Positions 1-64,000 of a DNA stretch of 64,000 bases are shown here, piece after piece. Position numbers and translations under genes: made by a program. Source of the DNA: Bacteroidales bacterium (lineage in GTDB: Bacteria; Bacteroidota; Bacteroidia; Bacteroidales; UBA3663); the NCBI GenBank assembly GCA_045617885.1, contig JAZLJN010000002.1, positions 10,184 to 74,183 of the forward strand, in the 5' to 3' direction. Under the pieces are notes generated by a model. The model was not told the origin of the DNA, ran no database searches, and worked only from the letters and a program-made list of their open reading frames with translations. The stretch's first letter is position 1. The number at the start of each line of letters is the position of its first letter.

Positions 1-2432
1 GGCGTGCGGAACTCATGGGAAATGTTCATGAAGAACTGCAGCTTTGCCTCATTGATAGCTTCATGCTGATGGTGTTCACGCAGACGGCGTCTGGTCTGCA
101 GTCGGCGCCAGAAGAGCAGTGCGCTCAATCCGATAAGCGCCAGTAAGATGCTCGCCCAGATAGTCCTTGCCCACCATGTACTGTACCAAGGGTAGGCAAT
201 GTCAATCTTGGAGGTTACAACCTCCGAACCTACACCGTCAAGAACTGCCTGATAACGGAATTCATGCAACCCGGATGACATGTGGCTGAATGAAACTCGG
301 TTCAGTCCTGGAGGAAGTGTCTGCCAGCGGTCGCCGTCCATCGAGTAACGGAAGATGACACGGCTGGTGAGCATGATAGGACGGGTGGCAAGCTCGATGG
401 TGAAGGCATGGCTGTCATCTGTGAGCTGATAGGTGCCAGTAGCATCCGGATGGATGGTTAGCTGATCCGAACGGCAGTCAACAATACGTACCACATATTG
501 TTGGGTCTGCTGATAAATGCTCAAAGGCTTGAACCAGGTGATACCGTTAGTTCCACCAAACCAAAGAGTGCCATCCTGATCACGCATGGCTGCATTCTTA
601 TAGAATTCGTTACCTTGCAGACCATCTCGAATCGTATAGTTGGTGACTTGTGACTGATTGATGTTGAGTTTGGAGAGTCCCGAGTTGCTACTCATCCAGA
701 TGTTGCCCTCATTGTCAATCAGTGAGGCGTATAGGTTGTCGTTAGGAAGACCCTCCTCGGTCGTATATCGGCGATGAATATGCGTCTCGCAGTCATAGAC
801 TATCAGTCCTTGATTGGTACAGAGTGCGAGTTTGTCGCCGGAGAAGCGCGTAATGCTGTAGATGATGTAGTCCGGAAATGTCTGTTCGGTAGTCAGACTA
901 TCGCCATTGATTGAGATGGTGTTCAGACCGTTGTATGATCCAACGTAAATCTTATCCTTCTCCGGATCATATTCAAGTGCACATGACCAGCGGCATTCAT
1001 TGTTGGTAGTGAGTACCTGACGGAATTCCTTGGCTGCTTCATTGTATCGCAGTAAGCCGAGTCCCATAGTGGCTGCCCAGATAGTTCCATGCTTGTCTTC
1101 AACAAATGAATATACGTTGGCAGAGAATCCGTCCTGTCCTGCAATCGGAAGATACTGGCAGTGACCTGTCTTGAGGTCAACTATACCACCGCCCTGGCTA
1201 TAGGATCCGAACCATACACGATTGCGAGAGTCCTCAAAGATACTCATGAACGAATGAGGCACCGAATTGGGTTGCATGGTGTATGGATAGTGTACCAGCG
1301 TCTGTCCCATTTGGTTGATGCCGTAAAGTCCACCGTTGTCAGTGGCAACCCAGATTGTGCCATCGTGCAGGCGAAGCATAGAGGTTACGCAGCGGTCGCC
1401 AATACAATTGTAGCGAACAGATTTCGGACCAAAATAGCGGAACTGAAGAGGATTGCGAGCCATTTCGAATACACCCTTCTGATAAAGCGCCATCCAGACC
1501 TCACCGTTCTTGGAGATACTTATGGAGTGAACTTTTTGTGTTGCTGCATCGATGCGGGCATCGTCATAGATAAAATTCGTAATCTGACCCGTCTGGCAGT
1601 CAAGTACCTTGGCACCGTCACCATCTGTGCCTACATACATCTGATGAGTGCCAGGCACTATGCAGAAGTCGCGCACGGCAAAATTCTGATTAGGCTGGGT
1701 GATGAGTTCGAAGTCATTCTTATGTTTGTCATACTGATAGATGCCACTGCCGCTACCTCCGGCAAAAATATTGCCGTCTGGATCACATACAAGTGTCTCA
1801 AAGAGAAGACGCTGACCGTTTGGGCGTATTGGTGCCAGATTACCCTTGGTATCCAGGCGGTACAGATCCTCATTTTCTTGTACTACCCAGATGTTTCCCT
1901 CCTTATCTTCTATCGAACGATGGGTGAACTGTACCTGATCCGTATAGGGATTTGCCAGCACAAGGAAATCGCCGCGCTCATCAACGCGGATGGTGAAAGT
2001 CTTATTTCCTGATACAAAAAAGTCTCCGTTGTGAAGGATGGAGATATGATTGACGTTTCCTTCGTTGACTCTGATGGCAGGATTAGTCAGCACCGGACTG
2101 AAGTCGTCCGTAGCAGGTCTATACACTTGCACTCCGGAAAGCGAGCCTATCAGTAAATGACCTTTGTCGTCAGCACATAGGGTGCGGACAAAGTTGTTAG
2201 CCAACGAATTCTTGTTGCCAGATTCGTGCCGATAAGTCTTGAATCGTGAGCCGTCAAAACGGCACAAACCATCCTCCGTGGCGACCCATATCATTTCATC
2301 CGGACCTTCCTCCACGTCATTGATAAGACTGTTTGGCAGTTCGCTGTCTGATGTGAAGAGTCGGTTGAACTGGGCAAATGCACACTGAATAGAACAACAA
2401 AATAAAAGAGTTAAAAACGTCAGTATTCGCAT
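1..2432 (-). CDS. Hybrid two-component sensor histidine kinase (periplasmic beta-propeller/Y_Y_Y sensor type). This is the N-terminal part; the 3' end runs off the window.
   Basis: Absent from the ORF track because there is no stop in the window. My translation from the ATG at 2432 reads MRILTFLTLLFCCSIQCAFAQFNRLFTSDSELPNSLINDVEEGPDEMIWVATEDGLCRFDGSRFKTYRHESGNKNSLANNFVRTL (signal peptide plus propeller-repeat motifs). The same frame at the window edge reads ...AINEAKLQFFMNISHEFRTP, a HisKA H-box. Confidence 0.85.
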   Translation of the reverse strand, partial: MRILTFLTLLFCCSIQCAFAQFNRLFTSDSELPNSLINDVEEGPDEMIWVATEDGLCRFDGSRFKTYRHESGNKNSLANNFVRTLCADDKGHLLIGSLSGVQVYRPATDDFSPVLTNPAIRVNEGNVNHISILHNGDFFVSGNKTFTIRVDERGDFLVLANPYTDQVQFTHRSIEDKEGNIWVVQENEDLYRLDTKGNLAPIRPNGQRLLFETLVCDPDGNIFAGGSGSGIYQYDKHKNDFELITQPNQNFAVRDFCIVPGTHQMYVGTDGDGAKVLDCQTGQITNFIYDDARIDAATQKVHSISISKNGEVWMALYQKGVFEMARNPLQFRYFGPKSVRYNCIGDRCVTSMLRLHDGTIWVATDNGGLYGINQMGQTLVHYPYTMQPNSVPHSFMSIFEDSRNRVWFGSYSQGGGIVDLKTGHCQYLPIAGQDGFSANVYSFVEDKHGTIWAATMGLGLLRYNEAAKEFRQVLTTNNECRWSCALEYDPEKDKIYVGSYNGLNTISINGDSLTTEQTFPDYIIYSITRFSGDKLALCTNQGLIVYDCETHIHRRYTTEEGLPNDNLYASLIDNEGNIWMSSNSGLSKLNINQSQVTNYTIRDGLQGNEFYKNAAMRDQDGTLWFGGTNGITWFKPLSIYQQTQQYVVRIVDCRSDQLTIHPDATGTYQLTDDSHAFTIELATRPIMLTSRVIFRYSMDGDRWQTLPPGLNRVSFSHMSSGLHEFRYQAVLDGVGSEVVTSKIDIAYPWYSTWWARTIWASILLALIGLSALLFWRRLQTRRRLREHHQHEAINEAKLQFFMNISHEFRT

Positions 2433-2468
2433 GGGTTAGATATACAAAAGAGTTCGATAACAAATTTT

Positions 2469-4280
2469 TTAAGATAATTCTAGTCCGAATGTGTTAATCA
2501 GGGCGGTAACGGTCTCTGGGTGAGACTTGCGGATCTCCTCAAGCTTCTCACGTGGCGTAAAGGCTCGCCGTATGCCTTGCACCTCATTCACCTCATATTC
2601 TATGGTGATATGAGAGTTGCGCAGCTGTGTCTTGAGGAAGGAGAGGATTCGATCCTGATTGGATGCAATGCGTTGCTTCTGTTCCTCATTCGGAACAATC
2701 AGCAGAACTTGCGTTCTTCCCTGAAGCTCTACCTGGCTGGTATGCATGGCTGTAGCTAACAGCTTTTCAGCAGGGATGGACTGAATGAAAGTATTCCATG
2801 TGCGCCGAAGCGCGGAGTCATCAAACGCATCATTCTGTTCCTGGACTGGCTGAACGGCAGCAGGAGTGGCAGATGGACTACTTGTAGAAAGTCCTCGAAG
2901 GGAGGGCATCATAGTGCGGCCCATATTTGCAGTGCGTGACTGCAGAACTGGCTGTGTGCCGGCTGGACGTTGCTGTACAGGTGCGGGCTGCGCTGCTGCA
3001 GGAGCCTGAACTGGTTGGGTTGCCACAGGACGCGCCATAGGTTGTGCTGCAGGCTGTGCTACAGTTCGTGGCTGTTGTACGGCAGGTGCAGTCTGAGGTT
3101 GTTGCTGCACAATCTGAGGTTGCTGTGCTGCTGGCGCATTGACCGGCTGCATGGCTGCACGCTGGGGTTGTGCTGGTTGTGCTACAGGATAGAGCAACTG
3201 ACAGATGCGCACAATGGCGAGCTCAACGGAGAGGCGTTTGTTGCGTGACTGGCGATAATTAAAGTCGCAGTCATTGGCTATCATGACAGCATTGTAGAGG
3301 AAGTAAGGTTTGCACATGGCTGCCTGCTGCGCGTAGCGTTGGGCAACTTCTTGTCCCGCTTCAATGAGCTGAATCGTGGCAGGATCGAGGCTAACCATCA
3401 GATCTCGCAAATGGCTTGCCCAGCCTCCGATGAAGTATTGTGGATCAAAACCGCGTCGTATCACCTGGTCAAGCATCATCAGCGCAGCTGGAACGTTACC
3501 TTGCAGTGCGGCATCAGTCAGGCGGAAGAAGAGCTCGTAGTCAAGGATATTAAGATTGTCAATTGTCTGCTGATAGGTGACGTTGCCTCCTGTAAAAGAG
3601 ACAATCTGGTCAAATACAGAGAGTGCATCACGCATACCGCCATCAGCCTTGCGTGCTATGACCTGCAGTGCCTGCTGTTCAGCCTTTACCCCCTCTTGGT
3701 CGGCAATATAACGGAGCTGGTCAACAATATCTTGCGCAGAGATGCGCTGGAAGTCGTATGTCTGGCAGCGGCTCAAAATAGTAGGGAGTATCTTCTGCTT
3801 CTCCGTGGTACACATCACGAATATAGCATGCTTGGGTGGCTCCTCAAGGGTCTTGAGGAAGGCGTTGAATGCCTGTGAGGACAGCATGTGTACCTCATCG
3901 ATGATGAAGACTTTGTATTTGCCTATCTGGGGAGGAATTTGTACCTGATCAATCAGCTCGCGAATGTTGTCAACGGAATTGTTGGATGCAGCATCCAGCT
4001 CATACACGTTGTACGAGCGCTGCTCGCTCATTGCCAGACAACTCTCACACGCATTACAGGCTTCACCTTCAGAAGTCCGGTGCTCACAGTTGATGGTCTT
4101 GGCAAAGATACGGGCGCAGGTGGTCTTGCCTACGCCGCGCGGACCGCAGAAGAGGTAGGCATGAGCCAGTTTGCCGCTCGCGATAGCGTTCTTGAGCGTC
4201 TGCACCAATGCCTTTTGTCCCACTACGGTATTGAACGTCGAAGGACGGTACTTGCGAGCCGATACGATATAATCTGCCAT
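2469..4280 (-). CDS. dnaX: DNA polymerase III subunit gamma/tau
   Basis: 603 aa. It has Walker A GPRGVGKTT, the clamp-loader motif LSRCQ, a Cys cluster CEHRTSEGEACNACESC, and a Q/P/A-rich tau linker. Confidence 0.95.
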   Translation of the reverse strand: MADYIVSARKYRPSTFNTVVGQKALVQTLKNAIASGKLAHAYLFCGPRGVGKTTCARIFAKTINCEHRTSEGEACNACESCLAMSEQRSYNVYELDAASNNSVDNIRELIDQVQIPPQIGKYKVFIIDEVHMLSSQAFNAFLKTLEEPPKHAIFVMCTTEKQKILPTILSRCQTYDFQRISAQDIVDQLRYIADQEGVKAEQQALQVIARKADGGMRDALSVFDQIVSFTGGNVTYQQTIDNLNILDYELFFRLTDAALQGNVPAALMMLDQVIRRGFDPQYFIGGWASHLRDLMVSLDPATIQLIEAGQEVAQRYAQQAAMCKPYFLYNAVMIANDCDFNYRQSRNKRLSVELAIVRICQLLYPVAQPAQPQRAAMQPVNAPAAQQPQIVQQQPQTAPAVQQPRTVAQPAAQPMARPVATQPVQAPAAAQPAPVQQRPAGTQPVLQSRTANMGRTMMPSLRGLSTSSPSATPAAVQPVQEQNDAFDDSALRRTWNTFIQSIPAEKLLATAMHTSQVELQGRTQVLLIVPNEEQKQRIASNQDRILSFLKTQLRNSHITIEYEVNEVQGIRRAFTPREKLEEIRKSHPETVTALINTFGLELS

Positions 4281-4383
4281 GGACCTTTTAGTGTTAGTTT
4301 TTTATTTACGGTGCAAATATACATAAAAAATCGAAACAGCGGACATGTTTTCTGCTTTTTTTTACTCTTTTACACAATATTTT

Positions 4384-4427
4384 AAAACAAAAAGCGCTCC
4401 AAAAGCCTTTTCGGGACTCTGGAGCGC
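4384..4427 (-). terminator. Intrinsic terminator downstream of asd
   Basis: Stem GCGCTCCA (4394-4401) pairs with TGGAGCGC (4420-4427). On the minus strand the hairpin is followed by TTTTTGTTTT. Confidence 0.6.
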
Positions 4428-4449
4428 ATGTATCTGTATAGCGGATAGC

Positions 4450-5466
4450 TTACTTCTGTAAGCCATTGTTGGCAATCAGCCATTCTGCAATCTGTACAGC
4501 ATTCAGTGCTGCACCCTTCTTAATCTGGTCACCAACCAGCCAGAAGGTCAAGCCGTTGTCATTAGCAAGATCCTTACGTACACGACCTACATAGACATCA
4601 TCCTTGCCAGCCAGGAAGAGTGGCATAGGATAAACCTTGTTTGCAGGGTCGTCCATGAGCTGTACGCCCTCGCCCTTGCGGATAGCCTCCTGGAAAGCCT
4701 CTACGCTGACAGGCTCCTCTGTCTCAACCCACACAGCTTCAGAGTGGCTGCGGAGTGAAGGAACACGTACACACATGGCTGAACATGCTGCATCAGTGTG
4801 CATGATCTTGCGTGTCTCGTTGAACATCTTCATCTCCTCCTTGGTGTAGCCATTGTCTGTGAATACGTCAATCTGTGGGATGACATTGTATGCGAGCTGG
4901 TAAGCAAATTTTTCAACGGTAACAGGCTCACCGTTAAGTACCTGACGATATTGGGTTTCCAGTTCCTTCATGGCAACAGCGCCTGCGCCAGAAGCAGCCT
5001 GATAAGAGGCAATATGAATGCGCTTGATGTGGCTGATCTGCTCAAGGCACTGCAGTACTACAACCATCATTATTGTGGTGCAGTTAGGATTGGCAATGAT
5101 ACCACGAGGACGCACCAGAGCGTCAGCCGCGTTGCACTCAGGTACTACGAGCGGAACGTCAGGATCCATACGGAAAGCTGAAGAGTTGTCAATCATGACA
5201 GCTCCGTACTTGGTGATGTCGGCAGCGAACTCCTTTGAGGTACCGCCACCTGCTGAAGTGAAGGCAATGTCCACACCGCGGAAGTCCTCTGGGTTGTGGG
5301 TGAGCTCCTTGACTACAATGTCCTTGCCTCGGAAATTATAAGTGCGGCCCGCACTGCGTGAGGAACCGAAGAGTAGAAGCTCGTCAATAGGGAAGTTACG
5401 CTCAGCGAGTACCTGAAGGAACTCCTGGCCGACAGCGCCACTGGCGCCAACAATAGCTACTTTCAT
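4450..5466 (-). CDS. asd: Aspartate-semialdehyde dehydrogenase
   Basis: [16 protein letters not shown] is an NAD-binding start, and the product is Asd-like throughout (NPNCTTI active-site Cys region). The upstream ATGs at 5502 and 5487 lie at or upstream of a minus-strand TACCTTTG box (5500-5507), so I set the start at 5466. Confidence 0.9.
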
Positions 5467-5670
5467 TGATTTCTTATTATTATTCATTTGAATGGGGTGC
5501 AAAGGTAGGCAAAAAAGTGGTTATTTGCACCTTAACGTGCATAAAAAAATATCAGAATGTATGAAAATCGGGATTTTTTCCTTTTATTGCTATGCGGATT
5601 TGCTCAAAATGGAAAAAATATCTATCTTTGCGACCGCTATTAAAAAATGCAGGAACATAGATAAAAGACA

Positions 5671-6474
5671 ATGAACAGCGTAACACAACAGGAAAGAGAG
5701 ATGCAGCAGCGAGAAGCACTGCTGCTGGGCGATGAAGCAATGGAACGCCTTCATGCCATGCGTGTAATCGTCTTTGGCGTAGGCGGCGTAGGCAGCTGGT
5801 GCGCTGAGGCACTGGTGCGTTCTGGTATCCGGCGGATAACTATAGTAGATTCAGATACAGTCTGCATTACCAACTGTAATCGTCAGCTGATGGCTTTGCC
5901 TGCCAATATCGGTCGCGTGAAGGTTGAGGCAATGAAAGAACGTCTTTTGGCACTCAATCCTGACTGCGAAGTGACGGCGCTGGCACAGCGCTATACGCCC
6001 GAAAGTGCGGAGAGTTTCAGGTTGGAGCAATATGATGCAGTGGTCGATGCCATTGACAGCCTGGAATGCAAGGCTCATCTCATCCTTCATGCTACCCGCA
6101 TCAGCAAGGCGCTTGATCGCGGCGAACTGAAGGGCGAAGGTTTGGCTCGAAAGCTTACGTTGGTCAGTTCGATGGGTGCGGCGCTGAGGCTTGACCCATT
6201 CAGTGTGCGTCAGAGCGAATTCTGGAATATTCAGGGCGACGCTTTGGCTCGTGCTTTGCGCAATAAATTCAAGAAGTGCGACCAGTATCCTGCCAAAAAG
6301 TTCCGCTGTGTGTATAGCATCGAGCCCGCCATGAAAAATCTGGGCGACCAGCATCCAGTAGAGGTGCTGGAGGGGCAGAAGCGTGCTCAAATCAACGGAT
6401 CGGTGGTGCAGATTACTGCAGTATTCGGCATGGCAATTGCCTCGATTATCATCAATGAAGTTCTACAACGGTGA
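5671..6474 (+). CDS. tcdA: tRNA threonylcarbamoyladenosine dehydratase (ThiF/HesA/MoeB family)
   Basis: 267 aa. It has the Rossmann motif VFGVGGVGSW and the DSDTVCITNCNRQ region. A TATCTTTG box lies at 5623-5630. Confidence 0.8.
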   Translation: MNSVTQQEREMQQREALLLGDEAMERLHAMRVIVFGVGGVGSWCAEALVRSGIRRITIVDSDTVCITNCNRQLMALPANIGRVKVEAMKERLLALNPDCEVTALAQRYTPESAESFRLEQYDAVVDAIDSLECKAHLILHATRISKALDRGELKGEGLARKLTLVSSMGAALRLDPFSVRQSEFWNIQGDALARALRNKFKKCDQYPAKKFRCVYSIEPAMKNLGDQHPVEVLEGQKRAQINGSVVQITAVFGMAIASIIINEVLQR

Positions 6475-9148
6475 TGCCTGTACCACCAAACTGGACATGC
6501 TCGTCATGATAGTCAGCAACGCCTGGCACGGTGCCGAGATACTGACGGATCGCCATGCGCAGCGCTCCCGTTCCTGTACCATGAAGGATGCGTACCTGTC
6601 CCATTGAGAGCAATACCGCATCATCAATGAAATACATTACAGCCTGTAAAGCTTCGTCTGCTCTCATGCCTCGCACGTCAATCTCCTGCTTAAAGTTCTT
6701 GCGTCGCTCGCTCATCATATCAATGGCTCCCTTGCCGATGGTATCAGCCAGATGGGAAGATACGGTGGTGGCAGCATCTCGCTTCGCCTGATTGCGTGAT
6801 ACGGCTTCAAGACGGCTCATGTCCACAAAGCTTTTTATCAGGCCGAATGATACCTGACACTGTCTGCCACAGATGGCAAGGACTTCTCCCGTGGTCTGTT
6901 GTCCTTTCAGACGGACAAAGGATCCTACAGTGATGGCTCCTTCCGTCTGCGCAGCATTTGCCGTTTGGGTGCTGGAGCCTTTAGCATTTTCTCTGCCATT
7001 TAATGGAGTTTTTGCCTCCGCTTCTTCCTGATGAACAGGTTTCTGCGTTTTCTCCTTGAACTTTTCATGTTCGGCACGGATCTTTCGTGTTGCCTCTTTC
7101 TCTGCCTTTGCTTCCTTAATGTCCTTGATGGTTTTCTCGATGCGAGCATTGGCCTGTTGCAGGAGAGTTGAAGCCTCATCGCGTGCCTTTTCAAGCACCT
7201 CCTGACGCTTCTGTTTCAGTTCACGGGTCGTCTCGTCATACTCCTGCGTCTTTTGCTCCAGTTCCTTCTCCTGCTGATGTACCTTCTGACGCTTCTGCTC
7301 CCAATATCGCTTGTCGCGGCTGATATCCTGCAGATACTTATCCATATTGACATAATCACTGCCCACGATGCGCTTGGCCTCCTCAATCACATCGTTGGGC
7401 AGACCTATTTTATGTGCAATCTCAAGGGCAAAGGATGATCCCGGACGTCCAATCTCCAGACGGAACAGTGGTTTCATGCCGCCTCGGTCATAGAGCATGG
7501 CTCCGTTGATGATACCAGGAGTCTCGTCAGCAAAAAGTTTCAGGTTGGTGAAGTGGGTCGTGATCACACCGTTGACCTGCTGGTTGTTGAGCTTGCCCAG
7601 CAGAGCTTGCGCAATGGCGCCACCAATTTGTGGCTCGGTTCCAGAACCAAACTCATCAATCAGGACAAGCGTGCCGTTAGATCCGGTAAATCCTGCATGC
7701 GGACGGCGGTAACCATTACAGTTGCGTACAAAGAACTTCATGTTCTGCAGATGGCTGGAGTAGGTTGACAGGTCGTTGTCAATACTCTGTTCATCACCGA
7801 TATCCACAAAGATATGATCAAAGATGCCGCACTGCGAATTCTCACGCATCGGCACAGCCAGTCCGTGCTGTAGCATGTATTGCACCAGTCCGAGTGTCTC
7901 CAGGCAGACCGATTTGCCGCCCGCATTCGGACCAGAAATGAGCACGATGCGCTGCTTTTTATGGTCAAGTAAGATGTCAAGCGGTACCACAACCTTTGGC
8001 CGTGGTATATCAAGCTCCACCCCATTCTCATCAAGTACCGGTTTGTGATGGGCGCGGTACTGTTTTTCCCAGTCAGAAGGGATGGCAAAACCTCCCTCGC
8101 CATTCGAGTAGATTCCCAGTCGCTCATTGTGCTTTTTGTACCTTATATATAATAAAGGGTGGCGAGCCTGTACCCAGTCGGTAATATTCTGGTCCGAGAG
8201 AGTTGGCACAATGCCCTCAATGCTTTGTGCAAAACGTACCTTTGCCCGGAGGAAATCAATCTCTCCCAGAAAATCATAGCCCGCCAGCATGGAATCTACT
8301 TCCGGTCGGATCTGGTCAGAGATAGCGGTCAGGATTCGGATAATCTCCTGGCGCTCCTCGCCCTCAAGTTCACGGATGCGATTGTTGGCTTCTACTACTT
8401 CTGCTGGCTCTACATAGAGCGTCTTTCCTGTGGCAGACTCATCATGGACTATACCCTTCAGCTTACGTTTGCTTGATGGTGGGATAGGGATGACAAGACG
8501 TCCGTCACGCATCGTGGGCGTAGTTTCTTTATCAACAAATCCCTCTGCTTGAGCGTTACGCAGGATGCTGTTGAGCAGACGTCCGATGCTGGAAAGGTTT
8601 CGCGCCATCTCGTGACGGATTTCCGCCAGGGCAGGGGAGGCGTTATCTTTGATCTCACCAGTAGGGGTAAGCGTCTGGTCAATCTTGCGGATGATGTCAG
8701 GGAAGGTTACTACGTCAGCTGCCAATGCCTGAAGCAGTGGAAACTGAGCAGAGAAACTGATGTTTGCCGAACCACCCAATCCGTCATCTATGCGGAACTC
8801 CTGTCCTTCACGCGGATTGAGATAACGCACCAGCGCTTCGATTGTGCGGAGAGAACGCAGCAGATCGAAGAGCTCTTCTGTCTCCATAAACGTGCCGGCA
8901 AGGCGCACGCGTTTGAGAGCTGTGGTCAGATCGAAGAAACTGTCAGTGGGCAGAGGCTGTGATGCGCGTTCCATGAGAATCTTCATCTCTGACAGCAGGC
9001 TCAACTGATGCTGCAGAGCTCTGCGGTCAGTCATAAACTGCATATCGTCAACACGCCGGGCACCCAGTGCGCATAGGGTACTCTGCCTTACCAGATTGCG
9101 AATCTTGTCAAATCCGAGTTTTTCTTCGAAGTTGTGTGGGTAAATCAT
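6452..9148 (-). CDS. mutS2: Endonuclease MutS2
   Basis: 898 aa. It has an MIYPHNFEEKLGFDKI N-terminus, Walker A GPNAGGKS, a K/E-rich coiled coil, and a C-terminal Smr domain (IDVRGMRADEAL...LHGTGTGALR). Confidence 0.95.
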   Translation of the reverse strand: MIYPHNFEEKLGFDKIRNLVRQSTLCALGARRVDDMQFMTDRRALQHQLSLLSEMKILMERASQPLPTDSFFDLTTALKRVRLAGTFMETEELFDLLRSLRTIEALVRYLNPREGQEFRIDDGLGGSANISFSAQFPLLQALAADVVTFPDIIRKIDQTLTPTGEIKDNASPALAEIRHEMARNLSSIGRLLNSILRNAQAEGFVDKETTPTMRDGRLVIPIPPSSKRKLKGIVHDESATGKTLYVEPAEVVEANNRIRELEGEERQEIIRILTAISDQIRPEVDSMLAGYDFLGEIDFLRAKVRFAQSIEGIVPTLSDQNITDWVQARHPLLYIRYKKHNERLGIYSNGEGGFAIPSDWEKQYRAHHKPVLDENGVELDIPRPKVVVPLDILLDHKKQRIVLISGPNAGGKSVCLETLGLVQYMLQHGLAVPMRENSQCGIFDHIFVDIGDEQSIDNDLSTYSSHLQNMKFFVRNCNGYRRPHAGFTGSNGTLVLIDEFGSGTEPQIGGAIAQALLGKLNNQQVNGVITTHFTNLKLFADETPGIINGAMLYDRGGMKPLFRLEIGRPGSSFALEIAHKIGLPNDVIEEAKRIVGSDYVNMDKYLQDISRDKRYWEQKRQKVHQQEKELEQKTQEYDETTRELKQKRQEVLEKARDEASTLLQQANARIEKTIKDIKEAKAEKEATRKIRAEHEKFKEKTQKPVHQEEAEAKTPLNGRENAKGSSTQTANAAQTEGAITVGSFVRLKGQQTTGEVLAICGRQCQVSFGLIKSFVDMSRLEAVSRNQAKRDAATTVSSHLADTIGKGAIDMMSERRKNFKQEIDVRGMRADEALQAVMYFIDDAVLLSMGQVRILHGTGTGALRMAIRQYLGTVPGVADYHDEHVQFGGTGITVVELH

Positions 9149-9261
9149 ATAATGAATTCAACGATGCAAAAAACTCTGCAAAGATAGCGAGTATCAGCGA
9201 AAACTCCAAATTCTTACTCTGTTTTTTTGTTAAAGTGAAGAAAAGGCACTATCTTTGCCCC

Positions 9262-10521
9262 ATGAAAATTGCTATTATAGGTGCTGGCGCCGCCGGTTGT
9301 TTCTGCGCCATTCAGCTGAAAAGGGCATTGAAGGATGCCACTGTGGAGGTACTGGAAGCGGCACATAAACCGCTGATGAAGGTGGCTGTTACGGGCGGTG
9401 GCCGTTGCAACCTGACCAATACCTTCCGTGATGTCAGAAGCCTGCAGCAGGTCTATCCTCGTGGGCATAAGCTGATGCAGCGCCTGTTTCATCAGTTCGA
9501 CCACGAACGACTGATGGCATGGTTTGAGTCAGAAGGAGTGCGTCTGACCGTTCAGCCAGACCAGTGCGTCTTCCCAGTCAGCCAGGATGCCATGCAGATT
9601 GTGCATACACTTCTTCATGCCATGGAGCGTGAAAGCGTAATTCTTGCTTGCGGTCAGCGGGTCCAAGAGATCTGTCCTGATCCTGCTTCAGGTAGTGGCT
9701 ATCTGGTGAAGACCGAACAGCGGCAGAGCCGTTACGATGCCGTTGTGGTCACAGCAGGAGGTCAGCCGAAGCTCTCTGGTTTGGATTTCCTTCAGCCGCT
9801 GTCGCTCCATCTGGAGGCACCCGTTCCCTCTCTCTTCACCTTTAAGATTGTTAGTCCCATTACGGAACTGATGGGTGTGGTAGTAGAGAATACGGTAGTC
9901 TCGCTTGCAGGCACAAAGATGAAAGCTTCAGGTCCGCTGCTTATCACCCATTGGGGAATGTCCGGACCCGCTATTCTCAAATTGTCAAGCCATGCCGCCC
10001 GTCATCTTTCCGAGCAGCAATACCGCGGGCAGCTCATCATAAATTGGTTGGGCGATAGAAGTGAAGAGGAGGTGAGGAGCGAACTGGAAGATCTGTTGGA
10101 GCACAATCCGCAGAAGCAGATTGGTACCCTGCACTTGTCGTCACGCCAGGCGCTGAAGAGCGGCGCAGTCTCACCCATTACTACTCGCCTTTGGCACTTT
10201 CTGCTCAACGCGAGCGGCATTGCTCCTGAACGTCGTTGCGCGGAGGTGGGACACAAGCAGCTCAACCGGCTTGTCACTTCGCTGACCGCTAATGTTTATG
10301 GCATTACGGGACAAAGTCGGTTCAAGGAGGAGTTCGTTACCTGTGGAGGAGTAGCGCTTGATAATGTCAATCCCAACACATTGGAGTGCCGACAGCATCC
10401 TGGTCTTTACCTTGCGGGTGAAGTGCTTGACGTAGATGCTGTGACGGGAGGATTTAATCTTCAGGCAGCATGGACCATGGGTTACTGTGTGGCGGCTGCT
10501 ATTGCGCAAAAAAGTGTGTAA
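9262..10521 (+). CDS. NAD(P)/FAD-dependent oxidoreductase, HI0933/BaiN-like flavoprotein
   Basis: MKIAIIGAGAAGCF dinucleotide-binding start, GGGRCNLTN motif, and a C-terminal GEVLDVDAVTGGFNLQ. The ORF-track start at 9067 is replaced because a TATCTTTG box sits at 9250-9257. Confidence 0.85.
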   Translation: MKIAIIGAGAAGCFCAIQLKRALKDATVEVLEAAHKPLMKVAVTGGGRCNLTNTFRDVRSLQQVYPRGHKLMQRLFHQFDHERLMAWFESEGVRLTVQPDQCVFPVSQDAMQIVHTLLHAMERESVILACGQRVQEICPDPASGSGYLVKTEQRQSRYDAVVVTAGGQPKLSGLDFLQPLSLHLEAPVPSLFTFKIVSPITELMGVVVENTVVSLAGTKMKASGPLLITHWGMSGPAILKLSSHAARHLSEQQYRGQLIINWLGDRSEEEVRSELEDLLEHNPQKQIGTLHLSSRQALKSGAVSPITTRLWHFLLNASGIAPERRCAEVGHKQLNRLVTSLTANVYGITGQSRFKEEFVTCGGVALDNVNPNTLECRQHPGLYLAGEVLDVDAVTGGFNLQAAWTMGYCVAAAIAQKSV

Positions 10522-10728
10522 TCGTGGGAAGTGCATTCCGCGAAATGATATGTAGAGTTTGCTTTGCACGCATTTTTATGCAAAGTGCATGGTTTTTTGT
10601 TTGCATGGCGTTCCACCATCTATTAAAAAGATGTATCTTTGCGCTGCAAGAATGTGCAATTTCTGTAGTCAGACAGATTATTTCACCAATTTGAAAAACA
10701 ATAATTATAAACTAATACAACACTTACC

Positions 10729-12240
10729 ATGTTCAAAAGTTTCCAGGGAGCACACGTAATTGACTCCTACCACAAGAACAAGGCGAAGAAGCGTTTCAAG
10801 ATGGATGCTTATATCAAAGCCATCATCGCTGCAATCGTTTCAATCATCATCGCCTGCCTTCCAACCGAATCACTCGGTATTGCCAATCTTGATGCAGTAC
10901 AGCAGCGAGTAATCGCCATCTTCGTCTTTGCCGCTGTCATGTGGCTGACAGAGGCTATCCCATCTTGGTGTACATCCGTACTTATCATCGTGGTGATGCT
11001 GTTTACCATCTCAAACAACTGTCTGACTCCGTTTGCAGGCGTTGAGGGCGCAACCTATGTCCCTTACAAGAGCATCATGGCTTGTTTCGCTGATCCTACC
11101 ATCCTCCTCTTCATCGGTGGTTTCGTATTGGCTATCGGTATGACCAAGACCAAGCTTGACGTCGTATTGGCAAAGAAGCTTCTTGCTCCTTTCGGCACTA
11201 AGCCAGCTACTGTTCTCATGGGCTTCATCATGGTTACTGCACTGTTCTCAGCTTTCGTTTCTAACACCGCTACCGCAGCTATGATGCTTGCCTTCCTGGC
11301 TCCTGTACTCCGTGCCATGCCTGATGGTTCGAAGGATCGCGTGGCTTTGGCTATGGCTATTCCTATCGGTGCAAACATCGGTGGTATCGCTACTCCTATC
11401 GGTACCCCTCCTAATACCATCGTACTCGGTTATATGAATGAGACTCTCGGCATGAGCGTAGGCTTCGGCGAGTGGATGCTCAAGATGGTGCCTTTCGTAA
11501 TCATTCTGCTCGTTGCTGCTTGGGGACTTCTGCGTTTCATGTTCCCATTCCAGCAGAAGGAGATCAAGCTGCAGATTGAAGGCGAGTTTGAGCCAACTGC
11601 ACAGACTCACATCGTGATCTGGACCTTCGTTGTCACCATCTTCCTCTGGTGCTTTGCCAGTGTTGACTTCTCTTCAATCGGTCTGCCACAGGTTGCATGG
11701 AACCTCGGTTTGAATTCAAACATTACCGCACTTCTTCCTGTAGCAATCTTCTGTGTGACTGGCGTGTTCACCAAGCATGACCTTGAGGAGATCAACTGGT
11801 CAGTACTCTGGATGGTTGCCGGTGGTTTCGCTCTCGGCGTAGCTCTTAATACTACCAAGCTCTCAAGCGTATTGGTTGATGCTATCCCATTCGCTGAGTG
11901 GAGTCCACTGCTCGTAATGGTTATCTCTGGTCTCGTATGCTTCGGTTTCTCTAACTTCATCAGCCACTCTGCTGCTGCTTCACTCCTTACCCCAGTACTC
12001 GGTGTAGTTGCTGGCGCCATGGCAACTGCAGGCAAGCTTGATCAGGGCGGTGTAGCACAGATGCTCATCGGCGTAGCTATCGCAGCTTCAGTTTCAATGA
12101 TTCTGCCTATCTCTACTCCTCCAAATGCCATCGCTCACTCTACTGGCTTTATTCAGCAGAAGGATATGATGACCGTAGGTATCATCGTTGGTATCCTTGG
12201 CCTCGTTATCGGTTATAGCTGGATGTTCCTCGTATTCTAA
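10729..12240 (+). CDS. SLC13/DASS family anion:sodium symporter
   Basis: 503 aa polytopic membrane protein with duplicated SNTATAAM / PPN hairpin motifs (FVSNTATAAM, GTPPNTI, STPPNAI). A TATCTTTG box lies at 10634-10641. Confidence 0.85.
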   Translation: MFKSFQGAHVIDSYHKNKAKKRFKMDAYIKAIIAAIVSIIIACLPTESLGIANLDAVQQRVIAIFVFAAVMWLTEAIPSWCTSVLIIVVMLFTISNNCLTPFAGVEGATYVPYKSIMACFADPTILLFIGGFVLAIGMTKTKLDVVLAKKLLAPFGTKPATVLMGFIMVTALFSAFVSNTATAAMMLAFLAPVLRAMPDGSKDRVALAMAIPIGANIGGIATPIGTPPNTIVLGYMNETLGMSVGFGEWMLKMVPFVIILLVAAWGLLRFMFPFQQKEIKLQIEGEFEPTAQTHIVIWTFVVTIFLWCFASVDFSSIGLPQVAWNLGLNSNITALLPVAIFCVTGVFTKHDLEEINWSVLWMVAGGFALGVALNTTKLSSVLVDAIPFAEWSPLLVMVISGLVCFGFSNFISHSAAASLLTPVLGVVAGAMATAGKLDQGGVAQMLIGVAIAASVSMILPISTPPNAIAHSTGFIQQKDMMTVGIIVGILGLVIGYSWMFLVF

Positions 12241-12267
12241 GTATTGAAAAATCTTAAGATTCCTAAT

Positions 12268-13323
12268 ATGAAAAAGGGTTTTGCCTTTGGTGCTATGTTG
12301 GCTTTAGCGCTGCCTCTGATGGCTGCTGAGCCTGCGTCGAATGAGATGAATTATAGCCGCACGGAGACTGGTTTTGTCTCTGCCCCTAAGTTCGGAGGTT
12401 ATGTCATTGGTCGCTATCAGTACAGTGACAAGGATGCCTCAAAGGGTGGTGCTGGTTTCAATCAGCGTCTGATCCGTTTCTATGTGGATGGCACTATCCT
12501 CAAGGACTTTGCTTATCGCATCCAGATTCAGACCAACAATGACGGCTTCCACATGAAGGATTTCTTCGTGGAGTGGCGCAAGTATAAGTTCGCTCAGGTC
12601 AAGGTGGGTCAGTTCAAGCGCGCTTTCGGTTTTGAGAATCCAATGAATCCATGGGATATCTCTACCGGCGACTATTCGCTCATGACCAAGCTGCTCACAG
12701 GTCATAACGACTATCTCGGCGCTGACATCAAGGGCAGTACTAATGGCGGACGTGACCTCGGCATTCAGGTGCAGGGTGATTTTATGCCAGTAGGCGCTGA
12801 TAACCATAACCTCTTCCATTATCAGGTCATGGTGTCAAATGGTACGGGTATCAACTGCAATGATAATGACGGCAAGAAGGATATCACGGCTACCCTTCAG
12901 GTTCAGCCAGTCAAGGGTCTTTATCTTGGTGTCTTCGGTTGGAAGGGTACATATAATGCTACGGTCAATGGCGTACTTGACAACCACAGCCGTAACCGCT
13001 ACGCTTTCGGTGCCAAGTATGACAAGGATGGTTATACTTTCCGTTCGGAGTATGCACATGGTCAGTCCGACCTCGGTATGGCTGATGCCTGGTATGTAGT
13101 AGCAGGTGCTCCAGTCAATGATTGGTTCAGAGTTTCTGCCCAGTATCAGACAGCTCGTGTAGGCAAGGCATGGAATCATGCTCAATGTATGTATTCTGTC
13201 ATTCCAGAGTTCCAGCTTCACAAGAACCTCAAGTTGCAGGTACAGTATAACTTCAATGACAATCGTTACGGTGCAGACAAGCACTTCAACGAGCTCTGGG
13301 TGGAGACCTATTTCAGATTCTAA
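12268..13323 (+). CDS. Outer-membrane porin (phosphate-selective porin O/P-like)
   Basis: MKKGFAFGAMLALALPLMA signal peptide, alternating beta-strand pattern, and a C-terminal ...WVETYFRF aromatic terminus. It is co-directional with, and 27 nt downstream of, the DASS transporter. Confidence 0.7.
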   Translation: MKKGFAFGAMLALALPLMAAEPASNEMNYSRTETGFVSAPKFGGYVIGRYQYSDKDASKGGAGFNQRLIRFYVDGTILKDFAYRIQIQTNNDGFHMKDFFVEWRKYKFAQVKVGQFKRAFGFENPMNPWDISTGDYSLMTKLLTGHNDYLGADIKGSTNGGRDLGIQVQGDFMPVGADNHNLFHYQVMVSNGTGINCNDNDGKKDITATLQVQPVKGLYLGVFGWKGTYNATVNGVLDNHSRNRYAFGAKYDKDGYTFRSEYAHGQSDLGMADAWYVVAGAPVNDWFRVSAQYQTARVGKAWNHAQCMYSVIPEFQLHKNLKLQVQYNFNDNRYGADKHFNELWVETYFRF

Positions 13324-13406
13324 AGATAATCCCACGAGTTATCTCCTCTTTGCCTCTGGTTGAGACATTAGAAGAATATTAGACAGTGAATAGATTTTGC
13401 AGTTAG

Positions 13407-13568
13407 TACCTTATCGGCAAAGTCTATTCACTTTCTCATTTGAATATCATTGTCAATCTTGGCATTCTTGCACTCTTCAAATACTATAATTTCTTCACAG
13501 ACAGTATTTCTGAAGTCCTGACAGGACTAGGCATCGGTGTAAGCTTCTCGGCTTTTACCGCAATTTGA
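13407..13568 (+). pseudogene. Remnant of an MBOAT (AlgI/DltB-type) O-acyltransferase gene: N-terminal fragment only
   Basis: My translation reads YLIGKVYSLSHLNIIVNLGILALFKYYNFFTDSISEVLTGLGIGVSFSAFTAI*. The NLGIL..FKYYNFF segment is the conserved first-helix signature of MBOAT proteins. The open frame is bounded by stops, with no start codon and no downstream continuation. Confidence 0.5.
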
Positions 13569-13659
13569 GGCTAAACGAACATTCAGCAATGAGCAGGCGA
13601 CACTGGGCTGCAGTATGATGCTCAGGAGATACTCAGCATCGTGTACGAAAATCAATAAT

Positions 13660-14898
13660 ATGGAAAAACTCTGGAACAGAAACTACCTAAGGGCATGGGG
13701 TGCAAACTTCACGCTCTTCTTCTCGTTTATGCTGGTTGTTCCTTTGCTGCCCATCTATCTGCAAGAGGAATTCGGTGCCAGTAAGGATGTGATCGGCACG
13801 GTATTGAGTGGATATACAGCCGTGGCTTTGCTTACACGAGCCAGTAGCGGATATCTGGTTGATACTTTCCCCCGCAAGCAGATTCTGGTATTGGGATTCG
13901 TCCTGCTCACGGCATTCTTCGTGGGTTATATCGTGGCTGGGTCATTACTTATGTTTGCCGTAGTCAGGACCCTTCACGGCTTTCCCTTTGGTATCAGTAC
14001 AGTAGCCAACAGCACGGTAGCCATTGATGTGCTGCCTGCCTCACGGCGTGCAGAGGGAATTGGCTACTATGGATTATCCAACAACGTAGCTACAGCCATC
14101 TCGCCTACCATCGGACTCTGGCTCTATGATACGTTCCATAACTTTGACATTCTCTTCGGTACCTCCATGGCGATGGCACTCCTGGGAGTATGGTGTGTAT
14201 ATACAATTCGCGTGGATACAACCCCCATCAACCCGCACTCGGCTCACAACTCATGCTCCACCGATACTATACACTCCCTTCCCCCTATAAGGGGGCAAGG
14301 GGATGGGGATGGAGGCTTCCTCTCCCGTCTTTATCTCCTGCCAGCATGGAGCGAAGGACTGGCTATTGCCTGCTATTCCTTCGCGTATGGCGTGGTGAGC
14401 ACCTACGTAGCCATCTACGGACGTGAGGAACTGGGTATAGCTGGAGGTTCAGGCCTGTTTTTTGCGCTGTTGGCATCAGGACTTATCTTATCCCGTCTGG
14501 TAGGAAGCCGCACGCTACGCAGAGGCAAGATAGTACGCAATGCCTCCATCGGATCCTTCATCAGTTGTCTGGGTTATCTGCTTTTTGCATTACTTCACAA
14601 TGAGATCGGTTATTATGGCGCCGCCTTGTTGATAGGTCTGGGCAACGGACATCTCTGGCCTGCGTTCCAGACCATGTTTATCAATCTCGGCCCCGTCAGC
14701 AAGCGTGGTACAGCCAACGCCTCACTGCTTACCTCCTGGGATCTGGGCGTCGGCATCGGAGTCATCAGCGGAGGTGTCTTTATCGAACACCTTGGTTATC
14801 ATTCCGCCTTCTGGAGTGCATGGATAATTGAAGTGCTGGGCGTACTATTCTATTTCATCCATGTACGTAACAGTTATTTGAAGCACAAGCTCCGATAG
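13660..14898 (+). CDS. MFS transporter
   Basis: About 412 aa from MEKLWNRNYL. It has 12 predicted TM segments and an MFS loop motif (GYLVDTFPRKQIL). The central loop carries a G/D-rich insert (PPIRGQGDGDGGF). Confidence 0.8.
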   Translation: MEKLWNRNYLRAWGANFTLFFSFMLVVPLLPIYLQEEFGASKDVIGTVLSGYTAVALLTRASSGYLVDTFPRKQILVLGFVLLTAFFVGYIVAGSLLMFAVVRTLHGFPFGISTVANSTVAIDVLPASRRAEGIGYYGLSNNVATAISPTIGLWLYDTFHNFDILFGTSMAMALLGVWCVYTIRVDTTPINPHSAHNSCSTDTIHSLPPIRGQGDGDGGFLSRLYLLPAWSEGLAIACYSFAYGVVSTYVAIYGREELGIAGGSGLFFALLASGLILSRLVGSRTLRRGKIVRNASIGSFISCLGYLLFALLHNEIGYYGAALLIGLGNGHLWPAFQTMFINLGPVSKRGTANASLLTSWDLGVGIGVISGGVFIEHLGYHSAFWSAWIIEVLGVLFYFIHVRNSYLKHKLR

Positions 14899-14902
14899 GG
14901 GA

Positions 14903-15136
14903 TCACTTCTGTTCGGCAGAAGCAGCGTCTTTCTTCTCCTTTGATTCAGGAGCCTCCTCCTTCAGCACGTTTTCTCCCTCCTTTATACCATCCTTAAAGC
15001 TCTTGACACCAGCGCCTAAGCCACGCATCAGCTCAGGAATCTTCTTGCCGCCGAAGAGGAGCAGTGCAACTAGAGCAATGAGAACAAGTTCGGTGGTTCC
15101 GATCATGCCGAGAAAGGGAATCTGAAGAAAAGTCAT
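14903..15136 (-). CDS. tatA: Twin-arginine translocase TatA/TatE family subunit
   Basis: 77 aa. It has a single N-terminal TM segment followed by an amphipathic helix: GTTELVLIALVALLLFGGKKIPELMRGLGAGVKSFKDG. Confidence 0.9.
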   Translation of the reverse strand: MTFLQIPFLGMIGTTELVLIALVALLLFGGKKIPELMRGLGAGVKSFKDGIKEGENVLKEEAPESKEKKDAASAEQK

Positions 15137-15328
15137 ATTGATTGAAATCTAAAAATTAATATTCTTTTGGGAGTAATCTGCCGTCTGTACTTCAAACTCA
15201 TTTGGCACAAGCAAATAACAAATACAGACTATCTTGGTGCAAATATATAGAATTATTGTTTAAGTTGTGCCAAAACTCATCCATTTTTTGTAAATTTGCA
15301 TTGATTTTCACAAAAAAGAATACAAATA

Positions 15329-16609
15329 ATGTCAAATCTTAAGTCTGCCTCACCGAATTATCAGACCCTGACTCTGCCCAGTGGACTCCGCGTCGTATAT
15401 CGTTATCAGGAGTCACCGGTCAGCTATTGTGGATTCATGATGGATTGCGGAACACGCAACGAAATCAACCCGTCGCGCTTCGGCTTGGCACATTTTATCG
15501 AGCATATCCTCTTCAAAGGAACCAGCCATCGTGACTCCTGGCATATCAATAACCGCATGGAGAGTGTGGGAGGCGAACTCAATGCCTTTACTACGAAGGA
15601 AGAGACCACCTTTTATAGCGTTTTCCTCAACCAGCACTATGAGCGAGCCATTGAGCTGCTGTGTGACCTGGTATGCAATCCTACGGCTCCCGAGCGGGAA
15701 CTTCTCAAGGAACAGGAGGTAGTCATTGACGAAATCATGTCCTATCGGGACACCCCCTCCGAACTGATATTTGACGAATTTGAGAATCGCCTGTTCGCTG
15801 GTCATCCTCTGGGACACAACATCTTGGGCAGTGAGGATACGGTGCGGACGTTCCATAGCGAAGATTGCCTGCAGTTCATCCATGAGAACTATACGCCACA
15901 GAATGCCATATTCTTCTTTCAGGGCAAAGAGGAGTTTGAGCGGGTAGTGCGGAAGCTGGAGAAGTGGTATCACCCCAATCAGAAAATAGGAGAGGAGGGC
16001 AGTCAGACTGCCGCTGAGGCTACACCGCTGTTAACGTTTGACGCCGACGAGGGCGGCATACACACTCCCTTCATCCTTTCAGAGGGACATCATCAGTCGC
16101 ACGTCCTGCTCGGAGCCACCACTTATCCCATCGGGCATCCAGATGCTGCCGCATTGGCGCTCATCAATAATATATTAGGCGGACCGGGAATGAATAGCCG
16201 ACTGAACCTTTCCCTGCGTGAACGCCGGGGCTTGGTCTATAATGTGGAGAGCAACCTGACCAGCTATACAGACGCAGGATACTTCAGTATCTACTTTGGC
16301 TGTGATCATGATGATGTGAAGCGTTGCCTCCGTCTCTGCCAGCAGGAGATAGAACGCTTGGGCAACACACCGCTTTCCCTCACGCAGCTCTCTGCCGCCA
16401 AGCGACAGCTCTGCGGTCAGCATGGAGTGGCATCCGCTAATCTGGAGAACAGTGCCATAATGCTTGCAAAGAACCTTCTCCGACTGGGACGCATAGAGAC
16501 GAGCGAAGATACCTATCAGCGCATCAACGCCGTTACGCCAGAGCAGATCATGCAAATAGTAAATTCCCTGTTCGCTATAGATCACCTGAAGGCAATTATC
16601 ATCCAATAG
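15329..16609 (+). CDS. M16 family (pitrilysin/insulinase-like) zinc peptidase
   Basis: 426 aa with the inverted zinc motif HFIEH (HxxEH) followed by LFKGT. A TAAATTTG box lies at 15291-15298. Confidence 0.9.
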   Translation: MSNLKSASPNYQTLTLPSGLRVVYRYQESPVSYCGFMMDCGTRNEINPSRFGLAHFIEHILFKGTSHRDSWHINNRMESVGGELNAFTTKEETTFYSVFLNQHYERAIELLCDLVCNPTAPERELLKEQEVVIDEIMSYRDTPSELIFDEFENRLFAGHPLGHNILGSEDTVRTFHSEDCLQFIHENYTPQNAIFFFQGKEEFERVVRKLEKWYHPNQKIGEEGSQTAAEATPLLTFDADEGGIHTPFILSEGHHQSHVLLGATTYPIGHPDAAALALINNILGGPGMNSRLNLSLRERRGLVYNVESNLTSYTDAGYFSIYFGCDHDDVKRCLRLCQQEIERLGNTPLSLTQLSAAKRQLCGQHGVASANLENSAIMLAKNLLRLGRIETSEDTYQRINAVTPEQIMQIVNSLFAIDHLKAIIIQ

Positions 16610-16616
16610 TCATTAT

Positions 16617-16639
16617 TTGCGCCAATCCCGCTGGCGCAA
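16617..16639. repeat. Short hairpin containing the 15-mer GCCAATCCCGCTGGC (left edge of the CRISPR-Cas island)
   Basis: TTGCGCCA (16617-16624) pairs with TGGCGCAA (16632-16639) around a 7-nt loop. The identical 15-mer recurs at 33963-33977. Confidence 0.6.
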
Positions 16640-16713
16640 AAACTGCCTTAATATGGCACAATTTGTATGTGCGAATTACATTAGTTTTTTGAACATCTAT
16701 TTGTAAAAATAGT

Positions 16714-16753
16714 AAAAATCTGCAAGAAATTTTCTTTTTTGCAGATTTTTTTT
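16714..16753 (+). terminator. Intrinsic terminator insulating the M16 peptidase gene from the cas operon
   Basis: AAAAATCTGCAA (16714-16725) pairs with TTGCAGATTTTT (16739-16750), and the T-run continues to 16753. Confidence 0.65.
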
Positions 16754-16782
16754 GCTTTTTGTATAAAAAAGTATTACATTTG
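16751..16782 (+). promoter_or_regulatory. Bacteroidetes-type promoter for the cas6-csm5 operon
   Basis: TTTG at 16751-16754 and TACATTTG (TAnnTTTG) at 16775-16782, with a 20-nt spacer. It lies 33 nt upstream of the cas6 ATG. Confidence 0.5.
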
Positions 16783-16814
16783 TCACCGAAAAACAATTAA
16801 CCCTGCATATAACC

Positions 16815-17540
16815 ATGGAAAATGGAAAACAAATAAAAGTGTTGACTTTGCAGTTCGATACAGAGATAGCGGCATGGGAGGTTCCGCTTTTTCGTGGAGC
16901 TGTATTATCGAGTATTGGAAAGGATGTTGACATATTATTTCATAATCATGCCGAGGATGAAAAATTTCGTTATTCTTACCCTTTGATCCAATACAAACGT
17001 TTAGGAGGAAAGGCTGCTATCGTTTGCGTGCAAGAGGGTGTGGATAGTATCGGACAGTTCCTTGTGGTTCAGGATTCAACTTTTGTCCTTGGAGACAGGA
17101 CTGTAACCCTTGCCATGCAGAGTGTACGCCCGCAGAATATTCTAATACAGACATGGCAGAGCGATTTTGCTTATCGTTTACAACACTGGTTGCCATTAAA
17201 TAGTAAGAACTATCAAGTATATCAGGAGACGGAATCTCTTTCGGCACGCATTTCTTTGCTTGAAGGAATATTGCGTGGCAATCTTCTCTCGATGTGCAAA
17301 GGACTTGGTATCCATCTGACAGAAGAACTGAAGGTTAGTATCAATTGGCTGTCTAATCCTCAATCAGTCAAGCACAAAGGAATTAGAGTTCTGTCTTTCG
17401 ATGTGAATTTCAGTACCAATTTGAGTATTCCCGATGGCGTAGGTATCGGAAAAAATGCGAGTATTGGTTTTGGAACGGTACGAAAAGGATTAGGAAAGGA
17501 TAATAAAAAACAAGAACATAATGAATCAAATAACGAATAG
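16815..17540 (+). CDS. cas6: CRISPR-associated endoribonuclease Cas6
   Basis: 241 aa. It has the N-terminal LFHNH...FRYSYPLIQYK motif and the C-terminal glycine-rich loop GVGIGKNASIGFGTV typical of Cas6 RAMPs. It is the first gene of the effector operon. Confidence 0.75.
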   Translation: MENGKQIKVLTLQFDTEIAAWEVPLFRGAVLSSIGKDVDILFHNHAEDEKFRYSYPLIQYKRLGGKAAIVCVQEGVDSIGQFLVVQDSTFVLGDRTVTLAMQSVRPQNILIQTWQSDFAYRLQHWLPLNSKNYQVYQETESLSARISLLEGILRGNLLSMCKGLGIHLTEELKVSINWLSNPQSVKHKGIRVLSFDVNFSTNLSIPDGVGIGKNASIGFGTVRKGLGKDNKKQEHNESNNE

Positions 17541-19026
17541 CATGTATGACAAACTTTTTGTAGGAGGTGATTTGTCGGGAATTCAGAAATTCCTTTATAA
17601 TATCACCTCCAAGAAGGCTGCAGCGAGCCTGAAAGGTCGATCTTATACCTTGAGGAAATACATGGAAGATGTCTGCACAAACATGCAACGCTTGCCTATT
17701 GTAGCCGCAATTAAGCCTGAAGAGATTTATTGCTCAGGAGGCAAATTCTATGTAATTGTGCAGAATGCTCCTATGGTGCAAGAAACACTTGTGGAATATT
17801 CACAAAAGGTAAAAAGCAAAATCTGGGAAGATCACCGGGGGCAGCTTGCTATCAATTTCAGCATAGTACCTTTTAGCGAGAACCCTGATAAGAGTATCAA
17901 TGCCAATGGACAGACAAATCAGAATTTAGGATTCTTGTGGCGTTGTGTAAACGAAGACTTCGCTCGTCAGAAGAGTCAGAAGTTCCTGGATCAGATCAAA
18001 GACCATTATGAAGATTTCTTTGAGGTTAGCAAGGTAGGTGGCACTCCAAAAGTCTGTGCTGTAACTGGTGTTGAATCGGACAACTGTGTATCATTCCGAT
18101 ATGGAAAAGAGGATCCTATCTGGGTGCTCCCTTCGGTGAAAGAGCAGATTGAAATAGGAGAAGAATTAAGTCGCAAAGAGGGATCAAAATCATTCGAGGA
18201 TTATGCCAAAATATCAGAGGAAAACAATACCTACATCGGCATTCTGAGAATGGATGTTGATGGATTGGGAAAACTATTTGCAGAAAAACTCAAAACCTTT
18301 GAGAAATACAAAGAGTTTTCCGCCCGATTGGATGCTTATTTCACCAGTCGACCAGAAACAGGATATATCAGCAATCTACAGAAGATTCAGCAAAAAGCTC
18401 TATACAAAGACTATCTTACAATCATATATGCTGGCGGTGATGATATCTTTGCTGTAGGACGATGGGACAAGATCATTGATTTCGCAGCGGAGGTTAGAGA
18501 AAATTTCGTTGAATATGTAAATACAGAAGGTGTCTCAATCTCTGGTGGCGTTGCGATCGTACATCCAAAATTTCCTATTGCAAAGGCTGCAGAAATGGCA
18601 GGTGACGCCGAAGATGCCGCTAAGAACTACAGAGATGGAGAGAAAGATGCATTCTGTATGTTTGGCGAGGTGGTATCTTGGAAGGATGAGTTCGAGTATG
18701 TTGAACAATATAAGAACGAGTTTGTAAAATATATTAGCAACCCATATAATATGCCGCGTAGTATCTTACACAAAATTATGAGTTATGCGGCAATGCATGA
18801 ACGCTATAAAAAAGGGGAATCCCAAAACTGTCAGTACATATGGCATTCTGCATATTATTTGACACGATTTATAGATCGGTTGAATGATAAAAAAGATGCT
18901 GAAGTAATTACCTTCTGTAAAAAACTTCGCGATCAAGAAATGTTCGGCAAAGATGATAATTTACGATTATTATCCATCGCTGCCAGATGTGCAGAATTAA
19001 CATTAAGAATACAATCAAATCTTTAA
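17521..19026 (+). CDS. cas10: Cas10 (Csm1-type) large subunit, short form without an HD nuclease domain
   Basis: 501 aa. It starts directly at the Palm1 motif GGDLSGIQKFLYNI. It also has MDVDGLGKLF and the cyclase motif GGDD (18433-18444, IIYAGGDDIFAVGRW). No H..HD motif is present N-terminally. Confidence 0.85.
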   Translation: MNQITNSMYDKLFVGGDLSGIQKFLYNITSKKAAASLKGRSYTLRKYMEDVCTNMQRLPIVAAIKPEEIYCSGGKFYVIVQNAPMVQETLVEYSQKVKSKIWEDHRGQLAINFSIVPFSENPDKSINANGQTNQNLGFLWRCVNEDFARQKSQKFLDQIKDHYEDFFEVSKVGGTPKVCAVTGVESDNCVSFRYGKEDPIWVLPSVKEQIEIGEELSRKEGSKSFEDYAKISEENNTYIGILRMDVDGLGKLFAEKLKTFEKYKEFSARLDAYFTSRPETGYISNLQKIQQKALYKDYLTIIYAGGDDIFAVGRWDKIIDFAAEVRENFVEYVNTEGVSISGGVAIVHPKFPIAKAAEMAGDAEDAAKNYRDGEKDAFCMFGEVVSWKDEFEYVEQYKNEFVKYISNPYNMPRSILHKIMSYAAMHERYKKGESQNCQYIWHSAYYLTRFIDRLNDKKDAEVITFCKKLRDQEMFGKDDNLRLLSIAARCAELTLRIQSNL

Positions 19027-19032
19027 ATACAT

Positions 19033-19464
19033 ATGAAATATCCGTCTACTGAATTAAAACCAGAGTGGGTTTATGCTCCAATTACTCCAGATATAGTGGA
19101 ATGGTGTAAATCTTTTGGAGAGTTTTTATCACCTGCGTGCCTAACAGACTCAAAAAAACCTCTAACGACATCGCAATTACGCAGATTCTTTGGAGAAGTG
19201 AAAAGAATTAAGATGCAAAAAGTGATTCAAGGAGATGACGTCGCTATGTTGAATCCACAACTTGCATATGCGGTAGGTCGAGATAAAGATAACTTTGGCA
19301 AGAATAAAACAAGGATTGCTGAGTTTCAACAACAACTGAGCAAAGCTATCAGTGCGATTCGATTCGATGAACATTTGGCTCAAGATTACGATCATTTTAT
19401 ACAAATCTTCGAAGCTATTGTTGCATATCATAAATACTATGGTGGAAAAGAGAATACAAAATAA
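19033..19464 (+). CDS. csm2: Type III small subunit Csm2 (Cas11)
   Basis: 143 aa, helical, with LTTSQLRRFFGEVKRI, NPQLAYAVGR and FEAIVAYHKYYGG motifs. It sits between cas10 and csm3. Confidence 0.75.
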   Translation: MKYPSTELKPEWVYAPITPDIVEWCKSFGEFLSPACLTDSKKPLTTSQLRRFFGEVKRIKMQKVIQGDDVAMLNPQLAYAVGRDKDNFGKNKTRIAEFQQQLSKAISAIRFDEHLAQDYDHFIQIFEAIVAYHKYYGGKENTK

Positions 19465-19473
19465 TAATTGACT

Positions 19474-20112
19474 ATGGAAAGATTGATCAAAAAAATAAAG
19501 GTAAATACTACTCTTGAGTTACTTACAGGTCTTCATATTGGAGGAAGTACAGAAAATGTTGAGATTGGTGGCATAGATCGTCCAGTTATCAAAATAGCTG
19601 TACGAGATAATCAACCTTATATTCCAGGTAGTTCAATTAAAGGCAAGATACGTTGTCTTTTGGAACAAGTAAGAGGCGCCGTAGAGGTAGGTAATGATGA
19701 TTCCGTAAATGACTTATTTGGGTTCGCTCAAAAAGATCTTCCATCTAAACTCATTGTTCGCGATAGTTTCCTCTCTTCTGATTCTGTAAAACAATTCCAG
19801 AATTGTGATAATCTAGATATGCCTTTTACAGAAGGTAAATGGGAGAACACTATTGAACGCGTTAAGGGTGTGGCCAAGAATCCACGTTTGATAGAGCGAG
19901 TACCTGCTGGTGCAGTTTTTAATGTTGAGTTTATCATCAATGTATGGGATGATGAAAAGAACTCTGTAAGACTAATGAATATGTTGGAAGAAGGAATCTC
20001 ATTACTTGAAAATGATTATTTAGGCGGCAGCGGCTCAAGAGGATATGGCCAAGTTCGTTTTGGAGAGTTGCAGAAGACTGAACTCTCTGCAGAGAATAAC
20101 TGGAAAGCATAA
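19474..20112 (+). CDS. csm3: Csm3 (Cas7 backbone RAMP, crRNA-guided RNase subunit)
   Basis: LELLTGLHIGGSTENVEIGGIDRPVIK...PYIPGSSIKGKIRCLLE and C-terminal YLGGSGSRGYGQV. The ATG at 19474 is preferred over the TTG at 19468. Confidence 0.9.
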   Translation: MERLIKKIKVNTTLELLTGLHIGGSTENVEIGGIDRPVIKIAVRDNQPYIPGSSIKGKIRCLLEQVRGAVEVGNDDSVNDLFGFAQKDLPSKLIVRDSFLSSDSVKQFQNCDNLDMPFTEGKWENTIERVKGVAKNPRLIERVPAGAVFNVEFIINVWDDEKNSVRLMNMLEEGISLLENDYLGGSGSRGYGQVRFGELQKTELSAENNWKA

Positions 20113-20129
20113 CCATATAAGCAATTATT

Positions 20130-21137
20130 ATGGCAACACTGAATATATGTAAATTGCACTTCTCGTCACCGTTGCATATTGGTGATCAGAAGAACGATGA
20201 TTATGGCATAAGCCTGAAGACCATCTCTTCTGATACGATGTATGCAGCTATGACTGCGGTACTTGCAAAATCAGGTGTCGGCCTTCCTGATGATGGTAAT
20301 CTGGGATTTACAATCAGTAGCCTTTTCCCGTATTATCAAAAGTCATCAGATTCATCATCGGTCTTTTTCTTCCCACAACCTTTGCAGACAAGATTGCCGC
20401 AGCTGAAAGATCTTGGTGTAAGAAAAAAGGTAAAGAAAGTCAAATGGCTCGACACAGGTTATTTTGAAAAGGTGCTGAAAGGAGAACATCTTTTTGAAGA
20501 TTGCGACAGTACGGACATAAAATGCATACATGGTGAGTATCTTTCCGACCAGTTTGTTCCTAACGACTTCATCGGTAGTCAGGTTATTCAGCGAGTTACA
20601 TTACAATCAAGAGTTGGAGAGAAAGACGCTTTGCCTTATTATGTAGATAGAGTGTCTTTTAAGGATTATTCAGGTCTGTACTTCATTGTAGAGGGCGACA
20701 CAGCAATGTTAGATCAAGCATTGGCTTTATTGAGCCTTGAAGGTATAGGTACGGATCGAAACGTCGGTAATGGATTCTTTGACTATGAGATGACGACATT
20801 ATCATTGGATGTCCCTCAGAGATCAGAATATGCTGTATCATTATCGCTATTGATGCCAGAGTCAAAAGAAGAGTTCGAAAAACTGATCGCATCAGATAAG
20901 GTAGCCTATGATATTGAGCGACGAGGTGGGTGGATAACTACTTACCCATTTCAGCGATTGCGAAAGAATGCGATTTATGGATTCACTCCAGGAAGTGTGT
21001 TCTGCAAAGAATCGGACGGACTTCAATCTATTGGCCGCATCGTTGATCTTCGCCCCAATGTAGAATTTACGAGCGAGAAGCTCCACCCTATCTGGCGTTC
21101 TGGCAAGGCTTTATTACTACCTATTATCATTGAGTAA
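20130..21137 (+). CDS. csm4: Csm4 (Cas5-family RAMP)
   Basis: 335 aa with MATLNICKLHFSSPLHIGDQ and SDTMYAAM N-terminal motifs and GIGTDRNVGNGFF glycine-rich loops. Confidence 0.85.
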   Translation: MATLNICKLHFSSPLHIGDQKNDDYGISLKTISSDTMYAAMTAVLAKSGVGLPDDGNLGFTISSLFPYYQKSSDSSSVFFFPQPLQTRLPQLKDLGVRKKVKKVKWLDTGYFEKVLKGEHLFEDCDSTDIKCIHGEYLSDQFVPNDFIGSQVIQRVTLQSRVGEKDALPYYVDRVSFKDYSGLYFIVEGDTAMLDQALALLSLEGIGTDRNVGNGFFDYEMTTLSLDVPQRSEYAVSLSLLMPESKEEFEKLIASDKVAYDIERRGGWITTYPFQRLRKNAIYGFTPGSVFCKESDGLQSIGRIVDLRPNVEFTSEKLHPIWRSGKALLLPIIIE

Positions 21138-21139
21138 TT

Positions 21140-22876
21140 ATGGAAGTCAATAGAAAATACTACATACAGTTTACAGTAGTTACTCCACTTTGTGTTGGAG
21201 CTGGTAACGAAGCAGAATGGGTGAAATGTGCTGACTATGTAATTAAGGACAGGAAGGTTTATGTCCTTGACTTGCATCGTGTAGCAGATTCTGGGATAGA
21301 TATGTCTCAGTTAAGTATTCTTTTTGTCAACCAAGATCATGACGGTATCGTCAAACTTCTTGGCAACAAGATTAAGATTGTTTCTGCCAGCGTCTTCGAT
21401 CTTCCATGTGATACAGATAATAATATCAAGTCTTTTGAACGAAGTCAGCTTCATAATCTTCCTGTAGTTGCTGGCAGTTCTTTGAAGGGAGCAATACGTT
21501 CTGTTTTGTTTCAGTACTTACGTCAGGATGAAACAAAGAATGAATCAGTTTTCGGTACGATGAATGACGGTACGGATTTTATGCGATTCATAAAGGTCGG
21601 AGATATTGAAATGCCAAAGACGGAGTTATATAATTCCAAGATCTTCAATCTGCATACAGAAGATGGTTCTTGGCATGGCGGTTGGAAACATGCTTTGACT
21701 AATGGTACTAAAGACTATTATAGGTCAACAGGCTTTAATTCTCTTTATGAATGTGTTTCACCGAACAAGTCGGGAGTAGGAACAATCATGCTTAGCCCGT
21801 TGCTTTTTAAGAAAGTATTGGAACGTAGTAACACGATACCTTTTGCTGCCCCCAAACAGAAGATCCTTAATGATGATATAAAAACGCTGTTTTCTATTAT
21901 CAATCAGTTTACAAAGCAATATCTCGAAAAGGAGCGTGAATTCTTTGTTCAGTATCCTGCCGATCGGTCGGAACAGATTGTCGAAAGTATTGATCAGCTG
22001 ATGGCATCTATTCCAGCAGATAACTCTTCGTGTCTGCTGAAAATGTCTGCAGGTGTAGGATTCCATGCCATCACAGGTGACTGGATGCACGAATCTTATA
22101 CAGAAGGGATCTTTGATAGAAAAAGAAACAAAGACAATGATACGCTTCCAAAATCCAGAAAAATAGTAGAGACAAAAGATGGTCTCTCATTCATGGGTTT
22201 TGTAAGACTTTCTTCCGTTGACCAAGAGACATACGAAGAACATCTTGACCGAATTATTACTGAGTATAATAGTCGGATGCAAGACGTCCTCAATCAAAAG
22301 GATGCGAAAAAAGCAGCAGCAGAGGCTCAAAGAATTGCTCTTGTAGAAAAAGAGAGGCAGTATAATGTATTGCTAGCGGAGGCTCTTGCTGCAGAACAAT
22401 CGGAAGACTTCATCTTAGCGCTAGACAAAGCTCGTAAAGCTGCTGAATTGTTCCCAGTCAGGAAGGAACCTCAAGAACTCATCTCTCGATCAGAGACTAA
22501 GGCTGCAGAGCAAAAGTTGAGACAGGCTCAGGCTTCAGCAGAGGCGGCAATGGCCAAGATTCGCGAGGAGAAGGCTTCTGGAGGATTATCTGCTCTTTTG
22601 AATGAGAAGTATGAACAGGGTCCGAACGAAGGCAAGTATAAGGTTCTTACTTTTAAGGTCTGTCTGCAAAAGGTCTCTTCTTGGATGAAAGCTGCAGGAG
22701 TGACGACATTGCCAGAAGATCAAACTCCCGCGCTTATCGAAACTGTTGAACGTTTGATTGCCAATCCGGATAAGAAAGAATCCCGCGATATTGAGAATCG
22801 AAAGAGTAGTATCTGGAAGAAGATAGAGGAGCTGCTTTCTTGTCAGCAGGCGGATGAGTTGTATGCTAAGAAATAA
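21140..22876 (+). CDS. csm5: Csm5 (Cas7-like RAMP) fused to a C-terminal extension of about 215 aa (helical A/E/K-rich)
   Basis: 578 aa. The RAMP core carries TPLCVGAG and PVVAGSSLKGAIRSVLF and ends near ...LSFMGFVRL (about residue 360). Residues 361-578 (22220-22873) are coiled-coil-like plus a small terminal domain. Confidence 0.8.
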   Translation: MEVNRKYYIQFTVVTPLCVGAGNEAEWVKCADYVIKDRKVYVLDLHRVADSGIDMSQLSILFVNQDHDGIVKLLGNKIKIVSASVFDLPCDTDNNIKSFERSQLHNLPVVAGSSLKGAIRSVLFQYLRQDETKNESVFGTMNDGTDFMRFIKVGDIEMPKTELYNSKIFNLHTEDGSWHGGWKHALTNGTKDYYRSTGFNSLYECVSPNKSGVGTIMLSPLLFKKVLERSNTIPFAAPKQKILNDDIKTLFSIINQFTKQYLEKEREFFVQYPADRSEQIVESIDQLMASIPADNSSCLLKMSAGVGFHAITGDWMHESYTEGIFDRKRNKDNDTLPKSRKIVETKDGLSFMGFVRLSSVDQETYEEHLDRIITEYNSRMQDVLNQKDAKKAAAEAQRIALVEKERQYNVLLAEALAAEQSEDFILALDKARKAAELFPVRKEPQELISRSETKAAEQKLRQAQASAEAAMAKIREEKASGGLSALLNEKYEQGPNEGKYKVLTFKVCLQKVSSWMKAAGVTTLPEDQTPALIETVERLIANPDKKESRDIENRKSSIWKKIEELLSCQQADELYAKK

Positions 22877-22961
22877 GATAAATCTGTATCCTGTGTCTTT
22901 GAATCGCAGGATACAGATTTTGGAAATTTGAATAGCAGAATACTATTTGCTTTCTTATTCT

Positions 22962-23133
22962 TTTGTGAAATAAATGTATATGTATATTTGCCCACTCATT
23001 TTGATAATAAGAAAGTAGCATTTTGCTACAATTTCCCAAAATGATAGGTACATAATTAGTCTTATTAAGTTCTCGGATTTCTTTGAGATAGTCAATGTTT
23101 TGATTAGAAATCAATGTTTTATGTGTTTCGGCT
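22962..23133 (+). promoter_or_regulatory. Promoter and leader of CRISPR array 1
   Basis: TTTG at 22962-22965 and TATATTTG at 22983-22990. The last 119 nt (23015-23133) match the array-2 leader at 115 of 119 positions. The distance from the -7 box to the first repeat is the same as for array 2. Confidence 0.7.
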
Positions 23134-24198
23134 GTCCGAGACTATGTTCCATTAAAATAAGGATTAAGACTGATGTCAAGGAGGCTCTCGTACTCAAACC
23201 TCTTTTTGGTCCGAGACTATGTTCCATTAAAATAAGGATTAAGACAGAATTAAAGTGAAACGATGTGATAAGAAAGATGCACGTCCGAGACTATGTTCCA
23301 TTAAAATAAGGATTAAGACGGACGAAGTTCCTTCATAGCCTCTACTACAAGTAAGGTCCGAGACTATGTTCCATTAAAATAAGGATTAAGACGATTGGGG
23401 TGTAGATAACTGTTGTTTCCATAATGCGTCCGAGACTATGTTCCATTAAAATAAGGATTAAGACCGTGGCAAAACGTCTTTCTGCATCATGATAACGTTG
23501 TCCGAGACTATGTTCCATTAAAATAAGGATTAAGACCAGCAGTCGGAGCAACGCCCGACACAATAGCGTTTGCGTCCGAGACTATGTTCCATTAAAATAA
23601 GGATTAAGACATCACTGTGTAAGCAGAAACGAAGAAAGGAGCGATGTCGTCCGAGACCATGTTCCATTACAATAAGGATTAGGACATCTTTAACGAACTT
23701 TGTTGCAGCAGCTTTGTCAGTCCGAGACTATGTTCCATTACAATAAGGATTAAGACTAGCGCCAAAGACGCTTGAGCTGATAGACATGGCAGTCCGAGAC
23801 TATGTTCCATTACAATAAGGATTAAGACACAATAACAGCAATAAACATGAGCATTAAAGATTTCAGTCCGAGACTATGTTCCATTACAATAAGGATTAAG
23901 ACGTGGAAACAGCCCTTGCTGTTTGACTGACCTACAGCGTCCGAGACCATGTTCCATTACAATAAGGATTAAGACAACTTTGCTGTTGTATAATCTCGAC
24001 CTTCGATGCTGTTGCAAATGTCCGAGACCATGTTCCATTACAATAAGGATTAAGACCAGAAAACCAGAGTAAACACATTGCGACGATATTTCGTCCGAGA
24101 CCATGTTCCATTACAATAAGGATTAAGACAGAATAGTGACTGCTCGCATCTTCTTGTCCTTTAACTGGTTCATGTTCCATTAAACCAAAGATAATTCT
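23134..24198 (+). CRISPR. CRISPR array 1: 14 full 37-nt repeats plus one degenerate terminal repeat
   Basis: Repeat consensus is GTCCGAGAC[T/C]ATGTTCCATTA[A/C]AATAAGGATTAAGAC. Repeat starts are 23134, 23209, 23283, 23356, 23428, 23500, 23574, 23649, 23720, 23792, 23866, 23939, 24020 and 24093. Spacer lengths are 38, 37, 36, 35, 35, 37, 38, 34, 35, 37, 36, 44 and 36 nt. The decayed repeat at 24162-24198 keeps the core CATGTTCCATTAAA. The 3' end ATTAAGAC resembles the 8-nt crRNA tag of Cas6-processed repeats. Confidence 0.97.
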
Positions 24199-24213
24199 TA
24201 ATGCCAGAAAGAT

Positions 24214-25200
24214 ATGGATTTAGTACTTAATACATTTGGGACATCTTTGAATAGAGATAACCAAGGCTTTGTCATCACCAATCAGGACGGAAGACAACGT
24301 ATTCCGGCCCAAGGTATCAGGAGCATTCAAATAGGTAAGGGGGCACAGATAACCAGTGATGCGGTGATGTTGGCTATCGACAATGAAATAGACATTGTTT
24401 TTACCGATCGCTCAGGTATGCCCAAGGGAAGAATCTGGAGTCCACAATATGGATCAATCTCCACTATCCGTAAGGGACAGTTGGCATTCACTATGTGCTC
24501 CGATGCATTAACTTGGATAAAGGAAATCTTAGTTCAAAAAATCTCAAATCAGCAAGCTTTGCTTTTGATGCTTCCTGAACCACAAGATCAATATGTATCT
24601 CTAAAGCAGCAGCATGCCATTGAGAAACTAGAGAATTTCCGGACAAAGATAAGTCAAATCAATGAACCCCAGTTGGTATGTGATGAGGCTTCAACACTAC
24701 GAGGTTTGGAGGGAATGGCATCGAAGTTATACTTTGAGACCATCAATTTATTTTTGCCAGAAGAATATCGTTATGAGGGTCGCTCCCAACATCCCGCAAT
24801 GGATGCTTTTAACGCCTTCCTGAATTATGGTTACGGCATACTGTATTCCAAGATTGAGGGAGAATTGATCAAGGCTGGGGTAGATCCCTACATCGGTATT
24901 TTGCATCGTGATGACTACAACCGCCCGGTACTTGTATTTGATGTGATTGAAATCTATCGTATCTGGGTGGATTATGTAGTATGTAATCTGATGCTACAGA
25001 AAGTAGTGACCGACGAGTTCTACTCCGTGCAGGAAGATGGATCATATTGGCTGGAGACACTGGGTAGAAGAGTATTGATTCAATCGCTTAATGACTATTT
25101 AGAGGAAATTGTCAAAGTTAAAGGGTTAAGCCGATCGCGTAATACACAGATACAACTGTATGCCCAGGATCTGGCACAGCGGTTCAAGAAATATCAATAG
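24214..25200 (+). CDS. cas1: CRISPR integrase Cas1
   Basis: 328 aa with the conserved block HPAMDAFNAFLNYGYGILYSKIEGELIKAGVDPYIGILHRDDYNRPVLVFDVIEIYR. Confidence 0.95.
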   Translation: MDLVLNTFGTSLNRDNQGFVITNQDGRQRIPAQGIRSIQIGKGAQITSDAVMLAIDNEIDIVFTDRSGMPKGRIWSPQYGSISTIRKGQLAFTMCSDALTWIKEILVQKISNQQALLLMLPEPQDQYVSLKQQHAIEKLENFRTKISQINEPQLVCDEASTLRGLEGMASKLYFETINLFLPEEYRYEGRSQHPAMDAFNAFLNYGYGILYSKIEGELIKAGVDPYIGILHRDDYNRPVLVFDVIEIYRIWVDYVVCNLMLQKVVTDEFYSVQEDGSYWLETLGRRVLIQSLNDYLEEIVKVKGLSRSRNTQIQLYAQDLAQRFKKYQ

Positions 25201-25256
25201 ATACAGTCTATAAGATTAGAAGGCATTTTGCACATTATTAATATATATATATAGGT

Positions 25257-26288
25257 ATGTTATCAGCAGGAAGTAATATTCAGTCATTGACGGATGCTTT
25301 GAAACCTATCAGTGTGGAGCATCTGTATCAGAGCCTGGTGTCTCCAAAAGCAGATGTTGAGGCAAAAATCAGGCAATTGAGAATCGTCAGGCAAATCGAT
25401 GCCAAACTCTATGCGCGCAATAAGAAACTGCTGCCCTTCTTTGTGTGTGCTACGTTCAATCCTGCCATACGTCGCACAGAGAATTTTGCCTATACCTCTT
25501 ACTTTGTAGTCGATCTTGATAATCTGGCAGAGCGTCAGTTGGACCTACAGACTTTACGCAACTGGTTAGAAACGGATCCTCGTGTACTACTTTCTTTTAT
25601 ATCTCCCAGTGAAGATGGATTGAAAGTGTTGTTCCGACTCAAAGAGCGCTGCTATGATGCTGGGCTTTATAAGGTATTTTATCAGGAATTTGTACGCAGA
25701 TTCTCACAACAATATCATTTGGAGCAAGTCGTTGACAGCAAGACATGTGACGTATGCAGGGCTTGCTTTATAAGCATTGATACCAATGCATATTATAATC
25801 AGGATGCAGAACCCGTAGATATCAACGATTACTTGAAAGCAGATGATGCCACGGCTTTGTTTGATATGAAGCACGAGCAGGATAGAGCTAACAAAGAAGT
25901 GGATAAACTGCAGAAGGAGGAAAAAGCAGCTGGACCAGCAGAACCTGCTGATGATGAGCTGTCACATATCAAGGAATTGCTTCAGATGCAGCGCCAACGT
26001 ATGCCTCAGATACCAAGATTGCCTATTTATGTCCCTGAACGATTGGACCAGATTATGGATGGATTATGCTCATTCGTTGATGACCAGGGAATGAAGATAT
26101 ATGATATACAGAATATTCAATATGGTAAGAAGATACGGGGTAAATTGGGAAATCGGCTGGCGGAAGTAAATCTTTTCTATGGAAAAAAGGGATTCCGTAT
26201 TGTTCAGACGGTAAAAGGAATTCTTTCTCCTGAATTAAATGAGATATTGGCTGAATTGATACAGATATATCTACGGTTAAACACCTGA
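25257..26288 (+). CDS. Primase-polymerase (AEP/Prim-Pol, BT4734/VirE-N-like); CRISPR-associated Prim-Pol (CAPP)-like
   Basis: 343 aa encoded between cas1 and cas2. It has AEP motif I YFVVDLD (DLD at 25512-25520), a motif II-like SPSEDGLKVLF, and a motif III-like DVCRACFISIDTNAYYN. Confidence 0.65.
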   Translation: MLSAGSNIQSLTDALKPISVEHLYQSLVSPKADVEAKIRQLRIVRQIDAKLYARNKKLLPFFVCATFNPAIRRTENFAYTSYFVVDLDNLAERQLDLQTLRNWLETDPRVLLSFISPSEDGLKVLFRLKERCYDAGLYKVFYQEFVRRFSQQYHLEQVVDSKTCDVCRACFISIDTNAYYNQDAEPVDINDYLKADDATALFDMKHEQDRANKEVDKLQKEEKAAGPAEPADDELSHIKELLQMQRQRMPQIPRLPIYVPERLDQIMDGLCSFVDDQGMKIYDIQNIQYGKKIRGKLGNRLAEVNLFYGKKGFRIVQTVKGILSPELNEILAELIQIYLRLNT

Positions 26289-26293
26289 TCCCG

Positions 26294-26779
26294 ATGCCAC
26301 GCAAACCCAAACCACCGCTTTCTGCGGCAGAGATACTTGAAAAGATAAGAGCAGCAGGATTGTCTGATACGAATGTAATACGAGATAATACGCTGCCTGG
26401 TGCTTCTCAGTTAGAGAGCCTTGATGTCAGACTCCAGCACATTCTTAGTCTGACAACCAACAGACAATCTAAACATAATGGTATGTTATTCTTTGTAATG
26501 TATGATATAGAAAGCAATAAGGTACGTAACCTGGTGGCAAAATACTTGATCCGCCAGGGATGCTTTCGGATTCAGCATTCTATTTATCTGGCCGATATGC
26601 CATGTGACAAATGTGACCAAATTAAGGAAGATCTGGCTCAGGTGCAAGCTGCCTATGATAATCATGATAGTATTCTGGTGGTACCCATTTCTACAGACTA
26701 CCTCCGGTCTATGCGTGTCATCGGACGTGCTTTAGATGTAGAGGTAATCATGCATTCCCAGAACACATTGTTCTTTTAA
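26294..26779 (+). CDS. cas2: Cas2 with an N-terminal extension of about 60 aa
   Basis: 161 aa. The Cas2 core begins at MLFFVMYDIESNKVRNLVAKYLIRQGCFRIQHSIYLAD. Residues 1-62 (MPRKPKPPLSAAEILEKIRAAGL...) are extra. Confidence 0.85.
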   Translation: MPRKPKPPLSAAEILEKIRAAGLSDTNVIRDNTLPGASQLESLDVRLQHILSLTTNRQSKHNGMLFFVMYDIESNKVRNLVAKYLIRQGCFRIQHSIYLADMPCDKCDQIKEDLAQVQAAYDNHDSILVVPISTDYLRSMRVIGRALDVEVIMHSQNTLFF

Positions 26780-26792
26780 TAGCTTTCAGTTT

Positions 26793-28310
26793 ATGTCACG
26801 CACCGATATCAAAAAACTTCAGCAACAAGGGCGTCTTGAAGAGGCTCTTGAGCTGGCAATGAACCAATATACACTGAATCCTAATGCTCTATGGGCAAGG
26901 ACCGATTTGGCATGGGTTTATGACGCGATGTGTAAGAAATCTGCAGCCGAAGGTAAAGTTGAGACGTTTGAAAATGCTTTCCGTCCTATTGCCAATTTAG
27001 GGCTGCTTACGACTGATCAAATGCTCAGCGAAACGCTCTGCTGGAGGTTCCGCTCACTTATGGCTACTTGTAGCGCAAAAATGGAAGCTTTGGATAAACC
27101 TGCGTTTGCTCAGCGGGTATGGGATATGGTTGGCTTGCTGGGAGCCTCACATCCATCAGAAGCCTACTCCGTTTTATGCAAAGCTTTTTATCATTTGCGG
27201 GACAACTGGATGGGCTTCATAGATTTCATGGATTGGTGGGGATGGCAGAACTTCAGACCAGAGGATTACCAGCAAGAGAAGCTGCCTAATGGGAAAACAA
27301 TGCCTATGTCATTGGTCGAAGGCTGTCATATCGCCTATGCAAAACTATTGTTACAGATGGGTGATAAAGATAGAATGTCAGCTTTCTTGCCTCGCCTTGA
27401 GTCTCTTGGAAATTCATATCCAAATATGCTTTATCCAGGTTACTATACAGGTAAGCTTCTGGTCGCAATAGGAGGAGATAAGAAAGCAATGCTTCAGTCT
27501 GTTTTACCATTTGTCAGGCAGAAGTCCGGAGAGTTTTGGGCTTGGCAACTTTTGGCTGAGATGGAGCAAGATGACGAATCTTTTTATATTGCCTGCCTGC
27601 TTAGAGCCGTTAACTGCAAGACAAAAGATGCCTTTTTGGTCAAAATCCTTTATTTGTTGACTAACCTGTCGCTTGCAAAACAAGATTTTGTGGCTGCCCG
27701 AACCTTTTTGTCCCGATATGTGTCATCAAAAATGGATTCTCAAAGCCGGATGCCTTCAGAAGTGTACCATTGGATGAATGAGGCTTGGTATAAAGATAGT
27801 AAAGTTCGGCAAACATCAAGTATTCTCCAACTGGACTATATGCAGATAACAGATGAACTTTTATTTGCTGATATGCCAGAGCACCCCTTATGTATAACTC
27901 ATATAATCAGTGAGGCAAGAATAGCAATGGTTGTGTATGGATATCAGAAAAGCGGACGCATCAGACTGCCTAAATCGATGAAACAAATAAATGTCGGAAC
28001 TTGTCTGCTGGCTCGCATAAAGGAGCCGGTGCCATCAAGCAATAACCTTACAACCTATTCTTTAAGGCAAGTAAGATGGAATGAATTGCCACCTACTACA
28101 TTTTTACGAACAATCGAAGGGAAGATTACTTCCAACCAAAGTAAAACTGCATTCTTCGTTAAATTTGGAAAAGAGTTCGCTTTCTTGCCAAAGTATTTGT
28201 ATAAAAACAAAGAGCTCAATGTGGATGAAAAAATCACTGCACAAATAGTTTATGACTATCAAAAGAACAAAGCATGCTGGTCCTGGCGGTGTATTTCAAT
28301 CAAATTTTAA
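26793..28310 (+). CDS. Uncharacterised 505-aa protein in the adaptation operon. The N-terminal region is TPR-like and helical; the C-terminal region is beta-rich and possibly OB/S1-like.
   Basis: It starts 13 nt after the cas2 stop on the same strand. The N-terminus reads GRLEEALELAMNQYTLNPNALWARTDLAWVYDAM and is helical-repeat-like. The C-terminus reads RIAMVVYGYQKSGRIRLP and GKITSNQSKTAFFVKFGKEFAFLPKYL. I recognised no catalytic motif. Confidence 0.5.
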   Translation: MSRTDIKKLQQQGRLEEALELAMNQYTLNPNALWARTDLAWVYDAMCKKSAAEGKVETFENAFRPIANLGLLTTDQMLSETLCWRFRSLMATCSAKMEALDKPAFAQRVWDMVGLLGASHPSEAYSVLCKAFYHLRDNWMGFIDFMDWWGWQNFRPEDYQQEKLPNGKTMPMSLVEGCHIAYAKLLLQMGDKDRMSAFLPRLESLGNSYPNMLYPGYYTGKLLVAIGGDKKAMLQSVLPFVRQKSGEFWAWQLLAEMEQDDESFYIACLLRAVNCKTKDAFLVKILYLLTNLSLAKQDFVAARTFLSRYVSSKMDSQSRMPSEVYHWMNEAWYKDSKVRQTSSILQLDYMQITDELLFADMPEHPLCITHIISEARIAMVVYGYQKSGRIRLPKSMKQINVGTCLLARIKEPVPSSNNLTTYSLRQVRWNELPPTTFLRTIEGKITSNQSKTAFFVKFGKEFAFLPKYLYKNKELNVDEKITAQIVYDYQKNKACWSWRCISIKF

Positions 28311-28380
28311 CTATTTCAATGACAAAAGCTACATAATTTCCACTTTATAATTACTAGATACTATTTTTCACTTCATATTA

Positions 28381-28555
28381 TTTGGTGAATGAAAAAAGAA
28401 TATGTATCTTTGTCCCACCTAATAATCATTGGTAATGTAGCATTTTGCTACAATTTCCCAAAATGATAGGTACATAATTAGTCTTATTTAGTTCTCGGAT
28501 TTCTTTGAGATAGTCAATGTTTTGATTAGAAATCAGAGTTTTATGTATTTCGGCT
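28381..28555 (+). promoter_or_regulatory. Promoter and leader of CRISPR array 2 (a duplicate of the array-1 unit)
   Basis: TTTG at 28381-28384 and TATCTTTG at 28405-28412. The 119-nt conserved leader spans 28437-28555. Confidence 0.7.
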
Positions 28556-29396
28556 GTCCGAGACCATGTTCCATTAAAATAAGGATTAAGACACGTTGTA
28601 AGCATTGTACGAAGTTCACTTTTCTTGTGTCCGAGACCATGTTCCATTAAAATAAGGATTAAGACCATTGCGGTTGAACCCAACGAGGATTCCAGTAATT
28701 GTCCGAGACCATGTTCCATTAAAATAAGGATTAAGACGTTCTTCTCGATGATGGCGAGGCTGCTCTCGGTGGTCCGAGACCATGTTCCATTAAAATAAGG
28801 ATTAAGACTCCATATAGTATGGAGAACCTCCTTGTTCTCCTTGTAAAGTCGTCCGAGACCATGTTCCATTAAAATAAGGATTAAGACCTGTAAGTTCTTC
28901 TACGGGCGTGTTATTATGATTCTCGTCCGAGACCATGTTCCATTAAAATAAGGATTAAGACCCTGTCTTGTTTTTTCGCGTGGCTGGGAACTGAGAAGTT
29001 GTCCGAGACCATGTTCCATTAAAATAAGGATTAAGACTTACATCCTTTGTTCTGGAAGAAATACTCTGTGTGCTCGTCCGAGACCATGTTCCATTAAAAT
29101 AAGGATTAAGACTTTTTGTGCTAGAACTTTACTGCCAAACTTGCGGTTGGAGTCCGAGACCATGTTCCATTACAATAAGGATTAAGACCGCCTGATCTGT
29201 TACGATTTCGCGAATGTTATCATGTCCGAGACCATGTTCTATTAAAATAAGGATTAAGACACTATTGGTGAAAGTACCCAACTTAACCATTGTACCGTCC
29301 GAGACCATGTTCCATTACAATAAGGATTAAGACGCTTGCCCTTGTTCCATGCACGATAGCAGCGGTCGGTCTCGGACCAACACTCGGTCCGAGACC
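28556..29396 (+). CRISPR. CRISPR array 2: 11 full 37-nt repeats plus a truncated terminal repeat fragment
   Basis: It uses the same repeat family. Starts are 28556, 28629, 28701, 28772, 28851, 28925, 29001, 29076, 29152, 29224 and 29297. Spacer lengths are 36, 35, 34, 42, 37, 39, 38, 39, 35 and 36 nt. The fragment GTCCGAGACC at 29387-29396 follows 53 nt of decayed sequence. Confidence 0.97.
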
Positions 29397-29484
29397 TAAA
29401 GCCTAAAGAGAATTGCCAAATAGAGAGACAAAATGAAGCATTATTCAGAAAGTGATAGATAATAATTAGATTTTTTGACCTTTT

Positions 29485-29516
29485 ATTTGGAATAGAAGTG
29501 TAAATACTTTATATTT
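29485..29516 (+). promoter_or_regulatory. Promoter of the helicase-csx1-csx1-csx20-like accessory operon
   Basis: TTTG at 29485-29488 and TATATTTG at 29509-29516, with a 20-nt spacer. It lies 67 nt upstream of the ATG at 29583. An 8-bp hairpin (ATGCATCG/CGATGCAT) sits in the 5' UTR. Confidence 0.5.
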
Positions 29517-29582
29517 GCGCCTCTATGCATCGTGCATCTCCCGATGCATATTTGAGATACACTTTGCCAATACAGAAAAATC

Positions 29583-31007
29583 ATGGATAACGAAATACAG
29601 CTGACGCATTCCCAAGACCGCGCATTCAAGATGATGATTGGTTTTGTGGAGAATCCGAACCAACGAATCTTCATCCTGAAAGGATATGCTGGTACAGGCA
29701 AGACTACACTGATGAAATGCTTGGTTAACGAGTTGATCTGCCAAAGTAAAGAAGTGAGACTACTTGCCTCTACAGGACGTGCTGCCAAGATTCTTAGCAA
29801 TGCCACAGGGATGGAGGCACACACCATACACAGCCAGGTCTATACTTTCAATGGTTTGAACCAAGACTTGGATAAACTCACAGAGGAACAAGGGAAGACA
29901 GGCTTAATGGCAGGAGAGCAGTTACTACTGGATTTCTCAATGGCTGAAGCTGAAGATGACGAGGAGATAATATTCCTGATAGACGAGTCCTCTATGGTGT
30001 CAGACCAAGAGCAGAAGGTGGTCACCCAAGCCAGATTCGGAAGTGGCAGGGTACTGAAAGACTTGATTGATTGCTATCCTGCGGGAAAGTTTATCTTTGT
30101 AGGGGACCCATGCCAGCTGCCTCCTATTACTCAACCATTCTCGCCTGCTTTATCTGCTGAATATTTTAAGTCGTCTTACGAAGAGGAGGTGCTGTGTGCA
30201 GAATTGACCGAAATCATGCGGCAGCAAAAGGATAATGACCTTATACAGTCTGCTCAGCGTATGCGTCAGTTGTATGCCAATCCTCCTCAAGTAAAGTGGG
30301 CAAAATTCCCTCTAAAAGGTTATAGAAACATACATATCCTATCTAGTCAAACTGAACTGCTTAGCCTTTATATTGATGACATTAAGCAAAATGGATTTAA
30401 CTCCGCTACCCTTTTAGGGTTCACTAACAAACAATGTAATGATCTGACACGGCTGATTCGTCCATCTCTTGGTATCGTTTCCATGACCATCTCGGTGGGC
30501 GACCTATTGCTGGTTACCCAAAATAATTACATCTCTGGTCTGATGAATGGCGATCTGGTAGTGGTCAAGGCGATTGGCGCGATGGAACAGCGAGCTGGAT
30601 TACACTTCCAGACAGTAAGCGTCGAGGAGTTGTTCACTAAAAAAGTATATGAACAGCTGCTCGTTCTGGAGATACTCTATGCCAACGAAACCAATCTGAC
30701 GCAGGAACAGCAGCGAGAATTAATGTTAGAATTCTATTTCAGGATGAAAGCTAATGGCATCAAGCAAAAGAGCAAGGCTTTTAATCAGATGATGATAAAA
30801 GACCCATACTTGAATGCTCTTCGTACGGTTTATGGTTTTGCTTTGACCTGCCACAAGTCTCAAGGTGGCGAGTGGGACAAAATCTACCTTGACATCCCCC
30901 GTTCATTCCCTTTACAGGCCAAGCCATACGTATATCAGTGGATGTACACCGCCATGACTAGAGCCAAACAAGACTTGTTTGTAGTTAATGATTTTTGGAT
31001 ATATTAA
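29583..31007 (+). CDS. RecD/TraA-like SF1 DNA helicase (AAA_30 + SH3-like + UvrD_C-type)
   Basis: 474 aa with Walker A GYAGTGKTT, Walker B FLIDESSMV, GDPCQLPPI, an SH3-like segment VGDLLLVTQNNYISGLMNGDLVVV, and motifs V/VI ALTCHKSQGGEW and YTAMTRAK. Confidence 0.85.
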   Translation: MDNEIQLTHSQDRAFKMMIGFVENPNQRIFILKGYAGTGKTTLMKCLVNELICQSKEVRLLASTGRAAKILSNATGMEAHTIHSQVYTFNGLNQDLDKLTEEQGKTGLMAGEQLLLDFSMAEAEDDEEIIFLIDESSMVSDQEQKVVTQARFGSGRVLKDLIDCYPAGKFIFVGDPCQLPPITQPFSPALSAEYFKSSYEEEVLCAELTEIMRQQKDNDLIQSAQRMRQLYANPPQVKWAKFPLKGYRNIHILSSQTELLSLYIDDIKQNGFNSATLLGFTNKQCNDLTRLIRPSLGIVSMTISVGDLLLVTQNNYISGLMNGDLVVVKAIGAMEQRAGLHFQTVSVEELFTKKVYEQLLVLEILYANETNLTQEQQRELMLEFYFRMKANGIKQKSKAFNQMMIKDPYLNALRTVYGFALTCHKSQGGEWDKIYLDIPRSFPLQAKPYVYQWMYTAMTRAKQDLFVVNDFWIY

Positions 31008-32266
31008 TAATTGGGAACACTGTGAGTAAGGTTTTAGTTTCGTTTTTGGGAACAGGTTCTAATAGCAGAGGATTAGGTGTGAGAGAATATCATAAGGCTC
31101 GCTACCGATTTGAAAATGGAGTAGAGATTGACACCTCTTTTGTTGCAGATGCATTGTTCCGTTTTTATGACATTGACAAGTTAATTCTGCTGGGTACTCC
31201 CAAATCCATGTGGGAACAGGTATATGATGTATTTTGCGACAACAGGAACATACCCAAAAACGAGGACTATTGGCTGGAATTAGCTACCTCTTGTGATAAA
31301 GCCAATGCCAACAGTCCTTTGCATATTCCGAATAAGGAATTATTGGAATCTGCCATAGGAGCAGATTCTCATGTTGTATTAATTCATTATGGCCTCAATG
31401 AACAAGAATTGCAGAATAATGCATCGATAATTCTTGGGATTGAAGATTTTTTGAACACAGGTGATGAGCTATATTTGGACATTACACATGCGTTCCGTTC
31501 GTTGCCATTATATCTAATGAATTTGATTGTTTATCTTCAGAATGTCAGTGCAAAAAAGGTTAAGCTAGCCAATATATCGTATGGCATGCTTGACGTAAAC
31601 AAAGAACTTGGATATGCACCTGTGATTAATCTCTCCGGTATAGCAGAGATCAATGAATGGATAGTTGGCGCATATACATTCCGTCAGTTCGGCAATGGTT
31701 ATAAAATAGCAGAATTGATGAAAAGAAGAGGTGAAAAAAATATGTCGAATAAACTCACCAAATTTTCAGACATGCTTAACCTTAATCATTTGGATGGCAT
31801 CCGGAAGCAGACGCAAGAACTGTCAGCAGTTAAGAATGATAGCCATGGCGCTATTGCAGATCATATTATTCCTGGAGTAATCAATGGCTTTATAGATTAC
31901 TTCCCTAACAACATGCGTCAATCAACCTTTCAACGAAGATTGGCTCAGTGGCATTATAATCATCAGAACTACTCGTCGGCATTTATTGCGCTGGTGGAAG
32001 CAATTATAACTTACGTGTGTGAAGAGCTAGAATTTGACTGGGATCTGATGGAAAAACGAGAACTAGCTAAACGAGTATTACGCCGTCAAGAACCTTCGCT
32101 GATGAGAAACGTGAGGGAGTTTAGCACTGTAAGCAGCTGGTTTTCTAAAGTAAATAGGATCAGAATCAGTGTAGCACATTCTGTTACAAATTCCAAGAAC
32201 AATAGTGAAATGATTTCTTTACTGGATGAAGCCCTGATCTGTTTAAGAATGATAATCAAAGGATAA
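30995..32266 (+). CDS. csx1: CARF-HEPN protein (Csx1/Csm6 family, DxTHG-type), paralog A
   Basis: CARF motifs VLVSFLGTG and LYLDITHAFRSLP. The C-terminal HEPN-like motif is NRIRISVAH (32156-32179, Rx4-6H). The start may instead be the GTG at 31022 (VSKVLVSFLG). Confidence 0.75.
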   Translation: MDILIIGNTVSKVLVSFLGTGSNSRGLGVREYHKARYRFENGVEIDTSFVADALFRFYDIDKLILLGTPKSMWEQVYDVFCDNRNIPKNEDYWLELATSCDKANANSPLHIPNKELLESAIGADSHVVLIHYGLNEQELQNNASIILGIEDFLNTGDELYLDITHAFRSLPLYLMNLIVYLQNVSAKKVKLANISYGMLDVNKELGYAPVINLSGIAEINEWIVGAYTFRQFGNGYKIAELMKRRGEKNMSNKLTKFSDMLNLNHLDGIRKQTQELSAVKNDSHGAIADHIIPGVINGFIDYFPNNMRQSTFQRRLAQWHYNHQNYSSAFIALVEAIITYVCEELEFDWDLMEKRELAKRVLRRQEPSLMRNVREFSTVSSWFSKVNRIRISVAHSVTNSKNNSEMISLLDEALICLRMIIKG

Positions 32267-32281
32267 TATTATAGATTAGAT

Positions 32282-33583
32282 ATGTCACGCAACGTCTTTA
32301 TTTCATTCCTTGGTGAAGGTTTTTACTATAAAACCAAGTACAACCAGCAGACTGCAAATCTTAAAGAAACACGTTTTATCCAATGTGCGACACTCGAGTA
32401 CCTTGAAGCGTCAAAATGGGAACCGGACTCGAAGGCCTACATCCTTCTCACTCAAGTAGCTCATGATAATAACTGGATTGATAATGAAACGAGAAATATC
32501 AACGGTGTAGACCGAGCTTATAATGGTCTGCATAAGGAACTACAGGAATGGGGGGCTCCTTTTGATATCGAACCAATAAATATTCCTAATGGTAATGATA
32601 TGAAGGAGATGTTTTCGATATTCACTACGCTTTTCTCATATCTTCAGGAGGGTGATAAGTTGTATTTAGATATGACTCATGGTTTTAGATATCTGCCTAT
32701 GTTTTTACTTGTTCTGGGTAATTATGCCCAGTTCTTAAAGAATGTAGAGGTAAGAAGTATTACATATGGTAATGTCTTTTCTCCAACTAAAGAAATTTTG
32801 GATCTAATGCCGCTATGCAATCTGCAAAATTGGACAATTGGTGCTGCTGATTTCGTGAGGAACGGTAATGTATCAGAGTTGGTGCGATTATCGGATAAAG
32901 AGATGATTCCAATTATTAAACAAAGTAGTAATAGGGATGAAAACACGATAAAACTGAAGGATTTCGCTCGGAAACTGGATAAGGTAATAGAAGAGATTAA
33001 AATGTGCAGATGCAAAGATGTTATTGAAGCAAAAAATCTTAAGGCTCTCAGACTTATAGCGGTCGATCTGGACATGAGTCAAAATCTACAAGCGTTTGAA
33101 CCTATTCAGGTTAGGATTCTTGATTCTTTAAGAAAATTCTCTTCCGAGCCATCGCTTTTCAATGGATTAGCTGCTGCTGAATGGTGTATGTGTCATGGAC
33201 TATTCCAACAGTCTATTTCATATCTTGAAGAGACAATCGTTTCATTTTTCTGTAAAAAATACAATGTTCCTATTTATAATACAGAAATGCGAACCTTAAT
33301 CAGTAGTTGCTTTGGTTTTGTTGCATACAATACTCCTGAACAAAACTGGAGAGTATCCAAAAATACAGAGGAACGCGAAGCCAATCTCTCTCTCGCTAGG
33401 ATAATTGTAAAGAATCTAGATGAGAAACTTGCTGAAAAATACTGCAATATGGCTGATATCCGGAATGATATCAATCATGCGGGCATGAGAGATAATAGCC
33501 AATCACCGCAAGCTATAAAAAAAGGGATTGCCGCTTCTATAGATTATTTTACTCGTTATTTTGATACCTGGAATGTTAATTAA
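32282..33583 (+). CDS. csx1: CARF-HEPN protein (Csx1/Csm6 family, DxTHG-type), paralog B
   Basis: CARF motifs VFISFLGEG and LYLDMTHGFRYLP. It has a canonical HEPN motif RNDINH (33461-33478). Confidence 0.8.
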   Translation: MSRNVFISFLGEGFYYKTKYNQQTANLKETRFIQCATLEYLEASKWEPDSKAYILLTQVAHDNNWIDNETRNINGVDRAYNGLHKELQEWGAPFDIEPINIPNGNDMKEMFSIFTTLFSYLQEGDKLYLDMTHGFRYLPMFLLVLGNYAQFLKNVEVRSITYGNVFSPTKEILDLMPLCNLQNWTIGAADFVRNGNVSELVRLSDKEMIPIIKQSSNRDENTIKLKDFARKLDKVIEEIKMCRCKDVIEAKNLKALRLIAVDLDMSQNLQAFEPIQVRILDSLRKFSSEPSLFNGLAAAEWCMCHGLFQQSISYLEETIVSFFCKKYNVPIYNTEMRTLISSCFGFVAYNTPEQNWRVSKNTEEREANLSLARIIVKNLDEKLAEKYCNMADIRNDINHAGMRDNSQSPQAIKKGIAASIDYFTRYFDTWNVN

Positions 33584-33929
33584 TCTTACCAATCATCCAA
33601 CAGACACATGGACTGAGCTACAACTACATGAGGCGTGCAAATACGGAGAGATTGTAGATTTACCTTTTCCTGACGTTTCGGACAAAGCGACCCATGAAGA
33701 TGTAAAAGATTTAGTCAAGCAGTTATTTGATAAGATAGTCAAACTTTCTTCAAATAAAGCATGTACAGTTCATGTCATGGGAGAGATGACTTTTACCTAT
33801 GCCATGGTCAATATGCTGAAGGCTCACGGCTATAAGTGTGTGGCTTCTACATCGAAACGAATAGTTGAAATGTTGCCGGATGATTCGAAGAATGTGAGAT
33901 TTGAATTCTGCCAGTTCAGAGAATATTAA
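33573..33929 (+). CDS. Small CRISPR-linked protein, possibly Csx20 family (minimal Rossmann/CARF-like)
   Basis: About 118 aa from the ATG at 33573 (MLINLTNHPTDTWTELQLHEA...). It overlaps the stop of csx1 paralog B and is the last gene of the operon. The family assignment is from memory of the LNLT.H..(T/S)..Q N-terminal signature. Confidence 0.45.
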   Translation: MLINLTNHPTDTWTELQLHEACKYGEIVDLPFPDVSDKATHEDVKDLVKQLFDKIVKLSSNKACTVHVMGEMTFTYAMVNMLKAHGYKCVASTSKRIVEMLPDDSKNVRFEFCQFREY

Positions 33930-33963
33930 ACGCAAAATATCCAAGTCTCTATGAATTGTATTG

Positions 33964-34017
33964 CCAATCCCGCTGGCATAGATTTGAAAATTCTCAATTC
34001 TATGCCAGCGGGATTGG
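33964..34017 (+). terminator. Long perfect hairpin at the right edge of the island; likely the operon terminator
   Basis: The 19-bp stem CCAATCCCGCTGGCATAGA (33964-33982) pairs with TCTATGCCAGCGGGATTGG (33999-34017) around a 16-nt loop. There is no clean T-run. Confidence 0.5.
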
Positions 34018-34023
34018 TGTATA

Positions 34024-34348
34024 TTTACGAGTCGTGAAATGGACGCCAACGGTCTTGGCGTGGATTTAAAGGTTGTGAAATGGACGCCAAGAGTCTTGGC
34101 ACGCATTTACGAGTCGTGAAATGGACGCCAACAAGTCTTGGCGTGCAATCCAAGACCTCGGAACGGTTGTCTGATGACCTTGGCGCACAATCCTAGGCCT
34201 CCGGACATTTGATATACGGTTTTGGCAGACAATCCTAGGCCTCGGGACCTTTGTCAGATTCCCTTGGCGTGCAATCCTACGTCTCTGGACCTTCGTCTAA
34301 TGCCCTTGGCAGACAATCCTAACACTCCGGAGGATATTCTCTATCTGG
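34024..34348. repeat. Degenerate tandem repeat block with a period of about 42 bp (3 A-type plus 5 B-type units)
   Basis: A units read TTTACGAGTCGTGAAATGGACGCCAA..TCTTGGCGTG, each with a GCCAAG/CTTGGC hairpin. B units read CCTTGGCG(T/C)(G/A)CAATCCTAGGCCTC(C/G)GGAC.... The block lies between the convergent csx20-like and queA genes. Confidence 0.8.
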
Positions 34349-34374
34349 GGCGTGTCTCCCTGGCTTCTGGAACC

Positions 34375-35664
34375 CTAACTGTGCAGGAAGAGTAGGGAAG
34401 AGTCACCGTAGCTGAGGAAGCGGAAGTCATGATCCAGGGCATACTGATAGATGCGGTGCCAGTTGTCGCCCTGAAGGTTCTCACCGTCAGTCAGTGCGCT
34501 GACCAGCAGGAGGAGGGTAGATTGCGGCATGTGGAAATTGGTGACTATAGCATCAATAATCCGGTACTGGAAGCCTGGGGCAATAAGTATCTGGGTAGCT
34601 GTGACGAGCTGCTCCTGACGGGTAGCGTCCAGATACTCCAGGATGCGCTGCAGGGATGCCTCAAGGGAGAGACAATAGGTCATGTCGTATGGTTCCCACT
34701 GGTGAACGATCAGTTCCTCAGGCTGCACGGCATGGAAATCTGCCGTCATGGAGAGCTTGATACCTATGTAATAGAGTGACTCAAGAGTACGGACCGAAGT
34801 GGTGCCGGTAGCAACGAGCAACTTGTGACTCTGGCGCTGCTTAAGCTTAAAGTCGAGGATAGACTGGATGACACTGCGGGGAACGGAGATAAACTCGGTG
34901 TGCATGTCATGACCCTCAATGGTGGCAGACTTGACCGGGCGGAATGTGCCGGCTCCGACGTGGAGCGTCAGGTACTGCAGGTCAATATCCTTCTGCTGGA
35001 GAGCCTGAAGCACTTCAGGCGTATAATGCAAGCCGGCAGTAGGCGCCGCTACAGAGCCCTGGATGCGTGAATAGACGGTCTGATACGTGGTCTTGTCACT
35101 CTCCTCCGTAGCACGGTTAAGGTATGGTGGGATAGGCAGCTCGCCCATGGCATCAAGCAGGGCGGCAAAGGAATAGGGCTGTGCTGTGTCCGATCCCCAG
35201 TAGAAGCGGATCAGCTGGCTGGCACCAGGCTGGCTGACACGTTCACAAAAGAGTGTGACTGCCTCGCCGCTGGGCATATTGACCGAGAGGGAGAGTGGTC
35301 CCTCCTTCCATTTCTTGGAGTTGCCCACCAGACAGGTCCAGGTACACTCATGTTCGGAAGCGAATGACTGCTGATAGTCCTTCGGGGCTTCCGGTTCGAG
35401 GCAAAATACCTCAATGATTCCGCCGGTAGGCTTACGGAAATGGAGGCGCGCCTGGATGACCTTGGTATTGTTGAACACAATCATCGAACCGGCAGGGATG
35501 AGCGAAGGGAGCTGGTCAAAACGGTGCTCCTCAATGCTGCCTTCACCCTCCGGGCGCCAGACGAGGAGTTTGGACTGGTCGCGGCGCGAGAGTGGGTAAC
35601 GGGCTATGCGCTCTTCGGGAAGAGGATAGTCATAATTGCTGATTTGTATGGTGCGGGGGGTCAT
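34375..35664 (-). CDS. queA: S-adenosylmethionine:tRNA ribosyltransferase-isomerase
   Basis: 429 aa with the N-terminus ISNYDYPLPEERIARYPLSRRDQSKLLVW and QueA-like sequence throughout (GTTSVRTLES). Confidence 0.9.
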   Translation of the reverse strand: MTPRTIQISNYDYPLPEERIARYPLSRRDQSKLLVWRPEGEGSIEEHRFDQLPSLIPAGSMIVFNNTKVIQARLHFRKPTGGIIEVFCLEPEAPKDYQQSFASEHECTWTCLVGNSKKWKEGPLSLSVNMPSGEAVTLFCERVSQPGASQLIRFYWGSDTAQPYSFAALLDAMGELPIPPYLNRATEESDKTTYQTVYSRIQGSVAAPTAGLHYTPEVLQALQQKDIDLQYLTLHVGAGTFRPVKSATIEGHDMHTEFISVPRSVIQSILDFKLKQRQSHKLLVATGTTSVRTLESLYYIGIKLSMTADFHAVQPEELIVHQWEPYDMTYCLSLEASLQRILEYLDATRQEQLVTATQILIAPGFQYRIIDAIVTNFHMPQSTLLLLVSALTDGENLQGDNWHRIYQYALDHDFRFLSYGDSSLLFLHS

Positions 35665-35795
35665 TTTAATGTCACTTGTACCTAATATATTATATTAATG
35701 TGGGGGACAAAGGTACGAAAAATAATTGTTTTTGCCAAAATAATTTTGTGAAAAGAAATAATATGGGTATCTTTGCGCGCATTTTATAAAATACT

Positions 35796-36503
35796 ATGGC
35801 AATAAAGATAGGTGACAGAGTCCGATTCCTGGATGCCCAAGGGGGCGGAATCGTGAAGAGATTTGACAGTAATGGACTGGTGATGGTGGAGGACGAAGAT
35901 GGATTCGAAATCCCTACGCTGGCTACACAATGTGTGGTGGTAAGTGAAGAGGATGATCAGCGGCAGGCAGGTCATGCTCCTGTGCATCAGGCACCGCTGA
36001 CCCGGGCGCAGATGGCTGCGCGTGAGGCTCAGACCGAGGTGGATAAGCTGCGCGAAGAGAACCGCCGCCTGAAGGAGGAAATACATGCGCTGAAGGCAGA
36101 GATGGGCGACCTGAAACTGGCGCTGCTGCGAGCACAGTATGGCAGCCAGAGCAATAAGAAGGGCTCAAATGGAAACGTGCCGGGTGAGATCAAATCCAAT
36201 CCGCATGAAGTGCTGCGCAATGGTATCATTGAGGTAGATCTGCATATTGACAAGCTGCTGGAGACTACAGCGGGCATGAACAATGCTGCTATGCTGCAGC
36301 ATCAGTTGGACATCTTCCGCCAGACGATGGCTTCCTACCGCGGAGCCAAGGGTCAGCGCATCGTATTCATCCATGGTAAGGGTGAGGGCGTGCTGCGCAA
36401 GGCTATCATTGATGAGCTGAAGCTGCGCTATGCGAAGTGTGAGTGGCAGGACGCCTCATTCCAGCAGTATGGATTCGGAGCAACACAGGTAACAATCAGA
36501 TAA
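35796..36503 (+). CDS. Smr/MutS2-C domain protein (DUF2027-type N-terminus)
   Basis: 235 aa with a C-terminal Smr motif IEVDLHIDKLL...FIHGKGEGVLRKAI. A TATCTTTG box lies upstream. Confidence 0.8.
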   Translation: MAIKIGDRVRFLDAQGGGIVKRFDSNGLVMVEDEDGFEIPTLATQCVVVSEEDDQRQAGHAPVHQAPLTRAQMAAREAQTEVDKLREENRRLKEEIHALKAEMGDLKLALLRAQYGSQSNKKGSNGNVPGEIKSNPHEVLRNGIIEVDLHIDKLLETTAGMNNAAMLQHQLDIFRQTMASYRGAKGQRIVFIHGKGEGVLRKAIIDELKLRYAKCEWQDASFQQYGFGATQVTIR

Positions 36504-36516
36504 AACGGTATTTGAT

Positions 36517-37407
36517 ATGACCAAGTTCAATGAAATCGTTAAGGCGCGCCAGGTGCAGATGATGGCAAAGGATTATTTCTTCATCTTCTGCGGTATTGCG
36601 CTGTATGCCATCGGTTACAACGCCTTCATCCTGCCGGAGCAGCTGGTACAGGGTGGCGTGACAGGTATTTCTTCACTCTTCTACTATGCCTGGGGCTGGT
36701 CACCTGCTATCTGCATCTGGGTGATCAACGTCATGCTGCTGGTTTTGGCAATCAGAGCTTTGAACAAGATATTCGTGCTCCGAACCATCATAGGCGTAAC
36801 TATGCTCTCCAGTTTGATTGCACTCTTCCAGCCGGTCTTTCAGGCATACCCAATGATCACGCCGGGTGAGGATAAATTCATGCACGTGATGATTGGTGCC
36901 ATGATGGGCGGTGCGGGTTTGGCACTGGTCTTTGCACACAACGGTTCGACGGGCGGTACAGACATCATCGTGGCGCTGATCAACAAATACTCACGCATGA
37001 GCCTGGGACGTGCCATGCAGCTGGTGGACATCTGTATCATCTCCTCTTCTTATATCCTGTTCCATTCGTTTGAGGTAATTGTATATGGTGTAGTGTTCAC
37101 ACTGATAGCAAGCTTTACGATGGATTACGTCATCAACGGTTCGCGCCAGACGGTACAGTTCCTGATCGTGTCAAAACACTATGAGGAGATAGCTGATGCC
37201 GTAAATCAGCAGCTGAACCGCGGCGTGACTATCATGCACGGCCAGGGCTGGTACTCCAAGAAGGAGGTAGAGGTGGTGATGGTGCTTTGCCGCCGCTATG
37301 AGAGCCAGGGACTGTTTAACCTGATCAAGTCGCTCGACCCGAATGCCATCGTGAGCCAGCAGTTCTGTCATGGCGTATTTGGCGAAGGCTTTGATCAAAT
37401 TAAGTAA
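36517..37407 (+). CDS. YitT family membrane protein (DUF161/DUF2179)
   Basis: 296 aa with 5 TM segments (GGVTGISSL, GGTDIIV motifs) and a soluble C-terminal DUF2179-like domain. Confidence 0.8.
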   Translation: MTKFNEIVKARQVQMMAKDYFFIFCGIALYAIGYNAFILPEQLVQGGVTGISSLFYYAWGWSPAICIWVINVMLLVLAIRALNKIFVLRTIIGVTMLSSLIALFQPVFQAYPMITPGEDKFMHVMIGAMMGGAGLALVFAHNGSTGGTDIIVALINKYSRMSLGRAMQLVDICIISSSYILFHSFEVIVYGVVFTLIASFTMDYVINGSRQTVQFLIVSKHYEEIADAVNQQLNRGVTIMHGQGWYSKKEVEVVMVLCRRYESQGLFNLIKSLDPNAIVSQQFCHGVFGEGFDQIK

Positions 37408-37427
37408 GCTGAAAGGCAAGGCTGCGA

Positions 37428-38198
37428 ATGAGAAGGATTACTGTAAACAAGCAATATGAGGGCAATGCAGAGCTGCAGGGGCTGATAGAGCGGCTGTCTG
37501 AAGCCTTTGCACAGCAGGAGGGCGAGCTGATATACGACAAGCGTAATCAGGTGCGCCGTTTCGTGCTGGGCAATGGGATGCGCCTCATGGTAAAGCAGTT
37601 CAGGCGGCCCAACGTGGTACAGCAGCTCTGCTACAGTACCTTCTGGACCAACAAGGCAGAGAAGTCATTCGCCTACGGAAGCAGGCTCGAAAGCCTGGGC
37701 ATAGGTACACCGCAGGCGGTGGCGGCGGTAGTGTATAAGAAAGGCGGTCTGGTGACACGCTATTACTTCGTGGCTGGCGAGGATGAGGGCTGTGACTGTG
37801 AGAACTGGATAGCCAGTCATGCCGGCACGCCGGAGTGGCAGCGGGGCATAGAGGCGCTGGCACGCTTCCTGGCAGAGCTGCATGAAAAGGGATTCCTGCA
37901 TGGCGATGCCAACCTCTCAAACTTCCGGATCCATCCGCAGGCAGACGGAAAGTATCGGTTCGCGGTGATTGACACGAACCGCTCCACTTTCCTCAACCGT
38001 CCGGCAAACCGCCAGCAGCGGATGAACAACCTCTGCAGGATATCGCATAATCGCGTCGTGGTGGAGGCGCTGGCTAAAGCTTACGGACGTCAGTGCGGCT
38101 ATGACGAGGAGATGACCTACAGAGAGGTTCTGGCAGCCACGGAACGCTTTGAACAACACAAGAACAGAATACGCAAACTTAAAAGAATATTCAAATGA
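37428..38198 (+). CDS. Lipopolysaccharide kinase (Kdo/WaaP/InaA) family protein
   Basis: 256 aa with the kinase catalytic loop FLHGDANLSNFRI and AVIDTNR. Confidence 0.7.
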   Translation: MRRITVNKQYEGNAELQGLIERLSEAFAQQEGELIYDKRNQVRRFVLGNGMRLMVKQFRRPNVVQQLCYSTFWTNKAEKSFAYGSRLESLGIGTPQAVAAVVYKKGGLVTRYYFVAGEDEGCDCENWIASHAGTPEWQRGIEALARFLAELHEKGFLHGDANLSNFRIHPQADGKYRFAVIDTNRSTFLNRPANRQQRMNNLCRISHNRVVVEALAKAYGRQCGYDEEMTYREVLAATERFEQHKNRIRKLKRIFK

Positions 38199-39238
38199 AG
38201 TCGTATGTTTTCCCAGGTGATATTGATCAGGAGATTATGGAGATAGGTACCAAGCCTTTTCTCTATATGCGTACAGATGCATTCTCTGAGATCAATAAGG
38301 AGAGCGAAAGGCTCCTGCTCGACCTGATACATTGTCAGGAGGGCCGCACGATCATCTATACAGGCAGTGGTACAGGCGCTATGGCTGCCATCGTAGAGAA
38401 TTATGTGAAGACACGCCGCAAGGCACTGGTGATAGATGGCGGATCATTCGGCCACCGCTGGTATCAGCTGTGCGAATACTATGGCGTGGAGGCGTATGAC
38501 TTCAAGGTTCCCTTTGCCCGTGACATTGACTATGCGCTGCTGGAGGAGACCATCGTCCGCGAGAAGCCAGACACCTTCCTGTGCCAGCACCACGAGACCT
38601 CAACGGGCCAGCTCTTTGACCTGCGTAAGATCTCGGACATCTGTCACAGACATCAGGTATCACTGGTGGTGGATGTAATCAGCTCTTTCCTGGCTGAGGA
38701 TCTGAATATGGATGCGTTGGACATTGATATCTGTGTGACCAGCACGCAGAAGGGTCTGAACATTCCTCCCGGACTCTCCATCATCTTCTTGAGCAAAAAA
38801 CTGGAGGGCTATCCCTTTGCCCACAATGGCTATTACTGGGACTTCGAGGATAATCTCAACAACCTGAAGCGAGGACAGACTCCCTTCAGTCCAGCCACCA
38901 TACTCTACCTTCAGCTTCATGCCCGCCTGAAGCAGTTGCAGGCTGAAGGGGGCGAGCAGCAGAACATTGAGATGGTGCGCCGTAACTGCGCTACCTTCCG
39001 TGCGCTCTGCAAGGAGTACGGATGGGAAGTCCCTGCCGAGGTCCCTTCGGTAGCTGTGACCGGATTTCAGACCCATGAGAAGGAGGAACGCAAGATATTC
39101 CGTGGGCTGATAGAGAAATATGATACCTACATCATGCCTTGCGCTCAAGCTGGTTTCTATCGCGTGTCGCACATGGGACTGCAGAGCGAGGCAGACCTGC
39201 GCCTGCTGGCTGAACGGATTCACGAACTGGAGAAATAA
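38195..39238 (+). CDS. Class V (AGXT/PhnW-like) PLP-dependent aminotransferase
   Basis: 347 aa with GSGTGAMAA and a PLP-lysine region TSTQKGLNIPPG. It overlaps the upstream kinase gene by 4 nt. Confidence 0.8.
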   Translation: MKSYVFPGDIDQEIMEIGTKPFLYMRTDAFSEINKESERLLLDLIHCQEGRTIIYTGSGTGAMAAIVENYVKTRRKALVIDGGSFGHRWYQLCEYYGVEAYDFKVPFARDIDYALLEETIVREKPDTFLCQHHETSTGQLFDLRKISDICHRHQVSLVVDVISSFLAEDLNMDALDIDICVTSTQKGLNIPPGLSIIFLSKKLEGYPFAHNGYYWDFEDNLNNLKRGQTPFSPATILYLQLHARLKQLQAEGGEQQNIEMVRRNCATFRALCKEYGWEVPAEVPSVAVTGFQTHEKEERKIFRGLIEKYDTYIMPCAQAGFYRVSHMGLQSEADLRLLAERIHELEK

Positions 39239-39253
39239 AGGAGAGAACGGTCT

Positions 39254-40588
39254 ATGAAACGAGTCATCACTTATGGAACCTATGACCTCCTGCATCAGGG
39301 ACACATTAACCTGCTGCAGCGAGCCAAAGCGCTGGGCGACTATCTGATAGTAGGCGTTACTACCGATAACTTTGATCTGGAACGCGGCAAGCTCAATGTG
39401 TGTGAAAATGTGATGAAGCGCATTGAATCCGTGCGTCAGACCGGACTGGCTGATGAGATCATCATAGAGGAATACGTGGGGCAGAAGATAGATGATATAC
39501 GCCGGTACGATATCGATATCTTTGCCATCGGCTCGGACTGGGAGGGGAAGTTTGACTATCTGAACGAATACTGCCAGGTGGTATATCTGCCCCGAACCGA
39601 GGGAATCTCAAGCACCATGCTCCGCGAGGAGCGCAAAGCTGTAAGGCTGGGAATAGTGGGTACGGGCAATATTGCACACCGCTTTGTGCGTGAGGCGGCA
39701 TTCGTGAGCCGTAACGTCATAGCTGCAGCCTACAATCCTGATCAGCAGCAGTGCGGTGCGTTCTGCCAGGAGATGAACATCCCTCTTCCGGCTGCAACTT
39801 ACGCTGATCTGCTGGAGGCTTGTGATGCCGTGTATATTGCCTCTCCGCACCTGACCCATTATGACTATGCCATGCAGGCGCTGCTGGCAGGTAAGCACGT
39901 ATTGTGTGAGACACCGCTCTGCTTCAAGGAGGCTGAGGCAAAAGCGCTGCTGGCGTGCGCCCAGCAGCAGGGTCTGGTGCTGATGACGGCGCTGAAGACT
40001 GCCTATTGTCCCGCTTTCAAGCACGCCATGACGCTGCTGAAGAGTGGCGTGATAGGAGAGATTGTGGATATCAGCGCCTCTGTCACTACACTGACGGATG
40101 AGACTTCTGACAAACTGAATTCGGATATGGCGGGCGGATCAATGAGTGAGAATGCCTGCTTCCCGATGCTCCCTATCTTCCGCCTGCTGGGCACGGAATG
40201 GAAAGATCTGCACTTTTTCACCAAAATAAAGCGTGGTACGGATATCTATACGAAAGCAATACTGGACTATGGCGACTCGATTGCTACCTTCCAGGTGGGA
40301 CTCGGCGTCAAGAGCGAAGGAAACATGGTAGTTTCTGGCACAAAGGGTTATCTCTACGTGCCAGCACCCTGGTGGAAGACTGATTACTTCGAGATCCGCT
40401 ATGAGGACCAGAACCAGAACCGTAAGTTCTTCTATCCTTACGAAGGGGAGGGACTCCGCTATGAGATCAAGGAGTTCATAACCAACATCTCCAATTCGAC
40501 CCGTGATTACCAACTGCTGCCGGAAGAGGTTGTGGGTATGGCACGCCTTCAGGAGCAGTATATCAACTTATGTCTCGCAAATGCGTAA
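39254..40588 (+). CDS. Fusion protein: cytidylyltransferase (TagD-like) N-terminus plus Gfo/Idh/MocA oxidoreductase C-terminus
   Basis: VITYGTYDLLHQGHINLL (HxGH) and ISSTMLR form the nucleotidyltransferase motifs. They are followed by VRLGIVGTGNIAHRF, a Rossmann motif. Confidence 0.8.
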   Translation: MKRVITYGTYDLLHQGHINLLQRAKALGDYLIVGVTTDNFDLERGKLNVCENVMKRIESVRQTGLADEIIIEEYVGQKIDDIRRYDIDIFAIGSDWEGKFDYLNEYCQVVYLPRTEGISSTMLREERKAVRLGIVGTGNIAHRFVREAAFVSRNVIAAAYNPDQQQCGAFCQEMNIPLPAATYADLLEACDAVYIASPHLTHYDYAMQALLAGKHVLCETPLCFKEAEAKALLACAQQQGLVLMTALKTAYCPAFKHAMTLLKSGVIGEIVDISASVTTLTDETSDKLNSDMAGGSMSENACFPMLPIFRLLGTEWKDLHFFTKIKRGTDIYTKAILDYGDSIATFQVGLGVKSEGNMVVSGTKGYLYVPAPWWKTDYFEIRYEDQNQNRKFFYPYEGEGLRYEIKEFITNISNSTRDYQLLPEEVVGMARLQEQYINLCLANA

Positions 40589-40614
40589 CTTGACTATATT
40601 AAAACCAACCAACG

Positions 40615-41664
40615 ATGAGAATCTGTCTATTCTGCGAGAACCGCTACGCCATTGATATCCTTCAGCCGCTGGCTGATGAGGCTGCACGCCAGCAGCGTCA
40701 TGAGGTACTGTGGTATATCCACACCAAGAAAATCAAGCAATTTACTTTGGGCAAAGAGTGCCGCTGGACGGATTCCATTCAGGAGGTGTACGACTTCCAC
40801 CCGGAGGCAATCTATGTGCCGGGAAATATTGTGCCTTATTACCTGTCAGGGGTGAAGGCACAGGTGTTTCATGGCTACGCCGCAGAGAAGAAAGACCATT
40901 GGATCATACGCCGCTACTTTGATACCTACCTGACACAGGGTCCTTACTTCACGGAGCATTTTGAGGCTTCGGCAAAAAAGTACGGTGACTTTGAGGTGCG
41001 CGAAACGGGCTGGACCAAGCAGGACTGGATCTGTGAGCACCTGCATGACTATGATGCAGAGAAGGAGGCGCTGCTCAAGGAGCATGGTCGGAGCCGGGTG
41101 GTGCTTTATGCCCCAACGTTTTCGCCTAAACTGACCTCTCTGCCCGCCATGAAGCCGGCGTTGGAGCAGTTGCTCAAGGAGGAGGATATCGTACTGGTCA
41201 TGAAATTCCATCCGTTGACCCGTAAAGAGTGGTGTGACGAATACAGAACGTGGGCAGAAACACAACCTCACGCCATCTATGTGGAGGCTTCGGAAAATGT
41301 GACCCGCTACCAGATGATGAGTGACGTGATGTTGAGTGACACCTCATCAGCCGTGTATGAATTCCTGCTGCTGAACCGTCCTGTAGTTACACTGGGCACC
41401 ATTGCCAAGGATATCTATTGGGAGAATGTGACGGAGGCAGGACAAGTGCTACAGGCATACCGCCATGCGCTCAGCGATCCGGAGAGCATAGCAAAAAGAA
41501 AATGGGTCGTAGAGAACTACGACCCACATCTGGACGGACATTGCTGCCAGCGTATGATTGCGGAGGTGGAGGATTATATCCGAAGGCACGGCGTTCCGCA
41601 GAAGCGCAAACTGAACCTTTGGAGAAAATACACCAGTATCAAGACCTTCGGACGTCCGAAATAA
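40615..41664 (+). CDS. CDP-glycerol glycerophosphotransferase (TagB/TagF) family protein
   Basis: 349 aa with VLYAPTF and MKFHPL motifs and SDTSSAVYEF. Confidence 0.75.
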   Translation: MRICLFCENRYAIDILQPLADEAARQQRHEVLWYIHTKKIKQFTLGKECRWTDSIQEVYDFHPEAIYVPGNIVPYYLSGVKAQVFHGYAAEKKDHWIIRRYFDTYLTQGPYFTEHFEASAKKYGDFEVRETGWTKQDWICEHLHDYDAEKEALLKEHGRSRVVLYAPTFSPKLTSLPAMKPALEQLLKEEDIVLVMKFHPLTRKEWCDEYRTWAETQPHAIYVEASENVTRYQMMSDVMLSDTSSAVYEFLLLNRPVVTLGTIAKDIYWENVTEAGQVLQAYRHALSDPESIAKRKWVVENYDPHLDGHCCQRMIAEVEDYIRRHGVPQKRKLNLWRKYTSIKTFGRPK

Positions 41665-41696
41665 GGATCACCTTTTTTATGAAAGACTGACTTTTT

Positions 41697-42542
41697 ATGA
41701 CTCAAATTTATAAATATGATTTGCGAGAGTTCCAGCTGAGAAGCATGGTGCTGCTCGAAACTATTGATCAGGTGTGCAAGAAGTATGGTTTGACCTACTA
41801 TATCATCGCCGGCACACTCCTGGGAGCTGTACGTCACCGAGGATTCATTCCCTGGGATGACGATATTGACATTGCCCTGAGCCGAAAAGACTATGACCTG
41901 CTCATGGCGCATGCTGAGGAGTGGGTGCCTGCACCTTTTCACATCGTGACGCACGAGAATAATAAGGAGTATCCCAAATACTTTGCCAAACTGGAGGATC
42001 AGAGTACAACCCTGGTGGAACGCTTTTATCTTGGATACGTGGGTGGGATCTATATTGATATTTTCCCGCTGGACGAAGTGCCCAACAATGTCCTGAAGCG
42101 CAAATGGCACTTCTATAAGTTTCATCTCTTACGCCGACTGCTATATTACGCCTACCGCGATCCGTACAAGCACGGACGTGGGCTGAATGCAGCATTCATA
42201 CTTCTGATGCAGCGGCTATTCAAGAAGGAATGGCTCCATACAAAGTCACAGAAGGTGCTGAGAGAATATAAAGGCAGTGCCGACTGTGACTATCTGATGA
42301 CGCATGACGATGGTCCGCGTGCCTATAGGAAAGAAATATTCAGCACACCCAGGAACTACGTCTTCGAAGGCCGCAGTTTCTGCGGGCCAGCGATAGCCGA
42401 AGGTTTCCTGAGTGTGCTGTACGGAACTGACTTTATGCAGTTGCCACCAGAGGAAAGGAGACGTTCACACTTCCATGACTATTGTGACCTGGAGCATGGG
42501 TATCTTGATCCCTCTAATGTATTGTTTCAGTCCATTGGATAG
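41697..42542 (+). CDS. LicD family phosphotransferase
   Basis: 281 aa with YYIIAGTLLGAVRHRGFIPWDDDIDIAL, the LicD signature. Confidence 0.85.
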   Translation: MTQIYKYDLREFQLRSMVLLETIDQVCKKYGLTYYIIAGTLLGAVRHRGFIPWDDDIDIALSRKDYDLLMAHAEEWVPAPFHIVTHENNKEYPKYFAKLEDQSTTLVERFYLGYVGGIYIDIFPLDEVPNNVLKRKWHFYKFHLLRRLLYYAYRDPYKHGRGLNAAFILLMQRLFKKEWLHTKSQKVLREYKGSADCDYLMTHDDGPRAYRKEIFSTPRNYVFEGRSFCGPAIAEGFLSVLYGTDFMQLPPEERRRSHFHDYCDLEHGYLDPSNVLFQSIG

Positions 42543-43513
42543 ACTACACCCCATTCCTTGCGGAGGTTGTCCATGACTTGCATTACTTCGAGGGTCTCCT
42601 CGTGAGGCATGCATGGGCAGTCAAGTCTGCCTTCACGCAGCGCATCACGGCAGGCAATGACCTGATACTCGTAGCCAGTGATCTGCTGTGGGCAGTGGAT
42701 GTCATGGATGCACTGTCCGTCAGCGTTGAAGACCTGTGCACGCTGTGGATTGTTGATATTATCTACTTCGATGTAACCCTGCTCACAGCTCAAGATTCCG
42801 TGCTTGTCATTGATACAGCAGGCAGAGGCCTGCATATTAGCCATGATGCCATTGCCGTAGATGACAGAGATGCTGTCAAGCAGATCCATACCAGTATCAT
42901 TCTTTACACACTGTGACTTGATCACCTTCCAGTCACCACCGAGGAACATACGGACAAAGTTGATGGAATATACACCGAGGTCGAGCAATGCGCCGCCGCA
43001 AAGGTCTGGGCGTACGATGCGCTCCTTGAATTCCATCTGGTAGCCAAGGCTGGCGTAAGCGAGGCGTGGACGACCAATCTCACCACTGTCTAATACCTCC
43101 TGGATCATCTTGCGGATAGGCTGGTAACGGGTCCAGATAGCTTCAGTAATGAAGATCTTCTTCTCATGAGCCAGATCAAGAAGCTCCTTTGCCTCGCGGG
43201 CATTGGCAGTAAATGCCTTCTCAACCAGACAAGCCTTGCCGTGCTGGAGAGCCAGCATCGTATTGGCATAGTGATGACTGTGTGGTGTGGCAATATAAAC
43301 GAGATCCACCTCTGGGTCGGCAACTAAAGCCTCGTAACTTCCATAAGCTTTTTGAAAACCCCACTGCTGGGCAAAAGCATCTGCCTTCTCCTGCGAGCGG
43401 GAAGCGATAGCGTATGCAATACAATCTGCGGTTGCAGGGTCCTTGGCAAGTCCCTGAAGTGTGATGGCCATTTTTTCGGCAATCCATCCTGAGCCGATAA
43501 TTCCAACTTTCAT
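42527..43513 (-). CDS. Gfo/Idh/MocA family oxidoreductase
   Basis: 328 aa with MKVGIIGSGWIAEKM (Rossmann) and an EKAF motif. Confidence 0.85.
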   Translation of the reverse strand: MKVGIIGSGWIAEKMAITLQGLAKDPATADCIAYAIASRSQEKADAFAQQWGFQKAYGSYEALVADPEVDLVYIATPHSHHYANTMLALQHGKACLVEKAFTANAREAKELLDLAHEKKIFITEAIWTRYQPIRKMIQEVLDSGEIGRPRLAYASLGYQMEFKERIVRPDLCGGALLDLGVYSINFVRMFLGGDWKVIKSQCVKNDTGMDLLDSISVIYGNGIMANMQASACCINDKHGILSCEQGYIEVDNINNPQRAQVFNADGQCIHDIHCPQQITGYEYQVIACRDALREGRLDCPCMPHEETLEVMQVMDNLRKEWGVVYPMD

Positions 43514-43668
43514 AATATATGTATTAAATTAGATAATGTGGTGCAAAGATAACCGATTTGGGTTAGAGTTCCAAATAAAAGATAGAAATATTTTGTTTTT
43601 TCAGAAAAAAGACTTAACTTTGCCCCGTTATTACTCTAATCATCAACATTACATTAAATTATTTACAC

Positions 43669-45135
43669 ATGACACAGAACGATCAGGGCTCAAAGTCCTA
43701 TTTGTTTTCCATCGTGCTGGTAGCTGTATTGGGCGGTCTGCTCTTTGGCTATGACACGGCAGTGATTTCTGGTGCGGAGAAGGGTCTGCAGGCTTTCTTC
43801 ATGGGTGCTAAAGATTTCGTCTATACCGATTTCTGGCACGGATTCACTTCTTCAAGTGCTCTCATCGGTTGTATTATCGGTGCAGGCATTTCTGGTACCT
43901 TGGCTTCTAACTGGGGCCGTAAGAAGAGTCTTATCTTTGCAGGTATCATGTTCTTCATCTCGGCATGGGGCTCTATGTGCCCAGAGACCATGATTCTGAC
44001 CAAGGGTGAGCCAAATGTTACCCTCTTTGTAGTATTCAATATCTATCGCGTCATTGGCGGTGTAGGTGTAGGCTTGGCTTCGGCTGTTTGTCCTATGTAT
44101 ATCGGCGAGATTGCTCCTTCGAGCATCCGCGGTATGCTGGTCAGCTGGAACCAGTTTGCAATTATCTTTGGCCAGCTGGTAGTTTACTTTGTTAACTTCG
44201 GTATTCTGGGCGATCACACCCAGCCTATCATCGAGAGCATCGGTCAGGGTCTGAACAGCCTCTCTCCAAACAGCGATCCTTGGACTATTGAGAATGGCTG
44301 GCGCTATATGTTCGGTTCGGAGATGGTTCCTGCTGGTCTCTTCGCTCTTTTGATCTGCTTCGTGCCTGAGACTCCACGTTATCTGGCTTCTATCGGTCAG
44401 GATCAGCAGGCAGAGGGCATCCTTGCCAAGATCAATGGCGTAGCTAAGGCAAAGGAAATCCTGAAGGACATCAAGGAGACTATGACCGTGAAGACCGAGC
44501 CACTTATGACCTACGGCTTCCTCTGCATCTTCGTGGGTATCATGCTTTCTGTATTCCAGCAGGCTGTAGGTATCAATGCTGTGCTCTACTTTGCTCCACG
44601 TATCTATGGCGCTATGGGCTTTGATGATCCAATGGTTCTTACGGTATTCAATGGCGTAGTCAACCTTGCCTTCACACTCATTGCAATCTTCACCGTTGAG
44701 AAACTTGGACGTAAACCACTTCTCATCGTTGGTTCACTGGGTATGGCTTTGGGCGCTATCGGCGTAGCTTGCACATTCGAGGGTGCAATTGCCAATGATT
44801 CTACCATGCAGCTCCTCTGCATGATTTCACTCATGGTTTACTCTGCAAGCTTCATGTTCTCATGGGGTCCAATCTGCTGGGTTCTTATCGCAGAGGTATT
44901 CCCTAACACCATCCGTGGCGGTGCTGTAGCTATTGCAGTTGCTTTCCAGTGGATTTTTAACTGGATCGTCTCTACTTCATTCGTGCCAATGGCAAACAGC
45001 CTCGGTTACTGGTTCGTATATGCTCTCTACGGAATCATCTGTATTGTAGCGGCTCTGTTCGTTTGGAAGCTCGTTCCTGAGACCAAGGGTAAGACCCTGG
45101 AGGATATGACCAAGCTTTGGAAGAACAAGAAATAA
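43669..45135 (+). CDS. Sugar porter (MFS) family transporter, XylE-like
   Basis: 488 aa with GGLLFGYDTAVISGA, GRKKSL, PETPRYL and PETKGKTLE signatures. Confidence 0.9.
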   Translation: MTQNDQGSKSYLFSIVLVAVLGGLLFGYDTAVISGAEKGLQAFFMGAKDFVYTDFWHGFTSSSALIGCIIGAGISGTLASNWGRKKSLIFAGIMFFISAWGSMCPETMILTKGEPNVTLFVVFNIYRVIGGVGVGLASAVCPMYIGEIAPSSIRGMLVSWNQFAIIFGQLVVYFVNFGILGDHTQPIIESIGQGLNSLSPNSDPWTIENGWRYMFGSEMVPAGLFALLICFVPETPRYLASIGQDQQAEGILAKINGVAKAKEILKDIKETMTVKTEPLMTYGFLCIFVGIMLSVFQQAVGINAVLYFAPRIYGAMGFDDPMVLTVFNGVVNLAFTLIAIFTVEKLGRKPLLIVGSLGMALGAIGVACTFEGAIANDSTMQLLCMISLMVYSASFMFSWGPICWVLIAEVFPNTIRGGAVAIAVAFQWIFNWIVSTSFVPMANSLGYWFVYALYGIICIVAALFVWKLVPETKGKTLEDMTKLWKNKK

Positions 45136-45169
45136 GTAATTCCTTATTTACTTTATAAACCCATAGACA

Positions 45170-45547
45170 ATGAAACAAGTGATCTCAACCCCTAATGCTC
45201 CTGCTGCTATCGGAGCATATAGCCAGGCCATTGTTCTGAATGGTATGCTCTATGCCAGTGGACAGCTTGGTATTAATCCTGCTACGGGAGACCTTGCTGG
45301 TGAAGATTTCGCCAGTCAGGCTGAGCAGTCTCTGAAGAATGTTGCTGCTATCCTTGAAGCTGCTGGAACAGATTTCAGCAAGGTTGTCAAGGTAACGGTC
45401 TTCATGAGCGATATGGCTAATTTCGCTGCGCTTAATGAGGCTTATGCCCGCTATTTCGTTAAGCCTTATCCAGCTCGCTCTGCTGTGGCTGTCAAAACTC
45501 TTCCGAAGAACGCTCTTGTAGAGATTGAGGTTGTAGCTGAGGTATAA
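45170..45547 (+). CDS. ridA: RidA family reactive-intermediate deaminase
   Basis: 125 aa with PNAPAAIGAYSQAI...GQLGINPATGDL...PARSAVAVKTLPKNALVEIE. Confidence 0.9.
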   Translation: MKQVISTPNAPAAIGAYSQAIVLNGMLYASGQLGINPATGDLAGEDFASQAEQSLKNVAAILEAAGTDFSKVVKVTVFMSDMANFAALNEAYARYFVKPYPARSAVAVKTLPKNALVEIEVVAEV

Positions 45548-45566
45548 TTTACTGATATCAGACACT

Positions 45567-45617
45567 AAAAAACCGAAAGTTCATTTTTATTACAAAATGA
45601 ACTTTCGGTTTTTTTAT
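45567..45617. terminator. Bidirectional intrinsic terminator
   Basis: CCGAAAGTTCATTTT (45573-45587) pairs with AAAATGAACTTTCGG (45594-45608). It is flanked by an A-run upstream and a T-run downstream. Confidence 0.8.
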
Positions 45618-45750
45618 TTATAACGATATGGGGCTTCGCGTTATAAAGTAATTTGAAGCCCAGTTGTACTGTCTCGGCGGCGTACACATTTTAATTGGGC
45701 AAAAATGAAAACATTCTTGCTGTCCGGTTGAATGTCTATTGTTACAAATA

Positions 45751-45853
45751 GAACGCAGATGACGCAGACTTAACGGATTTTTTATGTATCACAGATATCC
45801 GTTTGTGTAAATATTAATCTGTTTTATCTGTTTGATCCGTTAAATCTGTGTTC
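45751..45853. repeat. Short imperfect inverted-repeat element
   Basis: The left arm is GAACGCAGA(TGACGCAGA)CTTAACGGAT (45751-45778). The right arm is ATCCGTTAAATCTGTGTTC (45835-45853). Internal ATCCGTTTG / ATCTGTTT reiterations are present. Confidence 0.5.
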
Positions 45854-45935
45854 AACTGTACAGTTCGAAAAATTTTACCTCATGGAGGCGATGATTTTCC
45901 GTCAGGAATTAGTACAACTGCACAATTTTGTTGGA

Positions 45936-46490
45936 TCAGTTCATAGCAACAAGATTGTAGCCGCTGCGGCGTAATTCTACTGCTGCACCGATCTTGTAAA
46001 GAACTTTGATACTGCGTGCGAAGACATGAAATGCCATGACCGAACCGGCTTCAATCTGCTCGTGGCGCATTTGATCAAGAACAAACTGCGAACAGGTGCG
46101 CACTTTATCTTCGCAGGAGGTATAGTCTCCCTCCTTGAGCCCTAAAATGTCACCACGCACAACTTCGTCCAGATAGTCAAACCCTCGCTTGTCGCGTACG
46201 TGCAAGTAAAGGTTTGGCAGTTGGTCATAAATCTGCCATTCCTCATCCCAGTAACGTGCAACCGCCATGCCCATGTACATTGCCCAACCCAAGGCTACTG
46301 TCGGATATTGAACGAACTCTTTGACGGCATCTGCTACATATTCTGGCGCCATATCATGCCATTTGTCCGAGATATCAGGAGTTTCCAACAGTTTGCCCTC
46401 AAGTAGTTTCAGATCTGTACAGAGGTGTAAGACGCCTTGCATCAGGTTGTTCTCGTATTTGTTTAGATATTCTATTGTCTGTTGTTCCAT
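45936..46490 (-). CDS. Hypothetical cytoplasmic protein (184 aa), family not recognised
   Basis: A clean ORF with no competing frame. It lies downstream of the large surface-protein gene but is separated from it by a terminator. Confidence 0.55.
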   Translation of the reverse strand: MEQQTIEYLNKYENNLMQGVLHLCTDLKLLEGKLLETPDISDKWHDMAPEYVADAVKEFVQYPTVALGWAMYMGMAVARYWDEEWQIYDQLPNLYLHVRDKRGFDYLDEVVRGDILGLKEGDYTSCEDKVRTCSQFVLDQMRHEQIEAGSVMAFHVFARSIKVLYKIGAAVELRRSGYNLVAMN

Positions 46491-46496
46491 AATATG

Positions 46497-46532
46497 AAAA
46501 AAGAATGCTGAACCCGAGAGTCCAGCATTCTT
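46497..46532 (-). terminator. Intrinsic terminator of the large surface-protein gene
   Basis: On the minus strand, AAGAATGCTG pairs with CAGCATTCTT around a 12-nt loop and is followed by a T-run. Confidence 0.7.
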
Positions 46533-46552
46533 ATTAATATATCAGAATCGGA

Positions 46553-49500
46553 TTACTTGATAACGACCTTCTGACCGTTAGCAATGTAAAGACCGCTCTT
46601 CATCTCACGAGCGCGGAGGCCGTCAACGGTATAAGCGTTAACAGTTGACTCGGTGTTGAGAGTTACGATGCCAGTAGCAGTGTCAACAGTTACGCAAACT
46701 GGAGCTGAAGTAGCGCCAGACTCGTAAACAGCAACTACAGCGTAGGTGTGAGCACCAGCAGCAGCGTTTGCGTCAACGAAGCAAGGCTCCTCAACAGTGT
46801 CGAGGTACTCGCCGTCACAGTAAACGTCGAATGCAACAGGAGCAGCAGAACCAGCTGAATAGGTTACATCATCAACGAAGAAGCAGAACATATCGTTAGA
46901 GATGTAGTGGATTGCGAAGTACTTAGCACCAACTGGGAGATCGTAGCTGTACTGTACCATTTCGGTAGTAGCAGCAGTCTTGGTGTCGAGGAGAATGAAT
47001 GAGCTTGGATCAGTGTCGGTCTCAGAGTAGAGAACCTCGAAGGTCTCAGGATACTGAGCGTTAAATGCGCGACCGATGAAGCTGATTGTCTGAGCATCAC
47101 CAGAGAGCTCTGGAGATACCATCCAGTCATCATTTGCAGGACCACCATTATAGGTACAGAACATGAAGTAAGCAGCATTGTCACCATTACCTACGGTTGT
47201 AGGATCAGTGGTAGAACCAGAGAGCAATGCAGTAATATTCATTACACCGAATGCGTATTCCACGTATGGAGTTGTAATACCAGTGATACCACCAGTTACA
47301 GAGTTGTCAACGTCATAACCAGTCCATTCGCCGAACATCTCGCCGTCACAAACGATAGTTACGTTCTCCTCATTAGACTCCCAATCCTCAGTGAACTCCT
47401 CTGAAGAAGCCTCTGGAGCAGTCCAGGTAAGAGTAACAACACCATCCTCAACATCAGCTACGAGATCAGATACCGGAGCAGCCTTAGGAGCAACGAGCTC
47501 GATAACAGCGCTTGCAGCGTTGTCAGCTGGCTTGAGATCAAGGTCATAAACAACCTCACCCTCTACGAGAAGCTCATCAGCCTCGTCGAAGATAGAAGTC
47601 AGAACCTCGAAGGTAACCTCTACTGACTTGAATGAATCAAGAGCAGGAACGTTAGCAGTCTTTACCTCATTGCCTACGGTCAAATTAACTACAGCACCCT
47701 CAGCGGCGTTAGCGCCTTCGTTTGCTACGTTAGCAACAACATAAACAGCATCACCCTTAGTAACCTTGCTAGGAGCTACGAGATCAAGTACGAGGTTGTA
47801 ATCAAGTACGTCACGAACCTGAATGTCATCAAGAGCAACGGTAGCGTTAGCACCAGTAGCCACAGCGCGGAAGCTCAATACGAAATATGGAGCAGCAACA
47901 ACCTCAGCAGGGATCTGAGCAGCAACCTTAACCCACTCATTGAGCTGGTCAGCAGTGTTAACTGTCTCAAGGAGAATAGTCTCACCGTTTGGCATGATTG
48001 CCTCAACGTTCATGGTAACCTTGCGATCGTTAGCAAGTACAGAGCAGATAACCTCTGGGTTTACAGCACCGGCAACGGTAAGCTTAGCAGTGTTGATGCT
48101 TGCCCACTCGCCAGCAGCTGAAGTAGTCCAGTAAACACAACCATTGTCACCATTTGATGACATGCTGTTGTCAAGAGTCCAGTTGTTAACAGCGTCCTTG
48201 TTTACCCACCAGTACTGATCAAGACCACCTGAAGGCAGGGTCTCAAGATATGGAACAGCAAGTGGCTCACCAACAACGATAGCGTCAGTTACGATGAATG
48301 CACTTTCGCCAGCTGCGTTCTTAGCGGTAACAACGAAGTAGAGAAGGCTAGGATCACCTACCATGGTGTTATACTCAACCTCTACACTTGTCTCAGTGGT
48401 CTCAGCGATAGCCTCGCCAAGGTAACCGTCAACAACCTCGTAGATGGTGTAAACAACCTCTTCTGGGTTTACATAGCCACCATTCTGACCCTCAGAACCA
48501 ACTGCAGACCAGGTGATGGTTACAGAGCTGATGTTGTCAGTAACGTGACCGTCAGTGATGTCAGCAGGAACGTCTGGACCTACATATGCAGAAACTACAG
48601 CCTTAGGACCATTGTCAGCCTCATTGTAAGCAATAACAACCCACTTGTGAGTACCGATAGCAAGATCAGTGTCAACATACTCTACAGCAGCGCCTGGAGT
48701 AACGTCGGTAAGCTCAGCAATAACCTCGCCGTCACGAGCAACGGTAACCTTGGTAAGTGCCTCGAGAGCCTCGCCGTTCAGACGGGTAGCAGGAGCGGTG
48801 AATACGATGGTAGCCTCAGTAGCGCCCTGTGCACCAGGAATAGCTTGGAGATTAAGAACTGCAGTAGGAGCCTCTGGCAGTGGACCAGCCTCAACGCTCA
48901 TTCCATAGAAGTCAAGGTAGAACATGTCAGCGTCAGAGATAGCGTGGAATGCCACGTTGTACTCGCCGTCAGCAGGAGCGGTGAACTCAACCTCTACCTC
49001 CTCAATGTCAGCATAAGAAGCCATTGGAACGTCGTATGGAGCAACGAGCAGAGTAGTCTGAGCCTCAATGGTAGCACCCTGACCGATAGTTACCTCCATC
49101 CACTCAGGATAGTATGAAGAGTAAGCAGCAGCCTTATACTTGATTACATAAGTGCGGCCAGCAGCCATCTTGATAGCTGGAGAGATCATCCAGTCATCAG
49201 CCTCGTTTACTGAGCTGTATGAGTAACGTGCGCAAGGAACAACACCACTTCCGTAGTAGCTCCAGGTCTTGCCGTCAGCGTTGTCATCAATTACAGTGAA
49301 GAGGTTGAAGATATCCTCATCAATTGCGAGCTCAGCTGGGCACTCAAGTGCGTTACCAACAACGGTAGAGTTAGAAACAGCCATCTCAGAAGCCTGAGTA
49401 GTGTTAACAGCCTCTACGAGGTAAGCGTAAGTAGCGAGACCAGCAACCTCAAGAGTCTCAGAGAACTCAGTAGCGGTCAGATCAGTAGCAACCTCTGTTA

Positions 49501-50941
49501 CAACGCCCATTACACTGCGGTAAACGTTGTAAGTAAGGTCACCAAGGAAGCCGTTGTGAACACCTGCAGCAGGAGCATCCCAAGTAAGGCTAACCTCACC
49601 CTCGGCAGAAACGTTAAGAACAACGTTAGCTGGAGCCTTAGGCTCGTCATAACCTACATATACAGAAAGCTTAGCCTTAGGGCTCTCGCCAGCAGCGTTA
49701 GAAGCGATAGCAACGAAGGTATTAACACCCTCCTCAACCTCAACAGCGCTCTCAATGGTAGAGCCTGCAGCAGCGGTGCCAGCAAGAAGAGCCTCACCGT
49801 TAGCGGTTACAGTATAATTAACGTCACCAGTCAGCTCTGCACCAGCGAAGGTCTCAGCTGGCAGGGTGAAGGTCAAAGTACCAGCGGTAGCAGGACCCTC
49901 AAATGCAGCAGCGATCTCTGCAATAGCAGCAGGAGCATTGTCATCAGCTGAAGGAGCTGGGATAGCCAGACCAAATACCTGCTTGATACCCCAGTCAACA
50001 AGTAAGGTAGCAGCACCGGTAGTAATATCTACAGAGTAGAGACCAGCAGCAGCACCAGAGGCATCAATCTCACAGAAGTAAGCAGCCTTAGTCTTAGCAT
50101 CGATAGCGAAGCTCTGAGTATAAGAACCATGATAGCCAACGCCAGTAGCACCAACGAGAGTCTCCTCACCAGTGTTGACATTAATCTGATACAGGTTGTT
50201 GTCATTAGCAAGACCATAAACGGTAGTGCCGTCAGAAGCCATGCCTACATAGTTGTGTGAAGGAGTGCCTACCTCAGTCTTGGTGAGAGCCTCGAAGTCA
50301 ACAGTGCAGAATGACTGTGCAGTAGCGTCCTCATTATAGAATACGCCGAAGCCACCACCATTAGGATTCTGGCAGAATGCAGCTGAGTACCACTCAAGAC
50401 CAGCAGCAGGAATGTCAACTACGTCGAGCAACTCGAATGTCTCAGCATCGAAAGTGCAAGCATAGAAGAAGTAAATGCCGAAGAGGCTGTATGAATCATC
50501 TACGAAGAGAGTCTTGTAGAGACCATCCTCGAAGTAACCACCAGCACTTGGAGAAGCACCACCCATGTCGCTGAGTGGAGTGAATGAGCCGTCGAGACCA
50601 ATCTCGCACATGTAGGACTCTGCATCGCTACCAGCCTCATCATAAGCGAGGTAGCCGAAGATTGGGCTTGAAGGAACTGCCAGAGGAGCGTGGAAAGTGC
50701 CCTTGTTAGCAGCCTTACGGCCATAAACGCGAGCCTCTGCGATAGGAGACTTCTTTGCGTTCAACTTAAGAGACTGAAGTGCAAGAGGGTTCTTCTTGAT
50801 GTCAACCTTGGCATTCTTTACTGCCTTGGTAGCCATCACTTCAGCTGGGAGTTCATGCACAGGAATGCTCTTCTGAGCAAAACCTGCAACTGGCAGAGTC
50901 ATCAAAAGACCAGCTGCCAAAAGATTGTAATTCTTTTGCAT
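46553..50941 (-). CDS. Large (1462 aa) cell-surface protein with repeated adhesin-like modules and a C-terminal T9SS sorting domain
   Basis: The start is set at MQKNYNLLAAGLLMTLPVAGFAQ (signal peptide). The motifs ADDWMISPAIK and NDDWMVSPELS recur (cleaved-adhesin/choice-of-anchor-J-like), along with Ig/FN3-like T/V/A-rich repeats. The terminal ...YTVDGLRAREMKSGLYIANGQKVVIK is CTD-like. A minus-strand TATCTTTG box lies at 51058-51065. Confidence 0.8.
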   Translation of the reverse strand: MQKNYNLLAAGLLMTLPVAGFAQKSIPVHELPAEVMATKAVKNAKVDIKKNPLALQSLKLNAKKSPIAEARVYGRKAANKGTFHAPLAVPSSPIFGYLAYDEAGSDAESYMCEIGLDGSFTPLSDMGGASPSAGGYFEDGLYKTLFVDDSYSLFGIYFFYACTFDAETFELLDVVDIPAAGLEWYSAAFCQNPNGGGFGVFYNEDATAQSFCTVDFEALTKTEVGTPSHNYVGMASDGTTVYGLANDNNLYQINVNTGEETLVGATGVGYHGSYTQSFAIDAKTKAAYFCEIDASGAAAGLYSVDITTGAATLLVDWGIKQVFGLAIPAPSADDNAPAAIAEIAAAFEGPATAGTLTFTLPAETFAGAELTGDVNYTVTANGEALLAGTAAAGSTIESAVEVEEGVNTFVAIASNAAGESPKAKLSVYVGYDEPKAPANVVLNVSAEGEVSLTWDAPAAGVHNGFLGDLTYNVYRSVMGVVTEVATDLTATEFSETLEVAGLATYAYLVEAVNTTQASEMAVSNSTVVGNALECPAELAIDEDIFNLFTVIDDNADGKTWSYYGSGVVPCARYSYSSVNEADDWMISPAIKMAAGRTYVIKYKAAAYSSYYPEWMEVTIGQGATIEAQTTLLVAPYDVPMASYADIEEVEVEFTAPADGEYNVAFHAISDADMFYLDFYGMSVEAGPLPEAPTAVLNLQAIPGAQGATEATIVFTAPATRLNGEALEALTKVTVARDGEVIAELTDVTPGAAVEYVDTDLAIGTHKWVVIAYNEADNGPKAVVSAYVGPDVPADITDGHVTDNISSVTITWSAVGSEGQNGGYVNPEEVVYTIYEVVDGYLGEAIAETTETSVEVEYNTMVGDPSLLYFVVTAKNAAGESAFIVTDAIVVGEPLAVPYLETLPSGGLDQYWWVNKDAVNNWTLDNSMSSNGDNGCVYWTTSAAGEWASINTAKLTVAGAVNPEVICSVLANDRKVTMNVEAIMPNGETILLETVNTADQLNEWVKVAAQIPAEVVAAPYFVLSFRAVATGANATVALDDIQVRDVLDYNLVLDLVAPSKVTKGDAVYVVANVANEGANAAEGAVVNLTVGNEVKTANVPALDSFKSVEVTFEVLTSIFDEADELLVEGEVVYDLDLKPADNAASAVIELVAPKAAPVSDLVADVEDGVVTLTWTAPEASSEEFTEDWESNEENVTIVCDGEMFGEWTGYDVDNSVTGGITGITTPYVEYAFGVMNITALLSGSTTDPTTVGNGDNAAYFMFCTYNGGPANDDWMVSPELSGDAQTISFIGRAFNAQYPETFEVLYSETDTDPSSFILLDTKTAATTEMVQYSYDLPVGAKYFAIHYISNDMFCFFVDDVTYSAGSAAPVAFDVYCDGEYLDTVEEPCFVDANAAAGAHTYAVVAVYESGATSAPVCVTVDTATGIVTLNTESTVNAYTVDGLRAREMKSGLYIANGQKVVIK

Positions 50942-51300
50942 GAGTTTAATAAAATTGGTTAATAATATGTGAAAAAAGAACTTTTTTGATAAAAAGACAC
51001 TAAAAAGGGGCATAGAGAGCGTACAAAAATGGACACAATACACCTCAAATAGCACCGCAAAGATAAAGACACTTTTGGAGAAATACAAATTATTTTTATA
51101 AAAAGTGTAAAAAAAAGGAAATTTGTGTCATTTATACCCTTTTTTTATTATTTATTTCTAAAAAAAACTCGATTTTAGTATTAGATTGTCTGTTTTTTGT
51201 CGATTATTTTGGCAAATCGAGGGATTTGCGCGATATTTGCGCTGCCGTTATTGTAAAGAACGGCTCTTATATTATATAATATATATAATGTGTAGCTATT

Positions 51301-52053
51301 ATGATAGTAGGTTTAGCAGATTCCTGCAGCGAGGAGGAGGTCGGTGTGATGCGTTCCTATGTTGACGCCACAAGAATCGGCGGTCATCTTCCGCTGGTCC
51401 TCCCTGCCACGACGGTGTACGAAGAGGCATGCCGGCAGCTGATGGCTGTAGATGCTTTGATGCTTTTGGGGGGAGGCGATGTGGAAGCTTCTCGTTTTGG
51501 AAGTGTAGCAACACCCTTTGATGGAACTCCGAATGTTATGAGAGATGCTTATGAACTGCTATTGATGCAAGTGGCAGTGGAGCAGCGTAAACCTGTATTC
51601 GGAATCTGCCGAGGTTTACAGCTGATTAATATCTTCTTTGGCGGAACAATCTGTCAGGATCTGCCCACTTGCTGGAGTATATGCGTTGAACGTTCTTCCA
51701 ACCAGAATTATAGCAGTACTGATTATATTCCGTTGCTTGACCACAGCCGTCCGGATAAGAAATGGGAGCCGGTGCACGCCATACATATTGATGCGCAGTC
51801 CAGGCTGGCACAGGTGCTGGGGGAGACTCAAGTCAGCGTAAACAGCACGCATCATCAGGCAGTTGACAGATTAGGCAGCGGTTTGCGGGCTGTGGCATGG
51901 TCTGCTGACGGGGTCATTGAGGCTGTCGAATCCGATAACTACCCTATTGCTGCTGTTCAGTTCCATCCTGAACGTCTTGCGTGGGGTGATGATACCTTGT
52001 TCCGAAAGATATTTGCTGACCTGCCCCGTTATTTGTCAAGTCACTGCTCGTAA
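51301..52053 (+). CDS. Class I glutamine amidotransferase, gamma-glutamyl-GABA hydrolase (peptidase C26) family
   Basis: 250 aa with a GICRGLQLIN nucleophile elbow, HHQAV and VQFHPE. Confidence 0.85.
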   Translation: MIVGLADSCSEEEVGVMRSYVDATRIGGHLPLVLPATTVYEEACRQLMAVDALMLLGGGDVEASRFGSVATPFDGTPNVMRDAYELLLMQVAVEQRKPVFGICRGLQLINIFFGGTICQDLPTCWSICVERSSNQNYSSTDYIPLLDHSRPDKKWEPVHAIHIDAQSRLAQVLGETQVSVNSTHHQAVDRLGSGLRAVAWSADGVIEAVESDNYPIAAVQFHPERLAWGDDTLFRKIFADLPRYLSSHCS

Positions 52054-52736
52054 CGTTTTTTATAAACCGAACGGCAGGCTCCAAAGTTAAAATAGACGCC
52101 AGGTATATCCTCGGTATTCTCCTTTACCTTGATATATTCAATGGATTCATTGCAGAGCGAATCCTTTTCTACTTGAAGTCCCATGCGATAAAGAACCTCA
52201 TATTCATGTTCGATGTCTATGACGTGAAATGCCGACTCCGGAGTCTCGCCGTCTCCGCTTGAAACGATGGCATCAAGCAGTGCATTCTGCTTGTCATTCC
52301 ACAGATTATATTTTACGGTATCCTGGAGCTGGAGGTAAGAGAATGACAACGTTGAGATAGCAAGCAGGTCAAACGGATTGTCATCAAGTATGGTATTGGA
52401 GATCTGGATTGCCTCCGGGCAAAGTCTGGCACTTCCTTTCTCCTTTGTCAAAGACTTACGGATGTCAAGTAGCTGCTTTTTCGCCATCTGATATGGTACG
52501 AAATCCTCCTGCAGTGTGAAACCATAGTAGAGCACACGGTACTGTTCCAGTGACAGGGTAGTGTCATTGGCAAGATAGCGGCGCATCAGTGTAGGGTAGT
52601 AGTTGGGACCCTTGGTATTCTGTATCTGCGCACGGATCTGTTTGTAGTCAGGTGCATCTACCTCCTGGGCAAAGATATTACCTACAGTCAGGAAGAGGAT
52701 TAGTATTAAAAGCAGTTTTCGCATAGTCTTGTACAA
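52041..52736 (-). CDS. Secreted protein, DUF4919-like
   Basis: 231 aa with signal peptide MRKLLLILILFLTVGNIFAQ and a YYPTLMRRYLANDTTLSLEQYRVLYYGF block. The family name is from memory. Confidence 0.55.
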   Translation of the reverse strand: MYKTMRKLLLILILFLTVGNIFAQEVDAPDYKQIRAQIQNTKGPNYYPTLMRRYLANDTTLSLEQYRVLYYGFTLQEDFVPYQMAKKQLLDIRKSLTKEKGSARLCPEAIQISNTILDDNPFDLLAISTLSFSYLQLQDTVKYNLWNDKQNALLDAIVSSGDGETPESAFHVIDIEHEYEVLYRMGLQVEKDSLCNESIEYIKVKENTEDIPGVYFNFGACRSVYKKRYEQ

Positions 52737-52748
52737 AATGGGTTAGTA

Positions 52749-54311
52749 TCAGAACGGAGCCTCACTGTCAGGTGCTCCCAGTCCGCCCTGTGGATCAAAG
52801 GTGCCGAATCCATTAGGCTGTTGAGTCATGTCCGGAGCGTTGGAATTCATGCGCGAACCAAGCTCCTGTCCGCCCTTCCATTGGGTCAGTGTGCTGGTAA
52901 TGCTTGAGTCCTCATCCATATTCTGGAATCGGACAAATTCGCCTCTGAATCGCAGGCGCACGTCGCCCACCGAACCGCTACGATGCTTGGCAATGATGAT
53001 TTCTGCCAGACCGTGCAGGTCATTGCCCTTTTCATCCTCAAAGATCTTATAATATTCCGGACGGTGAATGAGGCAAACCATATCAGCATCCTGCTCGATG
53101 GCACCAGATTCGCGGAGGTCAGCCAGCTGTGGACGTTTGCCGTCACCCTGGCGCGTCTCCACACCACGGTTCAGCTGTGAGAGCGCAATGATTGGGATGT
53201 CCAGTTCCTTAGCCAGACCTTTGAGCGAACGGGAGATGATGGAAACCTCCTGCTCACGGCTGCCAAACTGCATTCCGGCTGCTGTCATCAGCTGAAGGTA
53301 GTCAATTATGATCATCTTGACGCCATGCTCGCGCACCAGACGGCGGGCTTTGGTCCTCAACTCAAACACCGAGAGGCCTGGCGTGTCATCCACGTAGATT
53401 GGAGCGCCCTGCAGGTGGTTGATGCGTGTGGTGAGCTGTGTCCATTCGTCGTTGGTAAGTTTGCCGCTCTTGACCTTCTCACCAGAGATCTCACAGACGT
53501 TCTGCAGCAGACGGTTCACCAGCTGCAGGTTTGACATCTCAAGGCTGAACATGCCTACTGGTATATTGTAATCCACCGCCATGTTCTTCACCATGGAGAG
53601 CACAAAGGCAGTCTTACCCATGGCAGGACGGGCAGCAATGATGACAAGGTCCGTATTCTGCCAGCCGGATGTCATCTTGTCAAGCTCATGGAATCCGGAA
53701 GGGAGACCAGACAGACCGTCCTCACGGTTAGAGGCCTGTTCAATCTTCTTCAATGCCTCGCTGATGACGGGGTCAATCTGTACAACGTCCTTCTTGATAT
53801 TGTGCTGGCTAAGCTGGAAAAGTTCGCCCTCTGCACTCTGCATCAGTTGCTCAATGTCGGTTGTCTCATCGAATGCCTCTGCTTCAAGTTTGCCTGCGTA
53901 GTTAATGAGCTGGCGGGCAAGAGACTTCTGCGCAATGATGCGGGCATGATATTCTACGTGAGCCGCTGAACCTACCTTACTGGTGAGTGTGGCAATGTAA
54001 TAGGGTCCGCCCACCTCATCGAGCACACCGTTATGCTGCAGGCGGTCAGTGACCGTCAGCATGTCAATAGGCTCCTGGTTCAGTGCCAGTTGCTGGATAG
54101 CCTCAAAAATGAGTTGGTTCTTATGCTCGTAGAAGGTTTCGGGCTTCAGTAAGTCCGAGATGATGGAATAGGCATCTTTCTCAAGCATGAGTGCACCGAG
54201 TACAGCCTCCTCTACATCGGTAGCTTGAGGCTGTATCTTGCCCATGGCAGGAACTTGAGGCGTCTGCTGACGGGATGTGCGACGATTATTGGTGGTGGAT
54301 TGCTGGGCCAA
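52749..54311 (-). CDS. dnaB: Replicative DNA helicase DnaB
   Basis: 520 aa with EEAVLGALML, Walker A ARPAMGKTAF, IIDYLQLM and LSQLNR motifs. The start may be the TTG at 54311 or a downstream ATG (MGKIQ). Confidence 0.95.
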   Translation of the reverse strand: MAQQSTTNNRRTSRQQTPQVPAMGKIQPQATDVEEAVLGALMLEKDAYSIISDLLKPETFYEHKNQLIFEAIQQLALNQEPIDMLTVTDRLQHNGVLDEVGGPYYIATLTSKVGSAAHVEYHARIIAQKSLARQLINYAGKLEAEAFDETTDIEQLMQSAEGELFQLSQHNIKKDVVQIDPVISEALKKIEQASNREDGLSGLPSGFHELDKMTSGWQNTDLVIIAARPAMGKTAFVLSMVKNMAVDYNIPVGMFSLEMSNLQLVNRLLQNVCEISGEKVKSGKLTNDEWTQLTTRINHLQGAPIYVDDTPGLSVFELRTKARRLVREHGVKMIIIDYLQLMTAAGMQFGSREQEVSIISRSLKGLAKELDIPIIALSQLNRGVETRQGDGKRPQLADLRESGAIEQDADMVCLIHRPEYYKIFEDEKGNDLHGLAEIIIAKHRSGSVGDVRLRFRGEFVRFQNMDEDSSITSTLTQWKGGQELGSRMNSNAPDMTQQPNGFGTFDPQGGLGAPDSEAPF

Positions 54312-54337
54312 CGTATTTAGTTATTTTGTAGTGCAGA

Positions 54338-54505
54338 ATTGATTTTCTTTGATTTCCTTGATGGAGAAGAATCAAAGATAGAAGATGGCTTTGATATGCT
54401 TCATTCATTTTGAAGATCCGACAAAGGAAATCAAAAAGAAATCAATGCATATTGTAGCCGTAATTGATTTTCTTTGATTTCCTTTGATGGAGAAATATCA
54501 AAGTG
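54338..54505. repeat. Cluster of three copies (direct, inverted, direct) of an AT-rich element of about 25 bp: ATTGATTT(T/C)CTTTGATTTCCTTTG
   Basis: Copy 1 is at 54338-54360. The inverted copy CAAAGGAAATCAAAAAGAAATCAAT is at 54422-54446. Copy 2 is at 54463-54486. Copies 1 and 2 continue as ATGGAGAA.(A)ATCAAAG. A fourth copy lies at 62862-62892. Confidence 0.8.
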
Positions 54506-54514
54506 CCGGTGCTA

Positions 54515-55303
54515 TCAGATGCCGCTGAGCAGACCCTTGCGGCGACGGCGGATCTCGTTCTCGTTAGCAAGCTCCTCGTCAATGAGGATACGTCCGCAGT
54601 ACTCACATACGATAACGTGCTTGCGCATACGTACGTCAATCTGACGCTGTGGGGTAATCTTGTTGAAGCAGCCTGAACATGCCTCACGCTCAATAGGAAC
54701 GATAGCCAGGCCGTTGTGAGCCTTCTTGTGGATGCGGCGGAAGATACCGAGCATCTTCTGGTCCACATTGTTCTCAATCTTCTTTGCCTTTTCGCGGAGC
54801 ATCTCCTCCTCGTTGCGGGTCTCGGCAATGATCTCGTCGAGTTCACCCTTCTTGGTCTCAAGGTCTGCCTTGCGCTCTTCGATCTCGGCAGTAGCAGCAG
54901 CCTCACGGTTGTGGAGTTCCTGAATCTGCTCAAGGTTCTCACGGATGCGCTTGTTGCAGAGCTCAATTTCCAATCCCTGGTATTCAATCTCCTTTGACAG
55001 GAATTCGTACTGTTTGTTGTTCTGGATGTCGTTCTGCTGCTCGGTATACTGGCTGATCAGAGCCTCTGCCTGACCGATCTTCTCCTGCATGTCAGCAATC
55101 TTTGACTGGCACAGAGCCACTTCTTCATGAAGCTTGTTCATCTTGCTCTCAAGATTCTCAAGCTGGGTCTCCATATCGGCTACCTCTTGTGGCAACTCGC
55201 CACGAAGGCTCTTGATACGGTCAATCTCTGATACGAGTACCTGCAGTTTGTACAGGTTGGCGAGCTTCTCCTGGACGGTCAGCTCCTTTTCAATCTTTGG
55301 CAT
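54515..55303 (-). CDS. Zinc-ribbon coiled-coil protein (COG1579/DUF164 family)
   Basis: 262 aa with a long coiled coil followed by CSGCFNKITPQ...VCEYCGRIL, a C4 zinc ribbon. Confidence 0.85.
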   Translation of the reverse strand: MPKIEKELTVQEKLANLYKLQVLVSEIDRIKSLRGELPQEVADMETQLENLESKMNKLHEEVALCQSKIADMQEKIGQAEALISQYTEQQNDIQNNKQYEFLSKEIEYQGLEIELCNKRIRENLEQIQELHNREAAATAEIEERKADLETKKGELDEIIAETRNEEEMLREKAKKIENNVDQKMLGIFRRIHKKAHNGLAIVPIEREACSGCFNKITPQRQIDVRMRKHVIVCEYCGRILIDEELANENEIRRRRKGLLSGI

Positions 55304-55506
55304 AATATTAAATAAATTACTAATTACTGATTACTGATTACGGGCAAAATAAAAAGCCATATACCCGTCTTCCTTTTCCCCTTGTCTTGGGGCTGACTAC
55401 AGCTCGAGGCTCCTTGAGCATCGAGTCTGGTCACTTTTCCATCAGGCCGAGTAAATCAGGCCCTCCGGCGGACGTTTATATAGCTGTGAATGTTATTTTG
55501 TGGTTG

Positions 55507-55514
55507 CAAAGATA
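55507..55514 (-). promoter_or_regulatory. -7 promoter box (TATCTTTG on the minus strand), about 200 nt upstream of the zinc-ribbon gene
   Basis: The plus-strand CAAAGATA at 55507-55514 is the reverse complement of TATCTTTG. Confidence 0.4.
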
Positions 55515-55626
55515 GGACGTTTCGGACAAAATGCCAAATTTTTTTGTCCAAATATGCCAAAATCTTTGCCAGTTTCGGATTTAGACCGTATTTTTGCGGG
55601 TAGAAATTACAAAAATCTTTGATAAT

Positions 55627-56610
55627 ATGAACTACAAGAATCTTTTTTCTGCCATCATGCTGATGGCTGCAGCGGTTCCTGTTTTTGCTGAGGATGCCGC
55701 TACTGAAGAGTCTCATTGGACCAAGAAGGGCAATGCCAGCCTTCAGTTTACCCAGGGTTTCGTGTCTAAGAACTGGTACAAGGGTGGAGAGTCCAACTTT
55801 GCCCTGTTGGCTACAGGTGATTATCAGTTTAACTACAAGCTTGAGAAGCTGACTTGGGATAATCATCTGGAGGGCAAGCTCGGTTTCGTTACCACACCTT
55901 CAGACCTCTATCATGACTATATGTCAAACACTGACCTCCTCAAGTGGACCTCTAAGGTGGGCTATGAGGCAGGTAAGAACTGGTTCTACACCCTTCAGGC
56001 TATCGGACAGACACAGTGGTGCCCTGGTTTCAAGACCAACACAAAGGATGAGTTCTCTAAGTTCTTCTCTCCAGCTTATCTAACCGTCTCTCTCGGTATG
56101 GACTGGAAGAAATCAAAGGAGAATATTGAGTGGACTATCTTCCTCGGTCCTGTAGCCTACAATCTGAAGTATGTCAATGATCCATGGCGTGGTTTCTATA
56201 CCTGCAATAATATCGGAGATGACTTCGGTAAGGAGATGCACTCAAATGGTCGCATTGATGGCACCCAGTTCGGTCTGATGAAGGGCGAGTTCAATGCCTA
56301 TGACCTTGGTGCCTCTGCCAAGGCCGGCATGAACTGGAAACTCTGCAAGTATCTGACCTGGACCTCACAGGCACAATACTTCTCACCTCTCTATAATGTG
56401 GGCAAGAAGGATCAGAACGGCAAGCATCACGGCTATACCAACTTTGAGTGGGAGAACACCTTCGATATGCCACTCAACAAGTTCTTCTCTACCAAGGTCT
56501 ATACCCACCTTCGTTTTGATGACTCTGTCAGCCCAGACAAGAAGTTCGGCGGATGGGGCTACTTCCAGTTCACTGAGCTCTTGAGCTTCGGTATCTCTTA
56601 TAATTGGTAA
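55627..56610 (+). CDS. Outer-membrane beta-barrel protein, DUF3078-like
   Basis: MNYKNLFSAIMLMAAAVPVFA signal peptide, a GNASLQFTQGFVSKNWYKGGESNF motif, and a terminal ...SFGISYNW. Confidence 0.65.
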   Translation: MNYKNLFSAIMLMAAAVPVFAEDAATEESHWTKKGNASLQFTQGFVSKNWYKGGESNFALLATGDYQFNYKLEKLTWDNHLEGKLGFVTTPSDLYHDYMSNTDLLKWTSKVGYEAGKNWFYTLQAIGQTQWCPGFKTNTKDEFSKFFSPAYLTVSLGMDWKKSKENIEWTIFLGPVAYNLKYVNDPWRGFYTCNNIGDDFGKEMHSNGRIDGTQFGLMKGEFNAYDLGASAKAGMNWKLCKYLTWTSQAQYFSPLYNVGKKDQNGKHHGYTNFEWENTFDMPLNKFFSTKVYTHLRFDDSVSPDKKFGGWGYFQFTELLSFGISYNW

Positions 56611-56618
56611 GAGTTCAA

Positions 56619-57710
56619 TTACCTTGGATATTGCATCGTTACGCAATGCAATGATCCATGTTGTCTGATAAGTACACGGCAGTCAATGCCGATGATTTCG
56701 CGGCCAGGGAATGCGTCTTGCAGCACCTTGGCCGCTTTCTTGTCATTATCCGGCTGATTATAGGTGGGGTAGAGTACCGCTCCATTCAGGATCAGGAAGT
56801 TGGCATATGTGGCTGGGAGGCGCTGGTCGCCCTCTTCCTCCACGGCATCGGCAAAGTCGCTCTCCTTGATTTCATCGGGCATAGGCAGCGCCAGCAGTCG
56901 GTAAGGCTGACCCTCCAGGGTGCGGAAGGTCTGCAGTTGAGCCTCCATCTGCTGCAGCTCGTCATAATGGATGTCATCCGGATCAGTACACTTGACATAG
57001 ACGATAGTGTGGTCAGGGCAGAGACGAGCCAGGGTGTCAATGTGGCTGTCTGTATCATCGCCCACCAGGAATCCGTGGTCCAGCCAGAGAATCTGCTTGC
57101 AGCCGAAGTCTTCACCAAACCATTCATTGAAAGGCTCCTTGCTCTCAAAGTAGTTGCGGTTGGCTGAAAGCAGGCATTCGGCAGTAGTCAGGATGGTACC
57201 CTCGCCGTCACTCTCAATAGAACCGCCCTCAAGGACGTGTTTGAGGGCGCACCTGTATTTTGCCTCCCAGAAGTCCAGCAGGTCATTCTCCTCAAAGATG
57301 CCGCTTTCATAAACCCTCTGGTTGATCTGATTGTCCAGGTCGGCGGCAAACTTCATGCCCCATCCGTTGAAGCTGTAGTCATTAAGCAGTATGCCGTCTC
57401 CTCCCTCCTGCAGGTCAGTGGCTGTACGGGTACTGATGAAGGCATGGTCACGAGCCCATGTATCGTTAGTCGGGCATTCGCATATCACCACCTGGCTCAT
57501 ATCTATATTTCCTGCTGTAAGCAGCTGAGTCTCCACCTCCTCGGGTTCTGGGGTGACGATAATCAGCGGTTCAAAGCGGGTGATGGCCTGAGCCAGTTGG
57601 ATGAAGCATTCCTGAGCAGACTCCAGGTAGGGAGCCCAGTCAGTCTCGGCGTGCGGCCAGGTGAGTTGTACGAACCTTTGTGGTTCCCATTCGGCAGGAA
57701 GTATAGGCAT
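56619..57710 (-). CDS. Agmatine deiminase family protein (Porphyromonas-type peptidyl-arginine deiminase fold)
   Basis: 363 aa with WARD, DSHIDTLARL and a GSLHCVTMQ catalytic Cys region. Confidence 0.9.
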   Translation of the reverse strand: MPILPAEWEPQRFVQLTWPHAETDWAPYLESAQECFIQLAQAITRFEPLIIVTPEPEEVETQLLTAGNIDMSQVVICECPTNDTWARDHAFISTRTATDLQEGGDGILLNDYSFNGWGMKFAADLDNQINQRVYESGIFEENDLLDFWEAKYRCALKHVLEGGSIESDGEGTILTTAECLLSANRNYFESKEPFNEWFGEDFGCKQILWLDHGFLVGDDTDSHIDTLARLCPDHTIVYVKCTDPDDIHYDELQQMEAQLQTFRTLEGQPYRLLALPMPDEIKESDFADAVEEEGDQRLPATYANFLILNGAVLYPTYNQPDNDKKAAKVLQDAFPGREIIGIDCRVLIRQHGSLHCVTMQYPR

Positions 57711-57908
57711 GGTGATTGGAGTTAAATTGTTTCGTCATCTGCGCTGCAGATTATGGTCGCAAAGTTAATTGTTTTGGGTGACAATAGAAAGTTTTGTACC
57801 AAAAATTCTCTTTTTTTTACGTTTTTTTGCGCTTGGATTGAGGGTTTTTAGTAAATATTCTGTATCTTTGCACACATAATCAACCTTTAATTATCCGATA
57901 TCTCCACT

Positions 57909-58205
57909 ATGTCCAAAGCTTCGAAGATACTTCGCTTTGCGATGCGTCACTGGTTCAAGACCCTTTGCATGCTGTTCCTTTTCTACATGCTTTTCATGAG
58001 CGAACACAGCGTGTGGCGTATCATACGCCTTCATGCCCAGGAGGAGGGGTTACGTCGTGAGATCCGCCAGTATCAGGATACGATAGAGGCTTTCCAGCGT
58101 CGTATTGACCAGGTGAGCGTTGATAATGAAGCGCTGGAGAAGCATGCCCGTGAGCGCCTTCACATGCATCGAGAGAATGAGGACCTTTATCTGTTTGAGA
58201 AATGA
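57909..58205 (+). CDS. Septum formation initiator (FtsB/DivIC-like) protein
   Basis: 98 aa with a single TM segment followed by a coiled coil (LRREIRQYQDTIEAFQRRIDQ). A TATCTTTG box lies upstream. Confidence 0.65.
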   Translation: MSKASKILRFAMRHWFKTLCMLFLFYMLFMSEHSVWRIIRLHAQEEGLRREIRQYQDTIEAFQRRIDQVSVDNEALEKHARERLHMHRENEDLYLFEK

Positions 58206-58525
58206 AGTACATCGAACAAGCTGCTTATATCCTTCTGCTGGCTGGAGCCATTCTGTATCTGCCCTTCCGTCAGATAGCCCCTTATGTCTTCGCTGTGGGG
58301 GCAGCCTTGCTGCTGGGCACCCATCTGGCAGAGCGTTATCAGGGGACTAACCTCCGTCTCAAACGGAACTTGCGTACTCGCCACCTGATAGGTGTTTTCT
58401 ATGCCACAGCCGCCTGGTTTATGTTCGAGGCAGGTATGTACTGGCTCCCTTTGCTTTCAGTGGGAGTGATGCTTGAGCTTTATACGCTTTGGGTGATCTC
58501 AAAGGAGAACGAAAAAGAGAACTGA
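58202..58525 (+). CDS. Small integral membrane protein (3 TM), unknown function
   Basis: 107 aa. It overlaps the upstream gene by 4 nt (ATGA) and has hydrophobic segments. Confidence 0.55.
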   Translation: MKYIEQAAYILLLAGAILYLPFRQIAPYVFAVGAALLLGTHLAERYQGTNLRLKRNLRTRHLIGVFYATAAWFMFEAGMYWLPLLSVGVMLELYTLWVISKENEKEN

Positions 58526-58542
58526 ATAGAAGTATTGTGAAG

Positions 58543-59397
58543 ATGAAACGTGGATTAGTACTCGAAGGGGGAGGCATGCGAGGCCTCTTTACGGCAGGTG
58601 TGCTTGATGAGATGATGGAGCAGGGCCTGGATCAGTGCTTCGAAGGGGCTGTAGGCGTTTCTGCCGGTGCCTGCTTCGGTGTCAATATCAAATCCGGACA
58701 ACAGGGACGTGCGCTGCGATATAATGTCAAGATGTATCGCAATCCGAACTATATCAGTATCCGCTCCCTGCTCACTACGGGTAATCTGATCAATGCCGAG
58801 TATTGCTACCATACCGTCCCCACGCAGATTGATGTCTTTGATGGCGAATCCTTTGCCCGTAATCCTATGTCCTTCCACCTGGTATGTACTGACTGTCTTA
58901 CGGGTAAGCCAGTGTATCATGAGATAGATCATGTGGATTATGAGGTGCTCGAATGGATTCGCGCCTCTGCCTCCTTGCCAATGGTGTCAAAGCCGGTGGT
59001 GCTTGGAGATCATGTCCTGCTGGATGGCGGTATTTCTGACTCCATACCGCTGCAATACTTCCAGCAGCAGGGATATGAACGTAACGTAGTGGTGCTGACC
59101 CAGCCTTTGGGCTACCAGAAGCCGCCTACCGGAGCCATGTGGCTGGTAAAACTTCTGCTTCGCCGTTATCCGAAGGTGGTGGATTGTATGGCACGCCGTC
59201 ATGAGATGTATAATGCGGAGCTGGAGTATGTGATGAATGAGGTGCGCAAGGGGAATACCCTCATAGTGGCGCCGCCGGAGAAACTCCCTATCGGGCGTGT
59301 AGAACAGAAACCTGATAAATTGCGTCTGATTACCCGAATGGGTCGTGAAGCCTGTCAGAAGCAGGTCACAGAAATACGGGATTTCTTATGTCAATAG
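58543..59397 (+). CDS. Patatin-like phospholipase
   Basis: MKRGLVLEGGGMRGLF (oxyanion GGGxRG), a GVSAGA nucleophile motif, and DGGISD (catalytic Asp). Confidence 0.9.
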   Translation: MKRGLVLEGGGMRGLFTAGVLDEMMEQGLDQCFEGAVGVSAGACFGVNIKSGQQGRALRYNVKMYRNPNYISIRSLLTTGNLINAEYCYHTVPTQIDVFDGESFARNPMSFHLVCTDCLTGKPVYHEIDHVDYEVLEWIRASASLPMVSKPVVLGDHVLLDGGISDSIPLQYFQQQGYERNVVVLTQPLGYQKPPTGAMWLVKLLLRRYPKVVDCMARRHEMYNAELEYVMNEVRKGNTLIVAPPEKLPIGRVEQKPDKLRLITRMGREACQKQVTEIRDFLCQ

Positions 59398-59428
59398 ATT
59401 CCTCATTGACAATTGAGCCTCTTGGAGG

Positions 59429-59632
59429 TTGGACGCCGAATTCACGATTGTTAAATGGATGCCAAGATTGTTGGCGCCAATTTCACAGTTGTTAAATGGA
59501 CGCCAAGACCTTTGGCGCCGATTTCACGGTTGTTAAATGGCCGCCAGAACCGTTGGCGTTGATTTCACCGTTATTTTATGAATGCCAAAAGATGCTGGCG
59601 AAGATTTGCAAAATCACAAATCTTCGCCAGCA
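59429..59632. repeat. Tandem hairpin repeats with a period of about 41 bp (4 units) ending in a 16-bp stem-loop. They belong to the same family as the A units at 34024-34145.
   Basis: Units read GTTGTTAAATGGACGCCAAGA..TTGGCGCC.ATTTCAC. The terminal hairpin pairs TGCTGGCGAAGATTTG (59593-59608) with CAAATCTTCGCCAGCA (59617-59632). The block lies between convergent genes. Confidence 0.8.
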
Positions 59633-59654
59633 TCCTTATTTATCCGGTTCCTTA

Positions 59655-60584
59655 TCAGAAAGTCTCCGTGAAGATTCCAGTAAAGTTGTCATCCACTGAC
59701 ATACTGAAGTTAGCGCTGCTTCCATAGAAGATACCCTGATACTGGGTGTAGTATCCTGCACTGACAGGAACGTTGGATAGCACGTGGGATGTAATCAGCG
59801 TGTTGTCTGCACGATAGGCGCTATATGTAACACTGCCAATGTTAGGCGTGCCGCCGCCCCATGTGCCCTCTGGCTCAAAACTGAAGAAGGTGAAGGACTT
59901 GTTGGCATTATAGTTATCCTGTGTGTATGGGATGGATAGGCTTATGCCGTCAGCAGAACTTCTTCCCTTCATGGTAGTAAGGTCGAGCGTCCAGCAGATG
60001 TCGCTGCCAGAAATCTGCATCTTGCTGATGGAAGTATCCTGCTCGTCCAGGCATACCAGATCCACACGGCCTGCAATGAGTGGCAGGCTGACGGATTGGG
60101 TTGTCTCCGAGCTCTGTGAAATGCTGACGCTTACTTTCTTTGCCCATGTGTAACTGAGGGTTTTGACTTCTGTACTCCAGGATACAGTCAGCGCCTCTGT
60201 GTCAACCTGCGCATACTCTCTGGCTGCAGCAAGGAAATAGAGGTCATGCTGGCCGTAGCTCAAGACGATGGAACACTGGCTGAGTACATCATCCACGTGC
60301 TGGAAACCAGAGCCGTCTGTGACGGTGCCTTCTGTGAGCTGGAGTGTCTGCTTCACCTCGCCATCCTTTACGTCAATCACCAGCATTGTAGTGGGGTTGG
60401 CTGTGAAGTTGGCACGTGTCTGGTCAGAGAGTGCGCCTTGTGTCAGTCCGAAGGTCTCAAACTGGAAGGTGGTCAGTTTGCTGTCTGACTGTATATTTTC
60501 GCCCATAGGTTCTTCACTCTGGAAACATGATGTACAGACGAATGGAAGAAGGGTAATGCCGAAGTATTGAATGAACTGTTTCAT
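59655..60584 (-). CDS. Lipoprotein, possibly a Mfa2/FimB-like fimbrial accessory subunit
   Basis: MKQFIQYFGITLLPFVCTSCF lipobox. The protein is beta-rich and is a paralog of the upstream gene. The family assignment is weak. Confidence 0.45.
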   Translation of the reverse strand: MKQFIQYFGITLLPFVCTSCFQSEEPMGENIQSDSKLTTFQFETFGLTQGALSDQTRANFTANPTTMLVIDVKDGEVKQTLQLTEGTVTDGSGFQHVDDVLSQCSIVLSYGQHDLYFLAAAREYAQVDTEALTVSWSTEVKTLSYTWAKKVSVSISQSSETTQSVSLPLIAGRVDLVCLDEQDTSISKMQISGSDICWTLDLTTMKGRSSADGISLSIPYTQDNYNANKSFTFFSFEPEGTWGGGTPNIGSVTYSAYRADNTLITSHVLSNVPVSAGYYTQYQGIFYGSSANFSMSVDDNFTGIFTETF

Positions 60585-60598
60585 TGGGTTGTAGTGGG

Positions 60599-61462
60599 TT
60601 AGATATCTATTATTTCTGACCATTCGCCTTCGCCGGGAATGTCAATGGTGAAGCCACCTTGCGAGGAACCGCCTTCACCGAAAAACTCAATGGTACTTTG
60701 GGTGATCTTGTTGATGGTGACAGGGAGGGATTCGTAAACACGTTCGGCAACGACATCATCCGAAGCGCTATAAGCCGAAACCGTCATCTTGAGCACATCT
60801 GACGTTTCATGTGGGAAAGTATAGACGTCAAACTGTCCGGTCTGTCCAATCATTGAACTTACAGAGAAGGTCTCCGTCTGGCGTGAGTTGACACTGCCCA
60901 GACCCGTCACGGCATTGAAGGTAGAGCTGCCACCAGTATAATAGAACTGCATCTTTGACACCTCGGCAGGGATGACGTCGGTTGTATTCAGTCGGAACAT
61001 AGCCACGGCTCTGTGCAGATCAATGGTCTGCGTGGAGGCATCACTGACGGTAAAGGTGCCGTAATGATAGAATGTGTCAGTACACTTGTTGCTGGCAAAG
61101 GTAATCTTCTCGGTAGAGGAAATAGAACAGTTGCCCAGACCGTTGTGTGCTATCAGGACTGCCTCATAGGTGCCGGGAGATAGCGAGAAGTTGAAAGTGC
61201 CGAATGACGGACTGTCAGCCAGCTGATTGATGTTCTTGACCTTGTCTCCATCCTTAAAGACGGCAAGGGTCATACGGGAACAAAGGTTTGACAAAGATCG
61301 GGTGCCGAAGTCATCGAATGGGATGAGTTCGACACTTCCGATACTGAAGGTAACGGGTACTGCAGAGGGATCACTGACCCCTGAACCATCGTTGATTTCT
61401 GCCTCTGGCGAGAAACAGGAAGTGCAAAGAAGGGGGAGCAGAAACATTGTAAAACGTTTCAT
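60599..61462 (-). CDS. Lipoprotein, a paralog of 59655-60584 (possibly fimbrillin-like)
   Basis: MKRFTMFLLPLLCTSCF lipobox and an HRAVAMFRLNT motif. A minus-strand TACCTTTG box lies near 61670, giving a leader of about 200 nt. Confidence 0.45.
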   Translation of the reverse strand: MKRFTMFLLPLLCTSCFSPEAEINDGSGVSDPSAVPVTFSIGSVELIPFDDFGTRSLSNLCSRMTLAVFKDGDKVKNINQLADSPSFGTFNFSLSPGTYEAVLIAHNGLGNCSISSTEKITFASNKCTDTFYHYGTFTVSDASTQTIDLHRAVAMFRLNTTDVIPAEVSKMQFYYTGGSSTFNAVTGLGSVNSRQTETFSVSSMIGQTGQFDVYTFPHETSDVLKMTVSAYSASDDVVAERVYESLPVTINKITQSTIEFFGEGGSSQGGFTIDIPGEGEWSEIIDI

Positions 61463-61785
61463 CTTCTTGAAGAAAAAAGTGAGAATTGTGGGTAAAAAAA
61501 TTGTTGAATAGACTTTGCGAGTCCTTTAATTAAAACAAAGAAAGAGAACCACGGAAATTTAGAAAATAAATACTTGAATATAATATGAGCTAATCTTGAG
61601 TGGTTACTTTTAGATGATAGATATGTTGTTGAGTATTGGTATTTGTATTATGTTGTTTTTATTGCGGCGGCAAAGGTAGAATTAAGTAATCGATAAAACA
61701 AATAAAAACGGAGATTTCTTTCGGAAAAGTGTTTTATAACATAAAAATGAGTATTTTTCAGGCGTGTATATACCGGTTTATGGAG

Positions 61786-62043
61786 TTAAATACCCAATAA
61801 AGCCTCAAGAATTTGCGTTGCTTCGATCATATCTTCGCCAAAACGGGCGTGGGAGAGAAGGAAATCCGTGCGTCCGGCAGAGAGGTGGGCATAGAGCTGC
61901 GGATCCATGTCGGCTACGAAGCTTGAGATGGCACACTCAATGTCATCCTGCTGCCAGGACAGCGTGGAATACTGGTAGACGCGCTGTTTCTGATGCAGGA
62001 AACAGTAGGCGGTCTCTATACTATGACGAGGGATGTTGTCCAT
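61786..62043 (-). CDS. Small conserved hypothetical protein (85 aa)
   Basis: A clean ORF whose start lies 3 nt from the trmH-family stop, so the two are probably co-transcribed. No motif recognised. Confidence 0.5.
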   Translation of the reverse strand: MDNIPRHSIETAYCFLHQKQRVYQYSTLSWQQDDIECAISSFVADMDPQLYAHLSAGRTDFLLSHARFGEDMIEATQILEALLGI

Positions 62044-62046
62044 GGT

Positions 62047-62850
62047 TCAGGAACGTGTGCGCAATTCCCAGAAGGCTACAGCCGCAGCGGCTGCAACATT
62101 GAGGGAATCAACCTGGTGGGACATAGGGATGCGAACCACATAGTCTGCCTGCTCAATGTGCTCGGCAGGAAGCCCATCGCCCTCTGTCCCCATGATGATG
62201 GCAAGGCGGGGGAGGGTCTGCAGCTGTGGGTCATCAATGGCAACGCTTTTGGACGTCAGCGCCATGGCTGCGGTCTGGAATCCGTATTCATGCAGCGTGG
62301 GTAGGGGAGCGGTGTACCAAGTCCAGGGAACAAGGAAGACCGATCCCATAGAGACACGTACGGCACGTCGGTTGAGAGGATCGCAGGTGTCAGGAGTAAG
62401 GAGTACGGCATCAATGCCAAGCGCTGCTGCCGAGCGGAATATGGAACCGATATTAGTAGTGTCAACGACTCCGTCAATGACTACAATCCGTCGGGCATCC
62501 TTCAGCACTTCTCCAATCGGGCGAGGTTGAGGGCGTCGCATGGCGCACAGCACACCTCTGGTAAGGACGTAACCCGTGAGTCTGGCAAGCAGCTCACGGG
62601 TTCCGGTATAGACGGGGATGTCTCCACACTGGGCAATGATCCGTTTGGCATCACCCTCAATGTGTTTCTCCTCGCAGAGTAAGGACAAAGGCTCATATCC
62701 GGCATCAAGTGCCACCTGAATCACCTTAGGACTCTCGGCTATGAAGATGCCCTTCTCTGGCTCCAGCCGGTTAAGCAGCTGCGCCTCTGTGAGGGAATGG
62801 AAAACCTCAGTGCCTGGGTGGTCAAGGGTAGTAATGCGGATGATGGCCAT
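62047..62850 (-). CDS. TrmH/SpoU family RNA 2'-O-methyltransferase
   Basis: 267 aa with SpoU motifs DGVVDTTNIGSIFRSAAALG, IIMGTEGDGL and IPMSHQVDSLNVAAA. Confidence 0.9.
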   Translation of the reverse strand: MAIIRITTLDHPGTEVFHSLTEAQLLNRLEPEKGIFIAESPKVIQVALDAGYEPLSLLCEEKHIEGDAKRIIAQCGDIPVYTGTRELLARLTGYVLTRGVLCAMRRPQPRPIGEVLKDARRIVVIDGVVDTTNIGSIFRSAAALGIDAVLLTPDTCDPLNRRAVRVSMGSVFLVPWTWYTAPLPTLHEYGFQTAAMALTSKSVAIDDPQLQTLPRLAIIMGTEGDGLPAEHIEQADYVVRIPMSHQVDSLNVAAAAAVAFWELRTRS

Positions 62851-62861
62851 GAGGAAACTGT

Positions 62862-62892
62862 ATTGATTCCTTTTGATTTCCTTTGTCGGATC
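62862..62892. repeat. Fourth copy of the AT-rich ATTGATT..TTTGATTTCCTTTGTCGGATC element
   Basis: ATTGATTCCTTTTGATTTCCTTTGTCGGATC lies 12 nt upstream of the trmH-family start. It matches the reverse complement of 54415-54446. Confidence 0.7.
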
Positions 62893-62936
62893 AATATAAA
62901 GGGATAAAGGTACTTATTGACATGCAGGAACTATAA

Positions 62937-64000
62937 TCAGCCCTTCAATGCAGCTGCAAAGCGCTCAAGGAAGATGTCGCACTCCTTCTTGGTAATACAC
63001 AGCGGAGGAAGGATTCGGAGCACGTTGGTACCTGCGGCGCCAGTGAAGACATGCTGTTCGAAGAGCAGTCGGTTACGTACCTCCTTGTATGGATGGTCGA
63101 ATTCGATGCCAATCATCAGTCCGCGACCACGCAGCTCCTTCAAGCCAGGAATATCCATAGCCTTGAGACCCGCCATCAGATACTCACCCATCTGTGCCGC
63201 ATTCTCTACAAGGTTTTCCTCCTTGATTACGTCGAGTACGGTGCATGCCAAAGCGCAACCGAGGTGATTACCGCCAAAGGTGGTGCCCAGCTGACCATAA
63301 ATTGGAGTTAACATAGGAGAAATAAGCACACCTGCAAACGGATAACCGTTGGCAATTCCCTTGGCTACGGTGATGATGTCTGGCTTGATACCATAATACT
63401 GGTGAGCAAAGAACTTGCCCGAGCGGCCGTAGCCTGACTGGATCTCATCGAGGATCAGTACCACGCCATTTTCAGCGGTTACTTTGCGGAGTTCCTGCAT
63501 GAACTCGGTGGTAGGGATATGAATACCGCCTACGCCAGAAATGCCTTCGATGATGACAGCAGCCACGTCGCCGTTGGCAATGCTTGCCTTAATGCCTTCA
63601 ATGTCGCCCAATTCAAAGAAATCGACAGGGAAGGTGGCGTTGATTGGAGCCTGGATCTTAGGATTCTGGGTTACGTTGACTGCAGCAGAAGTGCGGCCAT
63701 GGAAGGCATGACCGAAAGCGATGATCTTCTTCTTGCCGGTATAGAAAGAGGCGAGCTTCAGAGCATTCTCGTTGGCCTCTGCACCAGAGTTGATGAGGAA
63801 GAGCTGATAATCATCATAGCCACAGATGGGACCGAGCTTCTCTGCCAGCTTGACCTGCAGCGGATTCTTCACAGCATTGCTATAGAATGATAACTTTGCA
63901 GCCTGTTCCTGCATGGTCTGCAGATATTTAGGATGTGCATGACCGATGCTGATCACAGCATGACCGCCATAGAAGTCGAGATATTCCTGGCCTTTGTCGT
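62937..64000 (-). CDS. Class III PLP aminotransferase (acetylornithine/ArgD-like). The C-terminal part is in the window; the N-terminus lies beyond it.
   Basis: LILDEIQSGYGRSGKFFA, TVAKGIANG (PLP lysine) and GTFGGNHLGCA motifs. The frame stays open to position 64000. Confidence 0.85.
   Translation of the reverse strand, partial: DKGQEYLDFYGGHAVISIGHAHPKYLQTMQEQAAKLSFYSNAVKNPLQVKLAEKLGPICGYDDYQLFLINSGAEANENALKLASFYTGKKKIIAFGHAFHGRTSAAVNVTQNPKIQAPINATFPVDFFELGDIEGIKASIANGDVAAVIIEGISGVGGIHIPTTEFMQELRKVTAENGVVLILDEIQSGYGRSGKFFAHQYYGIKPDIITVAKGIANGYPFAGVLISPMLTPIYGQLGTTFGGNHLGCALACTVLDVIKEENLVENAAQMGEYLMAGLKAMDIPGLKELRGRGLMIGIEFDHPYKEVRNRLLFEQHVFTGAAGTNVLRILPPLCITKKECDIFLERFAAALKG

Follow-up and report, generated by a model that had tools for sequence, protein, structure and literature searches.

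Introduction

CRISPR-associated primase-polymerases (CAPPs) were divided by Zabrady et al. [quoted passage not shown] CAPP_B was seeded on DbCAPP, a 337-aa protein of a Dysgonamonadaceae bacterium (WP_101486965.1) whose gene sits between cas1 and cas2 (PMC8211822). DbCAPP is a DNA-dependent DNA polymerase and also a de novo primase, initiating with GTP on 3'-XCC/T-5' templates, and its activity is lost upon the D86A/D88A exchange (PMC8211822). It was further described that DbCas1 binds DbCAPP directly and also binds the RecD-like helicase of the same operon, and the authors proposed that CAPPs act in prespacer synthesis and/or in gap filling after integration (PMC8211822). Members of the AEP superfamily carry three motifs, hhhDhD/E (motif I), sxH (motif II) and hD/E (motif III) (PMC10345425), and PDB 7P9J is cited for a CAPP_A protein (PMC10345425). 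TOTE systems ('TPR, OB, TBP, Effector') were described as conflict systems by Aravind, Iyer and Burroughs (2022; cited in PMC12458937).

Here we analyze a CAPP_B gene in a 64,000-nucleotide stretch of a Bacteroidales contig (JAZLJN010000002.1), referred to as the window. The gene is a run-of-the-mill representative of a family for which a model and biochemical data exist, and its identification was already known; as an identification this adds little to a dedicated NCBI model, the biochemical paper of 2021 and more than 1000 database relatives. What is added here is the predicted TBP-like identity of the C-terminal region of CAPP_B, the absence of this tail from the helicase of the locus, and an N-terminal extension of Cas2 that is found throughout the family.

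Results

A CAPP_B gene in a type III-A locus

An initial annotation had placed a 343-aa reading frame with the motifs YFVVDLD, SPSEDGLKVLF and DVCRACFISID between cas1 and cas2. In the open-reading-frame listing of the window this frame was recovered with an ATG start at exactly 25257-26288 on the plus strand, and the three motifs lie at aa 82-88, 116-126 and 165-175 of its translation. The strand opposite the frame is closed by many stops. The frame is not a product of chance, since 1230 protein clusters match it at E<=1e-5 and the mean column identity over 27 homologues is 64%. The gene begins 56 nt after the end of cas1 and ends 5 nt before cas2, which in turn is followed after 13 nt by a 505-aa reading frame.

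All genes of the locus are encoded on the plus strand in the order cas6b, cas10, csm2, csm3, csm4, csm5, leader 1, array 1, cas1, CAPP, cas2, the 505-aa gene, leader 2, array 2, a RecD-like helicase and two CARF-HEPN Csx1 paralogues (Table 1). The extended Cas2, the 505-aa frame and the SF1 helicase that had been listed as neighbours are thus all present. Cas10 has 501 aa, with GGDD at aa 305 and no HD motif. Leaders 1 and 2 share 96% identity in their last 100 nt, in each of them the TAnnTTTG motif lies about 150 nt ahead of the first repeat, and the 23 spacers of both arrays are all unique. The GC content of the island is 40%, compared with 49.5% in both flanks. Searches of the 23 spacers against GenBank phages gave no match, nor did a search of two leader-proximal spacers against IMG/VR. 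No RNA runs carrying the locus were found; only two runs, of DNA or unknown type, hold 9% of the sampled words. Taken together, these features describe a type III-A system whose two arrays have near-identical leaders.

Table 1. Features of the CAPP_B locus (window coordinates in nt, residue numbers where indicated).
Feature	Position	Strand	Basis or detail
Type III-A effector genes cas6b, cas10, csm2, csm3, csm4, csm5 (578 aa)	16815..22876	+	Pfam, NCBIfam
Leader 1	22877..23133	+	Bacteroidetes-type TAnnTTTG motif at 22983
Array 1, 14 intact 37-nt repeats (23134-24129) and a decayed terminal repeat (~24162-24198); 13 spacers of 34-44 nt	23134..24198	+	
cas1, 328 aa	24214..25200	+	Pfam Cas_Cas1 E 1.2e-64; TIGR00287 225.8 bits
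CAPP_B gene (CRISPR-associated primase-polymerase type B), 343 aa	25257..26288	+	NCBIfam NF040562; 1230 homologous clusters
AEP / Prim-Pol catalytic core, BT4734-like_N, aa 57-180	25425..25796	+	PF08800; invariant columns; AF2 model
Motif II-like stretch	S116-K123	+	Invariant columns
C-terminal TBP-like domain (predicted), aa 257-343, helix / four strands / helix	26025..26285	+	Foldseek, Pfam, hhalign
cas2, 161 aa	26294..26779	+	TIGR01573 E 1e-12 / Pfam Cas2, aa 64-161 only
505-aa TPR / DUF7017 / S1-CSD protein (TOTE TPR-OB subunit; PADLOC PDC-M16B)	26793..28310	+	
Leader 2	28311..28555	+	TAnnTTTG motif at 28405
Array 2, 11 repeats, 10 spacers of 34-42 nt	28556..29333	+	
RecD-like SF1 helicase, 474 aa, without TBP-TOTE tail	29583..31007	+	Pfam AAA_30 / PIF1 / UvrD_C_2
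Two CARF-HEPN (Csx1/Csm6-type) paralogues, 423 and 433 aa	30995..33583	+	PADLOC CARF_HEPN / Csx1, E 4e-122 and 1e-98

Family assignment and synteny

Profile searches against PF08800 and the NCBI CAPP models, suggested in the initial annotation as a check, both returned significant matches. The equivalog model NF040562.1 (PrimPol_Db), which has a curated cutoff of 200, gave a score of 395.4 bits and was matched at full length, with aa 2-338 aligned to model positions 1-334 of 335; among the CAPP models, the window protein matches this type B model only. Pfam PF08800 (BT4734-like_N) matched aa 57-180 with E 5.3e-18, in line with the BT4734/VirE-N type Prim-Pol that had been proposed, and the PADLOC model for the CRISPR-associated 'PrimPol' matched as well. 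A search of 5.8 billion protein clusters yielded the 1230 relatives mentioned above, the nearest being 84% identical. Several relatives are named 'CRISPR-associated primase-polymerase type B', while older entries are called 'virulence protein E'. The family is therefore not 'rarely annotated' as had been stated, since a dedicated NCBI model exists and several relatives already bear the corresponding name; the biochemical description of 2021 named in the initial annotation is that of Zabrady et al. (PMC8211822). Searches of PDB chains with the protein sequence and the family profile returned nothing meaningful, so CAPP_B is without a solved relative that is detectable by sequence. We regard it as virtually certain that the window protein is a CRISPR-associated primase-polymerase of the CAPP_B class.

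The genomic context of related genes was investigated in a scan with one genome per species, which yielded 143 loci encoding a relative, the closest of them in Bacteroidales metagenome-assembled genomes, and the best 80 of the 143 were examined. In 78 of these 80 Bacteroidales loci CAPP_B is immediately preceded by cas1, and in 79 it is immediately followed by cas2; where cas1 or cas2 does not adjoin, the end of the contig cuts it off. The RecD-like helicase gene is usually found directly upstream of cas1, whereas in the window it lies downstream, past the second CRISPR array, which makes the order seen here a rearranged variant. Of the 33 loci that have at least 6 kb of upstream and at least 3 kb of downstream sequence, 22 contain a RecD-like helicase near CAPP_B, 24 contain Csx1-type genes and 9 encode a relative of the 505-aa protein. 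The membership in the CAPP family and the position between cas1 and cas2 that the initial annotation had claimed were thus both borne out.

This synteny also bears on the origin of the gene. PF08800 is typical of the VirE-type primase-helicases of Bacteroidetes mobile elements, and together with the older database names and the AT-rich composition of the island it could point to a VirE / BT4734-like primase that serves the replication of a mobile element and was inserted into the CRISPR locus by chance. However, neither a helicase nor a VirE or PriCT domain is present in the 343 aa, the gene is not surrounded by an integrase or by repeat boundaries, the score comes close to double the cutoff of an equivalog model specific to CRISPR, and the order cas1-CAPP-cas2 is kept in 78 of the 80 species-level loci. 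A mobile-element primase is effectively refuted by this synteny, and we assign it next to no probability.

The catalytic core carries an invariant DxD motif

The catalytic core was analyzed by aligning 27 homologues with 49-84% identity to the window protein. Residues D86, D88, S116, P117, D120, G121, K123, D160, D165, R168 and D175 are invariant in all of them. The DxD of motif I corresponds to D86/D88 (nt 25512-25520), and these aspartates have the numbering of the residues that were mutated in DbCAPP, so that the catalytic acids suggested by the initial annotation do align with motif I. In an AlphaFold2 (AF2) model of the protein (mean pLDDT 83.6), which consists of an N-terminal alpha/beta domain, a linker and a C-terminal domain, FVVDLD (aa 83-88) forms the end of a strand comprising aa 77-88, and it fits the AEP pattern hhhDhD/E. 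Foldseek comparison of the modelled N-terminal domain with the PDB retrieved the PolDom of M. tuberculosis LigD (probability 0.99-1.0), Prim-PolC and poxvirus D5; PDB 7P9J was absent from the top 50 matches of the window model.

No invariant histidine was found across the 27-homologue alignment, and the canonical sxH of motif II is not present. From the conserved columns, motif II appears to be replaced by S/G118-x-D120-G121-L-K123, with a lysine in place of the canonical histidine. Candidates for motif III are D160 (in VVD), D165 and D175, all of which are invariant, and D160 would be the best fit to the 'hD' pattern. The stretch DVCRACFISID, which had been put forward as a primase motif, does cover the invariant D165 and D175 but leaves out D160.

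The family-wide loss of the motif II histidine might be taken to mean that the Prim-Pol is catalytically dead and is retained solely for a structural role in the Cas1-Cas2 complex. Yet DbCAPP, a member of the same equivalog family, has both primase and polymerase activity (PMC8211822), and the DxD together with several other acidic and basic residues is invariant. A dead enzyme is accordingly rejected as very improbable. By analogy to DbCAPP, primase and polymerase activity as well as binding to Cas1 are predicted for the window protein.

The C-terminal domain is predicted to be TBP-like

In the AF2 model a long helical linker (aa 198-247) joins the core to the C-terminal domain. The architecture is otherwise simple: within 343 aa only PF08800 and a sub-threshold match to TBP-TOTE were found, and no TPR, RT or helicase domain is fused to the protein. 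TBP-TOTE was the sole Pfam match of the C-terminal 89 aa (17.6 bits versus a cutoff of 27, E 0.0028), and it matched 8 of 27 CAPP_B homologues at E<=0.01, with a best E of 1.6e-6. Structural comparison by Foldseek aligned the domain to the TBP-like domains of E. coli RnlA over 80-92 columns (probability 1.0, rmsd 2.9-4.5). The N-terminal domains of RnlA are TBP-like and its TBP1 domain is required for substrate binding (PMC8266594).

Profile comparisons link the domain to TOTE helicases in both directions. An alignment of CAPP C-terminal domains matched the TBP-TOTE tails of four helicases in hhalign with 93.5% probability (E 2.3e-7). When all reading frames of the CAPP_B loci were searched with an HMM made from these four tails, about 60 CAPP proteins were recovered, and two of the TOTE helicases were retrieved by the CAPP-domain HMM at E 3.4e-4. 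On the strength of these profile and fold matches, the C-terminal domain of CAPP_B is predicted to have a TBP-like fold that is homologous to the TBP-TOTE tail of TOTE/PDC-M16 helicases. Most likely it serves as an adaptor that docks nucleic acids or a partner.

When the profile of the domain was searched against 1.84 billion representatives, 380 proteins were found, and the best 150 of these 380 are all CAPP_B-like except for one protein (P0211), a 772-aa Prim-Pol-TBP-TPR fusion that is encoded between cas1 and cas2 on a metagenomic contig. Homology of the tail of this fusion to the 505-aa family, as a TPR-CSD part, was considered but not supported, as the tail had no Pfam match and hhalign returned a probability of 0.4% (E 0.16). 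It is treated here only as a natural CAPP_B-TPR fusion, and nothing beyond TPR is claimed for it.

The neighbours include TOTE-related proteins and an extended Cas2

The 505-aa protein, which the initial annotation had called unknown, matched the PADLOC model PDC-M16B over its full length with E 4.7e-107. In Pfam it matched DUF7017 (E 2.5e-29) and TPR_19, and S1CSD-TOTE-2 scored 26.4 bits, just below the cutoff of 27. Its profile matches identify it as the TPR-OB protein of TOTE/PDC-M16B. The best PADLOC model for the helicase of the window was PDC-M16A (E 4e-119), although only positions 9-485 of the 721 in this model were aligned. Judged by sequence, this helicase is a RecD-like relative of PDC-M16A that lacks the TBP domain, and RecD-like is the type of partner that was published as binding DbCas1. 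RecD-like reading frames measure 475-525 aa in 42 of the CAPP_B loci. Three relatives of the 505-aa protein that stand alone (from Hymenobacter, Kaistella and a metagenome) are each encoded next to a RecD-like helicase of 608-736 aa that ends in a Pfam TBP-TOTE domain. Four CAPP_B loci (L048, L057, L066 and L077) harbor a full-length helicase of 676-710 aa beside the TPR-OB gene, and the TBP tail was confirmed on it in L048, L057 and L066 but not in L077. Since about two thirds of the CAPP_B loci have no TPR-OB gene nearby, the TBP-like tail of the Prim-Pol cannot depend on a TPR-OB partner everywhere.

The relation to TOTE raises the question of what the Prim-Pol acts upon. With a TBP-TOTE-like tail, with PDC-M16A- and PDC-M16B-type neighbours and with helicase and TPR-OB pairs in the four loci named above, it could mainly be the effector of a TOTE-like innate defence module, made up of a TPR-OB sensor, a RecD helicase and the TBP-tagged Prim-Pol, that only shares an operon with cas1-cas2, and its DNA synthesis would then act on invaders directly, for instance by aberrant priming on phage DNA, rather than in the making of spacers. 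Against this, cas1 and cas2 flank the gene wherever the 80 loci allow an assessment and no CAPP_B locus free of cas genes was seen among them, the TPR-OB gene is missing from about two thirds of loci, DbCAPP binds Cas1 directly (PMC8211822), and the catalytic domain has no match to Pfam AEP-TOTE. We consider such an effector role to be unlikely.

Cas2 of the window has 63 aa before its core, which starts at M64. This N-terminal extension comprises a basic MPRKxKPPLS tail, a helix (aa 11-20), a disordered linker and a second helix (aa 43-56). In the AF2 model of Cas2 the second helix packs on the core, and the extension forms no separate globular domain. The Cas2 reading frame is 150-170 aa long in 76 of 79 CAPP_B loci, and tblastn alignments begin at residues 1-10 of the window Cas2 in 74 of the 79. 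These lengths and alignment starts demonstrate that the N-terminal extension is a trait of the whole family.

Discussion

The preferred reading of the locus is that CAPP_B takes part in adaptation. CAPP_B is predicted to be co-transcribed with cas1, cas2 and the TPR-OB gene. The RecD-like helicase would provide single-stranded DNA of an invader and/or the TPR-OB protein would hold it, and CAPP, docked on Cas1-Cas2, would prime and copy this DNA into double-stranded prespacers. Alternatively or in addition, CAPP may fill gaps and duplicate the repeat after integration. Cas1-Cas2 could then put the spacers into either array, the leaders being near-identical. The TBP-like tail, the same module as on the stand-alone TOTE/PDC-M16 helicases, may be the docking or nucleic-acid-binding part. 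We hold the reading as a whole, that is, an AEP core, a helical linker and a TBP-like tail, co-transcription within a type III-A locus and this mechanism, to be likely, and we think that CAPP_B probably has a genuine role in spacer acquisition. The 'expanded adaptation machine' that the initial annotation had suggested is plausible, and such a machine was proposed in print for CAPP, Cas1, Cas2 and RecD.

Several parts of TOTE systems, or of the PADLOC candidate PDC-M16, are found in the window locus, namely the TPR-DUF7017-S1/CSD protein, the RecD-like helicase and a predicted TBP-like domain. While the TBP domain sits on the tail of the helicase in stand-alone TOTE systems, the predicted TBP-like domain of the window is placed on the Prim-Pol, and the TOTE genes are interleaved with cas1, cas2 and the CRISPR array. 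The canonical TOTE layout, a helicase-TBP gene beside a TPR-OB gene, is not seen here, as the helicase has no TBP tail and array 2 separates it from the TPR-OB gene. One may tentatively propose that CAPP_B is a rewired TOTE effector, in which the TBP adaptor was transferred from the RecD-like helicase to a BT4734-type Prim-Pol and the set was taken over by Cas1-Cas2 of Bacteroidales type III-A systems to select and build prespacers; we think it somewhat more probable that this was not the case. The rewired set would consist of a TBP-tagged Prim-Pol, a TBP-less RecD and, in one third of the loci, the TPR-OB protein. If this proposal were true, the choice of what enters the memory of the adaptive system would fall to the sensor of an innate conflict system, and the two would be physically connected by the TBP-like domain.

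The TBP-like tail and the universal extension of Cas2 offer concrete handles on the recruitment of the Prim-Pol. The window holds a clean and complete CAPP_B neighbourhood in one 17-kb island, with two arrays, duplicated leaders, a Cas10 without HD, two Csx1, RecD and the TPR-OB protein, and this island would be a convenient construct for asking if the uptake of spacers in vivo requires a CAPP.

Among the described systems, DbCAPP resembles the window protein in length (337 versus 343 aa), and both combine an AEP domain of the VirE-N/BT4734 type with a small C-terminal region. They have in common D86/D88, the position between cas1 and cas2, a type III locus, a Bacteroidetes host and a RecD-like helicase in the operon. 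The species differ, and DbCAPP is compared here by its published description, typical members of the family being 45-54% identical to the window protein. The TPR-OB gene of the window directly follows cas2, an arrangement that only about one third of CAPP_B loci have. CAPP_A, known from Marinitoga piezophila and Marinitoga sp. 1137, is like CAPP_B a Cas1-binding, GTP-initiated DNA primase and polymerase with a proposed role in adaptation. CAPP_A proteins have fusions to TPR, RT or helicase domains and a PriCT-like CTD, whereas the window protein falls to the type B model. With the VirE/BT4734-like primase-helicases of Bacteroidetes mobile elements it shares the family of its AEP catalytic domain (PF08800), but unlike these it carries no helicase domain and resides in a fixed CRISPR context.

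Effector genes and origin of the CRISPR island

Cas10 and Csm5 of the type III-A effector module were analyzed by motif inspection and profile matches, respectively. Motif inspection of the Cas10 sequence located GGDD at residue 305 and no HD motif in the 501 residues, a combination from which a cyclase-only Cas10, partnered with two Csx1 effectors, is predicted. Matches of Csm5 to the Csm5 and RAMP profiles ended within ~130-290 residues of the N terminus, so that a long C-terminal part is covered by neither profile and has no assignment. The GC content of the entire island (16815-33929) is 40% vs 49.5% in each flank, which is consistent with horizontal acquisition. Two short tandem arrays lie beyond the island; their units are GC-rich and related (…GGCGCC…/…GGACGCCAA…).

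Coordinates of features in the window and in loci from other genomes or metagenomic contigs encoding relatives of the CRISPR-associated primase-polymerase type B (CAPP_B)
Feature	Location	Description
Cas10 gene	window 17521-19026	product 501 aa only
Csm5 gene	window 21140-22876	product 578 aa
CRISPR leaders (two)	window 22877-23133; 28311-28555	duplicates of each other
Spacers of both arrays	window 23171-24092; 28593-29296	n=23, 34-44 nt
147-aa ORF	window 28426-28869 (-)	wholly over leader 2 and array 2
Short tandem arrays	window 34023-34321; 59428-59572	period 41-42 nt, outside CRISPR island
P0211 gene	L086 3177-5495	natural CAPP_B fusion: Prim-Pol, TBP-like domain, TPR-containing C-terminal region
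RecD-like helicase, full-length	L048 975-3008; L057 4800-6830; L066 11523-13553; L077 5155-7287	CAPP_B loci

CRISPR leaders and spacers

The last 100 nt of the two leaders share 96% identity, and each leader carries a Bacteroidetes-type TAnnTTTG motif (22983 and 28405), which was not found in the 84 nt separating array 1 from cas1. The 147-aa ORF had no match in a family search and is almost certainly spurious. All 23 spacers are unique, and a search of GenBank phages matched none of them. For the two newest spacers IMG/VR was searched as well, with no exact 30-nt match.

CAPP_B loci in other genomes

Nine CAPP_B loci of typical Bacteroidales type (L063, L064, L029, L051, L065, L069, L072, L058 and L060) were found under the labels Firmicutes, Methanomethylophilaceae, Lachnospiraceae, Oscillibacter or Spirochaetaceae, and the hit tables of L063 and L064 are identical. 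Such non-Bacteroidales labels most likely reflect MAG binning errors rather than cross-phylum transfer.

In L086 the gene of P0211, a 772-aa metagenomic protein with a TPR-containing region of ~430 aa, is flanked by cas1 and a 158-aa cas2, with a RecD-like gene (532 aa) upstream. By eye the P0211 tail appeared cold-shock-like, an identity supported by no profile.

The full-length RecD-like helicases of L048, L057, L066 and L077 (676-710 aa) each adjoin a TPR-OB gene. The helicase-tail HMM confirmed the TBP-TOTE tail in the first three and did not confirm it in L077. All four loci harbor an apparently complete TOTE/PDC-M16 pair beside cas1-CAPP-cas2.

Follow-up and report, generated by a model that had tools for sequence, protein, structure and literature searches.

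The locus considered here raises a simple question: what is the function of a fourth gene, encoding a 505-aa protein, that stands behind cas1, a primase-polymerase (Prim-Pol) gene and cas2 in the adaptation operon of a Bacteroidales type III-A CRISPR-Cas system? The window, by which we mean the whole 64,000-nucleotide stretch of DNA analysed, contains the following features at this locus, with the evidence for each in brackets.

16815..22876, + strand: type III-A effector module of cas6b-like, HD-less cas10 (501 aa, GGDD intact), csm2, csm3, csm4 and long csm5 genes (Pfam, PADLOC and NCBIfam matches)
23012-23133: array 1 leader (repeat family D3)
23134..24129, + strand: CRISPR array 1, 14 repeats (repeat detection)
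24214..25200, + strand: cas1 (PF01867, E=1.2e-64)
25257..26288, + strand: Prim-Pol CAPP_B, an AEP domain followed by a putative C-terminal TBP-like domain (PF08800; 395 bits to NF040562, the NCBIfam family 'CRISPR-associated primase-polymerase type B')
26294..26779, + strand: cas2, 161 aa (PF09827, TIGR01573)
26793..28310, + strand: gene of the 505-aa TPR-2xS1/CSD protein, TOTE TPR-OB subunit, PADLOC PDC-M16B (ORF list, translation, Pfam, PADLOC, AF2, Foldseek)
28434..28555, + strand: array 2 leader, which duplicates that of array 1 with 96% identity (repeat family D3)
28556..29333, + strand: CRISPR array 2, 11 repeats of 37 nt, GTCCGAGACCATGTTCCATTAAAATAAGGATTAAGAC (repeat detection)
29583..31007, + strand: SF1B RecD-like helicase, 474 aa, TOTE/PDC-M16A-type without the C-terminal TBP region (PDLC04475)
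30995-32266, + strand: csx1 (PADLOC CARF-HEPN/Csx1, PDLC01826 E=4e-122; TIGR02221)
32282-33583, + strand: second csx1 (PADLOC / NCBIfam)
33561-33929, + strand: csx20 (PADLOC Csx20)

The last three of these (30995..33929) are ancillary type III effector genes. The 505-aa ORF begins with an ATG 13 nt beyond the end of cas2, and 245 nt separate its stop codon from the first repeat of array 2, so that the placement given by an earlier, sequence-only reading of this DNA agrees with ours, as does its naming of the neighbours as Cas1, Prim-Pol and Cas2 (PF01867, NF040562 and PF09827, respectively). A word-indexed search with the protein retrieved 69 homologs, and an exhaustive profile search returned 2131 clusters at 50% identity with E<=1e-3 (1007 clusters at E<=1e-30). 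Comparison with a 70%-identical ortholog (locus L001) gave a dN/dS of ~0.13 with dS near saturation, this being the single usable pair, since dS was saturated in the others. Given the abundance of homologs and this low ratio, a chance ORF is dismissed and the gene is real. A scan of viral contigs turned up no relatives, and there is therefore no sign of a phage-borne gene. A scan of positions 24000-29700 for sigma-70 promoters and intrinsic terminators, which is uninformative for Bacteroidota promoters, found sites no more often than in shuffled sequence, and no intrinsic terminator between cas2 and the 505-aa gene.

With regard to identity, the PADLOC profile PDLC04477 (PDC-M16B) matches the protein essentially from end to end (E=4.7e-107, residues 1-503 against profile positions 1-500 of 501). 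Pfam places DUF7017 (PF22860) at residues 214-340 (E=2.5e-29, above the cut-off), TPR_19 at residues 10-53, and S1CSD-TOTE-2 at residues 439-503 with 26.4 bits against a cut-off of 27; the combination of PF22860, PF22708 and PF22707 is present on homologs. The protein is thus the TPR-(S1/CSD)x2 subunit of the TOTE / PDC-M16 family, a family that is already known, but that has been described computationally only; a literature search found neither 'DUF7017' nor 'PDC-M16' in any of the papers it covered. The sequence-only reading had been unable to assign the protein to a named Cas family, had recognised no catalytic motif, and had remarked that TPR plus OB architectures occur in other conflict systems. 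Each of these observations stands: NCBIfam returned 0 families, PDC-M16B was the only PADLOC match and none came from the cas models, the protein is predicted to be non-catalytic, and the conflict system in question proves to be TOTE. A sequence search against the PDB gave no real relatives, its designer-PPR matches having zero qualifying stretches.

The AF2 model of the protein (pLDDT 92.6, pTM 0.82) divides into three parts.

26793..27863, + strand: N-terminal alpha-solenoid / TPR-like region, residues 1-357, including the DUF7017 segment (AF2 helices, Foldseek, Pfam)
27882..28073, + strand: first S1/CSD-like beta barrel, residues 364-427 (AF2 strands 364-372, 377-383, 386-391, 404-409 and 421-427)
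28104..28304, + strand: second S1/CSD-like beta barrel, residues 438-504 (Pfam S1CSD-TOTE-2, AF2 strands)

Residues 1-357 are modelled as entirely helical, and a Foldseek search of the PDB returned TPR superhelices (CTR9, consensus TPR, OGT and Ski3), with RNase II, an enzyme in which CSD and S1 domains are present, at rank 42. The solenoid carries an E-F-W-x-W motif at residues 247-251 that is family-invariant, with K244, W249 and W251 as invariant columns. Both C-terminal barrels are five-stranded, and they coincide with the two segments of the beta-rich last ~150 residues that had earlier been likened to S1/cold-shock OB modules; the predicted structure consequently bears out the TPR and the OB features alike, the former having been proposed for the first ~350 residues. 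Pfam S1CSD-TOTE-1 (PF22708) was undetected on the 505-aa protein and detected on homologs P0007-P0031 (30-41% identity), and the first barrel has diverged in the window clade. A DUF7017 solenoid, two OB domains in the AF2 model and full-length profile similarity, by which the TOTE TPR-S1/CSD family is recognised, are all present.

TOTE is a widespread predicted conflict system of TPR, OB, TBP and Effector components (Aravind, Iyer & Burroughs 2022, cited in PMC12458937), and most homologs of the 505-aa protein are found in such a setting. Among 80 species genomes, an SF1 helicase(-TBP) gene lies directly upstream of the homolog in 76 (median gap -11 nt), RT, HisKin or iREC genes stand beside it in 52, and no cas genes occur within 10 kb in 75, most of these being canonical TOTE operons; in the remaining 5 the homolog is cas-linked. 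The window protein shares with the TOTE TPR-OB subunit / PDC-M16B its family, the full-length profile match, the solenoid with two S1/CSD barrels and the invariant residues. Unlike the canonical homologs, however, it is encoded by the last gene of a cas1/Prim-Pol/cas2 operon with no helicase-TBP gene upstream, and the type III-A locus is without the RT, HisKin-conflict and iREC genes found near canonical TOTE; indeed, no TOTE effector genes (RT, HisKin-conflict, iREC, RNase H and similar) were found anywhere within the window. A TBP-TOTE-like domain is instead indicated on CAPP_B, encoded two genes upstream, and the TBP component of TOTE is in this form arguably present as well.

The co-occurrence of homologs with cas genes, which had been proposed as a check on any link to CRISPR, gives a divided answer. 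The family as a whole resides mostly outside CRISPR loci, whereas type III-A loci are the consistent setting of the clade closest to the window protein. We identified ~15 distinct cas-linked loci in at least 9 gene arrangements, with 28-70% identity to the window protein, all of them type III-A; a metagenome scan with the close-clade alignment gave 9 loci, with L089 and L090 the informative two. Writing TARGET for the 505-aa protein or its homolog, the order cas1-CAPP_B-cas2-TARGET with gaps of 11-13 nt is shared by the window, L001, L006, L007 and L108 (50-70% amino acid identity). Elsewhere the order is TARGET-cas2-cas1-CAPP_B, with TARGET and cas2 overlapping by 4 nt, array-TARGET-TerB-like-cas1-CAPP_B-cas2 (L078), cas1-CAPP-helicaseTBP-TARGET-cas6-cas10 (L099/L100), helicaseTBP-TARGET-cas6-cas10...csx20 (L089, L090, L011) or csx1-csx20-TARGET (L008), and L098, L018 and L088 show further arrangements near cas genes. 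RT, HisKin or iREC genes occur in 0 of the ~15 cas-linked loci versus 52 of 75 others (Fisher p=3e-7; p=0.004 for the genome set alone), and a neighbour-joining tree groups the cas-linked forms around the window protein. Conserved placement in cas operons, the operational mark of a CRISPR-associated accessory gene, is thus found across divergent lineages in this sub-branch only, and as a plain count of loci. Within these bounds, the window protein's branch has shed the TOTE effector genes and sits inside type III-A CRISPR-Cas loci of Bacteroidales.

A second TOTE-related component of the locus is the helicase encoded beyond array 2, 1.27 kb downstream of the 505-aa gene. PDLC04475 (PDC-M16A) matches it over profile positions 9-485 of 721 (E=4e-119), and it is 30-34% identical over 470 aa to helicase-TBP proteins, from which it appears, on sequence grounds, to be a TOTE helicase minus the TBP domain. 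The M16A and M16B profiles both match in the window, M16A in a shortened form, in the reverse of the canonical order and with a CRISPR array between them. The window helicase is 54-64% identical to the helicase of L102/L103. Its ortholog in standard Bacteroides type III-A loci, where no TPR-S1CSD gene exists at all, stands before cas1. Two other candidates for missing TOTE parts were rejected. The ORF at 30995-32266 overlaps the helicase gene's end and might have been a split-off TBP half, but it codes for a whole Csx1 CARF-HEPN protein, and orthologous helicases elsewhere likewise end at ~475 aa; the 676-aa helicase downstream of the gene in L001 is of the Pif1 type, is not a BLAST match of the window helicase, and entered the TOTE-type helicase cluster by single linkage only.

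The third component is less overt.

26019..26285, + strand: TBP-TOTE-like C-terminal domain of CAPP_B, residues ~255-343, as predicted (PF22721, hhalign, AF2, Foldseek)

PF22721 (TBP-TOTE) matches 34 of 45 CAPP_B proteins at E<=1, the best at 1.6e-6 and the window CAPP_B at a sub-threshold 0.033, and a precomputed PF22721 annotation exists for P0161, P0172 and P0178. Profile-profile alignment of CAPP_B C-termini with those of TOTE helicases gave a probability of 83% (hhalign, E=9.5e-6). The AF2 model of the domain has an alpha-4beta-alpha topology, and its top Foldseek match is RnlA (~80 columns, rmsd 2.5-3.3), whose N-terminal domains we take to be TBP-like. HMMs that we built for the TBP region of the helicases and for the C-terminus of CAPP_B produced zero cross-matches, and the kinship is visible only through the Pfam TBP-TOTE model, profile-profile comparison and the fold. 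From these comparisons the CAPP_B C-terminus appears to be a TBP-TOTE-like domain.

The sequence-only reading had left it open whether the 505-aa protein assists adaptation or comes from a self-standing defence gene that happens to lie in the locus; neither option is fully right as put. The nearest clade occupies type III-A loci in a variety of gene orders, the effector genes are lost from it, and it has TOTE-derived neighbours; the evidence thus points to co-option of the TPR-S1/CSD gene into CRISPR loci rather than to accidental lodging. We put it at an even chance that the 505-aa protein is a co-opted CRISPR accessory that binds single-stranded nucleic acid, and we infer that it would most likely do so in spacer acquisition. 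We postulate that the helicase would unwind invader DNA, that the two S1/CSD barrels would grip the exposed single strand, and that the TPR solenoid would dock on a partner, for which we favour the TBP-like domain of CAPP_B, since canonical homologs all have a TBP-bearing protein as their pair; L008, where 17 kb contain no TBP-bearing gene, speaks against this. CAPP_B might then prime and synthesise the complementary strand to yield a duplex prespacer, which Cas1-Cas2 would integrate at one of the two arrays. A role in prespacer selection specifically is a presumption. CAPP_B is a DNA-dependent primase/polymerase on ssDNA that binds Cas1 and Cas2, in the published system the operon's RecD-like helicase is bound by Cas1 in yeast two-hybrid, and CAPP_A proteins have an N-terminal TPR domain of their own (PMC8211822), so that the combination of TPR and Prim-Pol recurs in adaptation modules. 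The TPR-S1/CSD gene must nonetheless be dispensable for CAPP_B-type adaptation, as CAPP_B forms >1200 clusters versus a few tens of cas-linked TPR-S1CSD clusters, and most CAPP_B loci are without it.

In about half of the cas-linked arrangements the gene belongs to the effector or ancillary operon instead of cas1-cas2, standing upstream of cas6 or downstream of csx20, and an interference or sensing role fits equally well. The protein could be a sensor or regulator of type III interference, recognising invader RNA or ssDNA together with the helicase and promoting or licensing Csm/Cas10 activity, the handling of crRNA or the response of Csx1/Card1; that it follows cas2 in the window would then be incidental. 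In sister clades the gene is indeed outside the adaptation operon, heading the cas6-cas10-csm operon (L089, L090, L099/L100, L011), following csx1-csx20 (L008) or adjoining a csx1-like gene and csx20 (L098). RNA is the classical ligand of S1/CSD domains and also what type III systems sense; the window Cas10, moreover, has no HD nuclease domain, so that this type III-A system depends on ancillary functions. On the other hand, four independent gene orders have the gene abutting cas1 or cas2 with gaps of at most 13 nt or an overlap, and it is in the adaptation module that the TOTE-derived helicase and the Prim-Pol TBP-like domain sit, the counterpart of the former being a binding partner of Cas1 (PMC8211822). 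We regard this explanation as unlikely, though more probable than the two that follow.

It might also be argued that a reduced TOTE/PDC-M16 system, consisting of M16B and the shortened M16A helicase, is lodged in a defence island and acts alone, which we judge to be rather improbable. Defence genes are known to cluster in genomes, and part of the cas linkage of the TPR-S1/CSD gene could be a defence-island effect; at L088, a helicaseTBP-TARGET pair of the canonical clade simply abuts a convergent type III-A locus. The two PDC-M16 components within 1.3 kb of one another in the window, and the predominance of homologs remote from cas genes (75 of 80), are likewise what an autonomous system would lead one to expect. 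However, the usual TOTE effector genes are absent at every cas-linked locus (the p=3e-7 given above), and the tight packing of 11-13 nt in the cas operon is kept in orthologs down to 50% identity. Nor is the helicase a private partner of the 505-aa protein, since its orthologs stand next to cas1 in type III-A loci without TPR-S1CSD, and L001, with the 70%-identical ortholog, has no TOTE-type helicase. That the gene is a decaying remnant of TOTE, stranded by rearrangement and no longer functional, is very hard to credit, for although the S1CSD-TOTE-1 signal is lost in the window clade and the protein is the fastest-evolving of the operon (70% identity versus 84-94% for Cas1, CAPP_B and Cas2), the frame is intact and full-length in five orthologs of 50-70% identity, all family-invariant residues are kept with the low dN/dS already described, and AF2 is confident throughout, both barrels included.

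Returning to an accessory role in acquisition, the locus has the CAPP_B, Cas1, Cas2 and ~475-aa helicase of the CAPP-Cas1-Cas2 modules (Zabrady et al. 2021, PMC8211822), and departs from them in several respects. The published module is without a TPR-S1/CSD gene, and none is mentioned in the main text or the supplementary files searched; in CAPP_A the TPR domain is fused in cis, whereas at this locus a separate TPR protein provides it in trans; and in the standard CAPP_B layout the helicase precedes cas1, whereas in the window it follows array 2, the place behind cas2 being taken by the TPR-S1/CSD gene. That biochemical study gave an evolutionary identity to neither the helicase nor the Prim-Pol C-terminus, and the present comparisons would link the module to TOTE through a TOTE-type helicase, a TBP-like Prim-Pol end and, in some lineages, an added TPR-OB protein. 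A comparable case is TALON, which also unites TPR-CSD and TBP genes of TOTE with different defence machinery; there, however, a YprA helicase and a NERD nuclease take part, the hosts are Chloroflexota, and CRISPR components are absent. TPR-CHAT (Csx29) of type III-E is also a TPR-containing accessory protein of type III CRISPR; it carries, however, a caspase-like CHAT protease, whereas the 505-aa protein has two OB folds and no catalytic domain (no CHAT match in Pfam at E<=10), and the homology extends to the generic TPR fold only.

More tentatively, and with less expectation that it will prove correct than for the accessory role itself, the TOTE core of SF1B helicase, TBP-like domain and TPR-2xS1/CSD protein may capture templates for a polymerase as a general module, the adaptation module being partly TOTE-built. 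The polymerase would be the reverse transcriptase in canonical TOTE and CAPP_B in Bacteroidales type III-A, and the window would be the fullest dispersed version, a five-protein machine producing prespacers from invader single strands. The source of prespacers in type III CRISPR systems is poorly understood; in other CRISPR types RecBCD, Cas3 or Cas4 is the prespacer-generating apparatus, and type III would, if the template-capture proposal is true, gain a dedicated one. What is learnt from the CRISPR loci would probably also account for the TOTE core in its >1000 non-CRISPR occurrences, and the locus is a clear example of module exchange between defence systems.

The 505-residue protein encoded directly after cas1, Prim-Pol and cas2 is a clear member of the TPR-S1/CSD family (PDC-M16B), and as such the 'TPR-OB' subunit of TOTE (TPR, OB, TBP, Effector), a predicted conflict system defined by Aravind, Iyer and Burroughs (2022) according to the summary in PMC12458937. 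Pfam matched DUF7017 at residues 214-340 (E=2.5e-29) and an N-terminal TPR at residues 10-53, and aligned the 'S1/CSD-like domain 2 of the TOTE conflict systems' to residues 439-503 with 26.4 bits, below the cut-off of 27; PADLOC returned a full-length match to PDC-M16B, a candidate-system protein (E=4.7e-107), and NCBIfam held no model matching the protein. The AlphaFold model, built on an alignment of 37 sequences, is confident (pLDDT 92.6, pTM 0.82) and displays a helical solenoid across residues 1-357 followed by five-stranded barrels at 364-427 and 438-504. Foldseek paired this model with TPR superhelices and its C-terminus with RNase II, which contains CSD and S1 domains; no sequence-related solved structure was found. 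On the strength of these Pfam, PADLOC, AlphaFold and Foldseek results, the sequence-only reading had parsed the protein correctly as TPR-like repeats followed by two OB-like modules. DUF7017, S1CSD-TOTE-1 and S1CSD-TOTE-2 recur in almost all of 69 homologs, an exhaustive profile search recovered 2131 clusters (50% identity) at E<=1e-3, 1007 of them with E<=1e-30, and the family identity of the protein is now ordinary.

The family is canonically paired with a TBP-bearing helicase. Scanning a single genome for each species gave 205 relatives, nearly all from Bacteroidota (the viral-contig scan found none on viral contigs), and the best 80 of the 205 were analysed with 10-kb flanks by ORF calling and clustering. 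Immediately 5' of the homolog and on the same strand stands an SF1 helicase of ~650-750 aa, with TBP-TOTE domains at its C-terminus, in 76 of these 80 loci (median gap -11 nt) and in 62 of the 64 whose upstream sequence extends for 2.5 kb or more. RT, HisKin-conflict or iREC genes were present in 52/80, a divergent WYL regulator being usual beside them, and cas genes lay within 10 kb in just 5/80.

The locus around the gene examined here is a type III-A CRISPR-Cas system. The ORF lies as first reported (ATG start), 13 nt after the cas2 stop at 26779; a further 245 nt separate its end from the opening repeat of array 2 (28556).

Features of the type III-A locus
16815-17540, cas6b-like gene
17521-19026, cas10
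19033-22876, csm2 to csm5
23134-24129, array 1 (14 repeats, 37 nt each)
24214-25200, cas1
25257-26288, Prim-Pol (CAPP_B)
26294-26779, cas2
26793-28310, forward strand, TPR-S1/CSD gene (505 aa)
28434-28555, second copy of the leader of array 1 (96% identical)
28556-29333, array 2 (11 repeats)
29583-31007, SF1 helicase
30995-33929, two csx1 genes and csx20

In PADLOC, the helicase downstream of array 2 is matched by PDC-M16A (E=4e-119) over profile positions 9-485 of 721 only; it aligns over its whole length with TOTE helicase-TBP proteins at 30-34% identity and ends where their TBP region starts. Judged by these alignments, it is a TOTE/PDC-M16A-type SF1B helicase minus the TBP region. The ORF that follows was rejected as a split-off TBP, being a complete Csx1. 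This ~475-aa form, which has thousands of close relatives (the top 120 all 471-501 aa), is no local accident. Common Bacteroides type III-A loci (e.g. L102-L105, L109-L111) are ordered csx20-helicase-cas1-Prim-Pol-cas2, with the helicase directly 5' of cas1, and the TPR-S1/CSD gene was absent from those examined. The ~475-aa protein is probably the operon's 'putative RecD-like helicase' that was bound by Cas1 of a CAPP_B system in yeast two-hybrid assays (PMC8211822). In L102-L105 the helicase gene is split (280 + 154 aa).

The window's Prim-Pol is a 'CRISPR-associated primase-polymerase type B' (CAPP_B; NCBIfam, 395 bits), which Zabrady et al. 2021 (PMC8211822) characterised as a DNA-dependent primase/polymerase that works on ssDNA and binds both Cas1 and Cas2. 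The same paper describes its C-terminus merely as 'a diverse smaller C-terminus' and reports that CAPP_A proteins have a TPR domain at the N-terminus; a TPR-OB gene of its own is nowhere mentioned, as far as term searches of the text and supplements show. Suggestive, albeit not conclusive, comparisons point to a TBP-TOTE-like domain in the C-terminal ~90 residues of CAPP_B (~255-343; 26019-26285). PF22721 has a precomputed match in three CAPP_B relatives and gave sub-threshold Pfam matches at E<=1 in 34 of 45 CAPP_B proteins (best E 1.6e-6; window protein, E=0.033), and profile-profile alignment (hhalign) with the C-termini of 75 TOTE helicases reached 83% probability (E=9.5e-6, 112 columns). 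Our own HMMs of the helicase TBP region and the CAPP_B C-terminus did not cross-match. AlphaFold folds CAPP_B residues 260-342 into an alpha / four-strand / alpha unit, whose top Foldseek match is the toxin RnlA (~80 columns, rmsd 2.5-3.3 Å), the N-terminal domains of which we take to be TBP-like.

The nearest relatives of the TPR-S1/CSD protein were located in CRISPR loci, in several distinct gene orders.

Gene orders in loci elsewhere (L-numbers) carrying relatives, with identity to the window protein (TARGET, TPR-S1/CSD gene; helicaseTBP, SF1 helicase-TBP fusion)
Window, L001, L006, L007, L108 (50-70%): cas1 / Prim-Pol / cas2 / TARGET, gaps of 11-13 nt
L106 (36%): TARGET-cas2-cas1-Prim-Pol, TARGET and cas2 overlapping by 4 nt
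L078 (29%): array-TARGET-TerB-like-cas1-Prim-Pol-cas2, then cas6-cas10
L099/L100 (38%): cas1-Prim-Pol-helicaseTBP-TARGET-cas6-cas10
L089, L090, L011 (37-38%): helicaseTBP-TARGET-cas6-cas10-csm2-5-card1-csx1-csx20; in L089 additionally a divergent cas1-Prim-Pol-cas2 and an array
L008 (41%): csm5-card1-csx1-csx20-TARGET-AAA-VWA
L098 (40%): TARGET near csx1-like and csx20 genes
L018, L088: helicaseTBP-TARGET pair, cas genes nearby

The family is recurrently embedded in type III-A loci with its canonical effectors lost: RT, HisKin or iREC genes occurred in 0 of ~15 cas-linked loci versus 52/75 others (Fisher p=3e-7; effector-gene absence within the genome set alone, p=0.004). Most cas-linked forms share one neighbourhood around the window protein when 144 homologs are arranged in a neighbour-joining tree, with the canonical TOTE lineage L010/P0008 interleaved among them; L078/L018 and L088 branch in other parts of the tree, a placement that implies more than one capture event. 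The searchable literature, which did not include the original TOTE review, yielded no description of a TOTE-CRISPR link, nor of a TBP-like domain in CAPP_B. A link of this mechanistically opaque conflict system to the way type III systems acquire spacers is unexpected and can be tested directly.

We are evenly divided on whether the protein acts as a non-catalytic adaptor that holds single strands, docks on a partner and feeds CAPP_B and Cas1-Cas2. The helicase would expose single-stranded nucleic acid, the two S1/CSD barrels would hold it, and the TPR solenoid would dock onto a partner, for which the TBP-like domain of CAPP_B is the favoured candidate; CAPP_B would synthesise the second strand, and the resulting duplex would be integrated by Cas1-Cas2. 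Most CAPP_B loci are without the gene, which counts against an essential role in adaptation. The main rival, that the protein serves sensing or interference, draws on half of the cas-linked arrangements, where the gene stands beside cas6-cas10 or csx genes, and is in our view possible rather than probable. As a system, the window falls outside the definition of TOTE: both a helicase-TBP gene next to the TPR-OB gene and a TOTE effector are missing. An independent mini-TOTE sitting in a defence island seems to us unlikely. A decaying remnant is highly improbable; the protein is the operon's fastest-evolving (70% identity vs 84-94% for Cas1, Prim-Pol and Cas2), and purifying selection acts on its gene (dN/dS ~0.13 against the L001 ortholog, with dS near saturation).

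In L008 (8629-11186), the TPR-S1/CSD gene is followed by genes for a MoxR-like AAA ATPase and for a VWA-domain protein, and no TBP-bearing gene was found across the 17-kb contig. A conserved ORF of 127-133 aa lies 3' of the gene in L078 (11476-11877) and L018 (11503-11883); its match to the TerB domain is weak (E=2e-6). In L001 (7417-9447) and L098 (6870-8912), a 676-680-aa Pif1-type helicase (Pif1 2B domain) stands a few kb from the gene instead of a TOTE-type helicase. L100 (1243-2209) carries a truncated CAPP_B (281 aa) that has mostly lost its TBP-like part and only a 57-aa ORF at the expected place of cas2, with a full helicase-TBP and TPR-S1/CSD gene directly after.

Within the window, Cas10 (17521-19026) has only 501 aa and no HD nuclease domain, its GGDD cyclase motif ('YAGGDDIF') being intact; the short form also follows cas6 in L078, and other relatives have a 770-845-aa Cas10 with HD. 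The Csm5-like RAMP protein (21140-22876) has 578 aa, ~200 more than the equivalent proteins of related loci (367-387 aa), and Csm5 models match just its N-terminal ~130 residues. The two csx1 (CARF-HEPN) paralogues and separate csx20 at 30995-33929 correspond to a csx1-csx20 fusion in related loci (570-571 aa in L090 and L109) with a Card1-like gene ahead, which is absent from the window. Ahead of each array stands a copy of one 159-nt segment, leader and first repeat together (23012-23170 and 28434-28592; 96% identity). The repeats vary at position 10 (T or C) and position 23 (A or C), and the variants are not the same in the leader-proximal as in the leader-distal part of array 1, nor in array 1 as in array 2. 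A 147-aa reverse-strand ORF crossing the array 2 repeats (28426-28869) was rejected as a repeat artefact, as were reverse-strand ORFs at 23345-24180. Tandem arrays at 34023-34321 and 59428-59572 hold 3-4 copies each of 41-42-nt units. The units at the two sites contain related sequence, rich in GC and partly palindromic (GGCGCC / GGACGCCAA motifs), and the arrays resemble intergenic repeats of the REP type, not CRISPR arrays.

Follow-up and report, generated by a model that had tools for sequence, protein, structure and literature searches.

A RecD-like helicase has been described before in a CRISPR-Cas setting close to the one studied here. In the CAPP_B operon the helicase (DbRecD) lies immediately 5' of cas1, in the same operon, and contacts DbCas1 in a yeast two-hybrid assay (Zabrady et al., 2021, PMC8211822); the contact concerns the Dysgonamonadaceae proteins, one distant orthologue, and is the sole experimental datum. 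The association of the helicase with CRISPR is therefore already published. The related CAPP_A enzymes include Prim-Pol-helicase and Prim-Pol-TPR fusions (PMC8211822). Helicases have likewise been recruited as accessory or signature genes of other class 1 CRISPR systems, as with type IV-D RecD, type IV-A CasDinG and Cas3. A homologous helicase core (M16A) also occurs outside CRISPR, in the TOTE / PDC-M16 systems, stand-alone pairs in which the helicase carries TBP-TOTE domains and is accompanied by a TPR-DUF7017-S1/CSD partner (M16B).

The 64,000-nt stretch of DNA that we analyzed (the window) holds a locus of the same kind as that of DbRecD, namely a type III system with Cas1, a VirE_N/BT4734-type Prim-Pol and Cas2 in Bacteroidota, together with a helicase of similar size, the likeness to DbRecD being one of locus kind and size. 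Gene order differs: the window helicase is not beside cas1, and instead sits some 2.8 kb 3' of cas2, beyond a TPR-OB gene and CRISPR array 2, where it has its own promoter and leads a Csx1-Csx1-Csx20 unit (Table 1). The separate helicase and TPR-OB genes parallel the Prim-Pol-helicase and Prim-Pol-TPR fusions of CAPP_A. Assignment to type III-A follows from a TIGR02578 match of 311.9 bits (cut-off 170), with Csm2, Csm3 and Csm4 above their cut-offs and Csm5 weak; in the adaptation module PADLOC identified Cas1b (E = 3e-99), PrimPol (E = 4e-24) and Cas2 (E = 2e-15), the Prim-Pol also matching Pfam BT4734-like_N.

Table 1. Features of the CRISPR-Cas locus, numbered by position in the window.
Feature	Position	Strand	Basis or remark
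Type III-A effector genes: cas6, cas10, csm2, csm3, csm4, long csm5	16815..22876	+	Profile matches
Adaptation module: cas1 (24214-25200), CAPP_B-type Prim-Pol (25257-26288), cas2 (26294-26779)	24214..26779	+	PADLOC, Pfam
TPR + DUF7017 + S1/CSD protein (PDC-M16B, TPR-OB)	26793..28310	+	Last gene of cas1-CAPP-cas2 unit
CRISPR array 2, 11 repeats of 37 nt, directly 5' of the unit	28556..29333	+	Own promoter match 28381-28412, leader 28434-28555
Bacteroidetes-type promoter, TTTG-N20-TATATTTG	29486..29517	+	66 nt 5' of helicase ATG
SF1B (Dda/RecD2-like) DNA helicase, 474 aa, short CRISPR-linked form without C-terminal TBP domain	29583..31007	+	Pfam, PADLOC, motifs, AF2
Csx1a, CARF-HEPN RNase	31022..32266 (longest ORF from TTG 30995; GTG 31022 favored)	+	TIGR02221, DxTHG, PADLOC
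Csx1b, second, diverged CARF-HEPN RNase, 433 aa	32282..33583	+	TIGR02221, DxTHG, PADLOC
Csx20, predicted cA4 ring nuclease	33573 (ATG) or 33561 (TTG)..33929	+	PADLOC Csx20
Hairpin, likely terminator / operon boundary	33963..34018	+	33 nt 3' of csx20 stop

All four plus-strand open reading frames of the unit (helicase, csx1a, csx1b and csx20) are present between 29485 and 33929, and the initial annotation, which had reported a four-gene unit 3' of array 2, was correct in the frames and in all four identities. It had also placed a promoter ahead of the unit, and the motif there belongs to a pattern, TTTG-N19-21-TAnnTTTG, with 14 matches across the 64,000-nt window against 0.43 expected, every one of them intergenic; the scan gave no additional match from 29517 to 35708. 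At the locus of an 88%-identical helicase homologue (L001), no part of the intergenic region upstream of the helicase is conserved better than the promoter motif. At the other end of the unit, the hairpin has 24 base pairs, 20 of them in a perfect stem and 4 additional, and folds as RNA at -45.7 kcal/mol (z = -8.8; 0 of 200 shuffles equally stable). The housekeeping gene queA lies just 3' of the unit on the opposite strand. Of the spacings first given, the 11-nt csx1b/csx20 overlap (33573-33583) and the 15-nt gap between csx1a and csx1b (32267-32281) stand; the helicase/csx1a overlap at 30995-31007 rests on the TTG start. As alignments of 11 csx1a homologues begin only at residues 8-12 of the frame from TTG 30995, GTG 31022 is the likelier start, so this overlap is doubtful and a 14-nt gap probably takes its place. 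The span from promoter to hairpin is consistent with a separate operon, and we infer a single transcript.

By its structural class the product of the first gene is an SF1B DNA helicase of the Dda/RecD2 type; it is a dedicated CRISPR-associated enzyme and a member of a monophyletic clade. The initial annotation had called it a full-length, motif-complete SF1 helicase, and all five quoted motifs are found: GYAGTGKTT (aa 34-42), DESSM (134-138), GDPCQLPPI (174-182), HKSQGGEW (424-431) and YTAMTRAK (455-462), with Walker A, Walker B and SF1 motifs III, V and VI intact and core residues invariant in 28 homologues. Pfam matches are to AAA_30, AAA_19, PIF1 and UvrD_C_2, with a weak match to SH3_13 (E = 0.0017). 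The AF2 model (pLDDT 82.6, pTM 0.81) has two RecA-like domains with 1B and 2B (SH3-like) inserts, and its best Foldseek matches are T4 Dda (3upu; E = 9e-23, TM 0.64), DSH9 (8jx6) and RecD2 (3gpl; E = 2e-17). With T4 Dda and Deinococcus RecD2, both SF1B 5'-3' DNA helicases, it shares the fold, all SF1 motifs and the beta-rich 2B/SH3-like insert, although sequence identity is only 17-21% and the RecD2 N-terminal domain is missing. The first label, RecD-like, holds at superfamily level only, as the cut-offs of both equivalogs are missed widely (RecD2, TIGR01448, 113.8 bits against 500; RecD, TIGR01447, 77.3 bits against 310). From its structural class, the enzyme would be expected to translocate 5' to 3' on ssDNA. 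The type IV-D RecD model matches it weakly and partially (E = 1e-25, N-terminal half only) and belongs to a different system type, and it has no nuclease domain, in contrast to Cas3. Neither Pfam nor the AF2 model places a CARF, SAVED or other sensor domain in it; it is a bare 474-aa core.

The remaining three genes belong to a putative cA4 signaling arm, which we assign from family membership. Both proteins first called CARF-HEPN score above the TIGR02221 cut-off of 76 bits and carry a DxTHG domain (TIGR02549), with an N-terminal CARF bearing the DxTHG motif and a C-terminal HEPN with R-x4-6-H. Csx1a reaches 164 bits and matches PADLOC CARF2--CARF_HEPN over its full length (E = 4e-122), with DITHA at aa 162-166 and an intact R-x4-H, R-ISVA-H (RISVAH), at aa 390-395; Csx1b reaches 87.6 bits and matches CARF_HEPN(_CSX20) over its full length (E = 1e-98), with DMTHG at aa 130-134 and RNDINH, also an intact R-x4-H, at aa 394-399. 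The fourth protein matches PADLOC Csx20 (PDLC01397, E = 7e-37, residues 5-122 on profile positions 1-114 of 114), and as it reaches 39.3 bits in NCBIfam NF040559, under the cut-off of 70, it is a diverged family member. The Csx20-like identity first proposed is thereby upheld; as a member of a family with demonstrated cA4 ring-nuclease activity (bioRxiv 10.1101/2024.09.24.614671), the protein is a predicted off-switch and not an effector. Sequence comparison of the module with solved structures gave no match below E = 1e-4. It resembles Csx1/Csm6 and ring-nuclease modules in combining CARF (DxTHG) and HEPN (R-x4-H) domains with a neighboring Csx20, as in CARF_HEPN_CSX20 fusions; most related loci carry a Card1/Can2 DNase, whereas the window has none and has two diverged Csx1 paralogues. 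Family and the linked cA4-specific ring-nuclease family suggest that Csx1a and Csx1b are RNases activated by cA4. The Cas10 of the locus (17521-19026, 501 aa) retains GGDD at aa 305-308, has no Pfam HD match, and begins at the Palm1 GDLSGIQ motif (aa 16-22), in agreement with its annotation as HD-less; Cas10 relatives in B. ovatus have 845 aa and a faint HD match. In this arm the Csm complex would bind target RNA, upon which Cas10 would make cyclic oligoadenylate, the two Csx1 RNases would be activated by it, and Csx20 would degrade cA4, resetting the system. Because the enzymatic output of the operon is RNA cleavage, its earlier description as "non-RNA-cleavage immune output" is a misnomer.

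The initial annotation had called for an analysis of neighborhood conservation, in which a helicase absent from related loci or usually unlinked to CRISPR would speak against its proposal. We surveyed the 80 best-matching genomes, each from a different species, with helicase relatives of 40-61% identity. The helicase is present, and in 76 of the 80 loci type III cas genes, CARF genes or a CRISPR array lie no more than 10 kb away (73 with cas or CARF genes, 3 with an array only); it is thus neither absent nor usually unlinked. The genes usually run Csx20 - helicase - Cas1 - Prim-Pol - Cas2, with Cas1 directly 3' of the helicase in 33 of 68 evaluable loci and a Csx20 domain directly 5' in 45 of 70. 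A Dysgonamonadaceae locus in the sample (L043) shows this canonical order, and its helicase shares 47% identity with that of the window; B. ovatus and others have cas6 - cas10 - csm2-5 - Card1 - Csx1/Csx20 - helicase - Cas1 - Prim-Pol - Cas2 - array. The window is a rearranged version of the usual order, in which array 2 and the TPR-OB gene part the helicase from cas1. The helicase is a regular component of type III loci in Bacteroidota, and its clade is almost confined to those that use the CAPP_B Prim-Pol. A new finding is that it is optional both ways. Among non-redundant CAPP_B loci with sufficient flanking sequence (n = 27), it lies directly upstream of cas1 in 13 and anywhere within 10 kb in 15, so that about half of CAPP_B modules lack it. 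Conversely, roughly half of helicase loci are without a cas1 inside 10 kb.

We also compared helicase pairwise identities with those of each partner by Pearson correlation (mirror-tree). Such correlations are confounded by shared ancestry and protein length; r was 0.56 with Prim-Pol and 0.49 with Cas1, against 0.10 with Csm3 and 0.15 with Csm4 (controls: Cas1 with Prim-Pol, 0.74; Csm3 with Csm4, 0.89). The helicase co-varies with Cas1 and Prim-Pol and not with the Csm complex, which is likewise new.

With confidence slightly better than even, we read the region as a single unit, running from promoter to hairpin, in a type III-A CRISPR-Cas locus, and its helicase as serving adaptation. Among the roles first put forward for the helicase, adaptation alongside the Prim-Pol is the best supported, by the two-hybrid contact (PMC8211822), by the frequent position of Cas1 directly downstream and by co-variation, and the helicase probably has a role in spacer acquisition. 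Tethered to Cas1, it may translocate on invader ssDNA and so make template available to the helicase-less Prim-Pol; Cas1-Cas2 would capture the products of that enzyme as prespacers. It counts against this role that the adaptation module can do without the helicase, that the helicase is kept in loci without a nearby cas1, and that in the window and some other loci it stands among Csx1 and Csx20 genes instead of beside cas1.

A helicase acting in the interference or signaling phase instead of adaptation is the strongest of the alternatives, and we consider it unlikely. In a locus with neither an HD domain nor a Card1/Can2 DNase, it might dislodge RNA polymerase or replisomes, resolve the R-loop at the target, free the Csm complex for reuse or make DNA accessible to host nucleases; such a function would explain co-expression of the helicase with cA4 effectors. 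Gene order argues for this: in the window the helicase leads a CARF effector/ring-nuclease unit, and in its two closest relatives (85-88% identity) it either leads such a unit (Card1-Csx20) or comes directly after csm5. Here and in about ten further loci it stands among Csx1 and Csx20 genes and not beside cas1, lying between the two in L011, L032, L033, L052, L057, L058, L061, L065, L081 and L089. Where at least 8 kb is available on both sides (n = 31), CARF effectors (27/31) and effector complexes (29/31) are more often nearby than cas1 (16/31), and the half of CAPP_B modules that lack the helicase point the same way. Against it stand the bare core free of sensor domains, the low correlations with Csm3 and Csm4 as compared with Cas1 and Prim-Pol, and the occurrence of the helicase alongside HD-containing and HD-less Cas10 alike and alongside two effector modules that are unrelated. 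Cas1 is also the one protein for which physical contact with the helicase has been recorded (PMC8211822).

The helicase and TPR-OB genes could also be a degenerate, self-standing TOTE / PDC-M16 conflict system, independent of CRISPR and merely housed in the island, which we judge improbable. The profile matches favor it: the helicase aligns to PDC-M16A (PDLC04475, E = 4.1e-119) over positions 9-485 of 721, and the TPR-OB protein, with Pfam DUF7017, S1CSD-TOTE-2 and TPR, to PDC-M16B over its full length (E = 4.7e-107, residues 1-503 on 1-500 of 501). Long helicase paralogues, among them L091 and L128 with PF22721 at about residues 595-687, carry tandem TBP-TOTE domains with M16B directly next, and such pairs occur on IMG/VR contigs without cas genes within 10 kb. 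The window helicase, however, has no Pfam match to TBP-TOTE domains, and its 474 residues stop just past motif VI. In a neighbor-joining tree the short clade is monophyletic (99/100 bootstraps) and groups with the long forms (87/100); its position as a TBP-less sister clade of the TOTE / PDC-M16 helicase-TBP proteins is a further new finding. M16B is kept in only about 7 of 80 short-form loci, there against cas1 or cas2 and not the helicase, and is missing from most; in the window it belongs to a different transcription unit, with array 2 between. The prevailing CRISPR linkage, with gene junctions that overlap or nearly abut, also argues against an independent pair.

A housekeeping or passenger role for the helicase, with a place beside CRISPR by chance, is scarcely credible, although the initial annotation had left the passenger option standing: its 5392 homologues (E <= 1e-10) bear generic names such as "ATP-dependent DNA helicase" and queA lies nearby, but every inspected neighborhood of the 55-88%-identity homologues is a type III locus, Bacteroides Pif1 structures (5FTB, 5FTC, 5FHF) match far more weakly (E ~1e-11, TM ~0.4) than Dda, and the census essentially refutes it.

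Beyond the adaptation role that we prefer, the helicase and TPR-OB genes may represent an exapted TOTE module that bridges the two halves of type III immunity. Expressed together with the cA4 effectors and brought in by Cas1, the helicase would turn invader DNA exposed by interference into Prim-Pol template. This proposal is speculative, and we place its likelihood between that of an interference role and that of a self-standing conflict system. If it is true, there would be type III systems with interference-coupled, "primed-like" spacer acquisition.

The type III-A locus of the window is complete and lies entirely on the + strand, with the helicase, csx1a, csx1b and csx20 forming a unit beside array 2.

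Features of the window locus, and the TOTE-type pairs of L091 and L128, two related loci from other genomes
Sequence	Feature	Position	Strand	Remarks
Window	cas6	16815-17540	+	
Window	cas10	17521-19026	+	
Window	csm2, csm3, csm4, long csm5	to 22876	+	
Window	Csm5-like RAMP protein	21140-22876	+	578 aa
Window	leader copy, array 1	23012-23170		159 nt
Window	array 1	about 23134-24129	+	14 repeats
Window	cas1	24214-25200	+	
Window	Prim-Pol	25257-26288	+	BT4734/VirE_N type
Window	cas2	26294-26779	+	161 aa
Window	TPR-OB protein gene	26793-28310	+	505 aa
Window	promoter match 5' of array-2 leader	28381-28412		exact
Window	leader copy, array 2	28434-28592		159 nt
Window	array 2	28556-29333	+	11 repeats
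Window	degenerate repeat remnant	about 29387		
Window	helicase/Csx1a/Csx1b/Csx20 unit	29485-33929	+	four ORFs
Window	promoter of the unit	29486-29517		
Window	helicase	29583-31007	+	474 aa
Window	tandem units, first set	34023-34321		41-42 nt each
Window	tandem units, second set	59428-59572		41-42 nt each
L091	helicase with TBP-TOTE	4594-6666	-	690 aa
L091	TPR-S1/CSD protein	3056-4591	-	
L128	helicase with TBP-TOTE	1609-3636		675 aa
L128	TPR-S1/CSD protein	3633-5117		

The four ORFs exist as initially annotated, and the helicase ORF contains every SF1 motif quoted for it. The description of its companions as two CARF-HEPN proteins and a Csx20-like protein was borne out: Csx1a and Csx1b score above the TIGR02221 cut-off and each carries DxTHG and R-x4-H motifs, and the Csx20 matches PADLOC Csx20 (E = 7e-37). 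Doubtful, by contrast, is the helicase-csx1a overlap; alignments of Csx1a homologues to the TTG ORF begin no earlier than residue 8-12, so csx1a probably starts at GTG 31022, and the overlap is therefore probably a 14-nt gap. Sequence searches of the PDB gave one marginal match for Csx1a (8y75, E = 3.5e-4) and no usable match for Csx1b or Csx20. Cas10 lacks an HD domain, as had been claimed, beginning at Palm1 (GDLSGIQ) and keeping GGDD. In most related loci (L005, L008, L023 and others) a Card1/Can2-like CARF nuclease precedes Csx1; in the window a second Csx1, csx1a, occupies that position and Cas10 is HD-less, so the locus encodes no recognisable DNase. The Csm5-like protein exceeds the 367-aa Csm5 of B. 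ovatus by about 200 aa, and Csm5 models match only its N-terminal ~130 residues. The Cas2 domain begins at residue 64 of Cas2, after a 63-aa N-terminal extension, and Cas2 relatives are of similar length (159-160 aa).

Scans for sigma-70 promoters (16 vs 16.9 in shuffled sequence) and intrinsic terminators (3 vs 3.6) showed no enrichment, so we adopted a Bacteroidetes-specific promoter pattern. This has 14 matches in the window against 0.43 expected, all intergenic: one, TTTG-N20-TATATTTG, lies between array 2 and the four genes, where a promoter had been proposed, and others lie upstream of cas6 and of the array-2 leader. The four-gene block itself contains no match to the pattern, and a hairpin (-45.7 kcal/mol, z = -8.8) lies 3' of csx20. 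The leader is duplicated before both arrays (96% identical), with an exact promoter match only 5' of the array-2 copy, beyond the stretch that is duplicated. Two repeat variants (T/C at repeat position 10, A/C at position 22) occur in blocks in array 1; the C/A variant predominates in array 2, 3' of which lies a degenerate remnant, GTCCGAGACC... Tandem units containing, for example, ...GTGAAATGGACGCCAA...GTCTTGGCG... occur immediately 3' of the csx20 hairpin, with a second set 25 kb away, and resemble REP-type intergenic repeats.

A protein search returned 5392 helicase homologues, only three of them above 70% identity and hundreds at 55-62%. As a single query against genome contigs the helicase sequence detected no relatives; a 28-sequence helicase alignment, searched against one genome per species, matched at least 582 species genomes. 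The best 80 of these loci (40-61% identity, essentially all Bacteroidota) were annotated by tblastn with the window proteins and representatives of other loci, together with a k-mer array finder. Of these, 73 contain one or more cas or CARF genes and three more only an array, so that 76 of the 80 best-matching loci are CRISPR-linked; three of the four others are short contigs with little flank. This neighbourhood conservation shows that the helicase is a dedicated CRISPR gene, and contradicts the initial annotation's suggestion that it might be a passenger. Next to the helicase on its upstream side, 45/70 loci have a Csx20 domain, either free-standing or as a fusion to CARF-HEPN; the downstream neighbour is Cas1 in 33/68 and Csx20 in 8/68. 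Arrays within 700 nt of the helicase are found on the downstream side in 8 loci and on the upstream side in 2. Loci of the B. ovatus type, and others, run cas6 - cas10 - csm2-5 - Card1 - Csx1/Csx20 - helicase - Cas1 - Prim-Pol - Cas2 - array. An 88%-identity homologue, which follows a degenerate CRISPR repeat as well as the promoter seen before the window helicase, is the first gene of a unit that also includes a Card1-like gene, Csx20, a 600-aa gene and a WYL gene, and an 85%-identity homologue lies directly 3' of csm5. Thousands of generically named homologues had suggested a housekeeping gene, which was rejected, every inspected neighbourhood being a type III locus.

An AF2 model built on the 28-sequence alignment (pLDDT 82.6, pTM 0.81) has T4 Dda (E = 9e-23, TM 0.64), Deep-Sea Helicase 9 and RecD2 as its best structural matches in the PDB; Pif1 is clearly weaker, and sequence searches concur. 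As modelled, the helicase is a bare SF1B core without sensor or nuclease domain, and it falls below both the RecD and RecD2 equivalog cut-offs. Type IV-D RecD was rejected as an identity, its match being weak and partial only.

The helicase also matches PDC-M16A, the helicase-TBP profile of a PADLOC candidate system, but the match (E = 4e-119) covers just positions up to 485 of the 721 in the profile, and the TPR-OB protein, encoded 3' of cas2, is a full-length PDC-M16B, the TPR-S1/CSD member of this TOTE-type pair (E = 4.7e-107; Pfam architecture TPR, DUF7017 and S1CSD-TOTE). The long paralogues of L091 and L128 (33-35% identity to the window helicase) have tandem TBP-TOTE domains at the C terminus, with M16B as the gene immediately 3'. 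Besides CRISPR loci, IMG/VR contigs that lack cas genes also contain such long helicase/M16B pairs. In a neighbour-joining tree, a distance method, the short CRISPR-linked helicases, which lack the TBP domain, are monophyletic (99/100 bootstraps) with the long forms as their sister (both together in 87/100). These relationships show the helicase to share its ancestry with the TOTE helicase-TBP proteins. Viral contigs yielded only distant helicase relatives (≤34% identity), and hence no evidence of the short clade being phage-borne. The complete pairs of L091 and L128 lie within type III CRISPR loci, and the adaptation genes of L091 are the closest to those of the window (Cas1 72%, Prim-Pol 61%, Cas2 70% identity). 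A literature search for 'PDC-M16' found nothing; TOTE-related work of 2022 is cited in PMC12458937.

M16B is present in about 7/80 short-form loci, always against cas1 or cas2, and we regard the TPR-OB protein as a candidate adaptation-associated factor. Loci with the gene directly against cas1 or cas2 are L026, L032, L045, L049, L050 and L078. CAPP_A enzymes occur as Prim-Pol-TPR and Prim-Pol-helicase fusions (PMC8211822), and the fact that a helicase and a TPR protein repeatedly accompany Prim-Pol, here as in those fusions, points to a role in adaptation common to the three.

We also ran a reverse census of metagenome contigs anchored on the Prim-Pol (40 clusters at 90% identity, 27 with at least 2 kb 5' of cas1). 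The helicase lies directly upstream of cas1 in 13/27 loci and anywhere in the locus in 15/27; in the remainder, cas1 often directly adjoins Csx20 or a CARF-HEPN-Csx20 fusion. Of the helicase-anchored loci, 31 have 8 kb or more of sequence on each side; in these, cas1 lies within 10 kb of the helicase in 16, a Csx20 domain in 25, a CARF effector in 27 and an effector complex in 29. This makes the helicase an optional cassette where signalling and adaptation genes meet. Pearson correlations of pairwise identities across non-redundant loci fall into two blocks: against controls of r = 0.89 (Csm3-Csm4) and 0.74 (Cas1-Prim-Pol), the helicase gave 0.56 with Prim-Pol, 0.49 with Cas1 and 0.35-0.56 with Csx20, and 0.10 and 0.15 with Csm3 and Csm4. 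This shows that the helicase goes with the block of ring nuclease and adaptation genes and not with the effector complex. The Csx20 - helicase - Cas1 - Prim-Pol - Cas2 block pairs with two effector modules, Csm and a RAMP-fusion type. The latter, with large proteins of about 469 and 761 aa and no Csm2-5, carries the block, headed by a CARF gene, in L003, L019, L022, L026, L027, L051, L063 and others; the accessory/adaptation block, found with a different effector module in many species, thus shuffles between type III subtypes.

Judged by family membership, target RNA binding would activate the Cas10 GGDD site to make cA4, which would in turn activate the Csx1a and Csx1b RNases, with Csx20 expected to reset signalling. 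We lean slightly towards the helicase being an adaptation-side enzyme: docked to Cas1, it would unwind or translocate on invader DNA, opening it for the helicase-less Prim-Pol, which may prime there and copy it into duplex prespacers. The main rival, action in the interference phase, draws on retention of the helicase without nearby cas1, on its co-expression with effectors as predicted from the layout of the window unit, and on the lack of any recognisable DNase (no HD, no Card1/Can2); set beside co-variation with adaptation genes, it appears rather unlikely. That the helicase is a stand-alone TOTE remnant is more doubtful still, and a passenger, given the CRISPR linkage, is highly improbable.

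The CAPP_B Prim-Pol class, from almost only Bacteroidetes type III operons, was defined by Zabrady et al. 2021 (PMC8211822), and biochemical work has established Csx20 as a cA4-specific ring nuclease (bioRxiv 10.1101/2024.09.24.614671); two broad type III surveys (PMC11229360, PMC12669027) mention neither helicase nor Prim-Pol. The parts and the helicase-CRISPR association were already published; the window is a rearranged instance of known CAPP_B-type loci and offers no new principle. What gives the finding its value is the census, the picture of an optional cassette and the link to TOTE. The observation made in the initial annotation is confirmed, and its interpretation is supported with corrections.

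Spacer acquisition by type III systems and the requirements of CRISPR-associated Prim-Pols are poorly understood, and functional evidence on the helicase consists of a single yeast two-hybrid result. The census, the optional cassette and the TOTE link turn both the helicase and the TPR-OB protein into well-defined experimental targets, the latter flagged as a second candidate adaptation factor. Hundreds of Bacteroidota species, among them B. ovatus and other common Bacteroides of the human gut, keep the helicase in their type III loci, and the census results lend themselves to clear-cut genetic testing in gut bacteria that are tractable.
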